Of a DNA stretch of 64,000 nucleotides, positions 1 to 64,000 are shown one piece after another. Position numbers and translations under genes: made by a program. The notes under the pieces are model-generated. The model was not told where the DNA came from. It did not search any database and saw nothing but the letters and a program-made list of their open reading frames with translations. Source of the stretch: Patescibacteria group bacterium (GTDB lineage: Bacteria; Patescibacteriota; UBA1384; XYA2-FULL-43-10; 1-14-0-10-43-13); the NCBI GenBank assembly GCA_041666325.1, contig JBAYHC010000004.1, positions 64,929 through 128,928 on the forward strand. The letters are read 5' to 3'. How positions within the stretch are numbered: the stretch's first letter is position 1; every line of letters starts with the position of its first letter.

Positions 1-677
1 TCAGGATACTCACTTCCAAAAAGCTCGCCGGCCTCCCGTTTTCCGCAGAGTTCAAGCTTTAGTTTACTAACAACTGACCAGCATTTTTCATAATCTAGCG
101 CGAACGCCTCCTTTTTACCTTTGCCAACTTTCAGCTTATCCTCATCGTACTCATAGAGAAAAGTCAGTGACTTAGCGTATTCGCTGATAATCGCCAGCAG
201 CTCCTTCTCCTGGCCGTCAAGCAGCTCAAATTTCGCCTTTGATTGGATTAATCTGATAGCATCCTGCAGCTCTTTCAGCGTTTCTGATTGCTCGACCAAT
301 CTTTGCTGGTTGACAACATAACCTTTAATTAAAAAGTCCCGAAGCACTCCATTAGCCCAAATACGAAACTGGGTCGCTTTCTTCGAGTTGACTCGATAGC
401 CCACTGAAATAATCACATCTAAGCTATAAAAATTCACCGGACGATCGGAGTTTGCAATGTGCATTTTTTGCACATTACCTTTTTCTTCGACTTCGCCGGA
501 ATTAAGAATGTTGTTGATGTGGCGCGTAATCACAGTACGATCCGTGCCAAAAACACCGGCAATTTCTTTTTGCGAAAGCCAGATATTATCATCCCGTAAT
601 CTCACCTCAATCTTCGGCCTATCCTCACCAGATCGATATATGATAACTTCGCCCCGAGTTTGTTCTCTTGTTTTCAT
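1..677 (-). CDS. RhuM-family (virulence-associated, DNA-binding) protein homolog; 3' end lies beyond the window
   Basis: Manual minus-strand translation from ATG (rc of 675-677): MKTREQTRGEVIIYRSGEDRPKIEVRL...NSDRPVNFYSLDVIISVGYRVNSKKATQFRIWANGVLRDFLIKGY, the hallmark RhuM block. Absent from the ORF track because it runs off the edge. Confidence 0.65.
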   Translation of the reverse strand, partial: MKTREQTRGEVIIYRSGEDRPKIEVRLRDDNIWLSQKEIAGVFGTDRTVITRHINNILNSGEVEEKGNVQKMHIANSDRPVNFYSLDVIISVGYRVNSKKATQFRIWANGVLRDFLIKGYVVNQQRLVEQSETLKELQDAIRLIQSKAKFELLDGQEKELLAIISEYAKSLTFLYEYDEDKLKVGKGKKEAFALDYEKCWSVVSKLKLELCGKREAGELFGSEYP

Positions 678-795
678 GATGCCTTCTACCTTCTACTTTC
701 TCCCATTGTGCCGAACATATCCCAAACAGTCAAATCTTTACGATCAAAAAACCGCAACCTCTGGGTTGCGGCACAATACGAAAGGGTCAGGTATC

Positions 796-1383
796 TCACG
801 AGTTATACCCCGCAAAACGAAGATGGCAACGATGAGTTAGCTCGCCGATAGCTTTGAGAGACTCGGCCTTAGTCAATATATCATCATAATCTTGAGGAAC
901 AGCATTATTCTCCAGCCACCGCCTGGTCCGGCGCAAAATCAGTTCCCAGGCAAGAAATGCACCGAAACTCCGATCAAAGAGAGGGTTCCCCGTCTGGGTA
1001 ACTTCAACGATAACCCTGTCCCCTGGCTGCAACCATAAAGCAGGCAAGAAATCGGTCGCTTGTATGCCATCCTTCTTCGGATTAATCTCCGAAAAACCAA
1101 AGAACATGAGCTTAATCGGAGAAGTTTCACTATGATGAATACTCGCCACAGACAAGACACTGTCTCCGCGATTCACCTCAATCTTGGCCGGTCGATAGCA
1201 ACCACGCCGACTCACAGTTTCATCGGGAAAGTAGTTAGCAAACTGCTTGAAGGCCGGAAGTCCATCGAGATGTATGATCATTCCGTTTGGTTGGCAATAA
1301 GCAAGTGTCATTTCCTGATCAAGATCTTCAGCCACAAACTCAAGCGGCTTGACTTGCATCAGATCCCTCCATTCCGATCTCAA
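796..1383 (-). CDS. hypothetical protein (195 aa)
   Basis: Intact ORF in the track, with no diagnostic motif recognised. Confidence 0.45.
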   Translation of the reverse strand: MRSEWRDLMQVKPLEFVAEDLDQEMTLAYCQPNGMIIHLDGLPAFKQFANYFPDETVSRRGCYRPAKIEVNRGDSVLSVASIHHSETSPIKLMFFGFSEINPKKDGIQATDFLPALWLQPGDRVIVEVTQTGNPLFDRSFGAFLAWELILRRTRRWLENNAVPQDYDDILTKAESLKAIGELTHRCHLRFAGYNS

Positions 1384-1501
1384 GGATCATCTGTCTTATA
1401 CAATATAATCACTCCCTTGTCCAGCCTTCGGCCGGCTTTTTCTTTACAAAAAAGCCGCCGGGGTACCGGCGACAGTGCAAAGAATACAATACTCAATCAA
1501 A

Positions 1502-2545
1502 TCACCTATCAAGGACATAATCACCTTTTAGCAATATATCAGCCGCCTCAGTGCGATACCGATAGACGATCATGAGGCTCCCCAGTTCATGCCTGCTTGG
1601 ATTGTTGTCCAATATTTCCCTGGCTGCCATGTCTTGCAACCATGATGGGATATTGGTAATCAAGCCGTTGGCCATGTTGCAGAGACCATATCTCGGACGC
1701 TCCCTGCTTATTAGCTCAACCAGTGCGGCCCAAGCGCGCTGACGAAGCTGCACATGTTCACACATGATCTTGACAAGATCAGTCCCTTTGTCGAAACCGC
1801 GCCGGGCCAATTCATCCCAGATCCTGTCTTGAAACTGAAAGAGGGAAAGGCGCTGTTGAAGATCTTCCGAACGCGGGTCGCGCTTGACATACTCGGGCCA
1901 GGCCCGCTCCGGCAGGTCTTCTATACCCTCAATCAACACTCGGCCAAAAGCGAAAGAAGATGGCCTAGATTCGTCACAATGAGCGATAAACTTAACCCAC
2001 GCTTCTTCACGTAAAGACGGGTTTCGTTGCGCATAGCGCCAGATCGCATTTAGATCAACAACATCTCTGGCACCCTCATGCAACAGCGCCGCCAAAGCCT
2101 CTTCGCGAAGATCCAGAACATTCTCAATAACCTTGACGTAACGCCTATGGCCATGTTGAGTCGCCATGTCAAGAATCTTCCTGCCAGCTAGACGAGAAAG
2201 AGCGGGGTCAGCCACGATATCAAAGATGCAATCCAAATCCTCCGGCTTGTCTGCAACGAGCGAGAGCAATAAAGGCGCGATCAGCCACCGGTTAGGCGGA
2301 CTATGCTTGATCAATGTTGTGCACGACTTAACACCGAGCGGCTCGCCTGTGCGCAAGGGTATAGCCATCAAATCGGCCACAGCATCTGCCCGACGCTCCG
2401 GCACATGCTCAATGATGTCGCAAAGTACCTCTTCGGAAAGTAGCGGTCTCTTTCTTCCTTTTTCTTCACTCACTTTAGGTTTTTTCTCCCTCCGTCGAGT
2501 GCGTACCAGCTGGCGGTCCTGCTTCTCCGGCAGTCCCCAGCTCAA
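1502..2545 (-). CDS. hypothetical protein (347 aa, GC-richer than flanks)
   Basis: Long uninterrupted ORF, Arg/Leu/Glu-rich, with no recognised catalytic motif. Confidence 0.5.
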   Translation of the reverse strand: MSWGLPEKQDRQLVRTRRREKKPKVSEEKGRKRPLLSEEVLCDIIEHVPERRADAVADLMAIPLRTGEPLGVKSCTTLIKHSPPNRWLIAPLLLSLVADKPEDLDCIFDIVADPALSRLAGRKILDMATQHGHRRYVKVIENVLDLREEALAALLHEGARDVVDLNAIWRYAQRNPSLREEAWVKFIAHCDESRPSSFAFGRVLIEGIEDLPERAWPEYVKRDPRSEDLQQRLSLFQFQDRIWDELARRGFDKGTDLVKIMCEHVQLRQRAWAALVELISRERPRYGLCNMANGLITNIPSWLQDMAAREILDNNPSRHELGSLMIVYRYRTEAADILLKGDYVLDR

Positions 2546-2642
2546 GGAAAGTATAATCAGGACCTAACAATTTGTCAACTTGGGTTGATATACAAGAGTC
2601 AAACTGATAGTTTAAGAACTAATTCCCGAGAGAGGAGAGCTT

Positions 2643-3023
2643 ATGGTTCGCCTTTCTGAGCTGCAAAGCATCAATCAGCCGACACCCGCATTGATGCAGT
2701 TAATCGACCGGCTTTGTGCCCGCATCCAACCCCTGACACCAAATGAGCTTCATTACGGCTTCGAATATCCGATGATCGGCCAGCCATTCTTTTACGTTAC
2801 CGAGATAGAACGCAAGAGATTGTTCAGATTCATTCCCCTTGGCAACAAGAAGAGATTGATCATGGCCATCTCTTCCGGATTTTTCGGAGAGGCTATTGGC
2901 AAAAAAGAAGTTCGAGGCTGGATTGGCAACAAGCAATTTGAAGCAATCATTCGCGAAGAGTTCGAGCGTTTTGCCTGCGATGTTGGTGCAAGCAGTCACA
3001 TGCTCGCCTATGCCTACCAATAG
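2643..3023 (+). CDS. hypothetical protein (126 aa)
   Basis: ORF preceded by GAGAGGAGAGC RBS-like sequence and followed by an intrinsic terminator. Confidence 0.45.
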   Translation: MVRLSELQSINQPTPALMQLIDRLCARIQPLTPNELHYGFEYPMIGQPFFYVTEIERKRLFRFIPLGNKKRLIMAISSGFFGEAIGKKEVRGWIGNKQFEAIIREEFERFACDVGASSHMLAYAYQ

Positions 3024-3037
3024 GGCGCCCCCATTAG

Positions 3038-3064
3038 CCGCAACAGCCCAGTTGCGGTTTTTTG
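3038..3064 (+). terminator. rho-independent terminator
   Basis: CCGCAAC-agccca-GTTGCGG hairpin followed by TTTTTTT. Confidence 0.6.
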
Positions 3065-3095
3065 ATTCACAGCCTCACCCCATGAATCAAAAAAC
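3057..3095. repeat. 12-bp inverted repeat TTTTTTGATTCA / TGAATCAAAAAA
   Basis: Perfect inverted repeat separated by 13 nt; the 15-mer AGTTTTTTGATTCAC recurs as a direct repeat near 3236-3252. Confidence 0.5.
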
Positions 3096-3253
3096 TAATT
3101 GTCTCTGAGATTTATTTTTCTTTCGTCATTCCAGACTTGATCTGGAATCCAGGCGCGATAACTATTTTATGGATCCTGAATCCCTTCGGTCTCGCTCAGG
3201 GCGGGCAAGTTCAGGATGACAACCTGAGAGCAGGATAGTTTTTTGATTCACGG

Positions 3254-3284
3254 ATTGACATACGCCCTAGTTCAGGCTATTATA
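3254..3284 (+). promoter_or_regulatory. sigma70-like promoter for the M50 protease gene
   Basis: TTGACA - 17 nt - TATTAT located about 45 nt upstream of the CDS start. Confidence 0.4.
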
Positions 3285-3326
3285 TTCACGCTTTGGTGAA
3301 TAACACGAGAGGGGAACAAGTAGAGA

Positions 3327-4127
3327 GTGAAAAAGTCCCTAGCCAGTTCAGCCAAACGCGTTAACTTGAGGCCTATCATTGTCTCGGCAATCGCGCTGAT
3401 GGTTATGTGCCACATCCTTGGAGCAACTGTCGGAACACTATTCTTCTCGATGCTAGTAGTACACGAACAGGGCCATCTTATCATTGCCAGAAAGCTCGGT
3501 TACGAGACGCAAGGCATGGTCGTTATTCCATTCATTGGCGCGATTGGTTTCCTTAAAGAGGAAGTCCAATCCAATAGAGACGAGGCTATCATTGCACTCG
3601 CCGGCCCGCTCGTTGGACTGGTCTTCAACATCATCTTGCTGGTAGCCTGGTTGCTCACGCTGTCGCCGGCGCTGCAGACTGTGGTTTGGATCAATGCGAT
3701 GGTCAATCTTTTTAATCTGCTGCCGATTTTTCCACTTGATGGCGGCAGAGTCGCTCGCGTAATTCTGCGTTCAATGAATATGGATGCGAGCGTTCTCCTA
3801 TCTCTGAGCGTGATTATAGCGGTAATTATGATTATCAAGCATCCGATTTTTCTTTTGCTTGCTCTCATGGCACGGCAAGCACTAAGGCAACACTGTTTTC
3901 TGTCGAGCCTGTCCAATCAAACCACGGCGCTGGCAGAAATCAAAGCCTCGGCCGAGAACGACCATGATCCAGAAGCGATGTCACTGATTCATCAGGTCGA
4001 CTCGTTCCGTGCCAGCCAGTCGGCACCGTGCCTGTCCCAGCGCGAAATAAGCATCACAGTTACGGCATATCTATTGGCATGCATTTGTCTCATCTCAATG
4101 GTGGTTGCCGTAAGCCTTCCCCATTGA
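3327..4127 (+). CDS. M50 family site-2 zinc metalloprotease (RseP/SpoIVFB-like)
   Basis: HEQGH (HExxH) in a predicted TM helix plus the LLPIFPLDGGR motif; multiple hydrophobic segments. Tool start is a non-ATG codon, so the exact start is uncertain. Confidence 0.7.
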   Translation: MKKSLASSAKRVNLRPIIVSAIALMVMCHILGATVGTLFFSMLVVHEQGHLIIARKLGYETQGMVVIPFIGAIGFLKEEVQSNRDEAIIALAGPLVGLVFNIILLVAWLLTLSPALQTVVWINAMVNLFNLLPIFPLDGGRVARVILRSMNMDASVLLSLSVIIAVIMIIKHPIFLLLALMARQALRQHCFLSSLSNQTTALAEIKASAENDHDPEAMSLIHQVDSFRASQSAPCLSQREISITVTAYLLACICLISMVVAVSLPH

Positions 4128-4307
4128 TTTTCCGCTGCACCCAGGTCCCTGCTCTTGGCAGGGCCTTTTTGTATATTGAACACAATCTCTTCCCTGGCAG
4201 TAACATTTTTTGGCAACATATTTTGCAAAGTTTTTAGATTATTGACAGCGGTCTGATTGTTGCTGTAATTTGTAGCTCAGATAATCATTTATTTACAATC
4301 ACTTGTT

Positions 4308-6686
4308 ATGCAAAATATATTCAAAATTGCCTTGATTTGTGGCGGACCCTCGCTTGAACGAGGCATTTCCCTCAATTCCGCCCGATCGGTCATGGATAAC
4401 TTGGAGGACGACAACATTGAAATCGTCCCGTTCTACCTTGACCAACAGAGAAGAGCTTATCGTCTATCCAAGCCGCAGCTTTACTCTAATACGCCCTCTG
4501 ATTTTGATTTTAAGCTTAGCCGGACCGCCAAGCCACTCAGCCAAATCTCCTTCATTCGCAGACTGAGAGAGTGTGATATCGCCTTCCCTGTCATGCACGG
4601 TACATACGGCGAAGACGGCGGGATTCAACGTTTTCTGGAGAAAAACTCGATTCCATTCGTTGGCTCCGACTCGACTTCATGCAAGCAGGTTTTTGATAAA
4701 TTCAACGCCCACCAACTTCTGGGGGATCTTGATTTCAAGGTTATGCCGACCGCGCTGCTCAAGATCTATCATCATGACCACAAGCAAATTATTGATAAAT
4801 TTTTTGAGGCAAACAAGATTAAGCACGCCGTCGTCAAGCCAGCAAGCGGCGGATCAAGTATGGGTGTTTTTCCGGTCAGTAATACGATCGAGGCGCTCGA
4901 GAGGGCCAACTACCTTTTTTCTAAGCGCATTGACACCAGGGTTGTACTAGAGCCGTTCGCCGAGGGTATAGAATTCACTACCATTGTACTCGAAAATCGT
5001 TTTGGCCAACCGGTGGCTATCTTGCCGACAGAGATTGAGGCTGATTATGCGGAGCACCAAATTTTCGATTTCCGCAAAAAATATTTGCCCACTCGCCACG
5101 TCACCTACCACTGCCCACCTCGTTTTCCCAACAAGCTGATCGAACAAATCCAGATTCAGGCAGAACAAATCTTTTCAGCCACCAAGATGTCTGATTTTGC
5201 ACGATTTGACGGCTGGGTATTATCAGACGGTTCGATCTGGTTTTCTGATTTGAATCCAATTAGTGGCATGGAGCAGCACAGCTTTCTCTTCCAGCAGGCC
5301 TCGCGAGTTGGGCTCAGCCACAGAGGTGTCTTGCGCCATATCGTCAAAAGCGCCTGCCGCCGGCAAAGCATTGACTTTCCGGAGCGCCAACCACAAGCCA
5401 AAACTAGGCGTCGCGAGATCAATATCCTTTTCGGAGGCAACACATCAGAACGCCAAGTCTCCCTCTTAAGCGGTACCAATGCTTGGCTCAAACTTTTACA
5501 ATCGAAAAAATACCTTCCCAAACCGTATCTACTCGATCGGGAAAACAATGTTTGGCAGTTACCTTACAGTCTTGTACTCAATCATACAGTCGAAGAGATT
5601 GCTACGAACTGCAGCAAATTCTCAAAGAGTGAAAGGCGCTTGCGCTATCTGGAGAACAGGGTCAGATTTAGGCTTGGTCTCAGCCCGGAATCGAGCGATG
5701 CGCCGCTCTTTGCACCCCAGAAGCTCTCTCTCAAGAATTTTATCAAGAACTCTTCCTTTGTCTTCAACGCCCTGCATGGCGGAGAGGGTGAGAACGGTAT
5801 CCTGCAGCAACAATTCGAAAAACTTGGCACAAAATACAATGGACCAGATGCCACAGTTTCAAATCTATGTGCTGACAAGGCTCTGACACTCGAAGCAGTC
5901 AAAGCGAGCGGCATTCCCGGCATACATACAGCAAACTACATCACAGTTAGCACCGACGAATTGATCCATTTTGATAATTTTGGACTGAGCAACTACTGGA
6001 AAAAAATACTGAAAGATCTCAAGGCTGACTCTGTCGTGATTAAGCCCAAGTCCGATGGCTGTTCCTCTGGTGTTGCCCACCTTTTCAACCACAAAGACCT
6101 GGCGAACTATATTCGAGCAATCAGGGAGAACTGGCCTTCTATCCCCAAGGGCACGCTCCCTCATCAATTGAATGACATTGAGATGCCGACAGAGCAGCCG
6201 CATGACTTTTTGATCGAAGAATATGTTACTACTGACAAAATCTCTGTTCGAAATAATAAGCTCAACTATCAGCGACGTCGGGGCTGGATCGAGGTAACGA
6301 TTGGTGTGATCGAAAAAGACAACGAGATAATTGCGCTCAACCCAAGCCTGACTGTGGCCTCCGGCGAAATACTTTCGGTTGAAGAGAAATTTCAGGGTGG
6401 TACAGGCATAAACATCACGCCTCCCCCAAAAGAAATTATCAGTCAAAAAGCAATTAACCGGACGAAAGAGTTGATTGGCAAATTATCAAATCGTCTTGGT
6501 ATCAAGGGCTATTCTCGAATCGACGCCTTTCTCCAAGTTGACCGCGGCGATCTCATTATCATTGAAATAAACACTCTCCCAGCACTCACGCCCTCGACCG
6601 TTCTCTTCCATCAGGCCCTAGCCGAAGAAAAGCCTCTCTATCCGCGAGAATTACTCGAACAAATCATCTCAAGTGCCGGATACTAA
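4308..6686 (+). CDS. ddl: tandem-duplicated D-alanine--D-alanine ligase (two complete Ddl / ATP-grasp modules in one 792-aa polypeptide)
   Basis: First module: IALICGGPSLERGISLNSA...HGTYGEDGGIQ...VVKPASGGSSMGV. Second module: INILFGGNTSERQVSLLSGTNA...ALHGGEGENGILQ...VIKPKSDGCSSGVAHL...IIIEINTLPALTPSTV. Both carry Ddl N-terminal, central and ATP-grasp signatures. Confidence 0.8.
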   Translation: MQNIFKIALICGGPSLERGISLNSARSVMDNLEDDNIEIVPFYLDQQRRAYRLSKPQLYSNTPSDFDFKLSRTAKPLSQISFIRRLRECDIAFPVMHGTYGEDGGIQRFLEKNSIPFVGSDSTSCKQVFDKFNAHQLLGDLDFKVMPTALLKIYHHDHKQIIDKFFEANKIKHAVVKPASGGSSMGVFPVSNTIEALERANYLFSKRIDTRVVLEPFAEGIEFTTIVLENRFGQPVAILPTEIEADYAEHQIFDFRKKYLPTRHVTYHCPPRFPNKLIEQIQIQAEQIFSATKMSDFARFDGWVLSDGSIWFSDLNPISGMEQHSFLFQQASRVGLSHRGVLRHIVKSACRRQSIDFPERQPQAKTRRREINILFGGNTSERQVSLLSGTNAWLKLLQSKKYLPKPYLLDRENNVWQLPYSLVLNHTVEEIATNCSKFSKSERRLRYLENRVRFRLGLSPESSDAPLFAPQKLSLKNFIKNSSFVFNALHGGEGENGILQQQFEKLGTKYNGPDATVSNLCADKALTLEAVKASGIPGIHTANYITVSTDELIHFDNFGLSNYWKKILKDLKADSVVIKPKSDGCSSGVAHLFNHKDLANYIRAIRENWPSIPKGTLPHQLNDIEMPTEQPHDFLIEEYVTTDKISVRNNKLNYQRRRGWIEVTIGVIEKDNEIIALNPSLTVASGEILSVEEKFQGGTGINITPPPKEIISQKAINRTKELIGKLSNRLGIKGYSRIDAFLQVDRGDLIIIEINTLPALTPSTVLFHQALAEEKPLYPRELLEQIISSAGY

Positions 6687-6727
6687 AAACCAGGGTATAA
6701 GCCCTGGCGATAGAAACGAACCAACCA

Positions 6728-7279
6728 TCATCTGGTAGGTTCAAGCAAATACTGGCAAGTCTCATAGCTCCGGCCACCCTCCTCGTACCTCTCGGGTATG
6801 ATCGGCGAAAGCTCAAAACCAAGACGCTCAAGAATATGGCGGCTGGAACGGTTGGAAGCAAGAACCTCAGCTAAGAGCAATGTGGCAAGGTTCGTCTCAA
6901 AGATATATTTGATTGCCCTCCTGGCCGAAGCTGTTGCCACACCCTGGCCGCGGAAACCCGGCGATACAGCATAATAAAGTCTACCAGTCTTGTGACCCTC
7001 AACTTCATTGACACCAAGCCGATAAGCACCAACCACTCCGGCAAATTGACCGTCAACGCATATCCACCAGAGAATGCCTTTTTCATTCTCCTTGGCCCGA
7101 TGAACTCTCTCTATGTACTCTTCCAGGCTGGGAACCTCATAACCAAGCATGAAATCAGGGTGCAATGATGGATCCCTCAAGAGTAACCAGGCGAGCTCAG
7201 CCTGATCGGGCCGTGGCTGCCGCAAAAAAATCGTTCTCAGGTCATGAGTCAAACCACAGAGCATCTCCGATCCATACAC
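6728..7279 (-). CDS. GNAT family N-acetyltransferase (RimJ/RimL-like)
   Basis: LRxLxxxDxxEL N-terminal pattern and the acetyl-CoA fold block RLGVNEVEGHKTGRLYYAVSPGFRGQGVAT. Confidence 0.7.
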   Translation of the reverse strand: MYGSEMLCGLTHDLRTIFLRQPRPDQAELAWLLLRDPSLHPDFMLGYEVPSLEEYIERVHRAKENEKGILWWICVDGQFAGVVGAYRLGVNEVEGHKTGRLYYAVSPGFRGQGVATASARRAIKYIFETNLATLLLAEVLASNRSSRHILERLGFELSPIIPERYEEGGRSYETCQYLLEPTR

Positions 7280-7434
7280 GAAGCATTCCCCCTTCCAGAA
7301 TGTCGCTCTCGTTGCGCCCTGATACTATAACCATATTTTGGTAATTTTCCAAGAGTAACAAAACTATTGACAGACTGACAAAAATCGGTTATTACATGAG
7401 TGCCAAAGAGGCAATCCACAAGGGAGGATAGACA

Positions 7435-8172
7435 ATGCAGGTACTGGTCGTAGGCACAGGCAGATCCGATCTGCCCCTTGTCGATACTTTGCTTAACCAT
7501 GGCATTATTGTCTCCATAGCCAGCAGTGACGGAGCGGCCGAAAAGTTCAACAGGGTTAAACCCGACATCGTTTTGGTCACCATTGAAGGACCCCTTCACA
7601 CAGCGGAAACCATCGAGAAAATCGTGGAGATTGATCCTGATGCCAGGATCGTTGCCATTTGCTTTGGAGACTCCAACGATCTTAGAGCAACCATTCGATC
7701 AGGAGCAATCTCTATATTGCTAGCTCCTGTTGACGAGGAACTCTTGCTCAGGCGGCTTGAACAGGTTGCGAAGCGGACTCCGGCCATCGGCGTCGATTCC
7801 CAATCAAAGCCGGGGAGCGGCAAGAAGTTCCTGGTCGTTGACGACGAACGACATATAATTGCCTTAATGAAGCTCAACCTGGAGCTCGCCGGGTTCGAGG
7901 TGGCGACTGCCGCCGATGGCATCGAGGCAGTTGAACGGTATCGGGCGTTCCAGCCTGATGTTGTTTTCATGGATCTGTGTATGCCGCGGATGGACGGCAC
8001 CGAAGCGATTCAGAAGATTATTGAGATGGATCCCGATGCCAGGATTATCTCCTCTTGCGGCATCGAAGAGAACGACCATGCCGCCCAAGCGGCAGGCGCT
8101 CGGGATTCGATTACCAAACCCTTCGGCCCGACTGATCTGATTAACAAGGCCTTAGTCTTGATGAAAGAATAG
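7435..8172 (+). CDS. response regulator with two receiver domains (first degenerate pseudo-receiver, second canonical CheY-like)
   Basis: Second half: KFLVVDDERHII...PDVVFMDLCMPRMDGTEAI...SSCG. First half is receiver-like but has Thr where the phospho-acceptor Asp is expected (DIVLVTIEGP). Confidence 0.7.
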   Translation: MQVLVVGTGRSDLPLVDTLLNHGIIVSIASSDGAAEKFNRVKPDIVLVTIEGPLHTAETIEKIVEIDPDARIVAICFGDSNDLRATIRSGAISILLAPVDEELLLRRLEQVAKRTPAIGVDSQSKPGSGKKFLVVDDERHIIALMKLNLELAGFEVATAADGIEAVERYRAFQPDVVFMDLCMPRMDGTEAIQKIIEMDPDARIISSCGIEENDHAAQAAGARDSITKPFGPTDLINKALVLMKE

Positions 8173-8186
8173 TATCGCATTCTGTT

Positions 8187-8214
8187 AGGCGCCCCCCGTG
8201 GGGTGCCTTTTTTC
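8187..8214 (+). terminator. rho-independent terminator
   Basis: AGGCGCCCC-ccgt-GGGGTGCCT hairpin followed by TTTTTT. Confidence 0.6.
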
Positions 8215-8350
8215 TTTCAAAACCTAAAGTTCAATGAGCACCAATAGTCTGATTTATCAAAATTTATTTACCGCATTACCACAAACATCTCTTAGGCTGT
8301 ATTCAGAGCTTCAGTGGTGGCTACACCACCTCCGATCAACCATATCTTAA

Positions 8351-8416
8351 GTGTCATCCTGAGGAACCTGCCGATTTGGCAGGTGACGTGAGGATCCCAT
8401 CATCGCGTTAGCGACG
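8351..8416 (+). other. candidate structured RNA motif, copy 1 (UCAUCCUGAG-hairpin-GUGAGGAUCCCAU-hairpin-CGAC)
   Basis: Shares an ordered motif with 21753-21810; stems differ by compensatory changes (ATCCT/AGGAT vs ATCCC/GGGAT; inner hairpins CCTGCC/GGCAGG vs GCAAG/CTTGC). Confidence 0.4.
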
Positions 8417-8574
8417 GGATTTCTCGCTTTGATTCATTCCGCCCGGCGGAAGGTCCCTCGGCAAGCTCGGAATGGCTTCGCCAGTTCACGCCAATGGCTC
8501 TAAATGACACCAAGGGAAGGGATTGCTGCGCCTCAAATGCATTAGCTAACGCTTGTGATCTCTAACTTTTAAAA

Positions 8575-8605
8575 CAAAAGCCCCTGAAGAGGGGCATCGG
8601 TGCGA
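8575..8605 (-). terminator. rho-independent terminator for the minus-strand nucleotidyltransferase gene
   Basis: On the minus strand: GCCCCTCTTCAGGGGC followed by TTTTGTTTT. Confidence 0.55.
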
Positions 8606-8607
8606 GC

Positions 8608-9444
8608 TTAAATCGGGGCTGGAGCAGTACGAACAAGATAGTTCTCAATAGAGCCGAGAAAGCTAAGCAGGACAATGCCACAATCAGCAACTCTCGTCTC
8701 GACCTCATACCACACTGCAGGATTGGGGTTAGTAAGCTGTTGCCCAAGGCAAACAGCATATTCCAGCCGCATCGCATCCAGATGAAGAAAGTCTTCGATC
8801 GCACCAGTATCCCGCAACAAAACATCCGGATCAAAGCAATCATGCATATCGTACATGTCCTGAAAACGGAAAAGCACATGGCGGTGAACACTCAGAATAT
8901 CGCCAAGCCAGTCGTACCAAGAATCGCCCCGGATACCGATCCCGCTACCTCGCTGACGGATAAAGTTGCCACGCGCCTTGTCAATCTTGCGAGCAACATA
9001 GCCAATGAGGTCGTCGCGGGAATTACCTGGCAACCCCGGTACGCAATCTATTGACCCCTTAATCAAGCCGCCCTTAGCAATAGCCCAATTGAGATGTCTG
9101 GCATAGCCATGACGAAGAGTATGGAGGCCAGCTTCCAGCTCATCCTCCGTCACAACATGGGGCTCAAATGGAACACCGTGCTCTGCTGCATCGGCACTGA
9201 TTGCACTGATCTGGGCTAAAGCCTCAACAATCTCGAATGAGCGCAATCCCTTGCCCAGGCAAACGACAAGATCAATATCGCTAGCCGGTGAGAGCATGTG
9301 CCGGACAGCCGAACCGGCCAAGATTGCCCAAGAAACATATTCGTTTTGGTCAATCGCCGCTCGCGCCAAATCGATAATCCGATCGAAATCTTCGACAGAT
9401 GGCACCAGTTTGTCCCGAATATCGGAGTATGGAATGAATCGCAT
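8608..9444 (-). CDS. Pol-beta superfamily nucleotidyltransferase domain protein
   Basis: GS-x9-DxD signature LAGSAVRHMLSPASDIDLVVCL; C-terminal helical region containing RHGYARH. Confidence 0.6.
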   Translation of the reverse strand: MRFIPYSDIRDKLVPSVEDFDRIIDLARAAIDQNEYVSWAILAGSAVRHMLSPASDIDLVVCLGKGLRSFEIVEALAQISAISADAAEHGVPFEPHVVTEDELEAGLHTLRHGYARHLNWAIAKGGLIKGSIDCVPGLPGNSRDDLIGYVARKIDKARGNFIRQRGSGIGIRGDSWYDWLGDILSVHRHVLFRFQDMYDMHDCFDPDVLLRDTGAIEDFLHLDAMRLEYAVCLGQQLTNPNPAVWYEVETRVADCGIVLLSFLGSIENYLVRTAPAPI

Positions 9445-9546
9445 GTGTTTCCCCCCTCCCGTACCGGTCTCGCAGGTACAGATCTGAGCGTATTTTACAC
9501 GAAAAATAGCTCCCCTGCAAGAAACAGCACCAACACAACGTTCTGT

Positions 9547-10326
9547 TTACACGCTAGAACACTGCCACAATGAGGCAAAGATCTGCGAGAAATTGCCAGC
9601 CAAATGCTGATTTGTTATGCGAATACCGACAAGACCGCCGCTCTCGAAGGAAAGTATGCTAACCATATCTCCAACAACATAGATGGCAAACTCTTTGATC
9701 ACTGTGCTCTTTGGCAGTAAACGAAATTCCAGCGCATTGCGCGTCTGGTAGTACTTAGCTTTATCTCTCTCGGTTGCTGAATCATTGATCAGCAATTTTG
9801 TCTTGATGCCTCGTTCAACTTTGAAATGCTTGACCAGATCGTGCCACTCCCGATCGAAAACAAATGACCATTCCTTGCTCCAGACAAACTCATCCCGCAG
9901 AATCAGCATCGTCTCGTTCTCCTTGGCCTGACGCAACATCGATAGATAGATTTTTTTAAGCCCTTCCTGCCCCTCAAAAAAAGTAATTTGAGGAATGGAC
10001 AGATCTTGATTGCCGAGTATTTTGAACTGTTCCTTGAGGTTTTTAACTAGTTGAAACTTCTGATCAATGGCGGCTTTCTCTTTCTCTACCATTTGTTCAA
10101 GCACGTTGTAATCTTCGACAATAAATTGTTTTACTTCGTTCTTGTACGTCGTGCTGACAAGACCCTTGGACTGCAAATCACTCAGAGCGGTGTAGACGCT
10201 GCTTCTAGAAAGATTAGTCTTCCTGGCAATGAGCGAGGCACCGGATGGCGACTTCTCAACCAGAGCAGAGTAGACCAGGGCCTCGTTTTTAGTAAACCCA
10301 AGTTTCTCGATCAATTGTTGAATCAT
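9547..10326 (-). CDS. TrmB-family transcriptional regulator (paralog 1 of 3)
   Basis: N-terminal winged HTH LGFTKNEALVYSALVEKSPSGASLIARKTNLSRSSVYTALSDLQSKGLV plus a C-terminal TrmB-like domain. Confidence 0.65.
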   Translation of the reverse strand: MIQQLIEKLGFTKNEALVYSALVEKSPSGASLIARKTNLSRSSVYTALSDLQSKGLVSTTYKNEVKQFIVEDYNVLEQMVEKEKAAIDQKFQLVKNLKEQFKILGNQDLSIPQITFFEGQEGLKKIYLSMLRQAKENETMLILRDEFVWSKEWSFVFDREWHDLVKHFKVERGIKTKLLINDSATERDKAKYYQTRNALEFRLLPKSTVIKEFAIYVVGDMVSILSFESGGLVGIRITNQHLAGNFSQIFASLWQCSSV

Positions 10327-10403
10327 CTGTCTCCTTTTGTGTTGTCGTAATTGTACGGCACATTGTACATATTGTCAATTAGCAGTATTATTGTGACAGA
10401 TTC

Positions 10404-11849
10404 TTGCAAATGCGCAAGGGAGAAATGGAAATGAAAACGACAGCACCGATAATCCAGCAGCACGAACTGACCACCGCCTGCAATAATGCTTGCGGCTTCT
10501 GCTACAACCCCGAACGATGCCAGAAATCATTCGCTCCACGGCAAGAATCGCGCCGGCAAAACTTGGCAGTGGCCGAAATGTCAGTCGCGCATGGTGTCAT
10601 GGCAGTGTGCCCGACCGGAGGAGAACCGCTCTTAGTTGGCAATCACCTCTTGGATGTGATGGCCATCTACAAACAAGGCGGATGTTACATCAGCGTTAAC
10701 ACCAATGCCAGACTGGCAACACCACGAGTGGCCAAACAGTTGGCACAAGCTGGGCTCAAATCGGCCCTCACCTCGCTTCATGGCGTGGGCAAACTGCACG
10801 ATGAGCTCGTTGGGGCCGACGGCGCATTCGAAGAAACATGGCGCGGCATGGTTACCCTGCGCTCTGAGGGCATCGCCGTAACACCCAACGTTGTCGTCAC
10901 AGCCAAGAACATCGGACGCATCGGCATGGTCGGCGCCTATCTGCTCAAGGAGGGATTCAGTTCGATCGCATTCACCCCCTTCCTGCCATCATGGGGGTCA
11001 GACCATCACCAGGATTTCCTTCTCACCGAGGATCAGCATCAAGCGTATTTCCGGCTTCTGAAGGAAATTGGCGAGCAAGGTGCACGCATCGACTCCACGC
11101 TACCGGTTCCGCCCTGCATTCTGCGCCAGATGCTTCCCTCAACATGGCCAGAATATCTGTCATTCCTGTCTCCGCGCGTTTGCATGGCCGGCCGATCATT
11201 CGGCGTTGTCTCGCCGGACGGCCACTTCCGAGCCTGCATCCAAGCACCGTTCTTCGACCAATTCGGCGGCAATGTTCACACGAACTATGCCCGGAGCTGG
11301 TCACGTGCAAACCGGTGGGCAGAACAAAAACTTCTCCCAGATGAGTGCCGGGACTGTGCCGTCCTCTCAGTCTGCGGAGGAGGCTGCCGCACGAGCAGTC
11401 TATGGCGAAACCAAGGAAGCGTTTGTGGCAAGACCATGTACATGGGTCAGCCACTCACGGCAGCCGAGGCTGAACCATTCAAACAGCGTGTGGTTGTCAA
11501 TGTCGCCGCTGCCGTTAGCTACCGCTGGCAGGATCACCTCAAGTTCCGGGATGAGGGCTGGGGCGTCATCGTCTTCAATGCAAAAAACCAGTCATTCACT
11601 ATTCTGGATCAGTCTGCGCGGACGATGCAACGGACGGGCATAGTCGCATTCGACGACGAAAAAACCGGCCGCGTGCTACAAGCAATGGGCGCAGTCGCAC
11701 CCGAGCACATGCTGGCAATACCGGCATGCACCTGCAACACCAAGGCACTTCCCGCCAACCTGCTCCTACCACGACTGGCAGGTGATCTCGATTCACCACA
11801 TGTAGTCTACCGCTTGCGTGCCGACACCGGCGAACGGTACTACTTCTAG
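10404..11849 (+). CDS. radical SAM / SPASM-domain enzyme with C-terminal PqqD-like (RRE) extension; putative peptide-modifying maturase
   Basis: CNNACGFC (CxxxCxxC), GGEPLL, SPASM cluster CRDCAVLSVCGGGC, and C-terminal FRDEGWGVIVFNAKNQSFTILDQSARTM resembling the PqqD fold. The gene is visibly GC-richer than its flanks. Confidence 0.8.
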   Translation: MQMRKGEMEMKTTAPIIQQHELTTACNNACGFCYNPERCQKSFAPRQESRRQNLAVAEMSVAHGVMAVCPTGGEPLLVGNHLLDVMAIYKQGGCYISVNTNARLATPRVAKQLAQAGLKSALTSLHGVGKLHDELVGADGAFEETWRGMVTLRSEGIAVTPNVVVTAKNIGRIGMVGAYLLKEGFSSIAFTPFLPSWGSDHHQDFLLTEDQHQAYFRLLKEIGEQGARIDSTLPVPPCILRQMLPSTWPEYLSFLSPRVCMAGRSFGVVSPDGHFRACIQAPFFDQFGGNVHTNYARSWSRANRWAEQKLLPDECRDCAVLSVCGGGCRTSSLWRNQGSVCGKTMYMGQPLTAAEAEPFKQRVVVNVAAAVSYRWQDHLKFRDEGWGVIVFNAKNQSFTILDQSARTMQRTGIVAFDDEKTGRVLQAMGAVAPEHMLAIPACTCNTKALPANLLLPRLAGDLDSPHVVYRLRADTGERYYF

Positions 11850-11853
11850 CCCC

Positions 11854-11885
11854 GTGGGCGGCCTTCCGCCCACTTTTTTTAATTA
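11854..11885 (+). terminator. rho-independent terminator
   Basis: GTGGGCGG-ccttc-CGCCCAC followed by TTTTTTTTT. Confidence 0.7.
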
Positions 11886-11936
11886 GTCCAATATTGATTA
11901 AATCCTCATCTTTTGGTATACCATTCCCGGAGGTGA

Positions 11937-12239
11937 ATGCTGATGCTTGACCGTCTGACAGCCGAACGTGCCCAACGGGCACAAAAAGCCACTTCATTTA
12001 CAGTTATCACGAGATCGAAGGGCGATTGGAGTAAAGAAGAGATAAGGGTGATTGTAGATGGCCGTCTTACTGAATGGTTTGGCCACCAGAAGCAGAAAGG
12101 AATTATGATTGGACTTGGCACCATTGACGCCAAGATGATAGAGCGGCGTTTGCTTCATCATAATTTCACTCATCAGATTGTCACTGATCGCACAGCTCTC
12201 CCCTTCGAGCCCCAAGATTATCTTTCCCCCAGCGCATAG
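11937..12239 (+). CDS. hypothetical protein (100 aa) downstream of the radical SAM gene
   Basis: GGAGG RBS 3 nt before the ATG; followed by a GCCGG/CCGGC hairpin plus T-run. Confidence 0.4.
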   Translation: MLMLDRLTAERAQRAQKATSFTVITRSKGDWSKEEIRVIVDGRLTEWFGHQKQKGIMIGLGTIDAKMIERRLLHHNFTHQIVTDRTALPFEPQDYLSPSA

Positions 12240-12260
12240 TCGGTTTGACTGTGCAACCGT

Positions 12261-12283
12261 GCCGGTTCACGCCGGCTTTTTTT
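12261..12283 (+). terminator. rho-independent terminator (overlaps the stop of the convergent minus-strand gene)
   Basis: GCCGG-ttcacg-CCGGC followed by TTTTTTT. Confidence 0.5.
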
Positions 12284-13037
12284 GTTCCTTTGATTGTTTG
12301 CAATAATTGATCATGGCTCCGGAAACGTATTGAGCCAAGCCCGGAGCAATCTTCTCGTAATTAGCGGTGAATCGCTCGTCTGCCACGTACATCTTGGCTA
12401 AGCCTTCAAAAATCTCCAGAGAACAATCATAGAAATTGTTCATGTACCTGTGATACTGGCCAGCTAGCTTGCGCACCTCGGCGTCTTCTGGCGGTACGCC
12501 AGCCTTCATCTTTTCGGCTATCTCGTTGACAATTGCACCACCCTCATCTTTGACGCTTTGGAGCTTTTCTTTGCTCCAGGATTTAACCCGAGCAACAGAC
12601 TGATCGACAGTGTCCTTGCCCCAACGTTGTCTTGCTTCCTCCTGATATTCCTGCACCTGCTCTTTGGTCAGTCCCTCGTATAGGTCTTCGTCTTTCATTC
12701 CTTTTTCTCCTGTCATTTTCTTTATCGTATTCTCAATTGTGTTAATCATCCGATCATAGCGATGTCTCTCGGCTTTAAGCGCTTCCCCGTGGCTGCTGAG
12801 GGCTTGAAGCATGTCAAAATTAGTGTCATCCAGTATCTGCTTAATCTCATCAAGTTTAAATTCTAACTCACGAAAAAAGAGGACCTGCTGCAAGCGCAAA
12901 AGATCTTTTTCCTCGTAGTAGCGATATAAATTCTCGCCAATATGCGATGGCTTGAGCAAACCGATCTGGTCATAGTAGTGGAGCGTTCTCACGCTTACGC
13001 CAGCCATCTTGGCTAACTTGTTGATTGTATATTTCAT
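12267..13037 (-). CDS. MerR-family regulator with TipAS-like C-terminal domain (TipAL/Mta-like)
   Basis: MerR HTH TINKLAKMAGVSVRTLHYYDQIGLLKP, a coiled-coil linker and a C-terminal TipAS-like region. Start taken at MKYTINK rather than the upstream in-frame Met. Confidence 0.75.
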   Translation of the reverse strand: MKYTINKLAKMAGVSVRTLHYYDQIGLLKPSHIGENLYRYYEEKDLLRLQQVLFFRELEFKLDEIKQILDDTNFDMLQALSSHGEALKAERHRYDRMINTIENTIKKMTGEKGMKDEDLYEGLTKEQVQEYQEEARQRWGKDTVDQSVARVKSWSKEKLQSVKDEGGAIVNEIAEKMKAGVPPEDAEVRKLAGQYHRYMNNFYDCSLEIFEGLAKMYVADERFTANYEKIAPGLAQYVSGAMINYCKQSKEQKKPA

Positions 13038-13128
13038 CTTAACAAGAGCATGCACTATAACGTTACGTCATAGTCAAGGGGTAAACAAAAAATATCATCT
13101 GATTACAGAGTATCTCTCTTTGCGCCTT

Positions 13129-14607
13129 TTACCCCACATTCATCTCAATCACCGGGGCGGAGCCATCCGGATTGCGCTGGAGCTCAACATCAGCAAAACG
13201 CATTTGAGCAGGATTAAAGTAGAGCATGACTTCGCCGGTCGGGCCGTTTCTGTGCTTGCGGATGAGAACCTCGGTGATACCCTTCTTCTCCGTATCTGGT
13301 TTGTAGTACTCTTCGCGGTAGAGGAACATGACGATATCAGCGTCCTGTTCGATAGAACCGGATTCACGCAGGTCAGAAAGCTGCGGCCGTTTGTCGTCTC
13401 GATGCTCAACCGCACGTGAGAGCTGAGAGAGGGCAATAACGGGCACATTAAGTTCGCGAGCCAAGCCTTTGAGTGATCGAGAAATCTCAGAGATCTCCTG
13501 AACGCGATTTCCATCGCTTCGGGACTTCCCCTCCATCAACTGCAAGTAGTCAATAATAATTAAACCAAGTCCATGCTCCATCTGCAGCCGTCTCGCCTTG
13601 GCTCGAACCTCCATAACATTGGCCCCAGGAGTGTCATCGATAAAGATCGGCGCCTCGGACAAAACACCCATAGCGTAACCAATCTTGGGAAAATCTTCAT
13701 CGGACAGATTGCCCGTACGTAATTTCCAAGAGTCAACGCCAGCTTGGGACGACAAGAGACGATCGACAAGCTGTTCCTTGCTCATTTCCAGAGAGAATAC
13801 ACCAACAGGCACCTTCTCTTCTATGGCTGCATTTTCGGCCAGGTTAAGGGCAAAGGAGGTTTTACCCATAGACGGGCGAGCGGCAAGAATAATAAGGTCA
13901 GATTTTTGAAAACCGGCTGTCTTGGTGTCTAGACCTTTGAAACCGCTGGGGACTCCGCGAATAGCACCCTTGTCCTTGTCGCGATGAATAGTGTCGATAC
14001 GCTCAAATGCTTCGGTTAGGACATCTCTTATGGGTAAGAATTTATCTTTCAAAAATTTTTGGGAGACCGCAAACAAAGACTGTTCTGCCCTATCTAGAGT
14101 TTCAGCGATTTCCCCATCCTCGTCGAAACCTAATCCGGATATATTGTTTCCAGCGCTAATCAATCGCCTCAAGACTGCCTTGTCTCTGACGATCTGTGCA
14201 TAGTGAGTGATGTTGGTCGCGGAGGGAGTGCCATTAACTATTTCGGCCAAATAGCTCGAACCGCCGACTTCCTTGATTTTGCCCTCGTTCTCCAGTGTCT
14301 CTGAGAGAGTGACAATATCAATCGGCATACGCTTTTCGAATAATCGAAGCATGGCTTCAAAGATAATGGCATGGCGATCCTCGTAATAGTCAGGAGGGGT
14401 AACCATATCGGCAACCTTGATAATCGCGTCTTTATCGAGCAGGATCGCACCCAAAACACTCCTCTCTGCTTCCGTGCTCTGGGGCGGGATGCGAACACCA
14501 GAAAAGGCTGCCTTCTTTTGGCTCTCGCCATCTCGATCAAAATTTTTTGCATTACCCCTTGGCATTCGCCCGTCCTTTTCGAATAACGTACTTGGACTCA
14601 ATAACAT
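13129..14607 (-). CDS. dnaB: replicative DNA helicase DnaB
   Basis: N-terminal domain RIPPQSTEAERSVLGAILLD, Walker A ARPSMGKTSFALNLA, and RecA-like core through the C-terminus. Start may be the internal Met at about 14562. Confidence 0.85.
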   Translation of the reverse strand: MLLSPSTLFEKDGRMPRGNAKNFDRDGESQKKAAFSGVRIPPQSTEAERSVLGAILLDKDAIIKVADMVTPPDYYEDRHAIIFEAMLRLFEKRMPIDIVTLSETLENEGKIKEVGGSSYLAEIVNGTPSATNITHYAQIVRDKAVLRRLISAGNNISGLGFDEDGEIAETLDRAEQSLFAVSQKFLKDKFLPIRDVLTEAFERIDTIHRDKDKGAIRGVPSGFKGLDTKTAGFQKSDLIILAARPSMGKTSFALNLAENAAIEEKVPVGVFSLEMSKEQLVDRLLSSQAGVDSWKLRTGNLSDEDFPKIGYAMGVLSEAPIFIDDTPGANVMEVRAKARRLQMEHGLGLIIIDYLQLMEGKSRSDGNRVQEISEISRSLKGLARELNVPVIALSQLSRAVEHRDDKRPQLSDLRESGSIEQDADIVMFLYREEYYKPDTEKKGITEVLIRKHRNGPTGEVMLYFNPAQMRFADVELQRNPDGSAPVIEMNVG

Positions 14608-14739
14608 TCACAGCAGGTATCAGGTATTTCGTATCTCGTAGCTCGTGTATCGTCTCATGTAACACACAAGGCACTGAAAAAAGTTTGATGTTTTCGCCTG
14701 ATACTAAAATACTAAAATACGAACTGCGGCACACAAACA

Positions 14740-16419
14740 TCAGCTTGCAACTTCAAAAACCTGCTCTGCCACCTTCTGTAACTCATCATCCGCGACGGGC
14801 TTTTTCTCCTTGGGCTTTGGAGTATTAATCTCGCACAGTATCCGGCAACTCCCACCAAGAATTGCGGCCGCTATCTCCTCAAGAATCTGCCGGTTTTTTA
14901 TCTCAGAGATACGGTCCTGGTGAAATTTGAATTTGACACCCAGGGTAAGAAGACCAGCATTTAAAGATAATGGTTGTGCATCACGAAGCAACGCCGCCAA
15001 TGTACCGTTCTCCTTTTTGGTTTGATCAATAATGCTCTGCCAAATATCATCTGTCATTTCTAGCACTGGCGCTGTGGCAGCAGCACTGTCCATGACCTTC
15101 TTCGGGTCATCTGTCGGAATGGATGCCTTGTTTGATTCATTTGGCTCTGTCTTTGGGCTTTCGACAGCATCCTTCAGGCCGGCATCTTTGCTCTCCGGTA
15201 TGAGAGATGATCCGTTTTCTTCTCTGTCCTCTTTCTTCTCGGCTGGTTTCGCCTGAAGTGTATCTGCTGCAGCCTTTGTCGTGCTCGCAACAGGTCGCGC
15301 TTCGGCTCTTGTCTCGCCTGACTTGCTTGCCTCTCCTCCTTCCACCTTCGCTGCAATCTGAACCACAGCCATCTCTAGCGGCAGTGTTGGAATCGATACA
15401 TCTTTAAGCGCCCGACCTTTTTCAATAAATATTTCTAGCGCAGCGACAACCCTCTCAACCGAAACCGTTGCGGCAATCTTCGAGATCTTTTCCAGTCCCT
15501 CTTTTGATTCATTCAGGATTGATTGACCGCCGATAAGATAGTGAAGTACGCGACGCAGGCCTTCGATCACCTGTCGGTTAAACACTGTCATTTCCGCACC
15601 GCTCTCATAGAGACGGTGGACGATTTTTAATCCCTCCTCCGGGAGACCATTAAAAATCGTCCACAGGAAGCTATCTACCTCCTCCCCTCGCACTACACCC
15701 AAAACACTTTCAACATCGGCAACGCCGATATCCTTGGTGCGGCTTGCGACCTGCTCAAAAAGACTAATCGCATCCCTATGACCGCCCTGTGCTGCACGAG
15801 CGATCAAGTCAAGTGCCCCGTCCGTTATTTTGATGGCCTCGCCTTCAGCAACACGCTTAAGATATTTGACAATGTCGCCGTGACTGACTCGCTTAAAGTC
15901 ATACCTCTGGGCCCTTGATAATATTGTGGCCGGAACCTTCTGCACCTCTGTCGTCGCCATAATAAAGACAACATGAGACGGCGGCTCCTCCAGGGTCTTT
16001 AGTAGTGCATTAAACGCACTCTTTGAGAGCATATGAATTTCATCGATGATGTAAACTTTCTTCTTCGACACAGCCGGGGCCAGTCTGGCCTTGTCGATAA
16101 TATCTCTGACATCATCAACGCTAGTGTGTGAAGCGGCATCGATTTCAATAACGTCGAGCGCTTTGCCTGCCGCTATCTCAAGACAGCGATCGCACGTATT
16201 GCACGGCTCCCCCCTACCGTTTTCCTCAATTTTCTGACAACAAAAGGCCTTGGCAAGCAAGCGAGCGGTAGTTGTCTTTCCTGTTCCGCGCGGTCCCGTC
16301 AAAAGATAGGCATGAGAAAGACTGCTGCTCTTGATAGCCTCAAGCAGAGTCAAACTAACATGGTCTTGACCAATAACATCAGAGAAGTTTTGAGGACGGT
16401 ATTTGTGATATAAGGCCAC
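14740..16419 (-). CDS. dnaX: DNA polymerase III subunit gamma/tau
   Basis: MALYHKYRPQNFSDVIGQDHV...LLTGPRGTGKTT, a zinc module CNTCDRC, and a low-complexity tau-like C-terminal region. Confidence 0.9.
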   Translation of the reverse strand: MALYHKYRPQNFSDVIGQDHVSLTLLEAIKSSSLSHAYLLTGPRGTGKTTTARLLAKAFCCQKIEENGRGEPCNTCDRCLEIAAGKALDVIEIDAASHTSVDDVRDIIDKARLAPAVSKKKVYIIDEIHMLSKSAFNALLKTLEEPPSHVVFIMATTEVQKVPATILSRAQRYDFKRVSHGDIVKYLKRVAEGEAIKITDGALDLIARAAQGGHRDAISLFEQVASRTKDIGVADVESVLGVVRGEEVDSFLWTIFNGLPEEGLKIVHRLYESGAEMTVFNRQVIEGLRRVLHYLIGGQSILNESKEGLEKISKIAATVSVERVVAALEIFIEKGRALKDVSIPTLPLEMAVVQIAAKVEGGEASKSGETRAEARPVASTTKAAADTLQAKPAEKKEDREENGSSLIPESKDAGLKDAVESPKTEPNESNKASIPTDDPKKVMDSAAATAPVLEMTDDIWQSIIDQTKKENGTLAALLRDAQPLSLNAGLLTLGVKFKFHQDRISEIKNRQILEEIAAAILGGSCRILCEINTPKPKEKKPVADDELQKVAEQVFEVAS

Positions 16420-16518
16420 AGCACCTCCGGTGCTCCCTACTTAATTGCAAATCAAACAAAACTACAAGCCTTACGAATTTGCTTACATGCGACTTTGTCC
16501 TATTCGTATTTTCGTAGG

Positions 16519-16562
16519 GGACATCCCCTTTGCCTCTGTATTATAAGGGCAAAGGGGATGTC
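16519..16562. other. perfect 16-bp palindrome (GACATCCCCTTTGCCC / GGGCAAAGGGGATGTC) with 12-nt AT-rich loop in the 460-bp dnaX-pilB intergenic region
   Basis: Read directly from the sequence; no U-tract on either side. A second imperfect hairpin sharing GGCAAAGGG lies at about 16668-16722. Confidence 0.5.
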
Positions 16563-16880
16563 TCGTGAACAGATGTACTATTATCTGCTGCTGGGCTTGA
16601 AGATATATTTGTGAGCTAAAACATAGCCCTCTTATCCCCATACATATCCACAGGAAGTCGATCAATAGGCAAAGGGCGTAAGTAAATCACATTCTTGACC
16701 ACGCTCCTTTCCCCTTACGCCTATCTTCATTATCCTGTCTTTTTTCCAATAAAAATGGTATATTTAACTAGACAATATCGATTGTCCAACTGCGCCCCAA
16801 CAGGTCAGGGCTATGAGGGACAACACTTCGCCAATTTGGCCTGCCGGCCGTAACCTTGGCGAGGGTCGGAGGGGAAATAA

Positions 16881-19292
16881 ATGAATCGGAGCGAGCTAGT
16901 CAGGGCCGTGGCGGACAAGACGGATTTTTCGCTGGTCAAATCAGATAAGTTGGTTACCGCCCTGTGCGACACCATTACAGAAGCTTTAGAACGAGGCGAC
17001 AGAGTCGTCTATTCTAACTTTGGTTCGTTTTACACCGTCCACTATCCCTCAAAGGTCATCATCCATCCCAAGCTTGGCCTGGCTAAAAAAATGATAATGT
17101 TACCAACAAACGTAGCCAAATGGATGCCATCAGAGAATATAAAGAGTTTGGTCAGATCCGGTGAAACCAAGGGTTCGCCAACGCTCCACGCACTAAAATC
17201 AACCAACAAAGAAGTTCCGTCCGGTACCATCGTAGCGAGCAACAACACTACGAGAACGGTTCGCGATGAAACACCAGACTCCGATGAAACCATCGTACCA
17301 ATCCGTCTCTCCAGCCGAAACGCCAAAAACATTGTCGGGGCAGAAATTAACCCCGAACAGAAAAACAAAAATATCAACATCTATGAAGAGTTAATGCAGG
17401 ACGGCAGCAAAGAAGAGACAACTTTTAATGGCGCAATCAGGGTCCCCAAAGACAGAAGCAAGCCATTTTGGAGCAAGCTCTTTAATCGCTCTAAAGACCA
17501 GGAATCATCTACCCCAACAATTGGTCACATAGACAACCAAAACAAAGACACCCAGAAAGTCTCACTGGTTGATTCAGGCGTATTCGATCCCGCCAGCAAA
17601 CCGGAAACTATGGCAGTGCAAGCCACTGCGGAACAAAGCGCTGGAGCCGGTCTTGCCAGTCATCCTCAGGGCGAGACAGTTTCAGTTCAGACAAACAATG
17701 ATCAGACACCCATCGAAAAACCCATTGCGCCATTTCCATCTAATCCGATGGAGATCTCGTATATAGATCTATCCAAAGCGATTGTTCCCAAAGAAATTCT
17801 ACAAAAAATCCCTGAGAAAATTGCTCGCCACTACGGAGTCGTGCCAGTCGAGGAGAACGATAACGAGCTTGTCGTTGCCATGACAGATCCCGAGGACATC
17901 GAGGCGAAAGAGTTAATCAAGAAGTATGCCCAAAAGCCGCTAAAAGTGAGGCTTGGCACACAAGCCGACATCAACCATGTGCTAGACCAATACCAAGGAC
18001 TAGAGTCAGAAGTCCTGGAAGCTATCGAAGAAGTGAACACCGAAGAGGAGGAGAACAACAAAACAGACAACGGCAAGGCAGCAAATCTTACGGTTGCCGA
18101 CGATGCTCCAACAGCAAGGATTGTCAATTCTCTCCTCAGGCGCGCGATTCGAGATAAGGCCTCGGACGTACATATTGAACCACTAGAGAATGAGGTTCAG
18201 GTCCGCTTCAGAATTGATGGCGTTTTACACAAAAAGTTAACTTTACCAAAAGATATTCAGCTGTCAGTCTCCTCCAGGATAAAGATCCTATCCAACATAA
18301 AGATTGACGAGCAACGCTTGCCTCAAGACGGACGATTTAGCATAAGCATCGACAACAGAAGAGTAGATTTTCGTGTCTCCACTCTCCCCACGGCTTACGG
18401 CGAAAAAATTGTCATGAGAATCCTAGATAAGGCCTCTGGAGTTTTAACAGTTGAGCAACTTGGTCTTCAGGGCATGGGCCTCGACGCGCTAACTCAAAAT
18501 CTAGAAAAATCACATGGCATGATCCTGGTGACTGGCCCAACGGGATCAGGTAAAACCACTACTCTTTACGCCCTGATTGATAAGCTTTTTGCCGAGGGCG
18601 TTAATATCGTCACTCTCGAAGACCCGATCGAGTACCAGATGCCAGGCATTAACCAGAGCCAGGTTAACTCCAACATAGACTACACTTTTGCATCAGGATT
18701 GCGCTCAATAGTCAGGCAGGATCCGGATATTATTATGATCGGGGAAATTAGAGACATGGACACAGCCGAGATGGCGGTTCAGGCCGCCCTGACCGGCCAC
18801 GTTGTCCTCTCCACTCTCCACACCAATGATGCTGCCGGCGCAGCACCGCGATTAATAGATATGGGTGTCGAGCCATTTCTTCTTACCTCCTCGGTCAATG
18901 TCATTATCGGACAACGCCTCGCCAGAAAGATATGCGATGAGTGCAAGGAGAAAGATGCGATTCCTGAAGCAGAGATAGAGAGCGTCAAAAAAATTATCGA
19001 CACTATGCCCGAAAAAGAAAAGAAGGAAATGTCCAGCAAGGAGCTTGTTTTCTATAAGGGAAAGGGTTGCAAATCCTGCGACAACACAGGCTATCGTGGC
19101 AGAATCGGCATATTCGAGGTCCTAAGTGTTACCGAGACAGTCAGAGATTTGGTTCTGCGCAAGGTCTCCTCGGGAGAGATTCAGACCAAGGCAATCGAGG
19201 ACGGGATGGTAACAATGATTCAAGACGGAATAATTAAGTCCCTTGAAGGCAAAACCTCGCTGGAAGAGGTTTGGAGAGTAACAAAAGATTAA
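16881..19292 (+). CDS. pilB: type IV pilus assembly ATPase PilB/GspE family with N-terminal HU/IHF-like DNA-binding domain and disordered linker
   Basis: C-terminal Walker A VTGPTGSGKTTTLYA, the GspE N-domain and a tetracysteine motif CDECK...CKSCDNTGYRGR. Residues 1-90 (MNRSELVRAVADKTDFSLVKSDKLVTALCDTITEALERGDRVVYSNFGSFYTV...) align with HU/IHF, followed by a Ser/Thr/Asn/Gln-rich linker of about 190 aa. Confidence 0.85.
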   Translation: MNRSELVRAVADKTDFSLVKSDKLVTALCDTITEALERGDRVVYSNFGSFYTVHYPSKVIIHPKLGLAKKMIMLPTNVAKWMPSENIKSLVRSGETKGSPTLHALKSTNKEVPSGTIVASNNTTRTVRDETPDSDETIVPIRLSSRNAKNIVGAEINPEQKNKNINIYEELMQDGSKEETTFNGAIRVPKDRSKPFWSKLFNRSKDQESSTPTIGHIDNQNKDTQKVSLVDSGVFDPASKPETMAVQATAEQSAGAGLASHPQGETVSVQTNNDQTPIEKPIAPFPSNPMEISYIDLSKAIVPKEILQKIPEKIARHYGVVPVEENDNELVVAMTDPEDIEAKELIKKYAQKPLKVRLGTQADINHVLDQYQGLESEVLEAIEEVNTEEEENNKTDNGKAANLTVADDAPTARIVNSLLRRAIRDKASDVHIEPLENEVQVRFRIDGVLHKKLTLPKDIQLSVSSRIKILSNIKIDEQRLPQDGRFSISIDNRRVDFRVSTLPTAYGEKIVMRILDKASGVLTVEQLGLQGMGLDALTQNLEKSHGMILVTGPTGSGKTTTLYALIDKLFAEGVNIVTLEDPIEYQMPGINQSQVNSNIDYTFASGLRSIVRQDPDIIMIGEIRDMDTAEMAVQAALTGHVVLSTLHTNDAAGAAPRLIDMGVEPFLLTSSVNVIIGQRLARKICDECKEKDAIPEAEIESVKKIIDTMPEKEKKEMSSKELVFYKGKGCKSCDNTGYRGRIGIFEVLSVTETVRDLVLRKVSSGEIQTKAIEDGMVTMIQDGIIKSLEGKTSLEEVWRVTKD

Positions 19293-19437
19293 TAAAGGCA
19301 AAAGTTAGCAAGGCACCAGGCGAAAAAGATGCGGTCAAGAAAGAATGTGGTTCTCTTACGCCTTACGCCTTTCACACTTACGCCCGCCTGCATCGTCTGG
19401 AGCGAAGCGACTGCGGGCAGGCCTTACACCATTTATC
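19290..19437 (+). repeat. intergenic repeat element copy A (AGGCAAAAGTTAGCAAG ... hairpin CGCCCGCCTGCATCGYCTGGAGCGAAGCGACTGCGGGCAGGC ... ACACC) immediately upstream of pilC
   Basis: Near-identical 42-nt hairpin core also at 20697-20739 and 37956-37998; flanking modules are also shared. Confidence 0.6.
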
Positions 19438-20628
19438 ATGCAATACACCTACAGCGCAAAAGATGACAAGGGAAATATTATAAAAGGCACGCTAGAAGCA
19501 GCGTCTGAAATCTCGGCTGCGAACGCTCTCCGCGCCAAGGCCCTTTTCCTGCTGGACCTCAAGACCAAAAAATCCCCAAGAGCGATTTGGCAACGCCGTG
19601 TTCCGCTCAAGGAGAGAATTATCTTTACTCAGCAATTGGAGATTATGGTCAGATCAGGCTTACCGCTCGTTGATGCGATCACATCTCTCCAGGAAGAAAC
19701 CGAAAACAAAAGATTTGCCTCCGAACTCTCGCAAGTTGTGGCTAGTGTGGAAACGGGATCACTTCTTTCGGACGCACTGGCCAAATTCCCCAAAACTTTC
19801 AGCGAAGTATACGTCAACCTGGTACGATCCGGAGAGAAGACGGGCCAACTAGACAAAGTCCTGCAACGTCTGTCTGGTCAACTTCAGAAAGACTTTGAGG
19901 TAAATAGAAAGGTGAAGGGCGCCCTATCCTACCCACTGTTTATTCTCACTGCGCTGATTGGCGTGATGGTTTTGATTCTAAACGCGATTATCCCGCAACT
20001 GCAACAAATATTTGACGATGTTGGTGCCGAGCTTCCCCTTTCTACCCGCATCGTGATTGGGGCTAGTAAATTTACACGAAGCTATGGCGTTTTTACTCTG
20101 GCGTTTATCATTGTGGCAATTGTCTTAATATCCCGTTGGCTCAAAACAGCCCAAGGCAAGAGATTCTTTGATCGTTTTTTACTGAAAATACCGGTTATCG
20201 GACTCTTGCTCAGAAAGTCGTACCTGGCTCGCTTGACTCGTACCTTTGCTGCTTTATCAAACGCCGGCCTACCAGTGCTTGAGGCGCTGCGGGTGTCGAG
20301 CAATGTAATCGGAAACTCCGTCTACGAAAGAGAGGTTGTGAAGGTTGCCGACAGAGTAAAAAATGGGCAAACAATCTCGAAGGCGTTCGGAGAGAGCCCG
20401 CTATTTCCGGCAATGATTATGCAGCTAGCCTCTGTTGGCGAAAAGTCCGGCAACATCGGAGAGGTTTTTGACAGCTTGGCCGACTTCTTCGACAGGGATG
20501 TCGACTCCATAACAACAAATTTATCAACAATGCTTGAACCACTGTTAGTCATTATTCTGGGTGTTGGGATAGCAGCCATCATCATATCTGTTCTGCAGCC
20601 AATCTATGGATTAGTAAATACGATGTAG
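19438..20628 (+). CDS. pilC: type IV pilus inner-membrane platform protein PilC (GspF family)
   Basis: Two GspF repeats and three TM segments. Start placed at MQYTYSAKD because the upstream tool start would translate through the repeat element. Confidence 0.8.
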   Translation: MQYTYSAKDDKGNIIKGTLEAASEISAANALRAKALFLLDLKTKKSPRAIWQRRVPLKERIIFTQQLEIMVRSGLPLVDAITSLQEETENKRFASELSQVVASVETGSLLSDALAKFPKTFSEVYVNLVRSGEKTGQLDKVLQRLSGQLQKDFEVNRKVKGALSYPLFILTALIGVMVLILNAIIPQLQQIFDDVGAELPLSTRIVIGASKFTRSYGVFTLAFIIVAIVLISRWLKTAQGKRFFDRFLLKIPVIGLLLRKSYLARLTRTFAALSNAGLPVLEALRVSSNVIGNSVYEREVVKVADRVKNGQTISKAFGESPLFPAMIMQLASVGEKSGNIGEVFDSLADFFDRDVDSITTNLSTMLEPLLVIILGVGIAAIIISVLQPIYGLVNTM

Positions 20629-20630
20629 AT

Positions 20631-20764
20631 GTTAGGCGAAAGTTAGCAAGACGAAAGTAAGACAAGTATCGATTCAAGCAGCAGCTCTGACACCTTGCGC
20701 CCGCCTGCATCGCCTGGAGCGAAGCGACTGCGGGCAGGCTTTTTACACCATTATTTGGAGACGT
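20631..20764 (+). repeat. intergenic repeat element copy B immediately upstream of pilM
   Basis: AGGCGAAAGTTAGCAAGACGAAAG ... GCGCCCGCCTGCATCGCCTGGAGCGAAGCGACTGCGGGCAGGC ... TTTTTACACC. Confidence 0.6.
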
Positions 20765-21706
20765 ATGTTTCTTCCCTTCTCTGAAAATTCAATTGTGGGT
20801 CTTGATATCGGCTTTGAAACGCTGAAGCTTGTCGAGCTCAACAAGGGCGGCGGCAAAGTTTCTCTGCGCGGCTTAAGCAATATTTCTCTACCAGAGCGCA
20901 TACTGGAGCGAGACCACTTCAAGGACAAAAAGGCCACTGCGCAGCTAATTGCAAAAGCTTGCGAGGAGGCAAAACCAGCCTCGATCAAGGCCAGAAAAAT
21001 TGTCTCTGCACTGCCAGAAACGTTTGTCTTCTCCAAGACAATTCAACTACCAAAGATGGAGGAAGGTGAATACGAAAAAGCTGTACCGATGGAAGCAGCT
21101 CAGTTCTTGCCCATACCTATCGAACACGTCTATCTTGACTTCGAGGTGCTCATCACCAGACCAGACCAACCGCTTGCAGACATCCTTATCGTCGCGTCAC
21201 CAAAACGCTTAGTCGAAGAGTACGTCGAGGTTGCCCAGTTGGCAGGATTTGAATTAACTGCCCTTGAACCAAAAGCTCTGGCAGTCGGCAGAGCCCTTTT
21301 GCCGCATGATTTCACTGAAGGAGTACTGATAGCCGAGATTGGGACGGAAATCACCAGAATATCGATTTGGGACGGAAATAAGCTTAGGCTGACAACGACT
21401 GTCAGCGCTGGCAACAACCAGATAGCCGAGAGCACCAAAGCGGGTGATTTTCACCATTTGCTTCCGATTATTGACGAGGTAGTAACCGCCATACGCTATC
21501 ATCAAAATCGCGATTATCAACCAAAACCAATTAGTAAAATTTTGCTATGCGGATCAGGCGCCTGCATTCCAGGCATAGATAAAATATTTGAAAACGAGAG
21601 TAAAATTAAGGTTGAGATTGCTAGGCCACAACTTCACGGCGAAGACGAGCTTGGGCCAGAATACACAACAGCATTCGGCCTGGCGCTAAGAGGAGAATAT
21701 GAATAA
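20765..21706 (+). CDS. pilM: type IV pilus assembly protein PilM (actin-like ATPase fold)
   Basis: IVGLDIGFETLKLVEL N-terminal actin-like start and LLCGSGACIPGIDK C-terminal block. Confidence 0.8.
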   Translation: MFLPFSENSIVGLDIGFETLKLVELNKGGGKVSLRGLSNISLPERILERDHFKDKKATAQLIAKACEEAKPASIKARKIVSALPETFVFSKTIQLPKMEEGEYEKAVPMEAAQFLPIPIEHVYLDFEVLITRPDQPLADILIVASPKRLVEEYVEVAQLAGFELTALEPKALAVGRALLPHDFTEGVLIAEIGTEITRISIWDGNKLRLTTTVSAGNNQIAESTKAGDFHHLLPIIDEVVTAIRYHQNRDYQPKPISKILLCGSGACIPGIDKIFENESKIKVEIARPQLHGEDELGPEYTTAFGLALRGEYE

Positions 21707-21752
21707 ATCAGAGTGTGAAAGGGCGAAAGTTCTAAGCACTAAGTAACACGCA

Positions 21753-21810
21753 GTGTCATCCCGAGCAAGTGAGGCTTGCGAGTCGAGGGATCCCATTGCA
21801 ACAATGCGAC
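21753..21810 (+). other. candidate structured RNA motif, copy 2 (UCAUCCCGAG-hairpin-GUCGAGGGAUCCCAU-hairpin-CGAC) in the pilM-pilN spacer
   Basis: See copy 1 at 8351-8416. Flanked by the inverted repeats GTGTGAAAG / CTTTCACAC and CTAAGCACTAAGT / ACTTAGTAC. Confidence 0.4.
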
Positions 21811-21868
21811 TCCTTTCGCCCCACAAAGGAGCCCCTGGTGGGACACTTAGTACTTTCACACCAATATC

Positions 21869-22408
21869 ATGTCCATTAATTTACTGCCACCAAAATTAAA
21901 GAAACAGAAAGGCGTTGAAAAAAAGCTTCGCTCAGTTTTGCTTGGCCTGATTTATCTCGCCGCCATGATCCTGGTTTTAAGCGGGGTGCTCTTTTCCTTC
22001 AATATTGTGAATAAAAATGAACTCGACCAAGTGATCGCACGCACAGAGGCGTACAAGACAGAAGCAAAAGCATACTCAGAGATCAAGGAAAAAATAACTA
22101 AGACCAACAGCAAGTTAGACAAAATCAGCCAGATAGACAATAACCGCGTTTTGTGGAGTGTCATAATCGCTGAAATAGAGATCCTTACTCCAGCTCAAGT
22201 CACAATTCGCACTATGGACCTATCCCACGATTCCAAGATCATTAATACAGTTGGAAAAGCTGAAAGCCGCTATGACGTTGTTCTGTTCAAGGACAAACTA
22301 GAGGCTTCACCGTTCTTCAAAAATGTCACCTTTTCCTCTTCGTCCTTCAATCCAGATGAGAACAATTACTCCTTTGCCTTAAAGTTCGAGCTGGAGAAAA
22401 ATAAATGA
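21869..22408 (+). CDS. pilN: type IV pilus assembly protein PilN
   Basis: MSINLLPPKLKKQK start, a single TM helix, then a coiled-coil/periplasmic domain; position after pilM. Confidence 0.7.
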   Translation: MSINLLPPKLKKQKGVEKKLRSVLLGLIYLAAMILVLSGVLFSFNIVNKNELDQVIARTEAYKTEAKAYSEIKEKITKTNSKLDKISQIDNNRVLWSVIIAEIEILTPAQVTIRTMDLSHDSKIINTVGKAESRYDVVLFKDKLEASPFFKNVTFSSSSFNPDENNYSFALKFELEKNK

Positions 22409-23004
22409 TGATTAGCTCATACAAAAAAACAATCGTCCTGCTTGTAGTAACAACCGTAATAATGACGGCAATAATTCAATTTGTGCTTTCTCCGCAAGTT
22501 CGCGTATTCGCCACGAACCGAAAGAAAATAACCAAGGCTCTGGAAGGCCAAACAAGCGTTCAGGTGGAAGTCGAACAATTAAAAAGGGTCAAAAAGAACG
22601 AAAAGGATGTTAGCGCTAAGGCAGAGCGAATTAATAAGCTCTGGCCGGACAGCAACGAAATATCAAGCTATATCATCCAGACAGAAGCGCTTGCCAGTAA
22701 AAACAATTTAGTCCTGAACAATATCACGATAACCGAAAGCACAAAGAAAGAGGCCAAGACCAGTGAGAACAAGGAAACCAAGGCCGATAGCGAAGCAGTG
22801 AACACCAGCACCAGCAAGAAGGGCAAGAGCGAAGAGGGCATACGATTTTCATTTGATGCCAGCGCCTCGTATGACAACTTCAAGCGTTTCGTTGACGGCA
22901 TGGAACAGCTTGAGCGATTCAACCTTGTTTCATTGGTAAATATTAGCTCAAGTGGTGGCGATGGAGTCACTTTTAAGATCAGTGGAGTGATATATGCTAA
23001 GTAA
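22405..23004 (+). CDS. pilO: type IV pilus assembly protein PilO-like
   Basis: N-terminal TM helix plus coiled coil, translationally coupled to pilN (ATGA overlap); position in operon. Confidence 0.55.
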   Translation: MMISSYKKTIVLLVVTTVIMTAIIQFVLSPQVRVFATNRKKITKALEGQTSVQVEVEQLKRVKKNEKDVSAKAERINKLWPDSNEISSYIIQTEALASKNNLVLNNITITESTKKEAKTSENKETKADSEAVNTSTSKKGKSEEGIRFSFDASASYDNFKRFVDGMEQLERFNLVSLVNISSSGGDGVTFKISGVIYAK

Positions 23005-23242
23005 AATTAAAAACAATGCTATCTATGGAGCGCTGATGCTTGTGCTGATCGCAGCAGCAGTATTTTATTGGAAAAACTCGACGCCGATAGTCCCCAGCAA
23101 ACAAAAGGCAAGCTCAGACAGCGCGCTCTCAATCAAACAAGACGCTTATTCACGGGCGACAAATGTACAAGAAACCAAATCCCCACTTTCAACCTCGACC
23201 GCTGGTTTCGGCCGAAACAACCCGTTTTCGCCATACAAATAA
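22994..23242 (+). CDS. small membrane-anchored protein (82 aa), possibly a PilP-like accessory
   Basis: Single TM helix; overlaps the pilO stop; no motif recognised. Confidence 0.4.
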   Translation: MLSKIKNNAIYGALMLVLIAAAVFYWKNSTPIVPSKQKASSDSALSIKQDAYSRATNVQETKSPLSTSTAGFGRNNPFSPYK

Positions 23243-23302
23243 GTACGCAAAAAAGAAGAAACCCTGCCTAGGGCTGCTTCTAATCGCAAAATTAAGACAG
23301 AA

Positions 23303-23701
23303 CTAAGCCACTGTCTTTTTGGCCACGCCTGCCGATTTTAGCGCACTCTCGATCTTCTCAACCACTTCCCCGGGCATGACCTCACTTTTGATGAGATAAG
23401 CATCGGTATCTCTCATCATCTCCTTGACCTTATCGATCTCGCGAACAAGGGCGGTCAATAGAATTACCGGGATACCGGCAGTCTCCTCATCCTCGCGCAG
23501 TTTCTTCATGACATCAATGCCGTTAACCTTCGGCATCATAATATCCAGAAGAATAACACTTGGCTTCTCGCTCGATGCCTTTTGGAGTGCTTCCTCTCCA
23601 TCAGAGGCGGAGATGATCTCGTAGCCGCCCTCCTTGAGCCGAGCTTCATACATTTCGCGCAAGATCATATCGTCATCAACAACCAGAATCTTTGCCATCA
23701 A
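23303..23701 (-). CDS. single-domain response regulator (CheY-like receiver)
   Basis: KILVVDDD ... VILLDIMMPKVNGIDV ... K near the C-terminus. Confidence 0.75.
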   Translation of the reverse strand: MMAKILVVDDDMILREMYEARLKEGGYEIISASDGEEALQKASSEKPSVILLDIMMPKVNGIDVMKKLREDEETAGIPVILLTALVREIDKVKEMMRDTDAYLIKSEVMPGEVVEKIESALKSAGVAKKTVA

Positions 23702-23707
23702 TACCTC

Positions 23708-24700
23708 CTAGTTTGCTTTGTAAACTACGTAGTCAAATAGATCATATAACGTTCCCGATTGGCGATCAATATCTGCGGTCAACTTTCGACTAGTTCCGTT
23801 GAAGTAACCGGTCGACTCAACGTGGGTATATGGTCCATATATTGGCAATCCAATCCCTGTTGGATTGTTCATGTCTCTAAAGGCAAAAGCAATATCCGCT
23901 CCGATCGGCTTGACTGACAGCTCCGCCTCCGGGTCCAACATATCACCCATTCCTTTAAGCATAAATTTAGCCTTGATACCGTTTATCGGGGCATATCCAT
24001 TGGTAGGATGCAGAGTATAATTTATCCTTGATGATGGATCAATATTAGAATTAATACCGTTGCAAACAGCGCTATTGTTATAAAACATAAGTTTGTGCTC
24101 CTCAAGGTTGCCGCCCTGTTTGCCGGTCAGCTTCATCTCCAGCAAGACGCATCGACTGTCAAGTGTGGTACCGGAATCGCTTGACGAGGCAATCGGCCTG
24201 AAAAAAAACTGAATATCGCTCGTAGATAAATTCACCTTAAACTTTTTAGCCTCATCCTTTAGAATCCGGTAGGGGGCAAACCGGTGTTCGCCATAGTTCT
24301 TATCGTCAGCGGCAGTTAGAGTGAAGGGAATAGAGATAATCTTGTTAACATTGCCGTGCGCAACCGAGCGAGAACCAAGCTTCAGATCATAATAGGCTTT
24401 GCTCACATCAAGGGGCAGGGCTACATTGGGTTGGCTGCCATCAGAAAGATTACTTCGAGTAAATTCATTTCTGTTGTAAGCTAGATCATCAAATGGGACC
24501 TCCGTGTCGCGATCGTAGCGGTAACGCAAGAAGCTCTCCTCGATGCCGGACTCAGCTGAGTAATAGGCAACGATGCCACTCTCGTAAATCGATGAGATAG
24601 TGCTCTCAGCAAAGAGAAGCCGACTCAAACCAAAAACAGTGCCGCCGATTGCGGTCAGAAGAAAAATAGTGATAATGAGCGCCGATCCCCTCCGCCTCAT
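23708..24700 (-). CDS. hypothetical secreted/membrane-anchored protein adjacent to the pilus cluster
   Basis: MRRRGSALIITIFLLTAIGGTVFGL signal-anchor-like N-terminus; Asn/Ser/Gly-rich body. Start taken at the second in-frame Met. Confidence 0.5.
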   Translation of the reverse strand: MRRRGSALIITIFLLTAIGGTVFGLSRLLFAESTISSIYESGIVAYYSAESGIEESFLRYRYDRDTEVPFDDLAYNRNEFTRSNLSDGSQPNVALPLDVSKAYYDLKLGSRSVAHGNVNKIISIPFTLTAADDKNYGEHRFAPYRILKDEAKKFKVNLSTSDIQFFFRPIASSSDSGTTLDSRCVLLEMKLTGKQGGNLEEHKLMFYNNSAVCNGINSNIDPSSRINYTLHPTNGYAPINGIKAKFMLKGMGDMLDPEAELSVKPIGADIAFAFRDMNNPTGIGLPIYGPYTHVESTGYFNGTSRKLTADIDRQSGTLYDLFDYVVYKAN

Positions 24701-24956
24701 CGGGCCTCCGTCAACTAGTAAGAGTATAAGCAAGTAAGCTGCACTGAATCCTGTGGCTGACTTACCAGCCTACTAGCTTATCTGCTTATCGCTATTTTAC
24801 CAGATTTACCCGACAAGCAACAAATCCCCCGCCCTAAATTACGATGACCGAGATACAAAAGATCAATGAGCCTGACATAATAAGACGCCGGAGCACAACC
24901 ACTTGCCCTAGCGGTGCCTTACCCCGTATAATTGGTTTAATATTCAAAGGAGGATA

Positions 24957-26249
24957 ATGTATAAGTTGCGCATCTCTTTTTGGGAAGCGGCCACCTGGTC
25001 GGTCGTCATCTTGATGACACTTATCGTTGTCTCTTTCTTCCCATGGTATACGGCCGAAAACCTGCTTCGATACATCTTCGCCACCTCAGGCGTAGCAGCA
25101 ATATTCTGGTATCTGAAGAGTCGTCGGCTTTATCGCGAGAGCCAGGAAAAAACTTTGGAAATTGCCCAAAAACAGAAGGAGATCTCTGCTCATCAAAAAA
25201 CCATTAGCCTGATCTTCGACAATTCCGCTGACGGCATTCTTATCCTCGACAACGACCAGATCATCACCGACTTCTCTCCGGGACTAGAAAAAATCACCGG
25301 CTACTCCAAGAATGAGGCTATCGGAAAAAATGCTCAAGAACTATTAAAGTTTTCCGGCGACAACAGCAACAGCTTGCTTCCAGATGCGATGTTCATCTCT
25401 CGCTCTCTCCACAAGAAGCCCTACATCAGAAACACCCTCATGACCAAGCAGGGCAGAGAAATTGATGTCGAAGCAAGCTACACCTTGATCTCTGATCCCG
25501 GCAAGAACAACATAAGCGGCATGGCAATCATTCGCGACATCACATATGAGAACGAACTCGTGCGAAGAGACAAAGAGTTTATTGCGATCACCTCTCACCA
25601 GCTCAACACCCCGCTCTCTATCATTCAAGGCTACGTCTCTCTGATCAAGGAGGGCAAGGCGGGAAAAGTAACTGAAACTCAGATGAATTACATTAATGAA
25701 ATTGTATCGGCACTCAAAAAGATGATCGACCTCACGAACAATCTTCTATCTATCTCACGGATTGAGCAAAATAAAATCAAGTTGGAGAAGAGTGATGTCA
25801 ACGTCGCTGAGATAATAAAAAAGATTATGGACACATTTGGCTCTTTTGCCAAGAAGAAAAATATCGATCTAATTTGCATGCAACCCAAGAAGGACCTATT
25901 GGTTTACGCTGACCAAGAAAAGTTAATTCAAGCACTATCAAATATCACCAGTAACGCCATAAAATACACTCAAAAAGGCAAGGTCGAACTATCCGTCAAC
26001 AGAGAGGCTGGCAATATTGTCTTTCAAATCAAAGATAGCGGCATCGGTATCGCCCCAGAGGAAATAGAGCGTATTGGCGAAAAGTTTTATAGAACGCAAC
26101 AAGCGATTGATGCCGACCACCAGGGCACAGGTCTGGGCGTCTTCATTGCCAAGACAATAATCGAAAAGCACGGCGGGACGCTGGCGATCAGAAGTGTTCT
26201 AAATAAAGGCACAACCTTTGTCGTGTCTCTGCCGGCAACTAACTATTAG
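24957..26249 (+). CDS. sensor histidine kinase (TM + PAS + HisKA + HATPase_c)
   Basis: H-box ITSHQLNTPLSIIQGYVSLI, N-box SNAIKYT, G-boxes DSGIGI and GTGLGV; PAS-like segment FSPGLEKITGYSKNEAIGKN. Confidence 0.8.
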   Translation: MYKLRISFWEAATWSVVILMTLIVVSFFPWYTAENLLRYIFATSGVAAIFWYLKSRRLYRESQEKTLEIAQKQKEISAHQKTISLIFDNSADGILILDNDQIITDFSPGLEKITGYSKNEAIGKNAQELLKFSGDNSNSLLPDAMFISRSLHKKPYIRNTLMTKQGREIDVEASYTLISDPGKNNISGMAIIRDITYENELVRRDKEFIAITSHQLNTPLSIIQGYVSLIKEGKAGKVTETQMNYINEIVSALKKMIDLTNNLLSISRIEQNKIKLEKSDVNVAEIIKKIMDTFGSFAKKKNIDLICMQPKKDLLVYADQEKLIQALSNITSNAIKYTQKGKVELSVNREAGNIVFQIKDSGIGIAPEEIERIGEKFYRTQQAIDADHQGTGLGVFIAKTIIEKHGGTLAIRSVLNKGTTFVVSLPATNY

Positions 26250-26257
26250 AGGAGTAT

Positions 26258-26620
26258 ATGAAAAAGGTATTAATCGTCGACGACGAAGAAGCAATATTAA
26301 AAATGTATTCGGTCGTGCTACAGGATGAATTCGAGGTTATAACCGCTCATAATGGCAACGAGGGCTTTGAGACTGCAAAAAGGGAAAAGCCAGATTTGAT
26401 TTATCTCGATATCATTATGCCGCAACTGAACGGACTTGACGTCTTGGGCAAGCTGAAGGATGACAAGGAGACGACCACCATTCCGGTTGTTCTTCTAACC
26501 AATCTTCCCAAGGAAGCTTCTGCCGATAAAGCTAAAGCGCTTGGTGCTGCTGACTATTTTGTTAAGGTTGAGACTGAGCCGAGCAAGATTGCCGAAATTA
26601 CCAAACAAATACTGGGCTAG
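26258..26620 (+). CDS. single-domain response regulator (receiver)
   Basis: KVLIVDDEE ... LIYLDIIMPQLNGLDV ... K. Confidence 0.75.
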   Translation: MKKVLIVDDEEAILKMYSVVLQDEFEVITAHNGNEGFETAKREKPDLIYLDIIMPQLNGLDVLGKLKDDKETTTIPVVLLTNLPKEASADKAKALGAADYFVKVETEPSKIAEITKQILG

Positions 26621-26636
26621 CACTGCTATTAAAATT

Positions 26637-26666
26637 AAAAGCGCTACTTCGGTTAGCGCTTTTAAT
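26637..26666 (+). terminator. rho-independent terminator
   Basis: AAAAGCGCTA-cttcggt-TAGCGC followed by TTTT. Confidence 0.6.
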
Positions 26667-26761
26667 TTTGTACTTCGATGCTGTTGACAAACTGAGTGAT
26701 AAAATGTACAGTGTTGCGTTAAGCTACTATTTGACTATCGGGCCAGTATGGCCTAGTCGTT

Positions 26762-27214
26762 TTGATTATTATGAAAAAGAAAACTAGAAAAAATAGAAAA
26801 ATTCTTATCATCGATGATGATTGGACTATCGCCCAGATGTATGGCGAAAGACTGGACACAGAGGGCTACGATGTTGTCTGGGCCAATGATGGTGTTGTCG
26901 GACTTGAGAAGATACTCCACCACAAGCCTGATTTGATCATTCTTGATCTCTTCATGCCCAACCGTGGTGGTTTAGGCGTCTTGCGAGTTCTGCGAAGCAT
27001 TCCAAAGACTGCCCAGATCCCAGTCATCGTTCTAACTGCCTATCCGAAAGAGGAGTTTACCTCTGTTGCCGAACGTTACGGCATATCATCATTCTTTGGC
27101 AAGGCAAGCACTCTTCCTGCTGAGATCGTACTAAAGGTAAAAGAGGCTATGGCAGTACCAAGGACAGTCAGGAAAAGCTACACCCAGGAAATCACAATCG
27201 CAAAGTTGTACTAA
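26762..27214 (+). CDS. single-domain response regulator (receiver)
   Basis: ILIIDDD ... LIILDLFMPNRGG ... K; start possibly at MKKKTRKN. Confidence 0.7.
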   Translation: MIIMKKKTRKNRKILIIDDDWTIAQMYGERLDTEGYDVVWANDGVVGLEKILHHKPDLIILDLFMPNRGGLGVLRVLRSIPKTAQIPVIVLTAYPKEEFTSVAERYGISSFFGKASTLPAEIVLKVKEAMAVPRTVRKSYTQEITIAKLY

Positions 27215-27223
27215 TATCACCTC

Positions 27224-27252
27224 AAAAAGCGGTCAGCCTTGACCGTTTTTTG
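27224..27252. terminator. bidirectional intrinsic terminator
   Basis: AAAAAGCGGTCA-gcct-TGACCG followed by TTTTTT, with an A-run on the other side. Confidence 0.55.
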
Positions 27253-28012
27253 TTTTGGCTTCGACTCCCAAAACATCAAGCGCAATCCGCGTTGCTCCCT
27301 CAAGGTTTTTAGCGCAAACATCCGTACCATAGATCGAGGTAAACTTACCATCCAGATAATAGTCACTGATAACCTGGAGGGAGGCAATTTTAACACCCTT
27401 CTCCTTGGCGATCGCAAACAAAGCAGAACATTCCATCTCGAAGCCAGCAATATTATTTTCTTTGGCGTGATCAATCTCAGCCAGCGTCTGTCTAAACATA
27501 CAATCGGTTGTCCAGATTGAAATCGGCTTAGCACCCTTTTCGATCAGCCTGTCTGTCAAATCCTTGTCTGGATAAGCCCACGGATCACTGTTCTCCGTGT
27601 AATGATGCGACACACCTTCGTCCCGCATTGCCCTGGTTACTGCGTAGACGGCATCGTTGTCGTGCTTCGTGCTCACTTTGCCATACAATCCGATATAAAC
27701 GAAATTCTTGATACCGTAGGCAACCAATTGCTCAAATACCCATGCCCACATCGGAGAACCGAATCCGACGAAAGCACAAAAAACAGCCACATCCTCATTC
27801 ATCAATATCGGCTCGATAATATTCGGTCCCTTGGCCAGATCCAAATCTTGTTCCAATCCACTCCGCAGCCTCGCCAACGGACTAAAAATACAATTCTCTG
27901 GCGCCAGTGGAAGCTCCGATAAGTCGGAGGCCTTGTTGTTCTTCAGGAACATGTCGATCGCCCGAAGGGAATTCTCCGAGCTAAACTTTTCCTTTCGCTG
28001 AGGTAAATACAT
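27233..28012 (-). CDS. PNP/UDP family 1 nucleoside phosphorylase-like protein
   Basis: GFEMECSALFAIAKEKGVKIASLQVISD matches the conserved phosphorylase block (compare DeoD [29 protein letters not shown]). Confidence 0.6.
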   Translation of the reverse strand: MYLPQRKEKFSSENSLRAIDMFLKNNKASDLSELPLAPENCIFSPLARLRSGLEQDLDLAKGPNIIEPILMNEDVAVFCAFVGFGSPMWAWVFEQLVAYGIKNFVYIGLYGKVSTKHDNDAVYAVTRAMRDEGVSHHYTENSDPWAYPDKDLTDRLIEKGAKPISIWTTDCMFRQTLAEIDHAKENNIAGFEMECSALFAIAKEKGVKIASLQVISDYYLDGKFTSIYGTDVCAKNLEGATRIALDVLGVEAKTKNGQG

Positions 28013-28092
28013 GAGATCTCACTTATTTAGTTATTATCCATCTAATCCTAGTCTTTTCACTGTTCTGATTCAATGCTCAAAAAAAGCGCCAG

Positions 28093-28470
28093 CTAACTGG
28101 CGCGGCGGCAACTTACTTCTAAGGAAATCGGCTGCAAAACGCAACCCTCAGGAATTTCCCCCGGCGAATAATATCCAATATATCGAACAGTAAGGTCAAA
28201 GAGGGTCCATTGACCTGTTTTACCTCTTGGGTGATAGGGATTACCGAACTCCAAATCAAGCATCGGCTGACCGCACTGAATTAACCAATCAATCGGGAAA
28301 AAGCCGTCCTTAACAGAACTGCAAGAAAACTGGCATCTCACTCTCCTGGTATCAATAACTTGCACATAAATGGCATCACCGAGATTTGGCTTACGCCATG
28401 TTCCATCGACAAGCAAACAAAATATCTCGCCTGGCCGCCTTGGCCGGGCCACGTCCAGAGGTATTCTCAC
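28093..28470 (-). CDS. hypothetical protein (125 aa, GC-rich)
   Basis: ORF only; no motif recognised. Confidence 0.4.
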   Translation of the reverse strand: MRIPLDVARPRRPGEIFCLLVDGTWRKPNLGDAIYVQVIDTRRVRCQFSCSSVKDGFFPIDWLIQCGQPMLDLEFGNPYHPRGKTGQWTLFDLTVRYIGYYSPGEIPEGCVLQPISLEVSCRRAS

Positions 28471-28598
28471 CCGGCACCTCCTTGGTCAGAATATTTATAC
28501 TACCCCAAAGCAAATTTATCAACCACTGCCACTAAAAGATTGCCCCGACAATAGTTGCCGGGGCGGGGATTTTCCTCTGCTCGATCCCTTCGTCCTCA

Positions 28599-29237
28599 CT
28601 ATGCGACCATCCTCTCCGGCCGCGATACCCGTGCCATCTTCATCAACTTGATTTCCTCCATGGCTTCGATCCAGGTCAGGATCTGCCGGGCAGCAACATC
28701 GAGATAGACGTTGTCGATCTTCCTGATCATGTTCAGCGTCGGCAAGCGACGCGGACAGAGCTCGTCGACATACTCGCCGAAGACGTTGTGCTCGGCCATG
28801 CGCTCCCGGTCGATAACGACCAGATCCGTCGAAGCTGGCTGCATACAGTTGAGGTATGGTGCAGCGGCACGCCGATCGCTGAGATGGAAGGTGTCGACAT
28901 CGATCCGGATCATTGTCATCTCCTCGATGGTGGGAAGATTGACGATCCGGCCGATGCAGCGGGCTGAGACGAACGGCTCGAAGCCTCCGCTCTGGTTTCT
29001 GGTTGCGTATCGCCCCCAGTCGACGATTGTTATACCAGGGGGCAGGAGAGCTATGGTCTGTTCCAGATACCGCTCGAAGTCCTGGATGCCGCCATTGGCG
29101 TTACCGAGATAGACCGCAGCACAAACTTCCATGTTGAAACGATGGAAGTCGGGCCGCCACTCGATCAATCGACTAACGACACTTGTGACCCCGCTACAGC
29201 GCGGGCCTCCGATCGTGACCAGAACGTTTCTCATCAT
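28599..29237 (-). CDS. hypothetical protein with degenerate P-loop-like N-terminus (GC-rich)
   Basis: VTIGGPRCSGVTSV resembles a Walker A motif with Val in place of Lys. Confidence 0.45.
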   Translation of the reverse strand: MMRNVLVTIGGPRCSGVTSVVSRLIEWRPDFHRFNMEVCAAVYLGNANGGIQDFERYLEQTIALLPPGITIVDWGRYATRNQSGGFEPFVSARCIGRIVNLPTIEEMTMIRIDVDTFHLSDRRAAAPYLNCMQPASTDLVVIDRERMAEHNVFGEYVDELCPRRLPTLNMIRKIDNVYLDVAARQILTWIEAMEEIKLMKMARVSRPERMVA

Positions 29238-29361
29238 GGTGCTCCTCTCTGTCGACGTTCGATCGACCCCATCATAATACGATTAGAAATTGCTCCAAGA
29301 GATCTTGTCTATAATTTTGACAACTAATTAATTGCAATAGTACTTAGCTCGATCTATAATA

Positions 29362-30117
29362 TTGTCAATGAACAACAAAAATCTCGAAACATTAATCGAT
29401 CTTGGTATGGAGGACAAAGAGGCAAGAATCTATCTTTCACTCCTTGCGCTTGGCAATGCCACCGTCGCTGATGTTGCACAACGATCTGGTATTAAGCGAA
29501 CTACCATTTATTTCATACTGGAAAATCTCAAGAAGAAAGGGCTGGCTCACCGATTGAAGGTAGATACAAAAACTTTCTATTCGGCTGAGCGTCCGCAAAT
29601 GCTACTGCGCCACGAGAATGAAAAAGTTAAAAAATTAGAGGAGATACTACCCTCCCTTGTTTCATTGGGTCACGCCAAATCACAGAGAGCAAAGGTACTC
29701 TTTTTTGACAGCGAGGAGGGCTTCAAGCAAATCTGGTTTCGCCTCTTCCAATCTGGCGAAAAAGAGTACTTGATTATCACCGACCCAAGAGAGATGCTCT
29801 ACTTCGTACGCAAAAATTACATCACCGGCAAGATCATTAAGGAAAAAATCGAACGAGATATAAGCAGTCGCCAGATCATCGCGGCATCAACCTACGCCAA
29901 AGAGATTGTGGCCAAGGACAAAGAAGAAAACCGCACCTCAAAAATTTTGCCGTTCGGCCACTCGCTACCCTTCACCACGATAATCTTTGGCGATAATGTT
30001 GCCCTTATCTCTCCCATCATGGAGAATATTATTCTTCTAATTGAAAGCGAGGCCTTTGCGCAAACCGAACGCTCCAAGTTCGAGGCGCTGTGGCAATCAT
30101 TGTCCGCTAGCAGCTAA
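29362..30117 (+). CDS. TrmB-family transcriptional regulator (paralog 2 of 3)
   Basis: wHTH LIDLGMEDKEARIYLSLLALGNATVADVAQRSGIKRTTIYFILENLKKKGL. Confidence 0.65.
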   Translation: MSMNNKNLETLIDLGMEDKEARIYLSLLALGNATVADVAQRSGIKRTTIYFILENLKKKGLAHRLKVDTKTFYSAERPQMLLRHENEKVKKLEEILPSLVSLGHAKSQRAKVLFFDSEEGFKQIWFRLFQSGEKEYLIITDPREMLYFVRKNYITGKIIKEKIERDISSRQIIAASTYAKEIVAKDKEENRTSKILPFGHSLPFTTIIFGDNVALISPIMENIILLIESEAFAQTERSKFEALWQSLSASS

Positions 30118-30408
30118 ACCATCGATCTCCTCTGCCAGCTCAAAGTCTTTTGCCGTTACGGCTTCAACGTCATGGGTCCACGTCTCTATGATAACTTCGT
30201 TGAATGAGATATGAATCTCAGGATGGTGTTTGCGACGCTCGGCGATTGCGCCGACATCATTAACAAATTGCAACGCCTCAGGGAAATCCTTGAAGGCGAA
30301 CTGACCGAAGAGCGTCATGTCGTCTTCATCGATAAACCAGCTTTCTGATAATTGGTCGAGCCGCTCCTCCATTTCGTCCTCATTCATTTTTTGTTCTTCA
30401 TTAGCCAT
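30097..30408 (-). CDS. pterin-4a-carbinolamine dehydratase (PCD/DCoH)
   Basis: ERRKHHPEIHISFNEVIIETWTHD signature. Start set at MANEEQK because the longer tool ORF overlaps the neighbouring gene. Confidence 0.7.
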   Translation of the reverse strand: MANEEQKMNEDEMEERLDQLSESWFIDEDDMTLFGQFAFKDFPEALQFVNDVGAIAERRKHHPEIHISFNEVIIETWTHDVEAVTAKDFELAEEIDGLAASGQ

Positions 30409-30469
30409 GAATGCTCCTTCCTGCTCACATTGTAACAAAAAATGTACCCGGGCAGGGACCGGGTACGGA

Positions 30470-31051
30470 CTAGGGCAACAAGAGACTATAAAACTCCTGC
30501 CAAGAGTAGACGCGAACGGCAATGTCACCAGGATCCTCGTCCCGGTTGTAGGGTTGATCAAAGAGATACAAACGTGGCACGACGCCAACGAGGCACTGCA
30601 GGGCCTCAATACTGTCGTCGACGTAAACATCAAGACCGCCGAGGTCACGCACAATCGCCGTCTTGTCCTTGCTCATCCCATTGCTTAGGACTGGAATATC
30701 CCATCCATGCAACTGGAAAAGCTCAACAATGTGCCTGGCAGCAACCTCCGGCCGACTACTGATAACTGGCACAAACCAGCCATCACGCAACATTCGGTCA
30801 ATGTGCTCTCTGGCACCGGGAACAAACTGGAAGGTCAGGGCCTGCTCGCGAACCTTATAAGCAAAGTCCTTAATCGCATCATACTGTTTGCTTGTAATAA
30901 TACCCTCCCGAACCAGAAGCTCGCGCTTGGCAAATCGGGGCGGAATATCAATACCAAAAAGTATTCTTGACGCCCTGGACTTGGCTTCGGCACCGTCAAG
31001 GACAACACCGTCACCATCAAGGCCGACACGCAGACGGGTCAACAAAACCAC
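30470..31051 (-). CDS. HAD-superfamily hydrolase, 5'(3')-deoxyribonucleotidase-like
   Basis: HAD motif I LDGDGVVLD near the N-terminus; C-terminal DD-containing motif YVDDS. Confidence 0.55.
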   Translation of the reverse strand: MVLLTRLRVGLDGDGVVLDGAEAKSRASRILFGIDIPPRFAKRELLVREGIITSKQYDAIKDFAYKVREQALTFQFVPGAREHIDRMLRDGWFVPVISSRPEVAARHIVELFQLHGWDIPVLSNGMSKDKTAIVRDLGGLDVYVDDSIEALQCLVGVVPRLYLFDQPYNRDEDPGDIAVRVYSWQEFYSLLLP

Positions 31052-31149
31052 CCCCTCTCCTGTCGTAGAGTGACCATCCGATATTAGTCTAAGCCTTTTT
31101 TTATCAGATGGGCAAGACCTTGGGACCCGAGATACAAATATTTAGTAAA

Positions 31150-31740
31150 CTATGCCTGGTCAAACTTTTTGACATTTTCATGTAGGCGCGAAAAGGAGAA
31201 CTCCAGTCGATCCAAAAGAGCTTGTGCCGTTTTGGGAAAACGCTTAAATTCGATTGAACCCATCTCTTCCCGCATCTCCTCAACGATGGGAAGAAAAAAT
31301 GAATGAGCCCAGTCAGAACCGAGATCGTGCAGTCCATAGGCGACACAGATCGTATTTTCAACCAAATCACTCAGCTTTATAAGTTTCGCCTCTTCCGGTG
31401 CCTCTGCCATTTTGGTCAAGTAGGCATCGCGGTCAGCGTCGCCGCCCTCATTGGTCAAAAACCAGATAAGCTCGTCAACCTCCTTGCCAAAATGCTTAAT
31501 GATCTCACCTCTCTTGATACTTGTGTCTTCGTAGAGATCGTGGCCGAGAGCCGCCAACAAGATTTGTTCCAATCTTTTCTTGTTATGACTGAGCTCATTA
31601 GACTGGATGAGTGCATTGTTTAATATCTCAGATACGCTTACCAGATGGTGCCAATAAGGAACTTTGTCAGCATTGCGCCCCTGGTGAGCATGATATTTTT
31701 TGATAACCTCGACCATTTCCTTGTATTGCGCGCTTTCCAT
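31150..31740 (-). CDS. HD-domain phosphohydrolase
   Basis: H...HD metal-binding pattern HHLVSVSEI ... ALGHDLYED. Confidence 0.65.
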   Translation of the reverse strand: MESAQYKEMVEVIKKYHAHQGRNADKVPYWHHLVSVSEILNNALIQSNELSHNKKRLEQILLAALGHDLYEDTSIKRGEIIKHFGKEVDELIWFLTNEGGDADRDAYLTKMAEAPEEAKLIKLSDLVENTICVAYGLHDLGSDWAHSFFLPIVEEMREEMGSIEFKRFPKTAQALLDRLEFSFSRLHENVKKFDQA

Positions 31741-31827
31741 ATTGCCTCCAAATTATCTAGATCTAATTTAGCAACTTTTGAGAACAAAAACAGCCCCGCA
31801 AGCAACGCCTGCAGGGCCGGAAAACGG

Positions 31828-32520
31828 TCAAAACAAAGAACGGTAATAATCCAGGAAATGGCGGTAGTCCAGTTCATCCTGGGCCGGATGTTCACCAGGG
31901 ATCTGACGCGGACGATGGCTCAGGTATTCGACCCTGGCTAGATTTGCCGGCAACCCACCACCCATGGTGTAGTCAGGAAGCGCCGTATTGGCGCGCATCA
32001 GGAGCCAGGCGCTTGCCATCTTGGCCGCCTTGCCGCAACCATCAGCAAAGAAATGGTCCCGCATATCAATGTGCCACTCAGCCAGAGCGGCCAAGGTAAT
32101 GGCGTCAGCACCGCTTCTTATCTGCTGGTGCAGATTGTAGTAGAAGCGCTGCATGGCCCTCTCAAGATCAGCCACCCGAGTGTAAAGATATTTGTCAGAA
32201 TCGGCACCGCCACGGAAAAGGCAGCCATCACGCAGAATTCCCCGATTGACCTTCTGAGCCAGAGTTTCGATCACAAAGCGAAGTGATTGCGGACAGGTCA
32301 CAAATCCAATCTCATGACGGCCCTCAAATGCATACTCGACGGCCATCTCCAGGTTCAAGCGAGCCAGTTCGGCCGCCCCTTCAGCATCCAATCCTGGCAC
32401 GATCTTTGCCCCCTTATCGGCTGACGCGCCAAGATCCAATATACCTTTGGCCGTCCGACTCATCAGTAGCAGATTGCGACCTGCTTGTTCCTGATACTCC
32501 TCTAGCGTTGGCACTGTCAT
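31828..32520 (-). CDS. Fic/Doc-family protein with degenerate active-site motif
   Basis: HFFADGCGKAAKMASAWLLMRAN in place of HPFx[DE]GNGRxxR (N->C, R->K). Start at MTVPTLEEY, preceded by GGAGAGGAGG. Confidence 0.55.
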   Translation of the reverse strand: MTVPTLEEYQEQAGRNLLLMSRTAKGILDLGASADKGAKIVPGLDAEGAAELARLNLEMAVEYAFEGRHEIGFVTCPQSLRFVIETLAQKVNRGILRDGCLFRGGADSDKYLYTRVADLERAMQRFYYNLHQQIRSGADAITLAALAEWHIDMRDHFFADGCGKAAKMASAWLLMRANTALPDYTMGGGLPANLARVEYLSHRPRQIPGEHPAQDELDYRHFLDYYRSLF

Positions 32521-32536
32521 TCCTCCTCTCCGTTCC

Positions 32537-32998
32537 CTACTCACGCATAACCGCCAGATCAGTCGTCTCGACAACCTGAAGACCGTTGTTGTTGAGAACC
32601 TCTTCAACATCGGCGTAAACAGGCATTATGGCGGCAACGCCAGTAACCGTGATCGCCCGCTGGACTATCGGCTGCAAACCGACAAGAACGAATGGCGCGC
32701 TCAACTCAGGCGGGAGAGCGGGCCGATCCGCACTGGCAATGCCAGTGAATTCAACCAAGCCCTGGATAAGCACCCCTAGACCGACGCTATCCATGAAATC
32801 AACTTCAATCATGTCGACAATGACGCCAAATCCGATCGGCGCTCGCTTGTGCAGTTCAGAGAGAATATCCCTCAACTGCTCCGCGGTATGGCCGTCGAGC
32901 TCGCCGGAGAGCTCGACGACATAGAATTCACCCTCAATCCGTACGGGGTTAATATGCAGATAGCTCACTTCATCTATCTGCAAATGTCTCGGGTTCAT
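32537..32998 (-). CDS. STAS-domain protein (anti-sigma-factor antagonist-like)
   Basis: FYVVELSGELDGHTAEQLRDIL ... VIVDMIEVDFMDSVGLGVLI matches the SpoIIAA-like pattern. Confidence 0.6.
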   Translation of the reverse strand: MNPRHLQIDEVSYLHINPVRIEGEFYVVELSGELDGHTAEQLRDILSELHKRAPIGFGVIVDMIEVDFMDSVGLGVLIQGLVEFTGIASADRPALPPELSAPFVLVGLQPIVQRAITVTGVAAIMPVYADVEEVLNNNGLQVVETTDLAVMRE

Positions 32999-33116
32999 GC
33001 TACACCTCCGTACGTTCTTATAACATAAAAAAGAATATTAAGCAATGGCTAATATTGCATGCCGGCACTTTCCGTGTTATTATGCGCGCAGCGACAGGCA
33101 AAGGAGGGAACAGGTC

Positions 33117-34100
33117 ATGCCTGATGATCCGTATCGCGCTACGTTTGATTGCCGAGTGGTGGGGATGAAGTTTTCGCCCATCTCGCTCGACCTGATTGTC
33201 CTGCTTGAAGACGCCCGCCTTGTTGTGTTGGGTGACGACGGGCAGCGCAAAGTATTTCTGCCAGAAAGAGTTGGCGGCAGGGCCTACTCGCTCGCAGTCT
33301 CTCCGACTGAGGACGCGTCCAGGGAGTTTCCCCAGTTTGTTGTTGCCTGCGATAAACCGTTCGAGCATTCGGATGATACGCATTTCTTGCAATTCAGGGG
33401 TCTGAGAAGCAGCTCACACCACCTCATGACAATCGCAACCGATCACCCGATCGGTGTGATGTCTTACTTTAAACGAGATGGCAATCTCAACCTGCTTTAC
33501 GGTGACACAGATGGCAAGTTGGCCTGTTTCGATATGCAGAGAGGAGGAAGTAACTGGCATGAGCCAATCTGGCAAAACCGAGTGGCCTCTGGACCGATCC
33601 TCTCTCTGGCAGTGTCACCCGATGGAACGTGGGCCGTTGCCGGAAGCGAAAGGCCATCGTTTGTTACATTTGATCCTACCAGTGGCAGCGAGATAAACCG
33701 TAGGCAACTTTCTCTTTATGGTGATCCAATCGGGCCGGTTACCTCACTGGCGATAGGCAAAGACACATCCGATTACTTTGTCTACACAACTTCCAACGGC
33801 GCAATCTGCGCGCATCACTATGCCAGCAGTGCCTATGCCTGGTTTATCTCCGATTCTCAGTTTGACTACAGAACCGTTGTTGCCCACAAGAATTCCCGAA
33901 CAATGATCGCTGGCAGCAACTTTAACACCCTGCGTATCTTTGACGAAATTCGTGGCGAAACACCAGCCCGCCACATTGCCACTGAGCCATCAGTTTACTT
34001 CCTCGATGTTCATCCATTCCGAGGTTGGCTTGCTATCTGTTCCATTATCGGAGTACACGGCGGCGTCAAGTCGAAAGTTCGAGTTTGCACTACCCCCTAA
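33117..34100 (+). CDS. WD40/PQQ-like beta-propeller repeat protein
   Basis: Repeated blocks of the form ILSLAVSPDGTWAVAGSERPSFVTFDPTSG. Start at MPDDPYRATF, preceded by AGGAGGG. Confidence 0.55.
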   Translation: MPDDPYRATFDCRVVGMKFSPISLDLIVLLEDARLVVLGDDGQRKVFLPERVGGRAYSLAVSPTEDASREFPQFVVACDKPFEHSDDTHFLQFRGLRSSSHHLMTIATDHPIGVMSYFKRDGNLNLLYGDTDGKLACFDMQRGGSNWHEPIWQNRVASGPILSLAVSPDGTWAVAGSERPSFVTFDPTSGSEINRRQLSLYGDPIGPVTSLAIGKDTSDYFVYTTSNGAICAHHYASSAYAWFISDSQFDYRTVVAHKNSRTMIAGSNFNTLRIFDEIRGETPARHIATEPSVYFLDVHPFRGWLAICSIIGVHGGVKSKVRVCTTP

Positions 34101-34218
34101 TTCTATTGGACGAATTGTCATGGGCGCAGTACTGACTGCGTCCTTTTTTATTACAAAAAAATCGGAGGAGATCCGATTTCGGCTAAAGGGGCGGGCTGAC
34201 ACCCTTGCCCCGGGGAGA

Positions 34219-34575
34219 TTATTGAGGCTCTATGGCCTCTTCCAATGTTCTATATAACCGGATAACGCTGAGACGCTTCGCCAGACCAAGGATCCTTTTG
34301 ACCCGGGACGAGACACCGACCAACTTTACCTCGCCATTATTCTGACTGGCCTTCTTGTAGTACCGGCTGATGGCGCTGATACCGCTCGCATCCATAAATG
34401 ACACCCGGCTCAGATCGATCACAATGTTGTAGCAACCTTCATTTAATACTCGATCCAGGCAATCGCAAAGCTCAGGAACGGTATAAATGTCAATTTCACC
34501 CTCGACACTTACAACCGTCCATCCGCCGAGCCCCCTAGATACCACGAGGAACTGGGGACCTGGAGTCTGTTGCAT
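34219..34575 (-). CDS. STAS-domain anti-sigma-factor antagonist (SpoIIAA-like)
   Basis: WTVVSVEGEIDIYTVPELCDCL ... IVIDLSRVSFMDASGISAI. Confidence 0.65.
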   Translation of the reverse strand: MQQTPGPQFLVVSRGLGGWTVVSVEGEIDIYTVPELCDCLDRVLNEGCYNIVIDLSRVSFMDASGISAISRYYKKASQNNGEVKLVGVSSRVKRILGLAKRLSVIRLYRTLEEAIEPQ

Positions 34576-34854
34576 GGGCTTCCTCCTTTGAATGGCCTCT
34601 CATTTTATCACATAGTTGACAACAAGAAAAGACGGGTAGGAATAATTAATCTCAGGTTAAGATCAAAACAGTCTGACAAATTAGATTAGACAGACTCTCG
34701 CATCCAAGACACCTTGCACATAAGCCAACAAACAAAGCAGCTATTCCGACCGACCAACTATGTGCCTCCCCAACAGAATAATATCATCAACCAAATATTA
34801 CATATTACAAAAAAGCCACCGGCTATGATCCGGTGGACGTGTGAGAATACACCA

Positions 34855-35397
34855 CTATGTGCCAAGGGGCCAGCAACCCTTCGCAAGAAGATATCGGTCA
34901 ACATTCGCCGCTCCAGCCATACGCAAACCAATATCAAGATCCAAAAGTGCCTCACTGGGAGGCTCGCTTCTTCCGACAAAAGCGGTTCCACCACACGACC
35001 AGTCACAAGACTGGCCAGATGCCAAACCATAAACAGTGACATTAAACCTCGGTCCGGTCGGCTGATCACCGTTCAAACGTGCGGATTCGTAGCACAAATA
35101 CTCTCGGAGCTCATGACAACGATCAATTGTTGAAACATGGACAACTATGGTTGGAACAGGTAGCGATAATGATATGGCCGACTTCAAAAAGGCGGCTATC
35201 TGTCCTTTCCACGCACCCGATTCACCAATCTCTATCAATCCAATAGCACCATTGCCCATAACAACATCACAGTCGCACGAAAGTGTCTTCGGAAGCTGCT
35301 CGCTTCGTGGCAACGTTGGATCGTACACCAACAGAATCGATCGAGCCGATGGTCTCATCAGCGCCTCCTCTCGACACGATTTAACCAAATTTATCAC
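34855..35397 (-). CDS. hypothetical protein (180 aa, GC-rich)
   Basis: ORF only; start may be the internal Met (MRPSARSILLVYD). Confidence 0.35.
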   Translation of the reverse strand: MINLVKSCREEALMRPSARSILLVYDPTLPRSEQLPKTLSCDCDVVMGNGAIGLIEIGESGAWKGQIAAFLKSAISLSLPVPTIVVHVSTIDRCHELREYLCYESARLNGDQPTGPRFNVTVYGLASGQSCDWSCGGTAFVGRSEPPSEALLDLDIGLRMAGAANVDRYLLAKGCWPLGT

Positions 35398-35513
35398 TTA
35401 CTTAGGTCTTTTTCAACTATTCCAATTGCTCTGAGCTAGGCCCAACAACCAATAAACCGCCAAACAAGTTGGCAGTTTTTAAAAAACACTCAAACCGTAG
35501 CTTGAGCATTTTT

Positions 35514-35590
35514 TGGTACCGCGTATGGGAGTCGAACCCATGATTTCCGCCGTGAGAGGGCGGCGTCCTAGACCACTAGACGAACGCGGC
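35514..35590 (-). tRNA. tRNA-Glu (anticodon CUC)
   Basis: Hand-folded cloverleaf: acceptor GCCGCGU/ACGCGGU, anticodon stem CCGCC/GGCGG with loop CUCUCAC, T-loop GUUCGACU, encoded CCA. Confidence 0.8.
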
Positions 35591-35666
35591 ACGTCGTGTC
35601 TGTCCCGCTAACAACGAATCTCGATAGACTTTGCAATAATAGCACAATCTGGCCTTTTTCTCAAGC

Positions 35667-36230
35667 CTATAGTTGTTCCTGGGGCTGCTCGTTCGCAGTT
35701 TTTACATCTGCAAAGAGCAAACTGTCAACTATTGCGCGCGCGAAGTCAGTCGCAACCTCGGAACTGCTAGCAGTAATAATATTACCGTCTGTCACGACAT
35801 CATTGCCAGAAAACTTGGCACCGACTTCATCAATTGCTTCTCGTGCCCCACTCCAAGCGGCAACGTTATGGCCAGACAAAATCCCTGCCTTGGCAAGCAC
35901 GACCGGAGCCCAACAGATCGCGCAAACGTATTTCCCAGTACTGGCAAACTCCTGAGCCAAGCCCAAGGCCAAGTCATCCGCGAAATAGCGCTCAACTCCA
36001 TTCCCGCCCACATAAACAATGCCATCGAATTCATCAGGGTTGACTTCATCAAAAGTTAGATCTACCCCAATTGTAGTTCCGCCGATTCCGGTACACTCTC
36101 CTGGCTCTGCGGCCGCAATCTTTATTCCGATTCCGTTATCCGAAAGCATCTCATAAGGCACACTAAACTCCTCATCACGAAACTCATAGTTCGGCACAAC
36201 CATAACTACCTTTTTCTCTGAATCCATCAC
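35667..36230 (-). CDS. DJ-1/PfpI family protein
   Basis: Nucleophile elbow YVCAICWAPVVLAKAGIL and the overall ThiJ fold pattern. Confidence 0.75.
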   Translation of the reverse strand: MMDSEKKVVMVVPNYEFRDEEFSVPYEMLSDNGIGIKIAAAEPGECTGIGGTTIGVDLTFDEVNPDEFDGIVYVGGNGVERYFADDLALGLAQEFASTGKYVCAICWAPVVLAKAGILSGHNVAAWSGAREAIDEVGAKFSGNDVVTDGNIITASSSEVATDFARAIVDSLLFADVKTANEQPQEQL

Positions 36231-36420
36231 GCCTCCTTATCGTTAACGATAGAAACCCTTTGATCATTATAATGCGTATCATTCCCCCAGAGCAACCTTT
36301 TAGCTTTTGTCGTATTGCGAACAACTGAGTGTTTGTCCAAAAGCGCAACACCCCGTTCCTTGTCTTTTTTGAAAAGAAATGTTAACATTCGATCGCCAGG
36401 CACTAATGTTTTGAGATCAT

Positions 36421-36494
36421 TCCGAGATCGTCTAGTGGCAGGACAGCGGATTCTGGCTCCGCTAACCTAGGTTCGAATCCTAGTCTCGGAACCA
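36421..36494 (+). tRNA. tRNA-Gln (anticodon CUG)
   Basis: Hand-folded: acceptor UCCGAGA/UCUCGGA, anticodon stem GCGGA/UCCGC with loop UUCUGGC, T-arm CUAGG-UUCGAAU-CCUAG, encoded ACCA. Confidence 0.8.
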
Positions 36495-36665
36495 AGAAAA
36501 GAGCTTTCATTGAGAGCTCTTTTCTTGGTTTGTAGGATTCGAACTGGGAAGGGGTCGGGAAACGGGAGTTTCCCGTGTCGGAAGGTTGGGAAACCGAGGG
36601 TTTCCCAAAGCGAGACGTAGAAGCGAGCGCTCGAGATCCTAGTCTCGGAACCAAGAAAAGCACTC
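36495..36665 (+). repeat. tRNA-Gln-linked repeat: terminator-like 16-bp hairpin, shared 31-nt GGGAAAC/GTTTCCC motif (antisense), then a direct duplicate of the tRNA 3' end plus a loop-flipped hairpin
   Basis: GA(A)TCCTAGTCTCGGAACCAAGAAAAG occurs at 36474-36499 and 36638-36665; the hairpin loops agctttcattgagagct and cactctcaatgaaagtg are near reverse complements. Confidence 0.6.
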
Positions 36666-37051
36666 TCAATGAAAGTGCTCTTCTTGGTTAATCAAGACTA
36701 CTCAAATTTGCTCGTATACGTATTTTAACTCGGCCCCAGGACTCAATAATTTCTCCATTTATTTAGTCCTATGAGAGCAATTTTTTTCAATTAAGCGTTT
36801 GGAATCTGCTTGTCTCCATAAATCCAAGCGGAACTCGCTGTAAGCTAGAGTTGGAGCCACAAGGACCTGTTCAAATACTTTTTCCTGAAGCGAGAGCGAG
36901 ATGATATCAGGCGAAAAACAGGAATTGTGAGGAGGAATAGCCAAAAGCTATTATGACAAGCAATTCGTGCTTTGCAGCCGAAATCAGCCGCTCACAGCTA
37001 TCGGACACAAGTGTTTGGGCAGGTCCCAATGCTCGGAAAGGAGGTGAGAAT

Positions 37052-37858
37052 ATGCAGATAAGACTGAGGACACGAATGACAATCTGGCTCATAGCAGCGA
37101 TAATTGCAGTTGGCGGATCAATAGGTCTCGGCTCTAATTCAGCTGAGGCGCACGACTGCGCTTGTAGCTGTGGGCAGCAGGTTCAAACCACAACAAAACG
37201 GGTTATCGCCGCACCTAAAAAATTCAGACACAGAAAGGTTGTTCATCAGGCCCCGATCGAGAAAAGAATTATAGTCAAAAAGGTTGTCGTCAAAGAAGTA
37301 GTTCATGAGCCGATTGAGAAAACCGTCATCGTGAAGGAGCCGGTGGTGCTGCGTGAAAGCATTGTCAATGAAGGACCAGTTGTTGTCGAAAAGAAGGTAA
37401 TCGTGAAGGAGCCGGTGGTGGTTAAAGAGCCAACCATTATCAAGGAAACAAAGGTGATTAAAGAACCCGTTATAATCAAAGAAAAAGTAGTAATCAAGGA
37501 GCCTGTTGTCGTCAAGGAAAAAGTAATTATCAAAGAACCGATAATAATCAAGAAGCCCATCATTATCAAAGAACCGGTCGTGATTAAGGAACCGGTAATA
37601 ATCAAAGAGCCGGTCATTATCAAACAACCAACCCCCGCTGTTCAACAGCCGATTCAGCACAACGAGATTACGGATATCGAGCGAACAACAATAAGAAGCG
37701 GTGACGACGTCAACGTTTCTACCCGCTCAGTCAACACGATCAATGCAAGAGGATCAAGTTTCAACCGAATCTACAACGCTGATCGTCAAAGTATTTCGGC
37801 CGATGGTGATGTTAGTGTTAGTAACACCAATATCAACACAATAAACGCAAGGTTCTAG
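37052..37858 (+). CDS. secreted repetitive protein with about 25 tandem hexapeptide (V/I)(V/I)(I/V)KEP repeats
   Basis: GGAGGTG RBS, then a signal peptide MQIRLRTRMTIWLIAAIIAVGGSIGLGSNSAEA, then repeats VIVKEPVVVKEPTIIKETKVIKEPVIIKEKVVIKEP... Confidence 0.6.
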   Translation: MQIRLRTRMTIWLIAAIIAVGGSIGLGSNSAEAHDCACSCGQQVQTTTKRVIAAPKKFRHRKVVHQAPIEKRIIVKKVVVKEVVHEPIEKTVIVKEPVVLRESIVNEGPVVVEKKVIVKEPVVVKEPTIIKETKVIKEPVIIKEKVVIKEPVVVKEKVIIKEPIIIKKPIIIKEPVVIKEPVIIKEPVIIKQPTPAVQQPIQHNEITDIERTTIRSGDDVNVSTRSVNTINARGSSFNRIYNADRQSISADGDVSVSNTNINTINARF

Positions 37859-37904
37859 GTACAACCAACTTAGATAACTTAACTAAGGCCCCGCTCGGGG
37901 CTTT

Positions 37905-38040
37905 GGTGTATAACTTAGGCAAAAGGCGAAAGGAAAGCAAATATATGGCCCTCTTGCGCCCGCATGCATCGCCTGGAGCGAAGCGACTGCGGGCAGGCCT
38001 CTCACACTTACGCCTAATATATGCTATAATCCCTCATATC
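37905..38040 (+). repeat. intergenic repeat element copy C immediately upstream of gmk
   Basis: AGGCAAAAGGCGAAAGG ... GCGCCCGCATGCATCGCCTGGAGCGAAGCGACTGCGGGCAGGC ... CACACTTACGCC, followed by an extended -10 TGCTATAAT. Confidence 0.6.
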
Positions 38041-38616
38041 ATGAACAATAAACCACCCCTAATCGTTATCGTTTCCGGCCCGTCAGGGGCAGGCAAAAAT
38101 TCTGTCGTCGCACCACTGCGAGCAAAGACCGATGATTTTGCTTTTTCTATTTCTTACACAACAAGACAAACAATTCGCCCCGACGAAATCGATGGGCGAG
38201 ACTATCATTTTGTGAGTAGCGCTGAGTTCGCTCATTCTATCCAGAAAGAAGAATTTTTGGAGTGGCAAGATGTCTTTGAAAACCGTTATGGCACCAAAAG
38301 GTCTGATTTTGAGAAGCTTCTTACAACAAACAAGACTGTTGTTGCTCTCCTGGACGTTAAGGGAGCGATGTGCGTAAAGGGGGAGTACCCAAATGTTGTA
38401 ACTGTTTTTGTTATGCCGCCCGATTTAGACATCGCCTCAGAACGGCTGGAGAAGCGGGCAACGGACTCCGAAACGTCTCGGAATATCCGCAAAGAAAGAT
38501 ATGCCCTAGAAATGGACTACAAGGACAAATACGACTATATTATTGTCAACGACGACCTACCAATGGCCCAGCAAGAACTCTCTAGCATTATCAGTAGCAG
38601 ATTGCTCAAAAATTAG
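38041..38616 (+). CDS. gmk: guanylate kinase
   Basis: LIVIVSGPSGAGKNSV P-loop, the YHF guanylate-binding block and RLEKRATDSE. Start at MNNKPP, since the upstream tool start would read through the repeat. Confidence 0.8.
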   Translation: MNNKPPLIVIVSGPSGAGKNSVVAPLRAKTDDFAFSISYTTRQTIRPDEIDGRDYHFVSSAEFAHSIQKEEFLEWQDVFENRYGTKRSDFEKLLTTNKTVVALLDVKGAMCVKGEYPNVVTVFVMPPDLDIASERLEKRATDSETSRNIRKERYALEMDYKDKYDYIIVNDDLPMAQQELSSIISSRLLKN

Positions 38617-38664
38617 AAAGGCTCCCGCATTTAAGGAAGCCTTTCTCGCTTGAATATTGAGCAC

Positions 38665-38931
38665 TTATCGCAGTACGTTAACCCATTTCAAGACGGCGAT
38701 AAGTACGACTGCCCCAACGACGCCCCACAACAACCCGAAGAGTGAGAGCGTTCCGGCGGCAGCAGCAGAACCGATGCCCAATAGATTGAAGAAGATAAAC
38801 CTGGCCAACAACGCTCCGATTATTCCAACTATCACGTTGGCCAGTATTCCCTGCTGTTCATCGGTTCTCATAACCATGCTTGCTAGCCAGCCGACGATTC
38901 CGCCGACAATGATGGCTACTAATATATCCAT
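38665..38931 (-). CDS. GlsB/YeaQ/YmgE family stress-response membrane protein
   Basis: Three glycine-zipper TM helices (IVGGIVGWLA, GIIGALLARFIF). Confidence 0.65.
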   Translation of the reverse strand: MDILVAIIVGGIVGWLASMVMRTDEQQGILANVIVGIIGALLARFIFFNLLGIGSAAAAGTLSLFGLLWGVVGAVVLIAVLKWVNVLR

Positions 38932-39198
38932 TGTGCCTCCCGATTTATTACAAGATGCGCAAGTTACCCAAAGGACACACGCTGCGCAACAAAAGGGTAA
39001 TACTTCGAAGGTTCCTGTTTGTCAAAGCTTCGGGCCCGACAACTACCTGACACTCATCGGCTAGCACCCTTTTATTTCATTATGGGCACTTCTCCCTCTT
39101 AATTATACCATTCGTATTCAAGTTGTTTTCTCAACAATTCCCCGCTCCCAGAAACGACAAAAGTGCTGGCAAAAATAGATCTCTGGTACAACAAAAGG

Positions 39199-41001
39199 CT
39201 ATTGAGTGCGTCCAAGTTTTTTTGCCAGCACCCTGGCTTCTGCGAGAAGAGCCGCTACCTCCAAAAGCCCCTTTTCCCAGAAAGTCTTGTCCTCAATGTC
39301 AACACCGAGCCCTCTAAAAATATTTGTGGGCGAATCAGATAACCCCGCCGAAAAAAATACTTTTACCTTCTGCATAAATTTGTGATCTCGCCTGACTGAG
39401 CTTTGCAATGATTTCGAAATTAATAATCCGCTAGCATAGGAGTAGACATAGAAGAATGTTCTAAAGTGCTGCCAGTAAACCCACCAGTTCTCTGATCCGC
39501 TCGTTTGCTCAACCGCCGAACCCATATAGTCAGCCATGTGCTTCTGGAAGATAGCACCTATCTCCTCCTTAGAGAGATAGCCCTTCTCCCTCAGAGCATT
39601 GTGTAGTTCTTTCTCGAATTGATATGCTGCCACCTGTCGAAAGATTGTGGCAATATCATCATCGAGTTTGGCAACCATGAACGCCAGCTTGGTCTCCTCG
39701 TCAGCCTCTCCCCGTAATTCCTCGAGCGCAAAGTCCTCCATAAATGTACTCGCCACCTCGGCCGTGGACAAAGGAGTGCCGAAGTTCAACGCATTTTGCT
39801 TTGCCTTGATCAGTTCATCGTTAATACCGTGTCCCATTTCGTGAGCAAAGGTAGACACGTCCCCAGCCTTGTTGGTGTAATTCAAGAAAACATAAATCGG
39901 CTGAGATATCAGGTTGCCCATGCAAAAAGCGCCACCGTGCTTGCCCTGACGAGGATAGACGTCGATTCTACCTTCATCAACGAAACGCTCGAATATCTGG
40001 CTAAACTCCGGATCAAGGTTCGAAAAAACTTTGCGCAGCAGCACGACGGCATCTTCATATGAATATTCTTTGTTGATATCGCCATAGACGAGGCTGCGCC
40101 AATGGTAGGGAAGGGATTTCACACCAAACAGCTCAGCCTTAAACTGGTAGAAATCCCTCGAAATTGAAAAGTGATCGGAGACCGCCTCGACAAGCGCATC
40201 AACACTGGTTGAGCTGATATCATCGCTCAAATGTCTAGCAGCATCGGGCCGCACAAAGCCCCGCAGCTCGTCGTTAATTTTTTTGTCTTGCAAAATTGAG
40301 TTAATCTCCGCCTCAGCCACATCAACATATTTGACCAAGACCTCGTTGATTGCCTTGCCCGCGCTATCGCACACGTCAGTATTGCTTGTTTGGAGCATGT
40401 TCTGAATTTCGGAGAAACTTTTTTTCTCTCTCGTGCCCTCCTCGGTCAAAACCTCTCGAGTTTCGCGGGAAAGAAATCCGGAGGTCATTTTGCGCCAGTT
40501 GGAATAGGCCGGCGTCGACTTGAGGTTTAATATCTTCTCCTCGTCCTCGCCCAAGAGATATTGAGCCTCAGCAAAAAGCTTCTCCAAAAAGTGATGATAA
40601 GCAGAGAGCTCCTTGCTCTCCAGAAAGGTTTTCTGCCTGTCAGCCGGCACCTTGGCAAGCCTCAAGACGAAGAACTGCATCTCGTTCTCGCATTTAATCG
40701 AAAAATCATTTATCTGGTTATACTTTGCCTTTAGCTCGGGATTGTTCTCGTCTTGCTGGGTTCGAAGGTAGTAGTAATATCTCTCTCCGCCACCGTTAGA
40801 ATAGACCCGCTCCCACTCATCATATTCAGACAGTGCCTCACTAAGAACCTCCGGCTTCTCCAAATAATCGTTTCTGTTTCGCCACTTCTCAACGAATTCC
40901 TTGAGTTTGTTTTCTATCTCTCGACGCTCATCTTGCGCCTTCTCGTCACTCTCAAATAGCGGCGACAGGTTCCACTCTGTTTGATATTTTCCGTGATTCA
41001 T
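39199..41001 (-). CDS. pepF: oligoendopeptidase F (M3 family)
   Basis: HEMGHGIND zinc motif; length and architecture of the PepF family. Confidence 0.8.
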   Translation of the reverse strand: MNHGKYQTEWNLSPLFESDEKAQDERREIENKLKEFVEKWRNRNDYLEKPEVLSEALSEYDEWERVYSNGGGERYYYYLRTQQDENNPELKAKYNQINDFSIKCENEMQFFVLRLAKVPADRQKTFLESKELSAYHHFLEKLFAEAQYLLGEDEEKILNLKSTPAYSNWRKMTSGFLSRETREVLTEEGTREKKSFSEIQNMLQTSNTDVCDSAGKAINEVLVKYVDVAEAEINSILQDKKINDELRGFVRPDAARHLSDDISSTSVDALVEAVSDHFSISRDFYQFKAELFGVKSLPYHWRSLVYGDINKEYSYEDAVVLLRKVFSNLDPEFSQIFERFVDEGRIDVYPRQGKHGGAFCMGNLISQPIYVFLNYTNKAGDVSTFAHEMGHGINDELIKAKQNALNFGTPLSTAEVASTFMEDFALEELRGEADEETKLAFMVAKLDDDIATIFRQVAAYQFEKELHNALREKGYLSKEEIGAIFQKHMADYMGSAVEQTSGSENWWVYWQHFRTFFYVYSYASGLLISKSLQSSVRRDHKFMQKVKVFFSAGLSDSPTNIFRGLGVDIEDKTFWEKGLLEVAALLAEARVLAKKLGRTQ

Positions 41002-41031
41002 TCTTGTTTCCTTCTATCTCCCTCGCCCCCT

Positions 41032-41052
41032 GGGTGAGGGTGAGGGTGAGGG
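41032..41052 (+). other. canonical G-quadruplex-forming motif (GGGTGA)3GGG in the pepF leader
   Basis: G3N3G3N3G3N3G3 read directly; the C-rich complement lies on the pepF sense strand. Confidence 0.5.
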
Positions 41053-41142
41053 TAATGATCAAGTTGATACTACCTTATTCTAGCACAAAACGCCGCCCCG
41101 GAGACTTTCGGGGCGGCCGTGTTGATGAGATATTTTTGGATA

Positions 41143-41715
41143 TTAGTCCCAATCGCCACTCCGTATCATCCCATAGTGCTCCAATACCCGGATAGCCAAT
41201 CTGGGCTCTTTCCCTTTTAACTGTTGGAACACTTGGTAGACCTCCCGATGATCTTCGGGCGAAAGGCCATGGAAAAGTTCATCCTCAAGATCAGGGCAAA
41301 TCTTAACGACTGCGAGAAGGCAACGAAGATTGATGCAAGCAACTTGATTACCCATAATCCGTGTATACGGCGGCCTAAAAAATTCTTTTCTTAGAGCTTC
41401 CTGTATTTCTCTAAGTCTCTCCGGTACCAGATCGGCAATTTGTGCTGACAACCAGAGGAAGGTTGACGCAATTTCAGCTGCCGATTCTGGCAGGTCACGG
41501 GCGATCTGAATCATAACCTCATCCCTAAAACTCAGATGCGCCAACTCTACCGCCTTATCGGGGAAAGCCATGGCTAGTTCATAGTACTTTCCCGACTCTG
41601 ACGCGATCCAGTTGAGAAGACCAGGGTATTGCCTAGCGAGCTCAATCGCACTATCGGGGTTGTCGTGTAGCCGTCGAACTACTGCACAACGCTCTCCTTT
41701 AGTAATGCTGTTCAC
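41143..41715 (-). CDS. hypothetical protein (190 aa)
   Basis: ORF only; helical, no motif recognised. Confidence 0.4.
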   Translation of the reverse strand: MNSITKGERCAVVRRLHDNPDSAIELARQYPGLLNWIASESGKYYELAMAFPDKAVELAHLSFRDEVMIQIARDLPESAAEIASTFLWLSAQIADLVPERLREIQEALRKEFFRPPYTRIMGNQVACINLRCLLAVVKICPDLEDELFHGLSPEDHREVYQVFQQLKGKEPRLAIRVLEHYGMIRSGDWD

Positions 41716-41950
41716 TTTTCCCCCTATTCCGCATTGTCAAGCCAGCCTATTCCAGCCTGATTGAGGTATTGTAGATTAGTTGCTACTAATATTCAAGTGT
41801 TTCCACTTGTTTTGTGGTGGTTTTATGCTAACATTGGGGCAGCTATCACTATATTTGTTTTGTCATCGCTGGTCGAGTCAGGAATTCAATGATATTAATT
41901 TCTAGATTCCTGATCGAGAAGCCCCCGCCTGGAATGACAGAGGAGTAATT

Positions 41951-42688
41951 ATGTATCGAATCTTAAAGCAGATAGGTTTAACCTCAAAAGAAGCAGAGGC
42001 GTATGAGGCCCTGCTTCGGCTTGGCGAAGTGCCAGTTTCGGAGATCGTTAGGGAGACAGGTGATCATTCGCAGATCATTTATCGAGCAATAGATGGATTG
42101 GTTGCTCTTGGCTTAGTTGCAGTCTCCTATCAGCAACATCGAAAATTTGTGAAGGCCGAGGACCCAACTACTTTGGAGCGGCTCGAGGAGAAACGATTGG
42201 AGGAGCTTCGACTAGTGGTGCCAGAGTTATTGTCAATTCAAAGACAAGCTCACAATACCTCAATCATCAGGACAAGCAAGGGCAATGAGGCGATTAGAGC
42301 AATGAGACTGGATAGCCTGGAGAGATTAAAAGCGGGAGACTGTTACTACGCCATTGGAGCAACTGGAGACCGGTACTTAGAAGCAATGGGCCAGTATTAT
42401 TATGAGCAAACCGAGAGACGCCGGATCAAAAAAAAGATTCAGCGCAAAATGCTCTCTTATGACAATCAACGAGATAGATGGGAGTACGCCAAACCGTATA
42501 AAGAACTAGCTGAGACTCGATATCTGCCGGAGAGCTATACTATCCCCGCAACTACTAATATCCATGCGGATGTGGTGACAATTATCATTTGGGATGATAT
42601 TCCGGTAGTGGTGACAATTGAAAGCAAAGCTATTGCCGAAAGTTACTTGCACTATTTTCATATGCTCTGGCAGATCGCTAAACTTTAA
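41951..42688 (+). CDS. TrmB-family transcriptional regulator (paralog 3 of 3)
   Basis: wHTH LTSKEAEAYEALLRLGEVPVSEIVRETGDHSQIIYRAIDGLVALGLV. Confidence 0.65.
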   Translation: MYRILKQIGLTSKEAEAYEALLRLGEVPVSEIVRETGDHSQIIYRAIDGLVALGLVAVSYQQHRKFVKAEDPTTLERLEEKRLEELRLVVPELLSIQRQAHNTSIIRTSKGNEAIRAMRLDSLERLKAGDCYYAIGATGDRYLEAMGQYYYEQTERRRIKKKIQRKMLSYDNQRDRWEYAKPYKELAETRYLPESYTIPATTNIHADVVTIIIWDDIPVVVTIESKAIAESYLHYFHMLWQIAKL

Positions 42689-42857
42689 TTTTTCAGTGCA
42701 CGATAAAAATGTGTCACTTCTTACATCCCGACGAAGCCACTTGAAGCTACGACAGAGAAATTGACAAACATTTTACAATTGATAATTGGGCCTACCAAAC
42801 GGCCACGGCCAAATGCCTGAGACACTCTGGGCACCGGTGTAACAGCCTTAGAACTAG

Positions 42858-43793
42858 TTATAGTCCGGCATTAGTCAAAATACGGCGGTGGATCTCGAAG
42901 GCGGCGAGAGCCCCTTCGCCGCCGGCGATAATCGCCTGATCGGGACCATTATTGCACGGTCCAACGGCGAACAAATTGTGATGCGAGCTTTCGAGTGAAT
43001 GGAAATCAACCTTAATATAGCCGTCATCATCACGTTCCACCTCGATGCCGCCTTCATCCAGAAAACGGTCCAGCCTCTCATGTCCGAGCATGGTAAAAAT
43101 CGCCTCTGCCTGAATCCGTGTGCCATCTTCTAAAATAATGTGTTCCAGATAGCCTTCATCCCCTTGCAGCTGGCTGATTGGGCTAACATAGGTATCTATG
43201 CCGTTTTTCTTGGCTCTACTCATCATCCCCGCACTGAATGCAGACGCTTTGTCAGAGAGAATTACCGCAATAGCTGATTCCGGCCTCATAAACTTAAAAA
43301 TCAACGCCTCTGAGATTGTTCGATCATTGTTGCCGACAACAGCAATTTTTTTGCGCCTATTTTGATACCAATCACAGGCAGGGCAGTGAAAAACAGAGTG
43401 ATCAAAAAACTCGTCAGGAATATCAATCGGCGGGATCGGATCAACAACTCCAACCGCCACAATGACATACCGGGCTTGATATTTATTTCCCTCCTCCGTC
43501 ACGACGTCAAAACCATCTCCGCTAAACCTGACAGTGGTCACCCTCTCTTCCTTGCACTCAATCGGCAGATTGGCGATCTGCTCTCGGATGCGCCGCAAGA
43601 AATCCTGACCGGGCGTCACCTCGGCATGACCAAGAAAGTTCTTGAGGTTTGTCGCCACCGCCGTTCTGCCGGTAATTTTTTCCGGAACATCAAAAAGGAT
43701 GACCTCGTGGCAGAAACGAGCAAGGTAGATAGCCGCACTCGATCCAGCCGGTCCGCCGCCAATAATAATTGTTTTATCCTGAAAATTATCCAT
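42858..43793 (-). CDS. trxB: thioredoxin-disulfide reductase-like FAD/NAD(P) oxidoreductase
   Basis: GGGPAGSSAA FAD-binding motif, redox-active CPACD and a second dinucleotide-binding GxGxxA. Confidence 0.7.
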   Translation of the reverse strand: MDNFQDKTIIIGGGPAGSSAAIYLARFCHEVILFDVPEKITGRTAVATNLKNFLGHAEVTPGQDFLRRIREQIANLPIECKEERVTTVRFSGDGFDVVTEEGNKYQARYVIVAVGVVDPIPPIDIPDEFFDHSVFHCPACDWYQNRRKKIAVVGNNDRTISEALIFKFMRPESAIAVILSDKASAFSAGMMSRAKKNGIDTYVSPISQLQGDEGYLEHIILEDGTRIQAEAIFTMLGHERLDRFLDEGGIEVERDDDGYIKVDFHSLESSHHNLFAVGPCNNGPDQAIIAGGEGALAAFEIHRRILTNAGL

Positions 43794-43959
43794 TCTTTTC
43801 CTCCCTGCTGATAAGCAGGTAATTATAAAGGGTATAATACCCCGGGGGCAAGTCCTGACCCAAGATTTCGTAGCAACATACGGGTTATTAACCCTTTGTT
43901 ACGCCCTGATTCTACGTCTTTTATATCTTGTAATAGCAAGAATTCAAGAATTGGATAAT

Positions 43960-43998
43960 TCAACAAAAAAAAGACAGTAAGCACCCACGGCTTGACCG
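43960..43998 (-). terminator. rho-independent terminator for the glycosyltransferase gene
   Basis: On the minus strand: GACGGTCAAGC-cgtgggt-GCTTACTGTC followed by TTTTTTTT. Confidence 0.5.
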
Positions 43999-44000
43999 TC

Positions 44001-45125
44001 TTAGTTTGTTAGTTCTAAATAGAGCTGTTCCAGTCTGTCGGTCACAGATGGCCAGCTGAATTGCTTGATTCTTTCCCTTCCCTCAGTGACAAGATGACTG
44101 GCAAGATCTTTGTCGCCCAGAATTCGCAGAGTTGCGCTACCGATCTCCGCAGGAAAGCGCGGTCTCACGAGCAGTCCGCTCTTTTCGTTTTCGATCACAT
44201 CAGGAATTCCGCCGACTCTTGTCGCCACAACCGGCACCTTCATCGCCATTGCCTCGAGAAGAACGATGCCAAACGTCTCCGCAAGAGAGGGAAGGACGAA
44301 AACGTCCCAGTGCTTAAGATACTTCTCCACATCTTTCTTGTGCCCCAAGAGCGAGATATGATGTTCTAGGCCTAATTTATTGATAAACCTCTCCAGTGAC
44401 TGACGATCTTCTCCATCGCCGATTATCTCGAGAGTGGCAAGCGGGTATTTTTTGATAATCCCAGACATTGCCTCAATCAAAAATCTGTGCCCCTTCTGAG
44501 AATTAAGGTTGCCAATGGAGCCAATGATTGGGTTGTTGGTTTTTTGCTTCTCTGCGCGGGACCTCGGCTCAAAGTCTCTAAGGTCAACCGCATTTGGAAT
44601 GACAACAATCCGCTCTCGCCTAACCAACCCTTCGTCAATTAAAAATTTCCTCACCGACTCGGAGACAGCGATAACCGCGTCTGTGTTATGGTTTAGCCAG
44701 CCAAGGATTTTCTTCTGGACCCACTCATTAATAGGGCTCCCAAGATGAAAATCGGAGTCAAAACGATGCTCAGTGTACACATAACAAACCCCCGGGATTC
44801 GCTTCAGACGGGAGAACAAGCTTGCTCTCGAACCGTGCGAGTGAACGATCATCGGCCCGAACGGATCGTTCTCTGCCCGAATTTCTTCGATTATTCCATG
44901 GAAGCCAGACATGGCACGAAGATCAAATTTTGACTTGAAAGAAAGGGTGTAGACCTTCGTGCCAGCTATCTTCCTCGCCTCTTGGTTGAGATAACCGGCA
45001 GGGCAGATGAGATAGCAATCGAATCTGCTTCGATCCAAATTGGCGAGCAAACCAAGAATATGCTTCGGCCCCCCACCTAAGCCGGAATCAGCGATAACCT
45101 GAATAACTTTTATTTTACGCCTCAT
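44001..45125 (-). CDS. GT4-family glycosyltransferase
   Basis: EAMAMKVPVVATRVGGIPDVIENEKSGLLV, with the E-x7-E-like GT4 C-terminal signature. Confidence 0.75.
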   Translation of the reverse strand: MRRKIKVIQVIADSGLGGGPKHILGLLANLDRSRFDCYLICPAGYLNQEARKIAGTKVYTLSFKSKFDLRAMSGFHGIIEEIRAENDPFGPMIVHSHGSRASLFSRLKRIPGVCYVYTEHRFDSDFHLGSPINEWVQKKILGWLNHNTDAVIAVSESVRKFLIDEGLVRRERIVVIPNAVDLRDFEPRSRAEKQKTNNPIIGSIGNLNSQKGHRFLIEAMSGIIKKYPLATLEIIGDGEDRQSLERFINKLGLEHHISLLGHKKDVEKYLKHWDVFVLPSLAETFGIVLLEAMAMKVPVVATRVGGIPDVIENEKSGLLVRPRFPAEIGSATLRILGDKDLASHLVTEGRERIKQFSWPSVTDRLEQLYLELTN

Positions 45126-45152
45126 CGTACCCTCCTAGGTCGCAATCATGAT

Positions 45153-46535
45153 TTACGATTCGAGCATTTGTAGTGCTCGATCAATTCTTTGCAATGATTC
45201 GGATTTGCCTAGCGCTATCAATAGTTCAACAGGCGATGGAGATTTCTCCTCACCAGAAAGCGCCACTCGAACAGGCCAAAAAACATCACCATTCGTTAGA
45301 TTCAAATCACTAACCACCCCCAGAAGTAAGTTTTGCAATTCTTCGTTGCTCCAAATATCTGTCGCCGCAAGCTTAACTCTTGCCTCTTTTAGTCCAGCAA
45401 GTGTTTTTACTTTGGTTGATTTCTTAAAGACGAGGAGATCGGCATCGTACCTTGGTTCACTGCGCAACTTCTCAATGGTGTCAACGATCTCTCTCAAGGT
45501 CTTGTAGCCGCCACGCTGGGCCAGAGCAATCTCGCCCTCAGTCGGGCACGGAAGACCAAAACCAGCCAACTCCACCGCAAGCCTTCCCGGATCTTGATCG
45601 CGAATATATTTTTCATTGATACTGTTGAGCTTGTCGACATCAAAAACAGCCGGAGACGTATTGATGTTTTCCAGACTAAACTCACGAATTAGCTGCTCTC
45701 TGGTAAATTCTTCTCTGTTGTCCTTAGGATTCCAGCCAAGAAGCACCAAAAAGTTAACGAGCGCATCTGGCAAATATCCAGCCTCCTTGTATTCAAGTGT
45801 TGATGTCGCCCCATGCCTCTTGGAGAGTTTCTTGCGGTCCGAACCAAGGATGAGCGGCAGATGAGCGAAGAGTGGTGGTTCCCAGCCAAAAGCTTTATAA
45901 AGTTCGATATGCTTAGGCGTTGAAGAGAGCCATTCTTCAGCCCGAATAACATGGCTAATCTCCATTTCATGATCGTCAACAACCGCTGCTAAATGATATG
46001 TTGGAAAGCCATCAGATTTTAAAATAACGGGATCATCAATCAAAGCGGCATCAAAGTCGATCCGACCCTTCACTAAATCGTTAACCTCAATAATCCCAGA
46101 ATGGGGCATCTTCAGACGGATGACACAGCCTTCTTTGTATTTGAGATCGAGATCACGGCATTGACGATCGTATTGAGGCGGAAGCTTTTTTTTCTCTTGC
46201 TCCTCCCGTAGTTTTTCCAGGCGATCCTTCGAGCATTCACAGACATAGGCAGAACCCTTTTCAACTAGCTCGAGAGCGTGTTTAAGATAGATATCTTTGC
46301 GTTCAGACTGAACCATCGGATTATCAAAGTTGTCGGGTGTTATCGAAAGCCAATTGAGAGAAGCGACAATCTGTTCAATTGCGCTCTCATCGTATCGCTC
46401 GCGGTCAGTGTCCTCGATACGCAACAAAAACTCGCCTCCGCTGTGCTGGGCGAAGAGATATGAAAACAGTGCCGACCTGACATTGCCGATATGCAGCTTG
46501 CCAGTCGGGCTTGGAGCGAATCGCGTTCTAATCAT
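45153..46535 (-). CDS. gltX: glutamate--tRNA ligase
   Basis: RFAPSPTGKLHIGN (HIGH), KLSKRHG (KMSKS), and a class I core. Confidence 0.85.
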   Translation of the reverse strand: MIRTRFAPSPTGKLHIGNVRSALFSYLFAQHSGGEFLLRIEDTDRERYDESAIEQIVASLNWLSITPDNFDNPMVQSERKDIYLKHALELVEKGSAYVCECSKDRLEKLREEQEKKKLPPQYDRQCRDLDLKYKEGCVIRLKMPHSGIIEVNDLVKGRIDFDAALIDDPVILKSDGFPTYHLAAVVDDHEMEISHVIRAEEWLSSTPKHIELYKAFGWEPPLFAHLPLILGSDRKKLSKRHGATSTLEYKEAGYLPDALVNFLVLLGWNPKDNREEFTREQLIREFSLENINTSPAVFDVDKLNSINEKYIRDQDPGRLAVELAGFGLPCPTEGEIALAQRGGYKTLREIVDTIEKLRSEPRYDADLLVFKKSTKVKTLAGLKEARVKLAATDIWSNEELQNLLLGVVSDLNLTNGDVFWPVRVALSGEEKSPSPVELLIALGKSESLQRIDRALQMLES

Positions 46536-46603
46536 GCTTTGATCTTAACATAATCTTGCCATTTTCTAAAGAGTAGGCTAGACTTTCAGCGAGCCTGTCA
46601 GCT

Positions 46604-47353
46604 ATGACGGGTTTCGGCAAGGAGAAGACGATGGCAGAACCAACCAGGGAAAACATTGCCAAAGCTTCAGACAAATTGATTATTCCTCCCGGAAGCCAAG
46701 TTAACAAGTATCTTGACTTGATCGATCGAGACAGCCAGGGTGATCACACAGGGCTTGGCCCTATCTATCATGGTCCAGACCTCGAGTTCACTTCCTATCC
46801 CGGCAGGAATCTGATAGTTGATGCGTATGTAATTGAGCGTGCCAGCATTCCGGAGCTCAAAGACCACTCCGTCACAGCTTATCGCAATTTGACCGGCTTC
46901 TCACTTGAAATGTTGCCCGGCATGATCGAGGCCACCATTCTGGCCGGGTCAGATCATCTGATCCTGCCATATCCCGGGACCAATAACTGGGATGAGCCTA
47001 AGAGATGGATGGTCGCCAAGAACAAAGCGGTCGAGGCGGCACAAAGGCCTAGTCAGCCGAAAACATACATGTGGTCTCCTCCGAGTCTGGGCGGCATTAT
47101 ATCTGGTGCTGCTGCCAGTTTCGGTTTCGATGGTATCATTACCCACTTTGGAGGTTTTCCTTCGGCCAAAAGCCAGTCCGAAGGAAAACAGGTTGAAATC
47201 ATCGTCGAGCTCGATGATGGCGATGAAGATACTGTTACCAAGGCCCTTCAGGCCGGAGCAGATAAAGTAATCGTTTACGGCCTTGATACGAGCACCGATC
47301 AGTGCGTTAAGCGAGTCCAAACCTTGATCAACGAGATCATCGCCACTCTTTAG
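46604..47353 (+). CDS. hypothetical protein (possible TIM-barrel-like C-terminus)
   Basis: ORF; the C-terminal block VEIIVELDDG...ALQAGADKVIVYGLD is weakly reminiscent of phosphate-binding barrels. Confidence 0.45.
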   Translation: MTGFGKEKTMAEPTRENIAKASDKLIIPPGSQVNKYLDLIDRDSQGDHTGLGPIYHGPDLEFTSYPGRNLIVDAYVIERASIPELKDHSVTAYRNLTGFSLEMLPGMIEATILAGSDHLILPYPGTNNWDEPKRWMVAKNKAVEAAQRPSQPKTYMWSPPSLGGIISGAAASFGFDGIITHFGGFPSAKSQSEGKQVEIIVELDDGDEDTVTKALQAGADKVIVYGLDTSTDQCVKRVQTLINEIIATL

Positions 47354-47436
47354 TCCTCACTGACCATTTCGCCCCCCCGACGAGTCGGGGGAATCCCCAC
47401 ACTCATTGATCTTTTGTTCACATCCTTTTTCCCTGC

Positions 47437-47462
47437 GCCTGCCCCAGGCGCTTTTTTGAACA
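47437..47462 (+). terminator. rho-independent terminator
   Basis: GCGCCTG-cccc-AGGCGC followed by TTTTTT. Confidence 0.6.
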
Positions 47463-47486
47463 ACAAAAAAGACGCCCGGAAGGACG

Positions 47487-47825
47487 TCATGGTTGGCCAA
47501 CTCTGCTTCGGACAGAGCTTAATATAAGACGGACAATTTCCCTCTCATCCAGTTCACCGGCCAAATATTGGTCCAGGATTTTGTGCAAACCAGGATAAGT
47601 TTCAAACAACTTGGCTATGGCTGCTCTCCTGCAGCTACAATATTCACACCGAATGATGTGTTCTTTTTTGAGTTCATCCAGTGCGTCACCACGGAGCAGG
47701 TCAACCAAAAGCACATGACTTGGGTCTTGATCAAATGCATGAATTTCTTCATCGGTAAATCGCCTGTTTGAATCAGGTGGGAGCATCCCACAAATAGTCC
47801 TTTCCATTGAGTCGCCGTGTCCCAT
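47487..47825 (-). CDS. hypothetical protein with zf-HC2-like motif (possible anti-sigma factor)
   Basis: H-x3-C-x2-C element HIIRCEYCSC. Confidence 0.4.
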   Translation of the reverse strand: MGHGDSMERTICGMLPPDSNRRFTDEEIHAFDQDPSHVLLVDLLRGDALDELKKEHIIRCEYCSCRRAAIAKLFETYPGLHKILDQYLAGELDEREIVRLILSSVRSRVGQP

Positions 47826-47970
47826 ACGATCACCCCCTCTCCTCCCTATTCGTTATCATAGATAATTATGATGTCTTTGTCAATGTAGACCAAATTGCCT
47901 GGCCCCGCTTGATTCAAAAGCTGTGACTGTGATAGGTTAAAAACATAATTACCACTCATTGGAGGTTAGG

Positions 47971-48861
47971 ATGGAAGGACTTAGGCCACCAGATGGAGAA
48001 ATCAAGGTAGATGAAAATCTTGATCTCTATTCATTGCCACGCGAAAAACGCCCGCCTACCGAAAAAACACCGTCTTCTATCAAAGAGTTAGCAGAAACAC
48101 GCCAGAAACTCCTGGAAACAACAGCATTGTTGTCTCATCCAGAATTCCAAAGGGAACTTTATCAGTTCAGCAAAGCTATAGCCGAGTTCATTCATCGCAA
48201 GCAGATTCCGCATACCGTTCTTCTAGACCGATCTGCCCGGCCAATATACGTTGGAGTAATCGAATACTGGCGCCGCAGATATCAAGAAGAGCCCTTACCA
48301 CAAATTCACTTTGTCAACCCAGATGGGTTCAAAGCAGCAAATAGACTTGGTGTCCAACAAATGTTAAAAGTGGCCACAGACTCTATGCTAAAACAGGACG
48401 TTGTTTACAACCCCTTTGATATGCGTGAAAGCAGTGAAATTATTGAGGAATTTCAAAGGACATATCATCGGCTGTACGCAGATAGGGACAAACCCGTGCT
48501 CATCATGGATGTCTGCTCGCATAGCGGCGAAGCAATCAGACATGTCAAAACGATCTTCCAAGAAGCGGGTTTCAGCAACCTAGCGGTTGCCACCGTAAGC
48601 CCACCAGATGATCCCAACAACGATGTCGTAGATCTAGTTATATCCGACAGAGAAGCAACTGCAGGTTGCTACCCATTTGGCCATGATACTATGGTTACTA
48701 AAAACATAAAGCGTACTTACTCAGACCCAAATCCGGCTTGGGGCGCACATCAGCTAGCCGGAACTCTTCGAAGAAACATTAAGAAAGTTGTTGGTGAGTG
48801 CTACAAATTAGACCACCAACAAGTCACCCTACAACGCCAACTCAAAACACAGCATTTCTAA
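47971..48861 (+). CDS. hypothetical protein (possible phosphoribosyltransferase-like fold)
   Basis: GGAGG RBS 5 nt upstream; VLIMDVCSHSGEAI loosely resembles a PRTase PRPP-binding loop. Confidence 0.45.
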   Translation: MEGLRPPDGEIKVDENLDLYSLPREKRPPTEKTPSSIKELAETRQKLLETTALLSHPEFQRELYQFSKAIAEFIHRKQIPHTVLLDRSARPIYVGVIEYWRRRYQEEPLPQIHFVNPDGFKAANRLGVQQMLKVATDSMLKQDVVYNPFDMRESSEIIEEFQRTYHRLYADRDKPVLIMDVCSHSGEAIRHVKTIFQEAGFSNLAVATVSPPDDPNNDVVDLVISDREATAGCYPFGHDTMVTKNIKRTYSDPNPAWGAHQLAGTLRRNIKKVVGECYKLDHQQVTLQRQLKTQHF

Positions 48862-49204
48862 TGTGATCAATCTTCGGTTCGCCATCGCCAAACTCAATAC
48901 CGATTACATCAATCCGAATGGTTCTGTTCGGATATTTTTGCTCGAGCGCTCTGGCTAGCATTTTGAGCTTTTGTTGTTTTTTGAAACGCACCAGCTCTTG
49001 GGCCAAGCCAAATCCAGTACCACGGACAGTTTTAACCTCGACAATGACGATAACTTGGTGATCTTCAGCCAGAATATCAATCTCGCCAAAGGAAAAATTT
49101 ATATTCCGGCCCAATATTTTATAACCCAGAGCCAACAGATACTTTTCTGCCTCGTTCTCACCTCTTGCACCCGTGCTCTTGTTTTTCGTCTTGTCAAACA
49201 TCAT
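48842..49204 (-). CDS. YraN-family (UPF0102) endonuclease-like protein
   Basis: GENEAEKYLLALGYKILGRNINFSFGEIDILA ... VIVIVEVKTVR matches the YraN pattern. Confidence 0.7.
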   Translation of the reverse strand: MMFDKTKNKSTGARGENEAEKYLLALGYKILGRNINFSFGEIDILAEDHQVIVIVEVKTVRGTGFGLAQELVRFKKQQKLKMLARALEQKYPNRTIRIDVIGIEFGDGEPKIDHIRNAVF

Positions 49205-49240
49205 AGTAATGAAAAGTTAAAAAATTTAATAAGGAGGAAA

Positions 49241-49492
49241 ATGCCCCTAACTGAAGCCCCCTCGATGTTACCGCAAGATCCTGAGATGGGAAAACCGCTG
49301 GAAAGCCGCCCTGTGGCAATCAGGCGTTTGGAGCGCGAAATTGCCATTGTTGAGGGATGCCTGGATTACGAGATAGGCTCTGAACCAAACGAATACAGCC
49401 ACCCGCTCACTGTCAATAAATCACACACTGAGCTGTTGGACATGCTAAAACAACGCAAACGAGAACTGGATGATCTAATTGCCAACAGATAG
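49241..49492 (+). CDS. hypothetical small protein (83 aa)
   Basis: AAGGAGG RBS 4 nt before the ATG (MPLTEAP). Confidence 0.4.
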   Translation: MPLTEAPSMLPQDPEMGKPLESRPVAIRRLEREIAIVEGCLDYEIGSEPNEYSHPLTVNKSHTELLDMLKQRKRELDDLIANR

Positions 49493-49541
49493 CGGCGTGG
49501 TTGCGTTCCCCTTTCTACTTTCTATTCTCAGCCTTACATAA

Positions 49542-49748
49542 TCAGCCTCTGCCCTCCTGATTTAGAATTTTAATCTGTCTCTCCAAAAAATCCAAACGGT
49601 GCCTGACATCGGCCAGCTCTTTGGCGAAAGCAATATCATCATCATACGAGCGTTTTTCGATACTATCGATCTTTGTGATAATCTCGCCCAAATCAGCGCG
49701 CAGCTCCTTGATCTCTCCTTTGACGGAAATAAGCTCTTTCTCAATCAT
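49542..49748 (-). CDS. hypothetical small coiled-coil protein (68 aa)
   Basis: ORF with a heptad-like periodicity. Confidence 0.35.
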   Translation of the reverse strand: MIEKELISVKGEIKELRADLGEIITKIDSIEKRSYDDDIAFAKELADVRHRLDFLERQIKILNQEGRG

Positions 49749-49816
49749 AATTTTCCCTTCGTCATTAACATCAAAAACGGCTTTTCAGTATAGCACGAAT
49801 GTTGTATTTTTAGACT

Positions 49817-50248
49817 ATGAAAGCAGGCAAAGATTTTATCGGCGTGGGTTGTGGAGCATTAATCGTTAATGACAAAGGCGAGACTTTATTGATGAAGCGT
49901 GCAGCCAAAAGTAAGAACGAAGTGGGCTACTGGACTAAGCCCGGCGGCACTATTGAGTTTGGAGAAACTGTAGCCGAGGCTATCAAGCGCGAAGTGAAAG
50001 AAGAGCTAGGTATCGAAGTCGAACTGACAGATTTCATCAACTATACCGACCACATCATTGCCGAAGAAGAACAGCACTGGATTGCGATCAATTATGCAGC
50101 GAGAATTATCCGCGGCAAACCCAGAATAATGGAACCAGAAAAAGCGGAAGAAATCCGCTGGTTTCCACTGGATGAATTGCCTGACAAGATCTCCCAGACT
50201 ACCATTGAGCCAGCAGAAGTCTATCTAGATAAACACAAAGGAACATAG
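49817..50248 (+). CDS. NUDIX hydrolase
   Basis: Nudix box GGTIEFGETVAEAIKREVKEELGI. Confidence 0.75.
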   Translation: MKAGKDFIGVGCGALIVNDKGETLLMKRAAKSKNEVGYWTKPGGTIEFGETVAEAIKREVKEELGIEVELTDFINYTDHIIAEEEQHWIAINYAARIIRGKPRIMEPEKAEEIRWFPLDELPDKISQTTIEPAEVYLDKHKGT

Positions 50249-50249
50249 T

Positions 50250-50471
50250 ATGAGTGAGCAACTTGGCCCGATTCCAGCAGAAGAGCAAATGCTTCAGATT
50301 GAAAAGGAAATCAATCGAAGAATGCTCGAGATGAGGGAAATTATTCAAAAGAGTCCACACGGTCGTGCTTCTGGGCATCTCTATCTTAGCCACCCGGTTA
50401 TCCGCAGGCTTGATGACGAAATTGCAGACTTAAAAACTAAACTAGAAGATTTAAAAAGTGAAACTGCCTAG
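50250..50471 (+). CDS. hypothetical small protein (73 aa)
   Basis: ORF translationally coupled to the Nudix gene (TAGTATG). Confidence 0.4.
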   Translation: MSEQLGPIPAEEQMLQIEKEINRRMLEMREIIQKSPHGRASGHLYLSHPVIRRLDDEIADLKTKLEDLKSETA

Positions 50472-50649
50472 CTAGTATCTTGTTAAAACAAAAATGCCCC
50501 AATCGGTTGACTCGGCCAGGTACCAGGTGGTACAAGGTTTCGCTTGGACTAGGGCATTCATTAATTGTATTATATCACATCGCTTCCGCTTGTGCCTGAT
50601 TGAGCGTAATTTGAGAAGCACATGTATAAAATGTTGCGGCAGGAGAGGA

Positions 50650-51147
50650 TTATTCCTTAATTCGATCTCCGGCAGCTATTCTTGCTTTGCGCTCAATTTC
50701 CTCTTCCTCGGCCTTTTTCTTGGCCTCGGCCTCGGCGGCTTCCTTGGCCTTTTCCTCAGCAATTCTAGCTATCTCTTCCTCTGCCTCTTTCTCTTCCCAG
50801 ACAACCAAATCTCGATTTACTTCCTTGAGTCTGGCGTTTTTGCCGGTAAGCTCTCTCATGAAGTAGAGCTTACTGCGACGGACTTTGGATTGTTTGATGC
50901 GCTCGACTTTAACGATCTTTGGTGAATGAATTGGGAAGGTTCTCTCGACGCCAACACTAAAGGATTCTTTTCGGACAGTAAACGTACCGTCAAGACCATT
51001 GCCGTGTTTGGTAGCAATCACAAGGCCCTCAAAAATCTGAACACGTTCTTTGCCTGCTTCTCGGACGAGAAGGTGGACACGGACAGTGTCGCCACTAGCG
51101 ACGGCCGGAGCATTCTTTTTGGTATATTTTTCGAGTAATTTTTCCAT
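50650..51147 (-). CDS. rplS: 50S ribosomal protein L19 with C-terminal Lys/Ala/Glu-rich extension
   Basis: GDTVRVHLLVREAGKERVQIFEGLVIA...HSPKIVKVE matches L19; about 50 extra residues of AEEKAKEAAEAEAKKKAEEEE follow. Confidence 0.85.
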   Translation of the reverse strand: MEKLLEKYTKKNAPAVASGDTVRVHLLVREAGKERVQIFEGLVIATKHGNGLDGTFTVRKESFSVGVERTFPIHSPKIVKVERIKQSKVRRSKLYFMRELTGKNARLKEVNRDLVVWEEKEAEEEIARIAEEKAKEAAEAEAKKKAEEEEIERKARIAAGDRIKE

Positions 51148-51155
51148 GTCAGTGC

Positions 51156-51446
51156 TTATTTAGCTGATTCCTGTGAAACAACGTGAACGAATGTTCGTTT
51201 TTCTTTGTTTCCATTAAATGCAGTTGCTCTTTTTTGTTGGAACTTGACTGTGCCTGAGGCTAGAGCAAACAATGTGTCATCGCCACCCCGACCAACATTG
51301 TCACCAGGGTGATATTTGGTGCCACGTTGGCGAATAATGATACCACCAGCCGAGACTCTCTGGTCACCAAAAATCTTGACTCCAAGCATCTTTGGATTCG
51401 AATCTCGTCCTAGTCTTGTACTACCACCGGCTTTTTTATGGGCCAC
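51156..51446 (-). CDS. rpmA: 50S ribosomal protein L27
   Basis: [29 protein letters not shown] ... [14 protein letters not shown]. Confidence 0.85.
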
Positions 51447-51470
51447 AGCAACTCCTCTGGGGATGAAATC

Positions 51471-52727
51471 TTAGCTCTTGTTCCCCAAAAACACAATTTT
51501 ACGTTTAACTACCTGATAATCCCTGCCATAAATTAATGGCGGACGTATATCAATATAACCTAATTTTTTAATCTCGTCAACACTCTCCTCAAATAAATCA
51601 AAACGATTAGTGTCAGAGGTCTCGACGAGAGGGAAAACAAGACACAAGTTTGATAGCGCGAGCACATTGGCATCAGACAATTTTTTGATATTTTGCAAAA
51701 ATTTAATATATATATCTTTAATCTTTCTGTATTCACCCCTGGCACTGTTCAATGATGGCTTAAACTTCTTCGGTTGACCAAGATATGGCTCAGTGATAAT
51801 AAAGCTTTTTAGTTTTAGGCTCTCTGCCTTGGAGCTCAACCAGTTTAAAAGCTCATTCGTAGTTGCATCAATCTGTTCAATATCAATGATCGAACTCGCT
51901 AAATCAGGAAATCTGCCAGCAAGCCATTCTAGATTTTGTTTTGTATCGAGTACCGCCTTGCTAGAAACATCGCTGCCAGCCACATCGTACCCAAGCAATA
52001 GAGCCTCTATCAAGATATTACCGGAGCCACAAAAAGGATCGATTACCACGCTCTTGATCTCAATATTTTCGTTTTTCAGCGCAAGACTGTTCTCTTCTGT
52101 CGCAATATTAACCAACATTCTTGCCAATTTAGGCGGCACCATGCCTGAGTAGCGGTCCCCTGCCGGCTTGCCATAATCACGCTCGCCCCACTCCTCGGGG
52201 TTATTTAGTGCAATTAGAGCTCCGACACCAGACTCAAAAAGGCCAATTTCGATACCTCCGTCTATCAGCTTGTTTTTAAGAACAACGATCGACGACAGCT
52301 CGTTACTATCACGCAGAGCAACGAAGCGCGAGTTTATGCCCGCCTTTTTGAGCTCTTTTTTTACCTCAAGACCGAGAGAGTTTACTCCCCACTGCGACAA
52401 CTTCCTGGTGTATGATGAAATACCAAAGTCCGTCTTACCAGATTTGTTGGGCCGGCACTCTGCAATAGCCTTCGCAAGATCGGTTTTTGTGCTATTTGGG
52501 CCCGGTATCAACTGAAAAATCTTAACCACGCCAGCCAAAACTTCAATTAACTTTGCAACATCTTCCTCTGACTTGTCAACGTTGGCAAAAACAACGTTTC
52601 CCGATACACTGGTGACATCAAAACAAAAATCAAAGCGGTGAAAAACCGCTTTTAATTCCTCCAGGGCCAGCTCGCGTTCCCGCCCCAAAACAAAAGCAAA
52701 TGTATTTTGGCTCACAATAGAACTCAT
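51471..52727 (-). CDS. THUMP-domain class I SAM-dependent RNA methyltransferase
   Basis: SAM motif I VIDPFCGSGNILIEALLLG; N-terminal THUMP-like region. Confidence 0.65.
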   Translation of the reverse strand: MSSIVSQNTFAFVLGRERELALEELKAVFHRFDFCFDVTSVSGNVVFANVDKSEEDVAKLIEVLAGVVKIFQLIPGPNSTKTDLAKAIAECRPNKSGKTDFGISSYTRKLSQWGVNSLGLEVKKELKKAGINSRFVALRDSNELSSIVVLKNKLIDGGIEIGLFESGVGALIALNNPEEWGERDYGKPAGDRYSGMVPPKLARMLVNIATEENSLALKNENIEIKSVVIDPFCGSGNILIEALLLGYDVAGSDVSSKAVLDTKQNLEWLAGRFPDLASSIIDIEQIDATTNELLNWLSSKAESLKLKSFIITEPYLGQPKKFKPSLNSARGEYRKIKDIYIKFLQNIKKLSDANVLALSNLCLVFPLVETSDTNRFDLFEESVDEIKKLGYIDIRPPLIYGRDYQVVKRKIVFLGNKS

Positions 52728-53130
52728 AGTGCTCTTACTATACCAGAAATTATATCGTTTGTCACTCGGTTAGTTTTGTTAAAAAAGGGGGCATCTCCAC
52801 GTGGATAGCCCCGACGGCGTTGAGGGCTCACGCCCCCATGCGAGTCCAGGCTCGCATTCAGTCCTTCATCCCAGCCGTGCGACGACTGAGCACAATCTGC
52901 TCGGGATCTTGGCCCACTCCCCATGCTTCCTCACCCTTGTCGTGGGCCTTTGCCGAACTCGGTCTCTCGTCGACAGCTACCGTAGCCGACACGGGGAAGA
53001 GTAGCACTGCGGCTCTTCCGCGTACATTGTGGCCGGCAGCCGCACCTCGAACGCTCCGACTCGCCATGGCACACCTCCCAATGATGATCTATGTCATCCA
53101 TAGTATATTAATTAATCCCCAACATCAAGA

Positions 53131-56100
53131 ATGGACGATCAAGAAAAAAAATTTGTCCACCTCCATGTCCATAGCCATTTCTCCATGCTCGATGGTATGG
53201 GTAAGATTCCCGATCTTGTCGCCAAGGCCAAGGCCGAGGGCCAGCATGCGCTCGCTCTTACCGACCATGGCGTCATGCACGGATCGATTGAATTCTATGA
53301 GGAGTGCGAGAAACAGGGTATCAAGCCATTGATCGGCGTTGAGACCTACGTTGCTGCCAGAACACTGCGGGACAAAACTCCGCGCATTGACGCCCACCCT
53401 TATCACCTTGTACTCATCGCCAAGAACGACGAAGGATATCGAAACTTGCTCAAGCTAACCTCGATTGCACACCTTGAGGGCTATTACTACAAGCCTCGCA
53501 TTGACAAAGAAACTTTGCGCCAGCACTCGAAGGGCGTAATAGGCCTCTCTGCCTGCCTGCAAGGCGAGGTCACGCGAAAATCGCTCGAAAGCCTGGACAA
53601 AGCCCGCGAAGCACTCAAGGAATATTTGGAAATCTTCGAGCCTGGAGATTTTTACCTCGAGGTCCAAAAGCACCCCTCAATTCGAGAGCAGGAAACAGCC
53701 AATGCAAATATCTTTACGCTTGCAAAAGAGTTCAACCTGAAGGTCGTGGCGACGTGCGACACTCATTATGTCAACAAAGAGGACGCCATCGCCCAGGACG
53801 CCCTGATCTGCCTTCAGACAGGCAGGCTCCTGTCAGACACCAATCGGATGTCGATGGCAGACGATGACTATTCTCTGATGACAACCGATCAAATGCTAGC
53901 CAACTTTCCAGACAACCCCGAGGTTATCACCAATACAGTCGAGATTGCAGACAAGTGTAGCCTCACCATGGAGCTAGGTAAGTTTAAATTCCCCGAGTTT
54001 CCATTACCGGAAGGCGAAACTTATGAATCATATTTGCGCAAACTGATTGACGAGAGACTGCCACAAAGAGTCGGGGAAATCACGCCCAGCATGAGAGAGC
54101 GTCTGGAATACGAACTAGATGTTATCAAACAAAAAGGATATCTGGGATACTTTCTCATTGTTCAAGATTTCTTCAACTGGGCCAAGGAGCATGGAATCCC
54201 GACCAATACGAGAGGCTCGGCCGCTGGTTGTTTTGTCTCTTACGCTGTGGGTATAACTCCAAAGCAGCTAAACCCACTGGACTACAATTTGCCCTTCGAG
54301 CGCTTTTTGAACCCTTTCCGACCCTCGGCGCCTGATATTGACGCTGACATTGCTGATTCCGGACGTGACGCCATTATCCAATATGTGTCGGACAGATACG
54401 GCAAAGACCACGTGGCCCAAATTATCACCTTTGGTACCATGGCTGCCCGCATGGCAGTCAGAGACGTCGGCCGAGTGCTCGGCATGACCTATAACGAGGT
54501 CGACATAATAGCCAAACTGATTCCGCCGATGAAAACGACTCTTGATCAGGCGCTCGAAAACATCGCGGAGCTAAAAAGTCTCTACAATTCAGACGGGCAC
54601 GTCAGGCAGTGCATAGACATCGCCAGGAAGCTTGAGGGTGTTGTTCGCCACGCCTCCGTTCACGCTGCCGGCGTCGTGATAGCGCCCGAGGATATCACCA
54701 ATTTCACCCCTGTTATGATGGATGCCAAAAACGAACGGCTTATCACTCAATACGAGATGCACGCGGTAGGTGAGGATGGCGTAGGATTGATCAAGATGGA
54801 CTTTCTGGGATTGGCCAACTTGTCAATCATCCAAAATGCTCTGCGCATCATTCGAAAAACAAGAGGCACCGAGATAAACCTCGATGAAATCCCCCTGGAC
54901 GACAAAAAAGCCTTTGAGCTCCTCTCCCGCGGCGAGACAATCGGCGTCTTCCAGTTGGAAAGTGAGGGCATGAGAAAAAATATCAAGGAGCTTCGCCCGA
55001 CAAGCATTCACGATATCATGGCCATGGTCGCCCTATATCGTCCTGGCCCAATGGCGTTCATCCCTGAGTATATTGCCCGAAAACGCAATCCGGCACGAAT
55101 TGTTTATCCTGACGCCCGCATGGAAAAAATTCTTGCCAAGTCTCTTGGCTTAATCGTCTACCAAGACGATGTTTTGATGATCGCAATCGAGCTTGCCGGA
55201 TACAACTGGCAAGAGGTTGACAAGTTTAGAAAGGCTATCGGCAAAAAGATTATCAAGGAGATGGCCGCGCAAAAAGAGAAATTCTTCAAACAGATCATCG
55301 AGCGAGGCATGCAGCAAGAAGTAGCGACTGAACTCTGGGCACAGATCGAGACATTCGCCGGCTACGGTTTCAACAAGGCCCATGCTGCGAGTTATGGTAT
55401 TGTCGCATATCAAACCGCCTACCTCAAGGCCAACTATCCGCCGGAATACATGTCCGCTCTCATGACCTCGAACAAGGACGACCTTGACAAGCTGGCAATG
55501 GAGATAGAAGAGTGCAAACGAATGGGTATCGAGGTTATGGTTCCCTCCATCAACGAATCCTTCGTTGACTTCGGCGTGGTCAAGGACACAAACAACGTTC
55601 GCTTTGGCCTGTCCGCCATCAAAAACGTTGGCCAGGCCGTTGCCGAAGCAATCGTTGAGGAGAGAAAAAACGGTGGCAACTACAAAGACTTGAAGGATTT
55701 TGTCACCAGGCTCGACTCGAAGGTAATTAATAAAAAGTCTCTGGAATCGCTTGTTATGGCTGGAGCGATGGAGGATCTGGGTGAGCGTGCCGAGCTGCTC
55801 TTCAACATGGAGAAGATCCTCGCTTTTGCAAGCATCTTTCACAAAAATAAATCTGCCGGACAATCATCTCTCTTTGGCGACTCAACCGAAGTGCAGATAG
55901 GCGATATTCCGCTCGAGGCCACAAGACCGGCAGACCAGAAACAGCGCTTGGCCTGGGAGCGGGAGCTGCTTGGCATGTACATCTCCGAACACCCCCTTTC
56001 AAATATCGGGCCCCTGCTTGAACAGGCCCGCACCAAAGCACTGTCAGAGATCAAGGAGAACCTGGAAAACCAATTTGTCAGAGTTTCGGGCATAATCACG

Positions 56101-56700
56101 GCAACGCAAAAGATATTAACGCGCGCAAATCAGAATATGGTATTCGCTCGATTCGAGGACCGAACAGGCAATGTTGAGGTCTTGGCCTTTCCCAAGGTTC
56201 TCGAAGCGAATCCCATTCTTTGGGTAACTGACAAAATTGTTGCTATCGATGGATTCGTATCATTCAAGGACGGCGCCCCCAAAATCCTCGCAGAAACGAT
56301 TTTCGAGCTTTCTGACAACATTACAATTCCACCCTTCGAGACAAGAAGCAAAAGATCTCGGGGCTTCGGCGGCGGCAAGAATGGAGGCTCCTACGGGTCA
56401 AGTGGATCATACGGACAGAGCGGTAATACCGGAAGCACCGCAACCAAGTCGCCGGCGCCGGTGTTTGTTCCACAATTTTCCTCCCCTCTGGTCGTCACCA
56501 TTCCCTCTGGCTCTGACCGATCTGTTCTCAATGAGATTAAAGCTATCCTCGAGAAACATCCGGGAAGTTCAGGTGTAACTCTCAAGATCCCCAACAATGG
56601 CTCCGGACACAAGGAACTCAAACTTAAACAAAAAATTGAGCCTGCCCCGGTGGTCCTGCGCAAGCTCAAAGAACTCGTCGGCAACGAGAATGTTGTATAG
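53131..56700 (+). CDS. dnaE: DNA polymerase III alpha subunit with Gly/Ser-rich insertion and C-terminal extension
   Basis: PHP domain HLHVHSHFSMLDG, a palm/fingers core and an OB domain; C-terminal GFGGGKNGGSYGSSGSYGQSGNTGS low-complexity run plus about 90 extra residues. Confidence 0.9.
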   Translation: MDDQEKKFVHLHVHSHFSMLDGMGKIPDLVAKAKAEGQHALALTDHGVMHGSIEFYEECEKQGIKPLIGVETYVAARTLRDKTPRIDAHPYHLVLIAKNDEGYRNLLKLTSIAHLEGYYYKPRIDKETLRQHSKGVIGLSACLQGEVTRKSLESLDKAREALKEYLEIFEPGDFYLEVQKHPSIREQETANANIFTLAKEFNLKVVATCDTHYVNKEDAIAQDALICLQTGRLLSDTNRMSMADDDYSLMTTDQMLANFPDNPEVITNTVEIADKCSLTMELGKFKFPEFPLPEGETYESYLRKLIDERLPQRVGEITPSMRERLEYELDVIKQKGYLGYFLIVQDFFNWAKEHGIPTNTRGSAAGCFVSYAVGITPKQLNPLDYNLPFERFLNPFRPSAPDIDADIADSGRDAIIQYVSDRYGKDHVAQIITFGTMAARMAVRDVGRVLGMTYNEVDIIAKLIPPMKTTLDQALENIAELKSLYNSDGHVRQCIDIARKLEGVVRHASVHAAGVVIAPEDITNFTPVMMDAKNERLITQYEMHAVGEDGVGLIKMDFLGLANLSIIQNALRIIRKTRGTEINLDEIPLDDKKAFELLSRGETIGVFQLESEGMRKNIKELRPTSIHDIMAMVALYRPGPMAFIPEYIARKRNPARIVYPDARMEKILAKSLGLIVYQDDVLMIAIELAGYNWQEVDKFRKAIGKKIIKEMAAQKEKFFKQIIERGMQQEVATELWAQIETFAGYGFNKAHAASYGIVAYQTAYLKANYPPEYMSALMTSNKDDLDKLAMEIEECKRMGIEVMVPSINESFVDFGVVKDTNNVRFGLSAIKNVGQAVAEAIVEERKNGGNYKDLKDFVTRLDSKVINKKSLESLVMAGAMEDLGERAELLFNMEKILAFASIFHKNKSAGQSSLFGDSTEVQIGDIPLEATRPADQKQRLAWERELLGMYISEHPLSNIGPLLEQARTKALSEIKENLENQFVRVSGIITATQKILTRANQNMVFARFEDRTGNVEVLAFPKVLEANPILWVTDKIVAIDGFVSFKDGAPKILAETIFELSDNITIPPFETRSKRSRGFGGGKNGGSYGSSGSYGQSGNTGSTATKSPAPVFVPQFSSPLVVTIPSGSDRSVLNEIKAILEKHPGSSGVTLKIPNNGSGHKELKLKQKIEPAPVVLRKLKELVGNENVV

Positions 56701-56709
56701 GGAAAATAA

Positions 56710-56745
56710 AAAAAAGGGTCACGCTAAGCGTAACCCTGTGGCGTT
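56710..56745. terminator. bidirectional intrinsic terminator
   Basis: AAAAAAAA-GGGTCACGC-taa-GCGTAACCC-TGTGGCGTTTT. Confidence 0.55.
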
Positions 56746-57056
56746 TTGCCCTTCTCCCTGTCTCGGTGAAAGAACAACATGGATAAGGCAAGTAGAAAAA
56801 TCAATCCCATCACTACATCTGCGATGTATGTGAACAGCCTCATACTAAACCCGAAATACCAAATATTAAGGCCTGCAGTGACAGCTATCACCTGAATGAC
56901 TGACAAGGCAAATACTTTGAAGCGGCATTGTCTGGGTAGCGTCCCGGCCAAAGCGTGTAGGGTGAGCAACAGTATCATCGCCAGCAATAGAAGGAAAACA
57001 ATGCCAGCAATCCGTTGTAATCTTGCTGGCGTCCCAGAGATGATGGGCCAAAGCAC
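56724..57056 (-). CDS. hypothetical membrane protein (110 aa)
   Basis: Three hydrophobic helices. Confidence 0.4.
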   Translation of the reverse strand: MLWPIISGTPARLQRIAGIVFLLLLAMILLLTLHALAGTLPRQCRFKVFALSVIQVIAVTAGLNIWYFGFSMRLFTYIADVVMGLIFLLALSMLFFHRDREKGKTPQGYA

Positions 57057-57130
57057 TATTGCAGCAAAAATGAGTGCTGCGATCGGATGAGCGTATCCGC
57101 GTAAAATAGAACGGACTTCGCTATTGATAT

Positions 57131-57454
57131 CTATTCTCCATTCATCCTGCGGAGTGCATCTGCGGAACGTCGTGCAAATTGCCGCGGATTACAGTCAAGG
57201 ACCAAAGCCAGCAAGCACTTCGTCGACAATGCCCTGATTTCATCGCTGCACTCTCCCAGACCTTCCAACACGGACTCAAACGCCACGCGCATTTCGCTGT
57301 CGTCCCTCAGGCGCAACAACGCCCGCGTATCCAGTGAAGCTTCGCTGCTGATCTCCCCGCCAAGCTCAACCTCAACAAGAAAAGCGTCTTCAAGCGGCAG
57401 GGAGACCTCATCGTCTAGCCACCCCACGCGAACCTTACCAGTCGCACCGTTCAT
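57131..57454 (-). CDS. hypothetical protein (107 aa, GC-rich, acidic)
   Basis: ORF only. Confidence 0.35.
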   Translation of the reverse strand: MNGATGKVRVGWLDDEVSLPLEDAFLVEVELGGEISSEASLDTRALLRLRDDSEMRVAFESVLEGLGECSDEIRALSTKCLLALVLDCNPRQFARRSADALRRMNGE

Positions 57455-57604
57455 ACTCGCTCTCCCTTCCGGATGGTATCGCTCACCATTGAAGCAGTGA
57501 AATTATACAACAAAACCGCCATTATTTCAATAGCGGCGAAGACATCACGAGCAATTTTTAACAGTGAGTCACTACGCGGGGCCCGACGGATCAAACAAGG
57601 AGGG

Positions 57605-58087
57605 CTATTTAGTACCAACTATCAACTGCTGAACCGCATACGGGTTGGCAACATTTCTGATAATGATCTCGCTGCCAGCAGTAGCACCAGCCGTACGAAC
57701 AACCAGATCACCATATTTAAAAACTGTGCGCAGCAAGCCGGACGTACTAGAGGAGATATCTTGAATATTCGAAAGCTCTGTCTCAGTTATCTTTTTGCGT
57801 AAATAACCGCCCTGATCAATGTTAACAATCCTCATATTGGTAACAATAAGGTTACTGCGCGAAAATAAATAATATGAACGAGAAAAGATGCCTATCCCAA
57901 CTATACTCAGGACAAATGCAATTAACCCAGAATACTCATTGGACCAAAACCAGACGAGCGCAACAGCCATAGCGAGAACAACAACCAGCTTTATCCCTGG
58001 CCCAAATAAAACAAAGGGGTGGTTTTTCACCACGGCAAGAATTTTCTCGCCCGGCTTCTGGCCATCAAATTTGAATTCTTCGTTCAT
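57605..58087 (-). CDS. membrane protein with bacterial PH (bPH_2/YdbS-like) domain
   Basis: Two TM helices followed by the block YLFSRSNLIVTNMRIVNIDQGGYLRKKITETELSNIQDI. Confidence 0.55.
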   Translation of the reverse strand: MNEEFKFDGQKPGEKILAVVKNHPFVLFGPGIKLVVVLAMAVALVWFWSNEYSGLIAFVLSIVGIGIFSRSYYLFSRSNLIVTNMRIVNIDQGGYLRKKITETELSNIQDISSSTSGLLRTVFKYGDLVVRTAGATAGSEIIIRNVANPYAVQQLIVGTK

Positions 58088-58222
58088 GCGTCAGTTCGTA
58101 AAGTTCTTAAAGTTTATAAGGTTCATAAAGTGATGTCGCAATTCAATGCCCATTGCTCTTATATTAAGGCATCCAATCAGTAACAAGTGCCGAGTTGCTG
58201 GTTGCGATTAACTTTATAAACT

Positions 58223-59332
58223 TTATGAACTTTTCACTTTATGAACTATGTGCTTGGCGCGATAATTCAATACCTTGATCAAGATTATCAAAAGAACCAC
58301 AAGAACAAAAGCGCTCACTACCTTATTGAGTGTCTTCAATTGAAGCGCAAACGCACCAAACACTCCCGAGATGATATAGAGAACGATGATTGATTGCCTC
58401 ACGGAAAAACCTGCCTGCAGAAATCGGTGATGTAAATGAGTTTTATCAGGAGTTGTCAGTGGGTTCTCACCGCGCATGATCCGACCCCCCGCCACAAGAA
58501 TACCATCGATAATCGGGAAACCAAGCACCAGGAAGGCAGTTGCCAACTTGCCGCCAGAGATGATAGCCAAAACACCGAGCATAAACCCCAGGAACATGCT
58601 GCCGGAATCACCCATAAATATCTTGGCTGGCGGAAAGTTCCAAACCAAGAAACCAGCCGTTGATCCAGCAAGAATTGCAGCAAGTAGTGCTGTGGCTGGC
58701 TGGCTGACTTCGACACTGACAGACAGGAGCAATATTGTCACGGCGGCAATGGTAGATATGCCCGCAGCCAGACCATCGACCCCATCAACAAAATTAATAA
58801 CGTTCATCATTCCCACGAGCCAAACAAGCGTAAAAAGGTCAGACCACAAAGAAAAGTGGTAAGACACACCGTTTATCTTCATGATGGGAATGTAAACAGA
58901 GTTTAGGTCGATGGCTAGGCCGAAGGGATTTGATATCTTGTCGATACCAACACCCGCAGAGACAACAATGGCTACCGCCAAAATCTGAAAGAATACCTTC
59001 TGCCAAACTTTTAATCCCCTCACGTCATCAACTAGCATTGAGAGAACAATAACAAAACCAGCAAGCCAGATGCCAACCAGATGCTTATCAACGCCAAACC
59101 ACAAGCCGGGTCCAAATTTAAGAGTAGGATTATCGATCAAGAATGTGATCGCCGAAACAACAACGAAGGCAGCAAAGAAGCCTACGCCACCGATCCTCGG
59201 TGTCGGCTTCTTGTGAACATCCCGTGCACGGGGAACAGAAAGAAGACCAGCAGAAAGCCCAATCTTCCTCACTATTGGGGTCAAAACAGCCGCAAGCAGA
59301 AACGAAGATATTAAGGGAAGAAAATATGGCAT
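58223..59332 (-). CDS. MraY/WecA-family polyprenyl-phosphate N-acetylhexosamine-1-phosphate transferase
   Basis: NFVDGVDGLAAG and IFMGDSGSMFLGF motifs; about 10 TM helices. Confidence 0.7.
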   Translation of the reverse strand: MPYFLPLISSFLLAAVLTPIVRKIGLSAGLLSVPRARDVHKKPTPRIGGVGFFAAFVVVSAITFLIDNPTLKFGPGLWFGVDKHLVGIWLAGFVIVLSMLVDDVRGLKVWQKVFFQILAVAIVVSAGVGIDKISNPFGLAIDLNSVYIPIMKINGVSYHFSLWSDLFTLVWLVGMMNVINFVDGVDGLAAGISTIAAVTILLLSVSVEVSQPATALLAAILAGSTAGFLVWNFPPAKIFMGDSGSMFLGFMLGVLAIISGGKLATAFLVLGFPIIDGILVAGGRIMRGENPLTTPDKTHLHHRFLQAGFSVRQSIIVLYIISGVFGAFALQLKTLNKVVSAFVLVVLLIILIKVLNYRAKHIVHKVKSS

Positions 59333-59414
59333 AAAAGACTATAAGCTAGTAGGAAATGAGCCGGCAAGCAAGGCACGGCAAAGACGCAAACCGCCCGCTT
59401 GAATTTATTATTAA

Positions 59415-60026
59415 CTAAAACATTGCCTTGTGCTCGCTTCTATCGTAGTCGTGTATCTCCTCCTCGGAAAACCAATGGCCAATTTCATGTTTGGCTTCAC
59501 CCACTGTTTCAGATGCATGGATAAGGTTCTTGATTGCTCGCTTGCTCAGATTAGCGGCAGCAGGAGAGTCAACAGAGTAGTCGCCACGAATAGTGCCAAT
59601 ATCCGCTTTGGCCGGAAGAGTAGAACCGGTAATCTTTCTGACCATGTCAATCGCATGCACACCTTCGATCACCATGGCTACAACAGGGGCATCGGCAATA
59701 TAATCCATGAGCCACTGCCGTACTTGCTTGCCAGCTTCCTTCTTGTCGTCTGTCCCCATGACTTCCTTTGGATCAATCCCGTGTTCTGCGAAAGTATTAA
59801 ACCCCTTCTCTCCCAAGCGTTCAATCCAAGAGTCGTCTTTAGGATAGTGCTCATCGACATGTTCAAGAGAAGGCTTTACCATCTTCATGGCGATTATCTT
59901 TAGCCCACGCTGCTCATATCGCTTAATAATCTCGCCGGTCAAGCCACGCTCTACACCATCGGGCTTAATCATAACAAATGTGCGTTCAAGAACAATTTCT
60001 GGGACAAGATCCTTCAATTCAGACAT
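59415..60026 (-). CDS. ndk: nucleoside-diphosphate kinase (with C-terminal extension)
   Basis: ERTFVMIKPDGVERGLTGEII and NAIHGSD-like GTIRGDYSVD blocks; about 50 extra C-terminal residues. Confidence 0.85.
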   Translation of the reverse strand: MSELKDLVPEIVLERTFVMIKPDGVERGLTGEIIKRYEQRGLKIIAMKMVKPSLEHVDEHYPKDDSWIERLGEKGFNTFAEHGIDPKEVMGTDDKKEAGKQVRQWLMDYIADAPVVAMVIEGVHAIDMVRKITGSTLPAKADIGTIRGDYSVDSPAAANLSKRAIKNLIHASETVGEAKHEIGHWFSEEEIHDYDRSEHKAMF

Positions 60027-60127
60027 GGAGACTCCTTATTAGACTAAAGAACGCAAAAACAAACTCTTAGTACAAATCTTTTGAAGTGTATTGTTCTTCA
60101 GCTATTACTGTTATATCACAATCAATA

Positions 60128-61393
60128 TTAAATCTTAAAGATTTGGTTAAGATCTTTTTCCTTGAGCGCGGGTCCAATGTAAGCAAGGCTCATGCGATTG
60201 TCCAAGATATATTTCTTTGCAACTTCGGTGATATCTTTCACCGTCACTTTTTCATAACGCTCTAGGATTTCCTCTGGCGTCAGTGTTTGGTTCGCCACTA
60301 TCTCAGAAATGGCATAATGAGTAGCCAAGTCAAGCGAATCCTCAAAAGAGATAAGAACTCGGCCAGAGATCATCTCCTTTGCCCTTGCGAGCTCAACTTC
60401 TGTTACTCCGCCGTCCCTGATCTTGGCGTATTCTGAAATCACCGCCCTGACTGTTTCCCCGACCTTGTCGTGAGGAACGCCAACCTGAGTTTCAATTGAT
60501 CCAGCGTCGCTGTAGCCGGAAACTGACGTTCGAACAGCATAGGCCAAGCCTCGTTTTTCCCTAATTTCAGCAAACATCCTGGAACTCATGCCGCCGCCCA
60601 ATATAACACCGAGAAGTTTAAGTTTGTATCTATCAGGGTGGGCATAAGCAGGACCATGAAAACCAATAACCATGTGTGACTGTTCTGTCTTCTTGGAACA
60701 AATCAGATGGCTCTTGGCCTGATTTACGATTAATGGCGGAAGATCAATGGGCGTTGATGAAGGAAGGGGAAACATCTCCTCAATCATGGCCATTAAGTCC
60801 TCCCTGGAGTACTGACCAAAATTACCGGCGATAACGATAATTGTGTTCGGCCCGGTGTAATACGAAGACTTATAATCCTGCAAACTCTTCGAGGAAACAC
60901 CTGAGACGGTTTGCTTGTAGCCAATGATGTCTCGGCCAAGAGAATTGTTGCCGAAGAGGCTCTCTTCGAATTTGCTATCAACCATCTCCGAGGGAGAATC
61001 TTCGTACATGTTGATCTCTTCAATGATTACATTTTTCTCACGAGCAAGCTCCTCCTCTTTCATAACGGAGTTGATCACGATGTCGGACAAGAAATCAAAC
61101 GCATCCCGAAGATGTTTTGGCGCAACCTTGACGTAGTAACCCGTGTACTCCTTGCCGGTAAAAGCATTGTGCTCTCCTCCGATCGATTCGATGAATTCAG
61201 CGACTTCAATAAAAGTGGGCCGTTTCTTTGTGCCTTTGTAATGCATGTGTTCTAGCACATGTGAAATGCCCGCGTTTTCCTCTGATTCATAGCGACTTCC
61301 CACCCCAAACATTGTCATTATTGTGACGACTTTTGTTGCATTATTTGGCGCAAGTATGACCTTGAGACCGTTCTTTAAAATTTCCTTCTGCAT
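60128..61393 (-). CDS. M16 family zinc peptidase (pitrilysin/insulinase-like)
   Basis: Inverted zinc motif HVLEHMHYKGT with a downstream Glu. Confidence 0.75.
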   Translation of the reverse strand: MQKEILKNGLKVILAPNNATKVVTIMTMFGVGSRYESEENAGISHVLEHMHYKGTKKRPTFIEVAEFIESIGGEHNAFTGKEYTGYYVKVAPKHLRDAFDFLSDIVINSVMKEEELAREKNVIIEEINMYEDSPSEMVDSKFEESLFGNNSLGRDIIGYKQTVSGVSSKSLQDYKSSYYTGPNTIIVIAGNFGQYSREDLMAMIEEMFPLPSSTPIDLPPLIVNQAKSHLICSKKTEQSHMVIGFHGPAYAHPDRYKLKLLGVILGGGMSSRMFAEIREKRGLAYAVRTSVSGYSDAGSIETQVGVPHDKVGETVRAVISEYAKIRDGGVTEVELARAKEMISGRVLISFEDSLDLATHYAISEIVANQTLTPEEILERYEKVTVKDITEVAKKYILDNRMSLAYIGPALKEKDLNQIFKI

Positions 61394-61465
61394 AGATTTA
61401 TCTCAAAATTAAAAACTCAAACCCCAAAACCATTGTAGCGCATCTCTACTCACTTAGGGAAATTT

Positions 61466-61744
61466 TGGTACCCGCGACAGGACTTTCACGTCGCCCTGCT
61501 CCCTAGGAACCCACGGTTCCTAGTGTCCTCCCCTAGCGGGAAACTCCCGTTTCCCGACCCCTTCCCAGGTTCAAACTCTTCATCGCCAGAAAACAAAAAT
61601 CACCTTTCGGTGATAATATAGGCCCCTCGACAAGCTCGGGGTCATTCGACTTCATGCCACGAATAAACAAGAAGGCATTTTAAAATATGGCTTGCCATGA
61701 GCGAAATCCCGATTTATCGGGATGGAGTCGAATGGTACCCGCGA
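61466..61744. repeat. tRNA-Arg-linked repeat: 20-nt direct duplicate of the tRNA 3' end (61466-61485) and intervening hairpin-rich segment containing the shared 31-nt motif
   Basis: TGGTACCCGCGACAGGACTT occurs at 61466 and 61745; CGGGAAACTCCCGTTTCCCGACCCCTTCCCAG lies at about 61540-61575 in the same relative orientation as downstream of tRNA-Gln. Confidence 0.6.
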
Positions 61745-61821
61745 CAGGACTTGAACCTGTGACCTTCAGATCCGCAATCTGACGCTCTATCCAACTGAGC
61801 TACGCGGGCAGACATAGCAAG
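61745..61821 (-). tRNA. tRNA-Arg (anticodon GCG as parsed)
   Basis: Hand-folded: acceptor GCCCGCG/CGCGGGU, D-arm GCUC-AGUUGGAUA-GAGC, anticodon stem UCAGA/UCUGA with loop UUGCGGA, T-arm ACAGG-UUCAAGU-CCUGU, ACCA. Confidence 0.75.
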
Positions 61822-61910
61822 TAAGCACATAAGCAGGTAGGCTAATAAGCAAAGGCTTGCAAACACAGCTTGTCACAGGCTTACCAGCTTACCAACTTAA
61901 TTCTTACAAA

Positions 61911-62411
61911 CTAGAATCTTAGTATTCTGTTGACCATATCCATTAAATCTTCGCCTGTGGGTTCGGTCTCCGGCAAATACTTTTTCAAATAAATGCGGAC
62001 CTGGCTAATATCAACGTTCTTTAAGGGCAGGGCAACCTCTCCGCCAAATTGCCCGACCTGAACTAAACGAACCTTTGGAAGCTCAGACAGAGCAAGGCTG
62101 AACGATTTGAACTCATCGAAACGATAAACCCTGTCGTTCACAACGATTCCATCCCGATAGATAGCACACTTTACAGTGCGCGGATGCACGCTCGACAAAC
62201 TGATAAGAGCAATTGTCCCAGCTATCGTAACAATCACCCCACTCAAGAGACCGGACAGGTAGAGGACGACCGCCATAGCCACAGCAACCACAACTACTGC
62301 AGCATACCACCCATTGCTCTTTGAGTGATGAACATATTCTGGTGAATCCCAAGAAAAAACAGGATATTCACCGTCACCATCAGCACGAACTTTTGTCTTC
62401 TCAAGAGCCAT
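61911..62411 (-). CDS. hypothetical membrane protein (166 aa)
   Basis: Two TM helices; ORF only. Confidence 0.4.
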   Translation of the reverse strand: MALEKTKVRADGDGEYPVFSWDSPEYVHHSKSNGWYAAVVVVAVAMAVVLYLSGLLSGVIVTIAGTIALISLSSVHPRTVKCAIYRDGIVVNDRVYRFDEFKSFSLALSELPKVRLVQVGQFGGEVALPLKNVDISQVRIYLKKYLPETEPTGEDLMDMVNRILRF

Positions 62412-62552
62412 TTCCCTCCTTGAAGAATTGGAAGTAATACTATTTGGTCCTACCCAACTCTATCATACAAATGCTCTGCGCGAATCGCATCAAACCTATT
62501 TATTAACTGGCTTGTTATAAGCTTGCCGAATCCCCTGCACCTTTAAATATAG

Positions 62553-62645
62553 TGGCGGAAGGTGCGGGATTCGAACCCGCGTGGCGGCTTTTAAACCACC
62601 GACGGTTTAGCAAACCGTTCCCTTAAGCCTCTCGGGCAACCTTCC
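62553..62645 (-). tRNA. tRNA-Ser (anticodon GCU, long variable arm)
   Basis: Hand-folded: acceptor GGAAGGU/ACCUUCC, anticodon stem ACGGU/ACCGU with loop UUGCUAA, 20-nt variable arm, T-arm GCGGG-UUCGAAU-CCCGC, GCCA. Confidence 0.8.
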
Positions 62646-62986
62646 GTAGCATCGACTTTCAAACACAAAAAAACATTTTGATTAGTGCCGTCCGCTCTAA
62701 ATCCGGCTTTTCTAGATCACTCTATCAAAAAAACTCAATAAAATCTACCCCGCTCCTCAACGCTAGAACGTCCAGAATAATTTAATTAATGATAACTGAA
62801 AACTATCTTTTGTCATCCAGAGAAAATAATTTAAGACAGGGCCAATGCACCTATCCCCCAGGTATTTTATTAATCTTTAATCAATGTTACAATCGTCTAT
62901 GAACAAACTCGGGCGCACTACAGCACATTATCACGATCAATTAAGGACAGACAGTTGATTTAGTTACTCACAGGAGAACCGTTTCA

Positions 62987-64000
62987 ATGAAAAAATTACT
63001 AGTATTCATGGTTGCGCTGCTTGTTAGCATAAGCATTTTTTCGTCCTCTCAAGTGGGGGCAGCAAATACGGTAAATATATATTTTTTCCGCGGAGAGGGC
63101 TGCCCTCACTGCGCCAAAGAAGAAATTTTTCTCGAAGAGCTTAAGTCAAGATACCCGAGCATGAAAGTGAGTGACTATGAGGTCTGGTACAACAAGAACA
63201 ACCAGGAGCTGCTAACAAAAGTCGCCGAGAAATTGAACGTCAAGGTTTCAGGTGTCCCATTTACTATTATTGGCGATAAAACATTCTTTGGTTTTTCCGA
63301 GTCAGCCACCGGCCCGGCGATGGAGGCACGGGTCAAAGAAGGGTTAGAATCAACTTTGCCTGATTCGGTTGCTGACACGATTAAAGCTGAAACGTCAAAA
63401 CCAGTGGCTGACCCTCAGCCCGAACCAGGAGCTGGCAGTTTACAGCCCATACCCATGGCGCCAGACCCAAAAAGTGAGGATAATTCAGAAGATAACTCCA
63501 TAAAACAAAACGACATACCAGACAGCGTGCAAGTTCCCTTTATCGGAGATATTAAAACTAAGAATCTATCTCTGCCACTCCTGGCAGTAGTATTCGGTAC
63601 GCTGGACGGATTTAATCCCTGTGCTATGTGGACCCTAATTTTTCTTATTAGTCTGCTCATAGGCATGAACGACAGAAAAAGAATGTGGATACTGGGAAGT
63701 GCCTTTATTATCGCTTCTGCATCCGTCTACTTCCTTTTTATGGCAGCCTGGCTCAACCTCCTGCTCATTATCGGCCTTGTCACCAGTATTCGAGCGTTAA
63801 TCGGCCTTGTCGCCCTTGGCGGAGGTGGCTTCAACATCAGGGAGTACTTCAAGAGCAAGGAAATTGCGTGCAAGGTGACCAACCACAAAAAAAGACGCCG
63901 TATTTTTGAAAAACTCAAAGAGATCACTCTGGAAAAAAAGTTTCTACTAGCCCTGGGTGGAATTATCCTCTTGGCAGTTGCAGTCAATCTGGTTGAGCTT
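62987..64000 (+). CDS. thioredoxin-like (CPHC) domain fused to DsbD/CcdA-like transmembrane disulfide-transfer domain; 3' end beyond window
   Basis: AGGAG RBS; signal peptide; FFRGEGCPHCAKEE thioredoxin-fold motif; TM region with GFNPCAMW. Runs off the edge, so it is absent from the ORF track. Confidence 0.6.
   Translation, partial: MKKLLVFMVALLVSISIFSSSQVGAANTVNIYFFRGEGCPHCAKEEIFLEELKSRYPSMKVSDYEVWYNKNNQELLTKVAEKLNVKVSGVPFTIIGDKTFFGFSESATGPAMEARVKEGLESTLPDSVADTIKAETSKPVADPQPEPGAGSLQPIPMAPDPKSEDNSEDNSIKQNDIPDSVQVPFIGDIKTKNLSLPLLAVVFGTLDGFNPCAMWTLIFLISLLIGMNDRKRMWILGSAFIIASASVYFLFMAAWLNLLLIIGLVTSIRALIGLVALGGGGFNIREYFKSKEIACKVTNHKKRRRIFEKLKEITLEKKFLLALGGIILLAVAVNLVEL

Follow-up and report, generated by a model that had tools for sequence, protein, structure and literature searches.

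A 64-kb stretch of a Patescibacteria genome, hereafter the window, carries a gene whose product looks like two Ddl (D-alanine–D-alanine ligase) units in a single chain. This raises the question of whether such a protein is real and, if so, what two ligase active sites in one polypeptide would be for.

A genuine fusion of two Ddl modules

The reading frame of the gene (Table 1) contains no internal stop codon. Its product matches both the N-terminal and the C-terminal Ddl domains of Pfam twice (Dala_Dala_lig_N, PF01820, 148.5 bits against a cutoff of 34.6; Dala_Dala_lig_C, PF07478, 140.1 bits against a cutoff of 24) and scores 307.7 bits with the NCBIfam D-Ala-D-Ala ligase model TIGR01205 (cutoff 245.65). 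The first-pass annotation, made from the letters of the sequence, had described two complete Ddl modules within one polypeptide; the uninterrupted frame and the doubled domains bear this out, and all the motifs that it quoted are found in the translation. It had also pointed to a frameshift or stop codon at the junction as the sign of two adjacent ddl genes. We found no support for an artefact of assembly or annotation that would have joined two such genes, although the linker is the least conserved part of the protein, and consider it practically inconceivable. The frame continues across the junction, two contigs assembled independently of each other (ENA ERZ27249449, 193 kb; Logan SRR18595301, 9.9 kb) encode an identical protein of 792 aa, an equal fused length recurs in hundreds of proteins, including those of plants, and the fusion is also present in the complete genome of a cultured isolate (Dactylosporangium, NZ_CP192032.1). 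An artefact is thus refuted by the unbroken frame, the two assemblies and the fused length across relatives, and the two Ddl units are truly joined, without interruption, in one protein of 792 residues.

Table 1. Positions in the window of the tandem ddl gene, the parts of its product and the flanking hairpins
Feature	Position	Strand	Basis
Complete tandem Ddl gene	4308..6686	+	ORF list and translation; ATG start, 792 codons and stop
Module 1, canonical-type Ddl, aa 1-355	4308..5372	+	PDB phmmer, HMM alignment to E. coli DdlB, invariant columns, per-clade table
Module 1 omega-loop with K258-Y259, aa 250-262	5055..5093	+	Aligned to DdlB K215-Y216
Inter-module linker, aa 356-367 (junction aa ~353-368)	5373..5408	+	Conservation profile, least conserved stretch; always in frame
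Module 2, divergent Ddl, aa 368-792	5409..6683	+	PDB phmmer, hhalign against module 1, invariant columns, per-clade table
Module-2-specific insertion 1, N-terminal domain, aa ~442-470	5631..5717	+	hhalign gap opposite module 1
Module-2-specific insertion 2a, central domain, aa ~609-628, WPSIPKGTLPHQLNDIEMPT	6132..6191	+	20-residue hhalign gap opposite module 1
Module-2-specific insertion 2b, central domain, aa ~643-660	6234..6287	+	18-residue hhalign gap opposite module 1
Module 2 omega-loop motif LSVEEKFQGGTGINITPPP, aa 689-707	6372..6428	+	Most conserved motif of family
Terminator-like hairpin and T-run after upstream M50 peptidase gene	4147..4173	+	Consensus scan only; sequence read directly
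Terminator-like hairpin between ddl stop codon and convergent GNAT gene	6689..6708	-	Consensus scan only

Two modules with different active sites

In an HMM alignment to E. coli DdlB, the reference sequence of which we verified to be identical to PDB 2dln/1iov, module 1 supplies E17, H97, K131, K177, S183, S184, E215, K258, Y259, R299, D301, N316 and S325 as equivalents of DdlB residues. Among these, E17/S183/Y259 constitute the complete Glu15-Ser150-Tyr216 triad of the dipeptide-forming Ddl enzymes. The Mg-binding position of Glu270 is occupied by an aspartate, D314, in every member of the family in both the 47-sequence alignment and the per-clade table, and the activity of module 1 is hence not guaranteed. 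Searches of the PDB with phmmer recover VanG (4fu0, 1e-29) as its best match, followed by many Ddl entries.

Module 2 aligns end to end with module 1 (hhalign probability 100%, E 4.7e-53) and retains E381, H490, K524, K579, S586, E637, K694, R737, D739, E753 and N755 as DdlB equivalents. However, C585 stands for Ser150, F695 for Tyr216, T764 for Ser281 and V765 for Leu282; the Glu15-Ser150-Tyr216 network accordingly reads E381/C585/F695, with only its Glu retained, and the D-Ala2 site has Thr/Val. Its best PDB match is VanA (1e4e, 1.7e-15), followed by Ddl entries including a DdlA at 5.7e-14. Set against the best E-value of module 1, this agrees with the earlier remark that module 2 has diverged further than module 1, and the proposed alignment of each half to DdlB yields Glu-Ser-Tyr specificity residues in module 1 and Glu-Cys-Phe in module 2.

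Module 2 is further distinguished by three insertions. The first is preceded by a long predicted helix (residues 428-456 of the AlphaFold model), insertion 2a has a consensus, IPxxTFxxQxxxIEMP, kept across the family in the 47-sequence alignment, and insertion 2b is predicted to add β-strands at residues 644-648 and 651-655.

How firmly these features are fixed was gauged from an unbiased alignment of 47 sequences from CPR bacteria, other bacteria, algae and a plant. The residues for ATP binding, Mg2+ binding and phosphoryl transfer (DdlB K97, K144, E180, K215, R255, D257, E270 and N272) are present in both modules, except that module 1 has Asp314 as a conservative replacement for Glu270, and their equivalents (E or D at 270) are invariant in both from CPR to plants. 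The equivalents of the D-Ala1-binding Glu15 and His63 are likewise conserved in both modules, and L689, E693, K694, F695, Q696, G698, G700 and N702 of the module 2 omega-loop are invariant. The patterns EKFQGGTG and HGGxGE[DN]G served to retrieve the related loci behind the per-clade table, so that the conservation of Phe695 in that set is partly by construction; the 47-sequence alignment is the unbiased evidence for it.

The AlphaFold model is confident (mean pLDDT 88.5, pTM 0.87) except at the two omega-loops: mean pLDDT is 54 for residues 251-260 of module 1, as expected of a mobile lid, and below 50 for residues 686-697 of module 2. The linker region (residues 361-370) has a pLDDT of 75. 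The two modules may be arranged as a pseudo-dimer, a geometry read solely from the pTM. Every structural neighbor that Foldseek found in the PDB belongs to the Ddl family of ligases, with VanA, VanG and LmDdl2 among them (TM relative to target 0.78-0.88), and no structure of a tandem Ddl was found in the PDB copy searched.

A bacterial family shared with plants

Each of the best 120 database relatives has the two-module length (about 785-810 aa), and among the 80 best genome loci about 70 have it too. Many CPR/Patescibacteria have full-length relatives of ~790 aa, as do members of at least nine further phyla of bacteria. These relatives are especially common in the small-genome CPR, chlamydial, Dependentiae and predatory lineages; most are labeled “hypothetical protein” or plain Ddl. 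Module 2 essentially never stands alone. The 400-480-aa hits that might suggest otherwise are fragments on contigs of 1.3-2 kb, and second cluster members, where present, are full-length at ~800 aa.

Outside bacteria, the kinship is with the plastid DDL of plants and algae (Arabidopsis At-DDL, Physcomitrium PpDDL), in which two DDL units are described as fused throughout the plant lineage (PMC9954125). We represented it by the Coffea eugenioides protein XP_027176337.1 (956 aa), which, from its architecture and the literature, would be the orthologue of At-DDL. BLASTP aligns it co-linearly with both modules of the window protein (606 bits, 41% identity, 881 columns), and its Pfam architecture is the same pair of Ddl modules; the homology is thus full-length. 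Plant and algal DDLs share with the window protein the Asp for Glu270 in module 1 and the Cys/Phe of module 2, as well as the motifs YSNTPxDFDFKL, ISGMEQxSFLFQQAS, WxLPYSLVLxHTxEE, EEKFQGGTGINxTPPP and TPSTVLxHQALAEExPLYP. The signatures of both modules (the EEKFQGGTG omega-loop, Cys585 and Phe695 in module 2; Asp314 in module 1) are invariant or nearly so in the 47 sequences, plant and algal ones included, and the module 2 omega-loop motif of the Coffea protein is identical except for one residue. The window protein, which comes from a Patescibacteria genome, differs in lacking some plant-specific loop insertions and an N-terminal extension of ~80 residues in the Coffea protein that is presumably a transit peptide. 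By these features it belongs to the plant-type tandem DDL family, and it adds a new bacterial example to a type of protein known from plants. A literature search for described CPR or other bacterial tandem Ddl proteins found nothing relevant; Sato & Takano 2017, which deals with where the plant enzymes came from, may note such forms.

In profile comparisons each module stands at 26% to canonical Ddl and at 21% to the other module; being nearer to canonical Ddl than to each other, they lend no support to a recent internal duplication. In a neighbor-joining tree the plant and algal sequences form the sister group of a large clade of mixed bacteria at a bootstrap support of only 59-61%, and for this reason we make no claim that plant DDL originated within the CPR. 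Very probably, the tandem fusion arose in bacteria and reached plants ready-made.

In moss, knockout of DDL abolishes D-Ala dimerization and results in macrochloroplasts, as cited in PMC9954125 and PMC7432710. Angiosperms retain DDL though the Mur pathway is incomplete in most of them, and the enzyme has been proposed to act in D-amino-acid metabolism (PMC12681378; PMC7432710); the function of angiosperm DDL is debated (PMC9954125; PMC12681378).

Gene neighborhoods

The ddl gene lies between an upstream M50 peptidase gene and a convergent GNAT acetyltransferase gene. The hairpin following the former (Table 1) suggests that ddl may be its own transcription unit, and the promoter and terminator consensus scans gave no more hits than in shuffled sequence. 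The 64-kb window holds no alr or mur gene adjoining ddl, no second Ddl-like ORF and neither vanH nor vanX. The first-pass observation that no mur genes are adjacent therefore holds for this window, but not for the family, since murF and alr adjoin the gene elsewhere. Among 118 immediate neighbors from ~65 related loci, alanine racemase (10) and Mur ligase (7) are the most frequent Pfam families, all others occurring at most 4 times. Immediately downstream of the tandem gene are found an Alr (TIGR00492, 322 bits) and MurF proteins (TIGR01143, 333 and 328 bits), all above cutoff, and fusions of MurF to Alr adjoin it in Actinomycetes and Holophagae. A gene for an M15 D-Ala-D-Ala dipeptidase-like protein occurs in only three loci, directly upstream in L003 and L004 and two genes downstream in L036. 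L003 and L004 also have a POTRA (FtsQ-type) gene directly downstream, and in L051 an FtsZ gene is located two genes upstream.

Proposed function and alternatives

We consider it probable that the window protein is a bacterial, plant-type tandem peptidoglycan D-Ala-D-Ala ligase, a covalently linked pseudo-heterodimer whose two active sites are not redundant; both its product and the activity of the two sites are inferred. In this proposal the two Ddl-like ATP-grasp modules, joined by a linker of ~12 residues, would constitute a covalent version of the usual Ddl dimer. Module 1 has a canonical dipeptide-type pocket (Glu17/Ser183/Tyr259, His97, Lys258, Arg299 and Ser325) and would be the likely D-Ala-D-Ala-forming site, with MurF adding the dipeptide to the UDP-MurNAc-tripeptide peptidoglycan precursor. 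Module 2 is most likely also catalytic, and not redundant with module 1, because it combines a complete ATP/Mg2+/phosphoryl-transfer machinery with a different but fixed pocket (Glu381/Cys585/Phe695, Thr764 and Val765) and three insertions. That living cells need this kind of enzyme to provide peptidoglycan with D-Ala-D-Ala is known only from moss (PMC9954125; PMC7432710); for the bacterial tandem Ddl, such a role would be supported indirectly by the alr and murF neighbors. We assume that hosts with large genomes, Dactylosporangium (11 Mb) among them, probably have a canonical ddl as well; if so, the tandem form would not simply be the housekeeping enzyme everywhere.

As to what module 2 makes, the first-pass annotation had raised the idea of two different D-Ala-D-X products. 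In this reading D-Ala-D-Ala would come from the Tyr-type module 1 and D-Ala-D-lactate, D-Ala-D-Ser or another D-Ala-D-X from the Phe-type module 2, which would give an alternative, possibly glycopeptide-insensitive, precursor terminus. The family-wide Phe695 for Tyr216 and Cys585 for Ser150 are in line with this, the strict keeping of two sites with different tuning speaks for chemistry that is not redundant, and the M15 genes of L003, L004 and L036 are VanX/DdpX-like. We nevertheless regard it as unlikely, inasmuch as the protein falls far below the cutoffs of the NCBIfam models for such ligases (114-211 bits against 495-775), both for D-Ala-D-Lac (VanA 122.5 against 775, VanB 114.3 against 750, generic D_ala_D_lac 164.1 against 550) and for D-Ala-D-Ser (VanG 210.8 against 495, D_ala_D_ser 193.9 against 520, VanC 163.2 against 650), and neither a VanH-like D-lactate dehydrogenase nor a dedicated serine racemase recurs among the neighbors in the ~65 loci. 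In moss, whose enzyme is homologous, the building blocks that accumulate are the ordinary pentapeptides known from typical Gram-negative bacteria (PMC9434261). Whether a Ddl of lactic acid bacteria has depsipeptide or dipeptide activity is set by one active-site residue, Phe or Tyr, respectively (PMC5996685), but this rule comes from a different Ddl subfamily, and the corresponding alignment here falls in the low-confidence omega-loop. Doubtful, though possible, is a broader version, in which the protein keeps together non-redundant catalysts, the Tyr-type site for D-Ala-D-Ala and the Cys/Phe-type site for a different ATP-dependent ligation (a depsipeptide, another D-Ala-X or another D-Ala-handling step). 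“DDL” in bacteria and plants alike would then be a bifunctional enzyme with an overlooked second activity. The pairing of the two modules spans CPR bacteria, chlamydiae, actinomycetes and plant plastids.

Ddl enzymes are dimers, and a fused partner could therefore be purely structural, with one module serving only as a dimer partner, scaffold or allosteric nucleotide sensor; each module also has something unusual, Glu270 being replaced by Asp in module 1 and Ser150/Tyr216 by Cys/Phe in module 2. Pseudo-enzymes, however, normally lose catalytic residues, and the loss in one half that the earlier annotation had told us to look for is not seen: the ATP-grasp residues and the equivalents of Glu15 and His63 are kept in both modules from CPR to plants, and conservation in the entire protein is highest in the omega-loop motif of module 2. 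The inactive half that it had offered as an alternative is consequently disfavored, and we judge it quite unlikely. A role outside peptidoglycan—a D-amino-acid dipeptide that would serve to detoxify or store D-Ala or go into a different envelope polymer or a secondary metabolite—is highly improbable. The recurrent partners of the tandem gene are Alr and MurF, the latter specific to the peptidoglycan precursor, and some genomes have the POTRA gene directly after it or ftsZ nearby. The moss knockout has a peptidoglycan and plastid-division phenotype (PMC9954125). What speaks for such a role is the setting in the window, with M50 peptidase and GNAT acetyltransferase neighbors and no mur genes, the resemblance of the actinomycete loci to an accessory cassette of MurF-Alr and tandem Ddl, and the retention of DDL in angiosperms mostly without a full Mur pathway (PMC12681378; PMC7432710).

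Comparison with known ligases

With canonical single-module Ddl (E. coli DdlB, 2dln; DdlA-type, 3i12 and 3tqt) the window protein has in common the three-domain ATP-grasp fold by Foldseek, and its module 1 matches their substrate and catalytic residues including the Glu-Ser-Tyr triad; it differs in having two modules, the Asp for Glu270 in module 1, and the Cys/Phe/Thr/Val set and three insertions of module 2. LmDdl2 (1ehi), the Phe-type depsipeptide Ddl of lactic acid bacteria, shares its Phe with module 2 alone (F695). The VanA-type D-Ala-D-Lac ligase leads the PDB sequence matches of module 2 only marginally over DdlA; compared with both VanA-type enzymes and LmDdl2, module 2 has the additional Cys for Ser150, and the window has no vanH/vanX operon. 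The MurC-Ddl fusion of Chlamydiaceae (NCBIfam NF011171) is likewise a Ddl-containing fusion in the peptidoglycan precursor pathway. Its partner, however, is a Mur ligase rather than a second Ddl; the window protein reaches 148.1 bits against the cutoff of 1015 for that model, and Pfam detects no Mur ligase domain in its 792 residues. A precedent for two ATP-grasp modules per chain, by analogy only, is CarB, the large subunit of carbamoyl-phosphate synthetase, whose modules catalyze different steps. CarB arose by internal duplication (PMC11915815) and belongs to a different ATP-grasp family, and a two-step reaction has no support for the window protein.

Implications

The tandem arrangement has been documented for plant DDL and treated there as a feature of the plant lineage. 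The gene in the window and its relatives show that a two-module enzyme with the plant-like, asymmetric active-site substitutions is common in bacteria. The EEKFQGGTG motif could let annotation pipelines recognize the family. Its bacterial members make the role of the second active site tractable to study, a question that bears on plastid peptidoglycan, on susceptibility to D-cycloserine and glycopeptides, and on cell-wall synthesis in uncultured CPR bacteria.

Architecture of the tandem ligase

The first-pass annotation had read the tandem Ddl as a single polypeptide with two ligase modules, and this reading holds: translation reveals no stop codon inside the ORF, Pfam detects both the Ddl N-terminal domain and the C-terminal ATP-grasp domain twice, and with 307.7 bits the protein clears the 245.65-bit cutoff of TIGR01205, the general NCBIfam Ddl model. 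The stop at the junction envisaged there as a possible outcome is absent, and two separately assembled contigs, one from ENA (193 kb) and one from Logan, encode the identical 792-aa protein. Since these independent assemblies agree and the fused length recurs family-wide, the junction is genuine and not an artefact.

The N-terminal module 1 and the C-terminal module 2 align end-to-end in profile-profile comparison (probability 100%, E 4.7e-53, 21% identity), with three segments extra in module 2 (aa ~442-470, 609-628 and 643-660). Module 2 is, as proposed earlier, the more divergent half: its best PDB match (aa ~368-792) reaches only E = 1.7e-15, with VanA on top by a slight margin, versus 1e-29 for module 1 (aa 1-355) against solved Ddl structures. 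An AlphaFold2 model drawing on 84 homologues reaches a mean pLDDT of 88.5 and a pTM of 0.87, with low confidence only at the two omega-loops (residues 251-260, mean pLDDT 54; residues 686-697, below 50), which is consistent with mobile lids and with a defined placement of the modules relative to each other. Foldseek's top 50 PDB matches are all single-module Ddl-family ligases (TM 0.78-0.88 relative to target, at most 0.40 relative to query), and the PDB copy searched contains no tandem Ddl structure. We infer that the two modules pack as a pseudo-dimer.

Genomic features in the window and in related loci (L numbers)
Location	Feature	Coordinates	Strand	Remark
Window	M50 site-2-protease-like peptidase	3327-4127	+	flanks tandem Ddl
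Window	Tandem Ddl	4308-6686	+	792 codons, ATG start
Window	GNAT acetyltransferase	6728-7279	-	flanks tandem Ddl
Window	TrmB-family regulator	9547-10326	-	
Window	Radical-SAM protein	10404-11849	+	
Window	MerR/TipAS-type regulator	12267-13055	-	
Window	dnaB	13129-14607		
Window	dnaX	14740-16419		domains seen in L001
Window	Type IV pilus/T2SS ATPase	16881-19292	+	803 aa
Window	PilC-like	19345-20628		
Window	PilM-like	20765-21706		
Window	TrmB-family regulator	41951-42688	+	
Window	Pol III alpha	53131-56700		
L026	Ddl-like ATP-grasp gene	9339-10367		342 aa
L036	Operon-like genes	9907-10716, 11490-13091		
L039	MurF-alanine racemase fusion	2775-5276		
L041	MurF-alanine racemase fusion	124-2301		
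L055	MurF-alanine racemase fusion	3251-5749		
L077	Family member far above 800 aa	4942-8475		
L077	MurF-alanine racemase fusion	8488-11043		

Active sites

Residues were mapped on E. coli DdlB (sequence identical to PDB 2dln/1iov).

DdlB active-site residues and their equivalents by alignment (792-aa numbering)
DdlB	Module 1	Module 2
E15	E17	E381
H63	H97	H490
K97	K131	K524
K144	K177	K579
S150	S183	C585
S151	S184	S586
E180	E215	E637
K215	K258	K694
Y216	Y259	F695
R255	R299	R737
D257	D301	D739
E270	D314	E753
N272	N316	N755
S281	S325	T764
L282	F326	V765

In an alignment of 47 sequences drawn solely from HMMER or word-index searches, plant and algal members included, every mapped position is either invariant or conserved to 90% or more, those of the unusual residues D314, C585, F695 and T764 among them. 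A 78-sequence table by clade gives the same active-site conservation, that of Phe695 being partly built in because loci were retrieved with the pattern EKFQGGTG. The conserved positions show that both modules keep the complete ATP-grasp machinery, so that neither half lacks its catalytic residues as had been considered possible, together with one fixed idiosyncrasy each: a shortened metal ligand in module 1 (D314 for E270) and, in module 2, a Glu-Ser-Tyr network that has lost its Ser and its Tyr. The omega-loop specificity residues flagged earlier are canonical in module 1 (K258, Y259, S183); in module 2, K694 is kept but F695 and C585 differ. In lactic acid bacteria Ddl, Phe versus Tyr at this position sets depsipeptide (D-Ala-D-Lac) versus dipeptide activity (PMC5996685).

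Phyletic spread and the plant connection

In a 5.8-billion-protein collection, the 120 top matches all fall within 773-827 aa (query coverage 98-100%, identity 55-65%) and are annotated as "hypothetical protein" or "D-alanine--D-alanine ligase"; those with an organism name are mostly Patescibacteria/CPR MAGs (Lipton-, Taylor-, Kaiser-, Sungii-, Peregrini- and Abawacabacteria), plus one from Parachlamydiales. Module 2 alone, searched exhaustively with HMMER, matches 280 clusters (50% identity, E <= 1e-30); the best matches are mostly ~780-830 aa long and contain it in their C-terminal half. The five 420-480-aa matches traced to their source come from contigs of 1.3-4.4 kb; one carries a "partial" label, and two share their clusters with ~800-aa proteins. 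Across GTDB species, each represented by one genome, at least 567 relatives are confirmed, and ~70 of the 80 best have the tandem architecture. Hosts outside the CPR comprise Chlamydiia/Parachlamydiaceae, Bdellovibrionota, Micavibrio, Alpha- and Gammaproteobacteria MAGs, Clostridia, Planctomycetota, Holophagae, Dependentiae/Babeliales, the verrucomicrobial "Moanabacter" and Actinomycetes, including the isolate Dactylosporangium sp. CS-033363 (complete genome).

Many hosts (CPR, Chlamydiia, Dependentiae/Babeliales, Bdellovibrionota, Micavibrio) live as obligate symbionts, inside other cells or by predation; the tandem form also occurs in plastids, large-genome Actinomycetes and Clostridia. Members far above 800 aa (P0206, 1638 aa; P0218, 1876 aa; P0221, 1580 aa; P0176, 1262 aa; and one in L077) suggest that further domains were fused on or that gene models were merged.

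Some module-2 matches are 880-990 aa long, among them P0190, a protein of Coffea eugenioides (XP_027176337.1), which has the same double Ddl architecture by Pfam, shares long family-specific motifs with the 792-aa protein and aligns co-linearly with it through both modules (606 bits, 41% identity, 881 columns). A non-cyanobacterial origin has been reported for most plant peptidoglycan enzymes. In a neighbor-joining tree the plant and algal sequences group next to a large clade of mixed bacteria, with weak support (59-61%) that points to no particular donor lineage. Plant DDL is described as two DDL units fused together, present across the plant lineage (PMC9954125), and loss of D-Ala dimerisation and formation of macrochloroplasts upon Ddl knockout in moss are reported (PMC9954125; also PMC7432710).

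Gene neighborhoods

In the window the tandem Ddl gene stands alone, preceded by a candidate terminator-like hairpin and the M50 gene and followed by the convergent GNAT gene; the earlier remark that no mur genes are adjacent is borne out. The 64-kb window holds no second Ddl-like ORF and no mur gene except a WecA/MraY-family transferase. BLAST clustering of genes up to four positions away in ~65 related loci recovers one dominant group (17 loci, in 11 immediately downstream on the same strand): alanine racemase in CPR (TIGR00492, 322 bits), MurF in Bdellovibrionales and Alphaproteobacteria (TIGR01143, 333 and 328 bits) and MurF-Alr fusions in Actinomycetes and Holophagae. By Pfam, the 118 immediate neighbors are led by Ala_racemase (10) and Mur_ligase (7), all others numbering at most four. 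Canonical ddl lies just before ftsQ, a slot matched on two ~1-Mb CPR contigs, where the tandem gene follows an M15 D-Ala-D-Ala-dipeptidase-like gene and precedes a POTRA (FtsQ-type) gene, with mreB-mreC-PBP2 a few genes upstream. In one Bdellovibrionota genome ftsZ lies two genes upstream.

The MurF-alanine racemase fusions (725-851 aa), which adjoin the tandem Ddl in Actinomycetes, Acidimicrobiia and Holophagae, form with it an apparent Alr/Ddl/MurF "D-Ala branch" cassette; PRK11930, the NCBIfam model of this fusion type, scores 553.7, below its cutoff of 804. Locus L036 (Bdellovibrionales) has an operon-like array of tandem Ddl, MurF, an M15 D-Ala-D-Ala dipeptidase-like gene, an alpha/beta hydrolase and a second MurF-like Mur ligase with a hydrophobic N-terminal extension. 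In L026 (Candidatus Moanabacter, Verrucomicrobiota) a single Ddl-like gene, its protein matching only the Ddl C-domain and weakly (E 1e-11), follows the tandem gene at a distance of 1 kb, so both forms can coexist. M50 and GNAT families are each immediate neighbors in 3 of the ~65 loci. Elsewhere in the window, the ORF of the pilus ATPase (T2SSE and MshEN domains) begins with an HU-like Bac_DNA_binding domain that spans residues 1-91 (E 1.3e-14), an HU-PilB fusion that looks unusual.

Functional interpretation

We favor, as the probable reading, a plant-type peptidoglycan D-Ala-D-Ala ligase whose modules would pair within one chain as a covalent pseudo-heterodimer, both active sites being catalytically competent and not redundant with each other. 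The first-pass annotation had instead proposed a dual-product enzyme or a pseudo-enzyme half. That module 2 makes a product other than that of module 1 is suggested by the Tyr/Phe asymmetry and by occasional VanX-like neighbor genes; however, all Van-type NCBIfam models score the protein far below their cutoffs, and neither the neighbor genes nor moss precursor chemistry lends support, making this a rather unlikely alternative. Residue conservation in both modules speaks against one being a pseudo-enzyme, which we regard as improbable; a role outside peptidoglycan is more doubtful still, and an assembly artefact hardly conceivable.

The window gene is one further member of a family whose tandem architecture is on record for plants and common in bacteria, yet there essentially unremarked and uncharacterised; we found no description of the bacterial form in the literature searched. 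The family raises the question of why two differently tuned Ddl sites stay fused from CPR bacteria to chloroplasts, and the bacterial protein offers a direct means to test why both are kept.

Follow-up and report, generated by a model that had tools for sequence, protein, structure and literature searches.

A stretch of 64,000 nucleotides from a Patescibacteria (CPR) MAG, here called the window, contains three loci with a hairpin-forming element, and our data indicate that these are probably copies of a dispersed, (C/T)GTC-tagged, Ssn-associated palindromic DNA repeat and not a structured RNA. A first-pass annotation had been unable to assign the element to any known class, but it fits the family of CGTC-tagged REPs and Ssn-related motifs (PMC3733652, PMC11893778). 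The long form found in the window is a variant of this CGTC-REP, NTS and Ssn-related motif family, and its architecture and its breadth across phyla appear to lie outside the two published definitions. Family-wide, the units share one architecture, covary in the outer stem and form dimers with their tags outside, and in other organisms the long subtype is physically linked to ssn-like genes.

Three loci in the window carry long units

Each unit follows the same plan, a (C/T)GTC tag, a palindrome that begins and ends with AT, and then a C with a CCA-like tail. The features of the three loci, with the sites that delimit them, are as follows.

3036-3059, plus strand: terminator-like hairpin after gene 2643-3023, the upstream limit of the copy 3 interval
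3124-3153, plus strand: partner of copy 3, a classical short unit, CGTC-ATTCCAGA-CTTGA-TCTGGAAT-CCAGG
3169-3223, minus strand: copy 3, long-type unit A, GTTGTCATCCTGAA-cttgcccgccctgagcgagaccgaaggga-TTCAGGATCCAT, with an 8-bp outer stem
8187-8208, plus strand: terminator-like hairpin and T-run ending gene 7435-8172, with copy 1 downstream
8351-8400, plus strand: copy 1, long-type unit A, with a spacer hairpin reaching to 8415
8351-8355, plus strand: tag G-TGTC of copy 1 (TGTC at 8352-8355)
8356-8395, plus strand: palindrome ATCCT...AGGAT of copy 1, with the nested hairpin CCTGCC/GGCAGG inside
8396, plus strand: closing C of copy 1, followed by the tail CCAT
8401-8451, plus strand: spacer between the two units of the copy 1 pair, with a small hairpin TCGC-GTTA-GCGA at 8403-8414
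8452-8476, minus strand: decayed inverted partner of copy 1 (unit B)
8580-8595, minus strand: terminator-like hairpin and T-run ending gene 8608-9444, with copy 1 beyond
21707-21868, plus strand: pilM-pilN spacer of 162 nt, containing copy 2
21753-21796, plus strand: copy 2, long-type unit A, with a spacer hairpin reaching to 21810
21797-21846, no strand assigned: spacer and possible decayed inverted partner of copy 2 (about 21819-21846), ending ...GGTGGGACAC

The two copies reported in the first-pass annotation are present where it had placed them, and their shared motifs and inner and outer hairpins read as described. Copy 1 (full read GTGTCATCCTGAGGAACCTGCCGATTTGGCAGGTGACGTGAGGATCCCAT) is of the subtype GAGGA-hairpin-GACGTGAGGATC. 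Copy 2 (full read GTGTCATCCCGAGCAAGTGAGGCTTGCGAGTCGAGGGATCCCAT) has the tag G-TGTC (TGTC at 21754-21757), the palindrome ATCCC...GGGAT with a nested GCAAG/CTTGC hairpin, a closing C and the tail CCAT, and is of the subtype GAGC..-hairpin-GAGTCGAGGGATC. Common to both are GTGTCATCC[T/C]GAG, an inner hairpin, ...GGATCCCAT, and a second small hairpin that is followed by CGAC in each copy; the second hairpin pairs TCGC with GCGA in copy 1 and CATTG with CAATG in copy 2, where it (CATTG-CAA-CAATG, 21794-21806) overlaps the tail of unit A. The order of motifs originally given for the pair is retained, with one correction: copy 1 has one G fewer than copy 2 (GTGAGGATCCCAT vs GAGGGATCCCAT).

The description of a two-copy element proved too narrow, given a third long unit at 3169-3223 on the minus strand, a short unit at 3124-3153 on the plus strand and 63 matches in 55 loci elsewhere. 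Copy 3 has the tag TGTC and the outer stem arms ATCCTGAA/TTCAGGAT, and its short partner has a CGTC tag at 3124-3127, an 8-bp stem, a 5-nt loop and a CCA tail; the two lie head to head, 15 nt apart and with their tags outside, as an intact dimer. Gene-less pairs in the window number three: the pair at 3124-3223 is intact, and in those at 8351-8476 and 21753-21846 the partner is, or appears to be, decayed. The plus strand at 8452-8476 reads GGTCCCTCGGCAAGCTCGGAATGGC, which gives the minus-strand unit GCCATTCCGAGCTTGCCGAGGGACC, and the tag of this partner is mutated to GCCAT from GTCAT; its intact equivalent is found in another locus of the family (L018, ...GGGATCCCTCGGCAAGCTCGGGATGAC). A decayed unit-like stretch, GGGATTTCTCGC, is also present in the copy 1 spacer. 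At copy 2, the stretch from about 21819 to 21846 may be a strongly decayed partner, going by its position and its terminal GACAC only.

The three long units have outer stems of 5-8 bp with 24-30 nt between the arms, including the nested hairpin. All four of the well-preserved units in the window (three long, one short) carry GTC directly 5' and C directly 3' of the palindrome, and tag, closing C and outer stem are intact in each. The tails past the palindrome read CCCAT in copies 1 and 2, CCAT in copy 3 and CCAGG in the short unit. The pattern ATCCYGAG-N8-38-RGGATC had two matches in the window, compared to 0.08 expected from shuffles. We also built a covariance model, R1, from 42 units, with copies 1 and 2 in the training set and copy 3 outside it; R1 scored the two training-set members at 40.8 bits (copy 1) and 46.6 bits (copy 2), and copy 3 at 13.2 bits (E 0.27). 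Over the window and its flanks (approximately 80 kb), R1 found only the three long units, everything else scoring 10 bits or less. Generic scans of the window for a tag plus a stem, which are noisy (2.1 matches expected in shuffles), gave nothing beyond the three loci.

Genomic context of the three loci

All three loci are intergenic, and our reading of the neighbouring genes agrees with the contexts first proposed for copy 1 (a convergent spacer) and copy 2 (the pilM-pilN spacer). Copy 1 lies in a 435-nt spacer between the convergent ORFs 7435-8172 (plus strand) and 8608-9444 (minus strand), and the copy 3 pair lies between the terminator-like hairpin at 3036-3059 and a promoter-like site at 3255-3283 (11 of 12 matches). 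Because they are flanked by such terminator-like or promoter-like sites, copies 1 and 3 are probably outside the neighbouring mRNAs. Copy 2 is inside a co-directional operon and its transcription is almost certain.

The pilM-pilN spacer is 162 nt long in the window compared to 2-3 nt in two syntenic relatives (L059 and L060), and therefore the block that contains copy 2 is an insertion. An outer inverted repeat surrounds the copy 2 pair (GTGTGAAAG..ACTAAGT at 21713-21744 and ACTTAGTACTTTCACAC at 21845-21861). In the protein collection, the nearest relatives of the window PilN are 37-42% identical, and the collection yielded no empty site from a close relative; since the nearest PilN is only 42% identical, neither the insertion boundaries nor a target-site duplication can be defined. 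Three metagenome contigs from this organism show no difference in the spacer. No transposase family was found among the best 25 of the 77 matched gene families of the window.

The repeat is dispersed across many bacterial lineages

We searched one genome per species, for 185,579 species, with the pattern GTGTCATCCYGAG-N12-42-GGATCCCAT and found 63 matches in 55 loci, all of them from MAGs and several genomes having more than one copy; approximately 4 matches would be expected by chance under the assumption of uniform base composition. The matches came from Lachnospiraceae and other Firmicutes, Patescibacteria, Gammaproteobacteria, Fibrobacter, Acidobacteriota, Verrucomicrobia (among them Chthoniobacterales), Bacteroidota (among them Prolixibacteraceae), Melainabacteria, Nitrospinota, Atribacter and Rhodothermales. 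Across the family, 10-44 nt separate the arms, in a sequence that varies between copies but has shoulders recognisable in three subtypes: GAGG-hairpin-CCGAAGG; GAGGA-hairpin-GACG(A/T)(A/G)AGG, to which copy 1 belongs; and GAGCG.AG-hairpin-G.AGTCGARGG, to which copy 2 belongs. An inverted partner with tags outside was found within 130 nt of 29 of 57 copies, and several more copies have a decayed one. The partners are mostly of another subtype, with GTCAT tags pointing outward, and GTC before and C after the palindrome are also present in the partner units of other loci, which the search pattern did not constrain. The units occur in both orientations beside unrelated genes. Pfam searches of the 117 ORFs within 400 nt of units returned diverse housekeeping families, with no recurrent neighbour family and no recurrent transposase.

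The hairpin is conserved while its sequence changes

Compensatory changes were central to the first-pass annotation, and they hold. The outer stem changes from T:A in copy 1 to C:G in copy 2 (ATCCT/AGGAT vs ATCCC/GGGAT), and the inner hairpins are re-paired. In an alignment of 42 units (A3), the outer-stem pair that the search pattern had left free was UA in 31, CG in 10 and CA in one. Among 190 distinct units this free pair, Y10:R43, was T:A in 140, C:G in 36 and another combination in 14. The inner hairpin differs in sequence in almost every copy. The hairpin is under selection while its sequence changes. The exceptions at the covarying pair, T:G (5) and C:A (4), do not discriminate between DNA and RNA.

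Outer stem and inner hairpin were both recovered when copies 1 and 2 were folded. Compared to shuffled controls, copy 1 had a z score of -3.4 on one strand and -3.2 on the other, and copy 2 as RNA folded no better than shuffles (z 0.0). The earlier claim of selection on RNA structure is kept in one half: the large sample supports selection on a hairpin, but the RNA reading does not stand, as the element is a dispersed repeat that occurs in both orientations and, at copies 1 and 3, beyond terminators.

Long units are linked to Ssn-like GIY-YIG genes

In Neisseria, SsnA, a 94-aa single-domain GIY-YIG nuclease, has been demonstrated to bind and cut NTS (CGTCATTCCCGCGMAVGCGGGAATCYRG; dRS3 is part of it) as ssDNA, whereas it does not cut NTS as dsDNA and does not interact with its RNA form (Chenal et al. 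2025, PMC11893778). Cutting depends most on the GTC triplet ahead of the palindrome, and binding on the C behind it (PMC11893778). The gene has a copy of NTS on either side (NTS-ssnA-NTS), homologues occur widely, and transformation of N. meningitidis by NTS-bearing DNA is lowered by the Ssn/NTS system (PMC11893778). Specific binding and cutting of the tagged ssDNA strand was reported for the Neisseria and Wolbachia enzymes only (PMC11893778).

A consensus of the ~95-aa GIY-YIG family, run against the protein collection, matched thousands of proteins from many phyla at up to 86% identity, among them one from Candidatus Doudnabacteria (CPR). Genes of this family bracketed by units were found in a CPR genome, a Nitrospirae genome and a cyanobacterium. 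The CPR locus is arranged as ctGTCATTCCGGCCCTGAGCCGGAATCCAG - gene - CTGGATTCTGACTTTCGTCAGAATGAC; the Nitrospirae locus has cGTCATTCCCGCGAAAGCGGGAATCCAG, an exact match to the NTS consensus, upstream of the gene and an inverted unit downstream; and the Planktothrix locus has the same layout of unit, gene and inverted unit. Among the canonical unit-bracketed loci (L062-L066), L065 is the one with the exact NTS-consensus match. The small size and single domain of the ~95-aa family, a numbering of residues that agrees with Y6/Y17/E64, and the exact NTS flanks lead us to infer that it is the published Ssn family (cd10448).

The long units have the same association. We scanned metagenomes for GTCATCCYGAG-N12-42-GGATC with Y-[VI]-Y-I-L codons 8-38 nt downstream of it. 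The scan returned 74 loci compared to approximately 0.5 expected (with an assumed collection size), and in these 74 loci a long unit precedes an Ssn-like GIY-YIG gene by 0-28 nt. Approximately 65 of the 77 matches start a complete GIY-YIG ORF of 93-110 aa with the form YYVYILTN..LYIGVTN.L.RR..EHK...GFTKKY..LVYFE...AI.REKQ.KGW. All 41 distinct proteins matched NTS-flanked proteins at E<=3e-12 with 37-64% identity, and the five proteins tested all matched Pfam GIY-YIG (PF01541). In most of the loci linked to a long unit, an inverted unit follows directly after the stop codon.

Both subtypes of the window have close twins upstream of ssn-like genes. The flanks of the nested hairpin of copy 1 (CCTGAGGA... 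and ...GACGTGAGGATC) are shared with units directly upstream of ssn-like genes, for example in L079, and the conserved flanks of copy 2 are those of ssn-flanking units in L085 and L088. Searches by regular expression and tblastn found no ssn or GIY-YIG gene in the 64-kb window, in the 7.4 kb upstream and 8.4 kb downstream of it, or in the 55 loci of the genome scan.

Relation to published repeat families

CGTC-tagged REPs have an unpaired CGTC tag (with the variants TGTC and CCTC), a stem of 8-9 bp with A and T at positions 1 and 2, a loop of 4-5 nt and an unpaired CCA tail (PMC3733652). They are intergenic and occur mainly as head-head dimers with tags outside, often as heterodimers, and the dimer spacers have a small stem-loop at one end (PMC3733652). 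Neisseria dRS3 and Rickettsia RPE-4 and RPE-6 are members of this superfamily (Di Nocera, De Gregorio, Rocco 2013, PMC3733652).

Every defining feature of the superfamily is present in the short unit (3124-3153), which also resembles NTS (CGTCATTCCCGCGMAVGCGGGAATCYRG). The long units fit in tag, A,T start, CCA tail, head-to-head dimers and intergenic position, but their stems and loops fall outside the 8-9 bp and 4-5 nt that the four described families have, and we therefore treat them as a variant of CGTC-REPs. Superfamily and window units are also alike in lying between unidirectional or convergent genes, in their spacer stem-loops and in having no transposase. The published range of the superfamily covers five phyla, without CPR, Firmicutes, Acidobacteria and others found here.

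The units are alike to NTS/dRS3 and the SRM in the GTC tag 5' of a palindrome that starts with AT, the C 3' of the palindrome, the CCA or CYRG-like tail and the hundreds of dispersed, oriented copies. The layout of repeat, ssn and repeat with tags outward was found here for canonical units and for the long subtype. NTS is 28 nt long, whereas the long units of the window are 44-57 nt, and unlike NTS they have GAG...CGA(A/G)G shoulders with a nested variable hairpin and are hosted by a Patescibacteria (CPR) MAG. The published SRM search string, HGTCWYN(0-2)YYVSBRHN(0-5)WNVSBRGN(0-2)RNCYNB (PMC11893778), had no matches in the window (shuffles averaged 0.23). It matches the unit of L065 and misses both the CPR ssn-flanking unit of L062 and the short unit at 3124. 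Literature text matches to GTCATCCTGAG and related 13-mers were primer coincidences only.

REPs, BIMEs and REPINs resemble the units in their short imperfect palindromes, conserved unpaired tag and inverted doublets, and the REPIN-RAYT system resembles them in that a single-copy gene for a nuclease specific for ssDNA hairpins is bracketed by repeats. The REP/REPIN tag is GTAG and the enzyme is an HUH/Y1 transposase, whereas the tag here is (C/T)GTC, the enzyme is a GIY-YIG nuclease, and we saw no association with RAYTs. MITEs are alike in being gene-less derivatives of approximately 100-130 bp that keep the two ends of a cassette and insert between genes; unlike MITEs, each "terminal repeat" here is a hairpin, and no target-site duplication is definable.

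Alternative explanations

We considered whether the element is instead a structured non-coding or cis-regulatory RNA, such as a processing or stability element in the pil operon. Its hairpins with compensatory changes, the near-certain transcription of copy 2, the folding of copy 1 well below its shuffled controls and the published argument that transcription of REPs is frequent and that they may act on mRNA (PMC3733652) are all consistent with such a role. However, the two strands of copy 1 fold about alike, copy 2 shows no folding signal above shuffles, copies 1 and 3 lie beyond terminators, the neighbours are unrelated across 117 ORFs, the units are found on either strand and in inverted pairs, and NTS in its RNA form is not recognised by SsnA (PMC11893778). 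The Rfam check proposed in the first-pass annotation gave no relevant match: only 4 tRNAs reached the gathering score in the whole window, and the best match in an E-value scan of 8150-8650 was abiF, at 19.7 bits vs a gathering score of 37 and covering the inner hairpin only. The first-pass annotation had also counted a location inside a longer repeat explained by other means against its own proposal, and what we found is a dispersed palindromic DNA repeat. We therefore regard the RNA reading as very unlikely. An RNA role for the transcribed pilM-pilN copy may exist, but it is needless for the data and a misfit to the other copies.

Two known RNA structures were also compared with the units. 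The core of the hammerhead ribozyme is CUGANGA-stem II-GAAA. The likeness of the units to it (CUGAGGA-hairpin-GAC/GAA) breaks down at the A14 position, which is C in the GAGGA subtype, and at A9, which is C in the GAGGCC subtype, and there was no Rfam hammerhead match. Tandem G.A pairs as in a K-turn are present, but the 3-nt bulge is absent.

A DNA repeat need not be an Ssn-associated one. Inverted doublets of imperfect palindromes in intergenic DNA resemble REPINs and BIMEs, copy 2 is an insertion, and further inverted repeats bracket copies 2 and 3, as would suit a classical REP or REPIN moved by a RAYT (IS200/IS605-type Y1 transposase) or a MITE of another IS. This origin is highly improbable in our judgement, as the tag is (C/T)GTC and not GTAG, CGTC REPs do not flank RAYT or other transposase genes (PMC3733652), no transposase family recurs among the 117 neighbouring ORFs or is present among the best 25 of the 77 matched window families, and the gene that actually lies between such units encodes a GIY-YIG nuclease. 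The units could also be decayed, functionless relics of an ancestral spread that are kept as neutral intergenic DNA. The degenerate partner in two of the three pairs, the low density of three loci in approximately 80 kb, the lack of an ssn gene in the window and flanks, and a spacer that is invariant in three samples are all compatible with relics. Intact tags, closing C and outer stems in the three long units and the short unit speak against relics, and we consider this explanation unlikely; as to origin it agrees with the Ssn-associated repeat and differs from it only on present activity.

A proposed model for an Ssn-associated repeat

Our data suggest the following model. Each unit consists of an unpaired (G)TGTC tag, an imperfect AT...AT palindrome, a closing C and a CCA-like tail, and in the long form GAG...CGA(A/G)G shoulders (purine-rich, with G.A mismatches) and a free nested hairpin replace the short loop. 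In its full form, a head-to-head pair with tags outside brackets the gene for a ~95-aa single-domain GIY-YIG nuclease (Ssn). When the tagged strand becomes single-stranded, during replication, repair or as incoming transforming DNA, the unit would fold as a hairpin, and Ssn would bind the hairpin and the closing C and cut on the 5' side of the tag, a few nucleotides away. Compensatory changes would then arise because a hairpin has to form in ssDNA while its protein-contact bases stay fixed, and would not reflect an RNA fold.

An Ssn presumably acts on the window copies, and the long-form units are putative substrates for cleavage. The gene-less pairs would have arisen by mobilisation or by gene loss, and any effect of the units in the host organism would likewise follow from the model. 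The system may be extinct here because only three loci are present in approximately 80 kb and two of the pairs are decayed. A more ambitious proposal, which we hold tentatively and think rather doubtful, is that the long units form a subclass of Ssn targets that is new to the literature, is matched by a separate clade of GIY-YIG proteins (N-terminus YVYILTN...), spans many phyla, including CPR/Patescibacteria, and escapes the published SRM search, and that the gene-less pairs are copied in trans by that nuclease. If true, unit-ssn-unit would resemble a transposon with a GIY-YIG ssDNA nuclease as its driver, which would be a new mode of mobilisation.

Implications

The analysis removes a false lead, in that the element is probably not a new riboswitch-like RNA and its covariation would come from the requirement for an ssDNA hairpin. 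For annotation, the units create spurious small ORFs and inflate intergenic spacers, as in the pilus operon here. The Ssn/CGTC-REP system is extended to a longer type of unit, which the published motif definitions miss, and to more lineages, including CPR. Furthermore, the 41 distinct candidate nucleases come with presumptive long-hairpin substrates at a time when Ssn enzymes are under development as site-specific ssDNA cutters, and the loci provide data on how REPs that bear a tag but lack a transposase may spread.

Palindromic inserts at the pil gene junctions

We found that the window contains a second palindromic repeat family, CTTGCGCCCGCCTGCATCGCCTGGAGCGAAGCGACTGCGGGCAGGC, which is 55 nt long with copies that are 87-93% identical, folds as a GCCCGC/GCGGGC hairpin and is without the GTCAT tag. 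Its copies, and the leaders described below, are as follows.

19377-19431, second palindromic repeat
20694-20748, second palindromic repeat
37953-38007, second palindromic repeat
19425-19440, leader ahead of pilC
20742-20767, leader ahead of pilM
21855-21871, leader ahead of pilN

Two copies of this family lie at pil junctions, pilB-pilC and pilC-pilM, while copy 2 of the long unit, the tagged hairpin repeat, occupies pilM-pilN; therefore, every pilB/C/M/N junction holds a palindromic insert. The pilB/C, pilC/M and pilM/N junctions of a syntenic relative measure 2, 76 and 3 nt, respectively. Ahead of each of pilC, pilM and pilN, immediately 3' of the palindromic insert, lies a short leader of related sequence, (T)ACACCA(T/A)T..ATG, which may be a shared translation-initiation or promoter-proximal signal.

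Additional units and their surroundings

A further stretch in the window, gtcgaATGACCCCGAGCTTGTCGAGGGGCC, has the same GAG...CGA shoulders as the long units, and CCGAGCTTG(T/C)CGAGGG is common to it and copy 1's decayed partner. This stretch is possibly a fourth unit.

~61640-61668, - strand, candidate fourth unit, degenerate

The copy-3 pair, a long and a short unit placed head-to-head, is surrounded by three occurrences of GTGAATCAAAAAAC (at 3069, 3090 (reverse complement) and 3251), which form a 38-nt imperfect inverted repeat flanking the pair on both sides. Terminator-like hairpins, AAAAAACCGCAAC...GTTGCGGTTTTTT, recur at 743-772 and 3037-3066 of the window.

Outside the window, an Acidobacteriota MAG contig (CAVSFK010000004.1; loci L040 and L058) carries six identical long units at irregular spacing. 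Since the flanks are identical as well and all six lie within ~8 kb, this cluster points to repetition of a larger block, or to the dimer having been amplified locally, rather than to independent insertions. Partial-tag tandem arrays adjoin the genes for the single-domain GIY-YIG nuclease, ssn, at L065 (1816-2000; GGGATGTCAGGAATGAC repeats, downstream of ssn) and L066 (1250-1500; ATTCCCAACTATCCAATCTCCTG repeated, upstream of ssn), and these arrays resemble the unit's end copied with stuttering.

Apparent tRNA-linked inserts

Two tRNA genes have their own 3' end directly repeated beyond the gene, after ~140-250 nt.

36421-36494, + strand, tRNA-Gln (region 36421-36700; direct repeat GATCCTAGTCTCGGAACCA at 36636-36655)
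61733-61809, - strand, tRNA-Arg (region 61440-61810; direct repeat GTCCTGTCGCGGGTACCA near 61463-61480)

A perfect 32-mer is common to both inserts, with 36544-36575 being the reverse complement of 61537-61568. The two resemble small att-flanked insertions at the 3' ends of tRNAs.

Domain fusions encoded in the window

An ORF of 792 aa (4308-6686, +) encodes a tandem pair of complete D-Ala-D-Ala ligase modules (Dala_Dala_lig_N and Dala_Dala_lig_C, twice). The pilus ATPase PilB (16881-19289, +) has an HU-like Bac_DNA_binding domain at its N-terminus, joined to MshEN and T2SSE, and the same Bac_DNA_binding-MshEN-T2SSE fusion was found in a syntenic relative at 37% identity. For a CPR bacterium, a pilus motor that binds DNA may be relevant to DNA uptake.

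Follow-up and report, generated by a model that had tools for sequence, protein, structure and literature searches.

Introduction

New peptide and cofactor chemistry comes in large part from radical SAM/SPASM enzymes, whose function is usually read from the precursor gene that lies next to them. The locus described here, in a stretch of 64,000 nucleotides of patescibacterial DNA (hereafter, the window), raises the question of what such an enzyme (rSAM) acts on when no precursor gene accompanies it, and of which neighbouring genes it really belongs to. A sequence-only reading of this DNA had joined the enzyme to the two genes downstream of it as one possible modification module. The conserved partner lies on the other side.

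The rSAM Gene and Its Product

The open frame at 10404-11849 (+), formerly read as a protein of 481 aa, is present and contains CNNACGFC, TGGEPLL, and CRDCAVLSVCGGGC, so that the motifs and domains reported for it stand, but the length does not. The likely start is the ATG at 10431, given the AAGGGAG ribosome-binding site (RBS) just 5' of it and given that all homologues start with MKT or MNT; the gene thus occupies 10431..11849 (+) and encodes 472 aa plus stop. The protein has the same sequence as MFA5927593.1, which comes from a Patescibacteria MAG, and its full-length homologues form about 65 clusters with 38-59% identity. Immediately 3' of the stop codon lies an intrinsic terminator (11854..11880, +) made of an 8-bp stem, seven of whose pairs are G-C, and a TTTTTTT run, and the rSAM gene appears to be monocistronic.

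The catalytic core matches the Pfam Radical_SAM family (PF04055; E 5e-17, 63 bits vs. a cutoff of 29.5), and within this match lies the CX3CX2C motif (C17, C21, and C24; 10479..10502, +), whose cysteines would ligate the SAM-cleaving [4Fe-4S] cluster. In 51 homologues these residues never vary, and neither does the GGE-type SAM-binding motif T62-G63-G64-E65, beside which C60 is an additional invariant cysteine. The protein has no N-terminal recognition domain, and the CX3CX2C motif begins at residue 17. The SPASM model TIGR04085 scores 42.6 bits (cutoff 27) over residues 260-336 in the numbering of the 481-aa ORF, and the auxiliary-cluster region (11181..11411, +) reads C251-X12-G-X4-C269 and C306-X2-C309-X5-C315-X3-C319. 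These six SPASM cysteines are invariant, and so is an additional upstream cysteine, C229; the window protein carries all seven canonical SPASM cysteines, but the seventh, C332, is not conserved in most family members. The full-length AlphaFold2 model is confident (mean pLDDT 94.4, pTM 0.92) and superposes on radical SAM structures with their partial TIM-barrel, the nearest solved structures being anSME, SkfB, SuiB, and PqqE.

The gene had also been described as visibly richer in GC than its surroundings, and this is correct: the sliding-window GC is 0.57-0.59 around the gene vs. about 0.47 nearby, and its GC12 (0.543) and GC3 (0.630) are the highest among the 24 window genes checked, the remaining ones having means of 0.461±0.035 and 0.523±0.041, respectively. 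The horizontal acquisition deduced from it, however, does not follow. The rSAM orthologues are GC-richer than their own flanks in 11/11 other bacterial loci, with a gene GC that spans 33-60% and follows that of the host, and the co-inherited neighbour described below has a GC12 of 0.396, among the lowest of the same 24 genes; the GC excess is therefore a family-wide trait and no evidence of recent transfer. A defence or phage origin was also considered and rejected, as PADLOC and PHROGs return only generic radical SAM core matches.

A Divergent TrmB-like Regulator and Its Candidate Operator

Directly upstream of the rSAM gene, and divergent from it, is a gene (9547..10326, −) encoding a TrmB/TrmBL2-like winged-helix regulator of 259 aa (PF01978; E 1.6e-15, 57 bits vs. 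a cutoff of 25.6), whose best relative in the PDB is TrmBL2 (5bqt; E 2.5e-4, residues 3-207). The sequence-only reading had not mentioned this gene. In each of the 11 Patescibacteria rSAM loci whose upstream DNA is available, an orthologue of the regulator (260-326 bits) is the immediate upstream neighbour in divergent orientation, and five further metagenome loci also have an adjacent divergent trmB-like gene, giving 16/16 bacterial loci, that is, those found through either the rSAM gene or the operator and having readable upstream DNA. A TrmB-like gene is missing from the Bathyarchaeota locus and lies 2.8 kb away in the Nanoarchaeota locus. The conserved partner of the rSAM gene is, in consequence of this survey, the divergent TrmB-like regulator and not the two downstream genes; the only other recurrent neighbour, in some loci, is a second rSAM gene, an operon partner in the DPANN loci and in two bacterial loci, which is absent here, there being a single CX3CX2C ORF in the 64-kb window. 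A 278-aa nucleotidyltransferase-like gene was tried as a conserved neighbour and rejected, since it is not conserved near the homologues.

Between the two divergent genes lies a palindromic operator candidate, TGTCGTA-ATTG-TACGGCA (10343..10360; family consensus TGTCGTA-N4-TACGACA), which is near-invariant across 10 aligned intergenic regions from loci of 30-53% GC, has zero chance occurrences expected in the window, and is found as a single copy in each locus, just 5' of the trmB-like orthologue. The regulator gene has a sigma-70-type promoter (10350..10378, −; TTGACA, 17-nt spacer, TACAAT; 11/12 consensus match), whose hexamers recur in locus L031 and whose −10 box lies inside the palindrome. 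The position of the palindrome over the −10 box of the regulator's own gene is a strong circumstantial sign of operator binding, and the geometry suggests autorepression. On the other strand, a candidate rSAM promoter (10364..10392, +; TTGTAC/TGTACA, 16-17-nt spacer, TATTAT; 9/12 match) starts 4 nt past the operator, and its TTGWAC hexamer is kept beside the operator in 10/10 loci; it may drive the rSAM gene, or the hexamer could alternatively be part of an extended operator.

The regulator resembles the TrmBL2/TrmB family in its N-terminal winged helix (TrmB, PF01978), and in size and overall alignment it agrees with Thermococcus TrmBL2, but in contrast to these regulators it is bacterial and has a specific 7-4-7 palindromic operator candidate over its own promoter. 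The same regulator-operator cassette faces different cargo: rSAM at 5 loci, a 163-aa cupin-like protein at 4+2, an SDR at 1, and an uncharacterised protein at 1. Of the 120 matches of a metagenome operator scan, only 12 were genuine and most were due to chance. The regulator family is larger than the rSAM family.

Relatives of the rSAM Family

The rSAM family is rare, uncharacterised, and confined to Patescibacteria (CPR), DPANN archaea, and Bathyarchaeota, and a literature search for it in CPR/DPANN found nothing relevant. The enzyme is an uncharacterised variant of the SPASM maturase-like enzymes (anSME, SuiB, CteB, PqqE, MftC, and the twitch enzyme SkfB), with which it shares the N-terminal partial TIM-barrel, CX3CX2C, GGE, and the CX12GX4C...CX2CX5CX3C region, and which are its best matches in the PDB both by structure (anSME 4k37, E 1e-14, then SkfB, SuiB, and PqqE) and by sequence. 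It nevertheless reaches none of the NCBIfam equivalogs, scoring at best 76 bits for NirJ2 (cutoff 500), 57-77 for the NirJ equivalogs together (500-515), 72 for MftC (265), 66 for AhbD (500), 63 for PqqE (381), and 41 for anSME (TIGR03942; 349), the last being only the nearest solved fold. No sulfatase gene was found in any rSAM neighbourhood examined, and no pqq, mft, or heme genes lie near the rSAM gene. The family further differs from the SPASM maturases in its C-terminal and degenerate recognition-like domain, in the lack of a linked precursor, sulfatase, or cofactor-pathway gene, in the non-conserved seventh SPASM cysteine, and in the additional invariant C60.

The closest relatives with an informative context belong to an uncharacterised sister clade (P0068-P0072, about 440 aa), 29-31% identical to the rSAM over about 80% of its length (31% for P0071). 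Both have the same domain order, no N-terminal RRE, and a common "LRxxDEGFG" start of the C-terminal domain, but the sister clade has a longer helical winged-helix C-terminus, retains the last SPASM cysteine, and lacks the final ~50 aa of the rSAM, i.e., the linker, the LLPRLA motif, and the hairpin tail. Cys-rich ORFs of 40-52 aa directly follow the rSAM gene in 3/3 sister loci, and then come an HExxH protein (in L023 and L028) and additionally a C39 peptidase in L028. The clade of the window, on the other hand, has no Cys-rich ORFs and no HExxH or C39 genes, and has the TrmB-like regulator instead.

The C-Terminal Domain

The C-terminal extension of about 120 aa noted earlier does exist, although it is longer, about 135 aa (residues 338-472; 11442..11846, +), and such a conserved C-terminal domain is unusual among SPASM enzymes. 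Its core is RRE-like, built of beta-sheet and helix, and includes an NQSF strand that is invariant; a variable linker, the LLPRLA motif, and a terminal beta-hairpin tail, VVYRLRADTGERYYF-COOH (11805..11846, +), come after it. The tail is modelled as two strands, and its invariant residues are R463, D465, T466, G467, and E468. Its proposed resemblance to PqqD and other RREs has no match at the sequence level, an outcome which that reading had itself named as counting against it: the isolated C-terminal 145 aa found nothing in Pfam at E≤10, including the PqqD family PF05402 that was sought, nor did the domain match in a PDB profile search, and hhalign gave a non-significant probability below 2% when the domain was aligned with N-terminal RREs of the PqqD type, namely two proteins whose N-terminal PqqD domains Pfam recognises and a profile of 26 N-terminal RRE sequences. 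Nor did the modelled domain have a significant Foldseek match in the PDB. Compared with PqqD and the RREs of TbiB1, PbtF, and TfuB1, the domain has no sequence-profile similarity and no significant Foldseek match, and it has shorter helices, extra strands, and the terminal hairpin. Its first strands are, however, homologous to the C-terminal domain of the sister clade (hhalign 92.6%, E 4.7e-7). Radical SAM enzymes with a C-terminal RRE have been reported before, namely the proteusin epimerases of the PoyD type (PMC8326336), but these have the radical SAM cluster only and no SPASM domain (PMC8326336), and we saw no sequence relationship between them and the rSAM.

No Linked Precursor, and the Favoured Explanation

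That no obvious precursor peptide is present had already been noted, and this holds near the gene, across the 64-kb window, and in 16 loci. Among 1,581 small ORFs from these 16 loci compared all-against-all, no conserved small ORF of at least 15 aa was found outside coding shadows within ±2.5 kb, the clusters obtained being either shadows, in other frames, of the rSAM and trmB-like genes or translated operator DNA. The whole 64-kb window has no Cys-rich small ORF with an RBS or any conservation, the intergenic spaces at the window locus are occupied by the promoters and the terminator, and no linked leader peptidase or exporter was found at the rSAM loci. As no precursor gene adjoins the enzyme, a dedicated neighbouring precursor is not what it acts on.

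We favour, with about even confidence, a two-gene unit made of an autoregulated TrmB/TrmBL2-like repressor and a divergent monocistronic rSAM/SPASM enzyme, whose substrate would be a peptide or protein from a gene elsewhere in the genome. The unit itself is argued for by the domains and motifs of the enzyme, by the regulator being adjacent and divergent in 16/16 loci, by the near-invariant operator, by the geometry of promoters and terminator, and by the lack of conservation of the downstream genes; a peptide or protein substrate is suggested by the closest solved structures of the confident model, which are peptide- or protein-modifying SPASM/twitch enzymes, and by the sister clade, homologous into the C-terminal domain and having Cys-rich ORFs at all its three loci. 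In this explanation, both genes would be transcribed divergently from the common operator-promoter region, and the regulator would set the timing of rSAM production, presumably by repression. The family would derive from SPASM peptide maturases with a C-terminal peptide-recognition (RRE) domain, remodelled in the window clade by the loss of the canonical helices and the gain of extra strands and of the invariant terminal beta-hairpin. We infer that the CX3CX2C cluster would cleave SAM reductively to give a 5'-deoxyadenosyl radical, that this radical would take a hydrogen atom from a substrate placed between the barrel and the C-terminal cap, and that the remaining electron would be handled by two auxiliary clusters. 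For a peptide maturase, it is of course unusual to have no conserved small ORF in 16 loci or in the window, and the swappable cargo and the LysR regulator paired with the distant relative P0130 fit small-molecule metabolism better.

Alternative Explanations

These last features belong to the strongest alternative, possible though on the whole unlikely, in which the rSAM acts on a small molecule, as an O2-independent oxidoreductase, epimerase, or similar enzyme of a metabolite such as a sugar derivative. Here the former RRE could be a lid, the TrmB-type regulator could sense a ligand, and the enzyme could even be a functional analogue of the cupin-like or SDR cargo. The missing adjacent precursor across 16 rSAM loci, the degenerate RRE, the exchange of rSAM, cupin-like protein, SDR, and uncharacterised protein within an identical operator cassette, the LysR pairing of P0130, and the high sequence rank of the non-peptide SPASM/twitch enzymes NirJ2, AhbD, and BlsE (7vob) all agree with it. 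Against it, peptide maturases are the closest relatives whose context is informative, conservation within the C-terminal domain is highest in the strand that binds peptides in RREs, we know of no RRE-bearing SPASM enzyme with a small-molecule substrate, and the cargo swaps may be mere insertions beside a common regulator. TrmBL2-type regulators are not known to have a sugar-binding domain, and Pfam detected none in this TrmBL2-like partner, which also speaks against this alternative. A more specific version, which we regard as doubtful, is that the maturase scaffold (rSAM, SPASM, and C-terminal RRE) was repurposed in CPR/DPANN symbionts for O2-independent work on a non-peptide substrate, with the RRE as a closed cap and the enzyme as interchangeable cassette cargo; the interchangeable redox enzymes of the cassette (rSAM, cupin-like, and SDR) may then carry out the same or related steps.

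It is very improbable that the rSAM modifies the TrmB-like protein or obligately needs it as a protein partner, instead of or besides being regulated by it. Strict adjacency in 16/16 bacterial loci and a conservation of the regulator (~50-66% identity) similar to that of the enzyme would be expected of such a pair, but the regulator family is larger and found with other cargo, the Bathyarchaeota locus lacks it and the Nanoarchaeota one has it 2.8 kb off, and a near-invariant palindrome over the regulator's −10 box is what is expected of an ordinary autoregulated DNA-binding protein.

We give hardly any credence to self-modification, in which the rSAM would modify in cis a core peptide fused to it, namely its C-terminal tail (LRADTGERYFF-COOH), as in borosin methyltransferases with fused cores. 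The sister clade, which has a separate precursor gene, lacks these last ~50 aa, and in the family the tail is invariant and always the exact C-terminus after a variable linker, ending in Glu-x-Tyr/aromatic residues that resemble the target sites of PqqA and MftA. However, the tail motif also matches a structural beta-hairpin of the blades of PQQ-like beta-propeller repeats (P0133-P0135), it is internal in P0130, where about 35 further residues follow it, and it is modelled inside the folded domain with pLDDT above 90 even without the catalytic core; such a single-turnover enzyme would also be costly.

The grouping of the enzyme with its downstream neighbours fares no better. The 100-aa ORF (11937-12239) is there as described, with a strong GGAGGTG RBS and 87 nt past the rSAM stop, but it has no homologue among 5.8 billion proteins or in 22 related loci, and because of the strong terminator right after the rSAM stop it is probably not co-transcribed. 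The TipAL-like regulator (12267-13055, −) is indeed a MerR + TipAS protein (PF13411, E 3e-18; PF07739, E 3e-36), although it is convergent, tail-to-tail with the rSAM gene, and not divergent as had been stated; it comes last in a dnaX-dnaB string on the minus strand and likewise has no homologue in the 22 related loci. A classical RiPP cluster, with the 100-aa ORF or another local small ORF as the precursor and the TipAL-like regulator sensing the product, is therefore largely refuted by this lack of conservation and is most improbable, even though TipAS domains bind thiopeptide-type antibiotics and the ORF with its RBS is well placed, for the ORF has no Cys-rich or repetitive core, the terminator separates it from the rSAM gene, and the TipAL-like gene is absent from every related locus.

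Implications

For annotation, it would be wrong to place the orphan ORF and the TipAS regulator in one biosynthetic cluster with the rSAM enzyme. More generally, the rSAM family departs from the precursor rule, being confidently folded, strongly conserved between ultra-small bacteria and archaea, and tightly tied to a regulator, with no linked substrate. If the favoured explanation is true, and the substrate is a trans-encoded protein, this would be a post-translational modification new to science, in organisms whose biochemistry has hardly been studied; if the substrate is instead a small molecule, the RRE domain would have been recycled for another purpose. Regulator-operator pairs open to direct testing are few in Patescibacteria, and the conserved operator provides one; the swappable cargo suggests a simple route for reduced genomes to exchange regulated functions.

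The Radical SAM/SPASM Enzyme and Its Family

The open reading frame at 10404-11849(+) bears the cluster motif CX3CX2C (CNNACGFC), the TGGEPLL motif and CRDCAVLSVCGGGC, and its product matches Pfam Radical_SAM with an E of 5e-17 and the SPASM model TIGR04085 with 42.6 bits against a cutoff of 27, so that the radical SAM/SPASM identity first read from the sequence alone is borne out. We place the start at ATG 10431, which gives a protein of 472 aa, because this is the start in the record MFA5927593.1 (an identical protein encoded on a 193-kb contig of a Patescibacteria MAG), because an AAGGGAG ribosome-binding site precedes this ATG, and because all homologues agree with it. A strong intrinsic terminator lies directly 3' of the stop codon (11854-11873, 8 bp with 7 G-C pairs, plus seven T). 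All the NCBIfam equivalogs fall far below their cutoffs, with NirJ2 at the top (76 vs. 500), followed by MftC (72 vs. 265), PqqE (63 vs. 381), and anSME (41 vs. 349).

A search of 5.8 billion proteins returned about 65 full-length homologue clusters (468-520 aa, 96-100% query coverage), of which some 50, with 44-59% identity, belong to Patescibacteria (Falkow-, Moran-, Uhr- and Paceibacteria) and some 14, with 38-42% identity, to Nano- and Woesearchaeota and one Bathyarchaeota; beyond these, identity falls sharply to about 30%. The gene is present in only 13 of 185,579 species-representative genomes, and this patchy CPR/DPANN distribution suggests an old lateral spread. We found no defence or phage signal for the gene and no published literature on the family. 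Across 51 aligned members, all three cysteines of the radical SAM motif are invariant, as are C60 next to GGE and C229, C251, C269, C306, C309, C315 and C319, while C332, the seventh canonical SPASM cysteine, is not kept in most members. Also invariant is the C-terminal tail LRADTGER plus an aromatic residue, which stops at the exact C-terminus.

The elevated GC content, which had been taken as a sign of horizontal acquisition, is real (0.57-0.59 vs. about 0.47 around the gene), and both GC12 (0.543) and GC3 (0.630) are the highest of 24 window genes, the others averaging 0.461 ± 0.035 and 0.523 ± 0.041, respectively. However, in 11 of 11 bacterial loci the gene lies 3-11 percentage points above its locus in GC, while tracking host GC from 0.33 to 0.60, and the co-inherited trmB-like gene has a GC12 of 0.396, among the lowest of the 24. 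Therefore, the excess belongs for the most part to the gene family as a whole, arising from amino-acid and codon composition, and is not a mark of recent acquisition, with the GC3 excess (+2.6 sd) not fully explained thereby.

The C-Terminal Domain and the Sister Clade

The AlphaFold2 model of the full-length enzyme is highly confident (pLDDT 94.4, pTM 0.92), and its closest solved structures are anSME, SkfB, SuiB and PqqE (Foldseek E 1e-14 to 8e-12, about 300-385 aligned columns), in agreement with a sequence-profile search of the PDB. The C-terminal 135 aa modelled on their own are equally confident (pLDDT 95.5), and Foldseek gave no significant match to this model. The predicted fold weakly suggests an RRE-like domain (a PqqD-like RiPP recognition element), and it does so at the fold level only, because Pfam (no match at E<=10), the PDB profile search (no match), and hhalign against PqqD-type N-terminal RREs (probability <2%) were all negative for this domain. 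Thus, the sequence-only reading of a PqqD-like extension holds as far as a conserved extension is concerned and fails as a sequence-level PqqD match. According to a review (PMC8326336), the RRE of radical SAM enzymes is generally N-terminal, and proteusin epimerases have been described with a C-terminal one. Our enzyme has no N-terminal recognition domain, given that its cluster motif begins at residue 17.

The sister clade (proteins P0068-P0072, about 440 aa) shares 29-31% identity and the same domain order with the enzyme. BLAST (up to residue 386) and hhalign (92.6% probability, E 4.7e-7) both align the two C-terminal domains over their first strands; beyond these, the sister-clade C-terminus is longer, running on into a helical segment that resembles a winged helix and has weak matches to HTH families. 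In all three retrieved sister loci, a small Cys-rich ORF directly follows the radical SAM gene: 40 aa ending in LACYCHCACACHVTG in L023 (6336-6458), 51 aa ending in CDAGMCDAETGGCDSSCQCDGGG in L027 (1663-1818), and 52 aa ending in CDHCDCQCGGCQNSRG in L028 (2551-2709). An HExxH protein of 217-246 aa comes next in L023 (6532-7272) and L028 (2750-3418), the latter additionally having a C39 peptidase upstream. These loci resemble unannotated sacti- or ranthipeptide-like RiPP clusters in which the recognition domain forms the C-terminal part of the maturase. From the combination of this domain with the Cys-rich ORFs, it follows that SPASM maturases of such a build exist and act as peptide maturases. 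The family studied here is a derived offshoot of them that, compared with the sister clade, has lost the long helices and the adjacent precursor, and has gained about 50 aa made up of a variable linker, the LLPRLA motif and, at residues 459-472, a hairpin tail.

The TrmB-Like Regulator and Its Candidate Operator Cassette

Every Patescibacteria locus of the enzyme with readable upstream DNA has, directly upstream and on the opposite strand, a gene for a 256-289-aa TrmB-family protein, orthologous (260-326 bits) to the window gene at 9547-10326(-), whose product has a winged helix of the TrmB type and can be aligned with TrmBL2 from residue 3 to residue 207. This adjacent, divergent arrangement was found in 11 of 11 Patescibacteria loci and in five more metagenome loci. 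The link is looser in archaea: two Woesearchaeota loci have a weaker TrmB-like gene in the equivalent position, a TrmB-like gene lies 2.8 kb off in the Nanoarchaeota locus, and the one from Bathyarchaeota lacks any.

Ten bacterial loci, with locus GC of 30-53% and enzymes 51-56% identical to the window protein, have in common between the two genes the near-invariant element GTTGTCGTAATTGTACGACA-nn-TTGWACA. The core of this candidate operator is the palindrome TGTCGTA-N4-TACGACA, of which each locus has a single copy, immediately 5' of its trmB-like orthologue; the window copy (10343-10360) has one mismatch, where none would be expected in the window by chance. A predicted trmB-like promoter at 10378-10350(-), with TTGACA, a 17-nt spacer and TACAAT (11/12 consensus), has its -10 box inside the palindrome, and a weaker candidate at 10364-10392(+) begins 4 nt past it. 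We infer from this layout that the TrmB-like protein probably represses its own gene and also controls the divergent one. A second one-mismatch copy (TGTCGGACAGATACGGCA) at 54386-54403, within dnaE (DNA polymerase III alpha), is probably due to chance.

The TrmB-like family outnumbers the enzyme family, with 161 matches at E<=1e-10, of which at least 23 come from a contig equal in length to that of an enzyme match and so probably sit on the same contig. Two long contigs lack the enzyme and have in its slot, facing the same operator and divergent from the trmB-like orthologue, a conserved, weakly cupin-like protein of 163 aa (L030:4443-4934 and L031:4468-4959, both minus); this protein has an HPHPWP motif and weak Cupin_2/PMI matches, recurs in loci L085, L098, L108 and L142, and has no solved structural relative. 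An exact-match operator scan of metagenomes gave 120 matches and 12 genuine loci, where the partner was the enzyme in five, the cupin-like protein in four, an SDR-family oxidoreductase in one (L147) and an unknown 253-aa protein in one (L121), one more locus being cut off by the contig end. Therefore, the cassette carries interchangeable cargo: the bacterial enzyme is always found with the TrmB-like regulator, whereas the regulator also has other partners.

Other Neighbours

The only other recurrent neighbour of the enzyme gene encodes a second, twitch-like radical SAM protein of about 310-325 aa with CX3CX2C and three invariant C-terminal cysteines. It adjoins the enzyme gene as an operon in all DPANN loci and two bacterial ones (L005:7472-8407, L007:7471-8400, L019:9453-10418, L004:5006-5983, L010:1985-2965), which suggests that these lineages have a radical pathway of two steps, and it is absent from the 64-kb window. 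Between operator and enzyme gene, 3 of 16 bacterial loci have a small CxxC...CxxC ORF, of a kind not present in the window: two of 72 aa, CxxC...CPxC and 58% identical to each other (L011:7771-7989, L110:239-457), and an unrelated one of 87 aa, also CxxC...CPxC (L001:5745-6008). These zinc-ribbon or rubredoxin-like proteins could be electron donors or substrates.

In the window, a 278-aa protein with weak nucleotidyltransferase (Polbeta/MntA-like) similarity is encoded at 8608-9444(-), on the strand of the trmB-like gene and 103 nt downstream, and may be co-transcribed with it. Two genes upstream of the trmB-like gene, 7435-8172(+) encodes 245 aa with two receiver-type domains (Response_reg in two stretches) and no output domain. 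Farther off, 4308-6686(+) encodes an apparent tandem Ddl fusion of 792 aa with two D-Ala-D-Ala ligase units (Dala_Dala_lig_N and Dala_Dala_lig_C each matched in two stretches), and 16881-19292(+) an 803-aa type IV pilus/type II secretion ATPase (MshEN and T2SSE) oddly fused to an N-terminal HU/IHF-type Bac_DNA_binding domain (PF00216, E 1.3e-14, residues 1-91), followed by PilC-like (19345-20628) and PilM-like (20765-21706) genes.

The Probable Substrate

The explanation we favour, at about even chances, is a regulator-controlled, monocistronic radical SAM/SPASM enzyme descended from C-terminal-RRE peptide maturases, whose substrate, there being no adjacent precursor, would probably be a peptide or protein encoded elsewhere; hydrogen would be abstracted from this substrate while it is held beneath the remodelled C-terminal cap. 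Its main rival, a small-molecule substrate, is possible and clearly less probable; the missing precursor speaks for it, as do the cupin and SDR cargo swappable in the same cassette and a distant relative paired with LysR.

Modification by the enzyme of its own tail, as a fused core peptide, is very improbable. An exhaustive search of 1.84 billion representative proteins with a C-terminal-domain profile gave only 17 matches, most of them family members or their fragments; three are distant relatives, and another three belong to the PQQ-like beta-propeller repeat proteins, where the blade motif kVYCLNADTGAKIW fits the tail four or five times. The one full-length distant relative, P0130 of 543 aa, has the motif VYCTRTDTAGRFFC in its interior, about 35 residues short of the end. 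These blade matches and the internal motif show the tail to be a common structural beta-hairpin, which argues against a core peptide. Just as little credence goes to the TrmB-like protein, constant neighbour of the bacterial enzyme, as the substrate.

Equally faint is the chance of a cluster with the 100-aa ORF (11937-12239) and the TipAL-like gene (12267-13055(-)), as had been proposed. The ORF does bear a strong ribosome-binding site (GGAGGTG), and the regulator is indeed MerR plus TipAS (PF07739, E 3e-36), although convergent with the enzyme gene, not divergent, and last in a minus-strand dnaX-dnaB string; the ORF has no homologue among 5.8 billion proteins, and neither gene, nor the 278-aa one, has a counterpart in any related locus, so that both drop out as module partners.

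In summary, the locus encodes a SPASM maturase-like enzyme whose putative C-terminal RRE is degenerate and which ends in a hairpin; no precursor is linked to it, and it sits in a conserved TrmB-like operator cassette. Its architecture and distribution are unusual, and the predicted regulator-operator pair is open to direct test.
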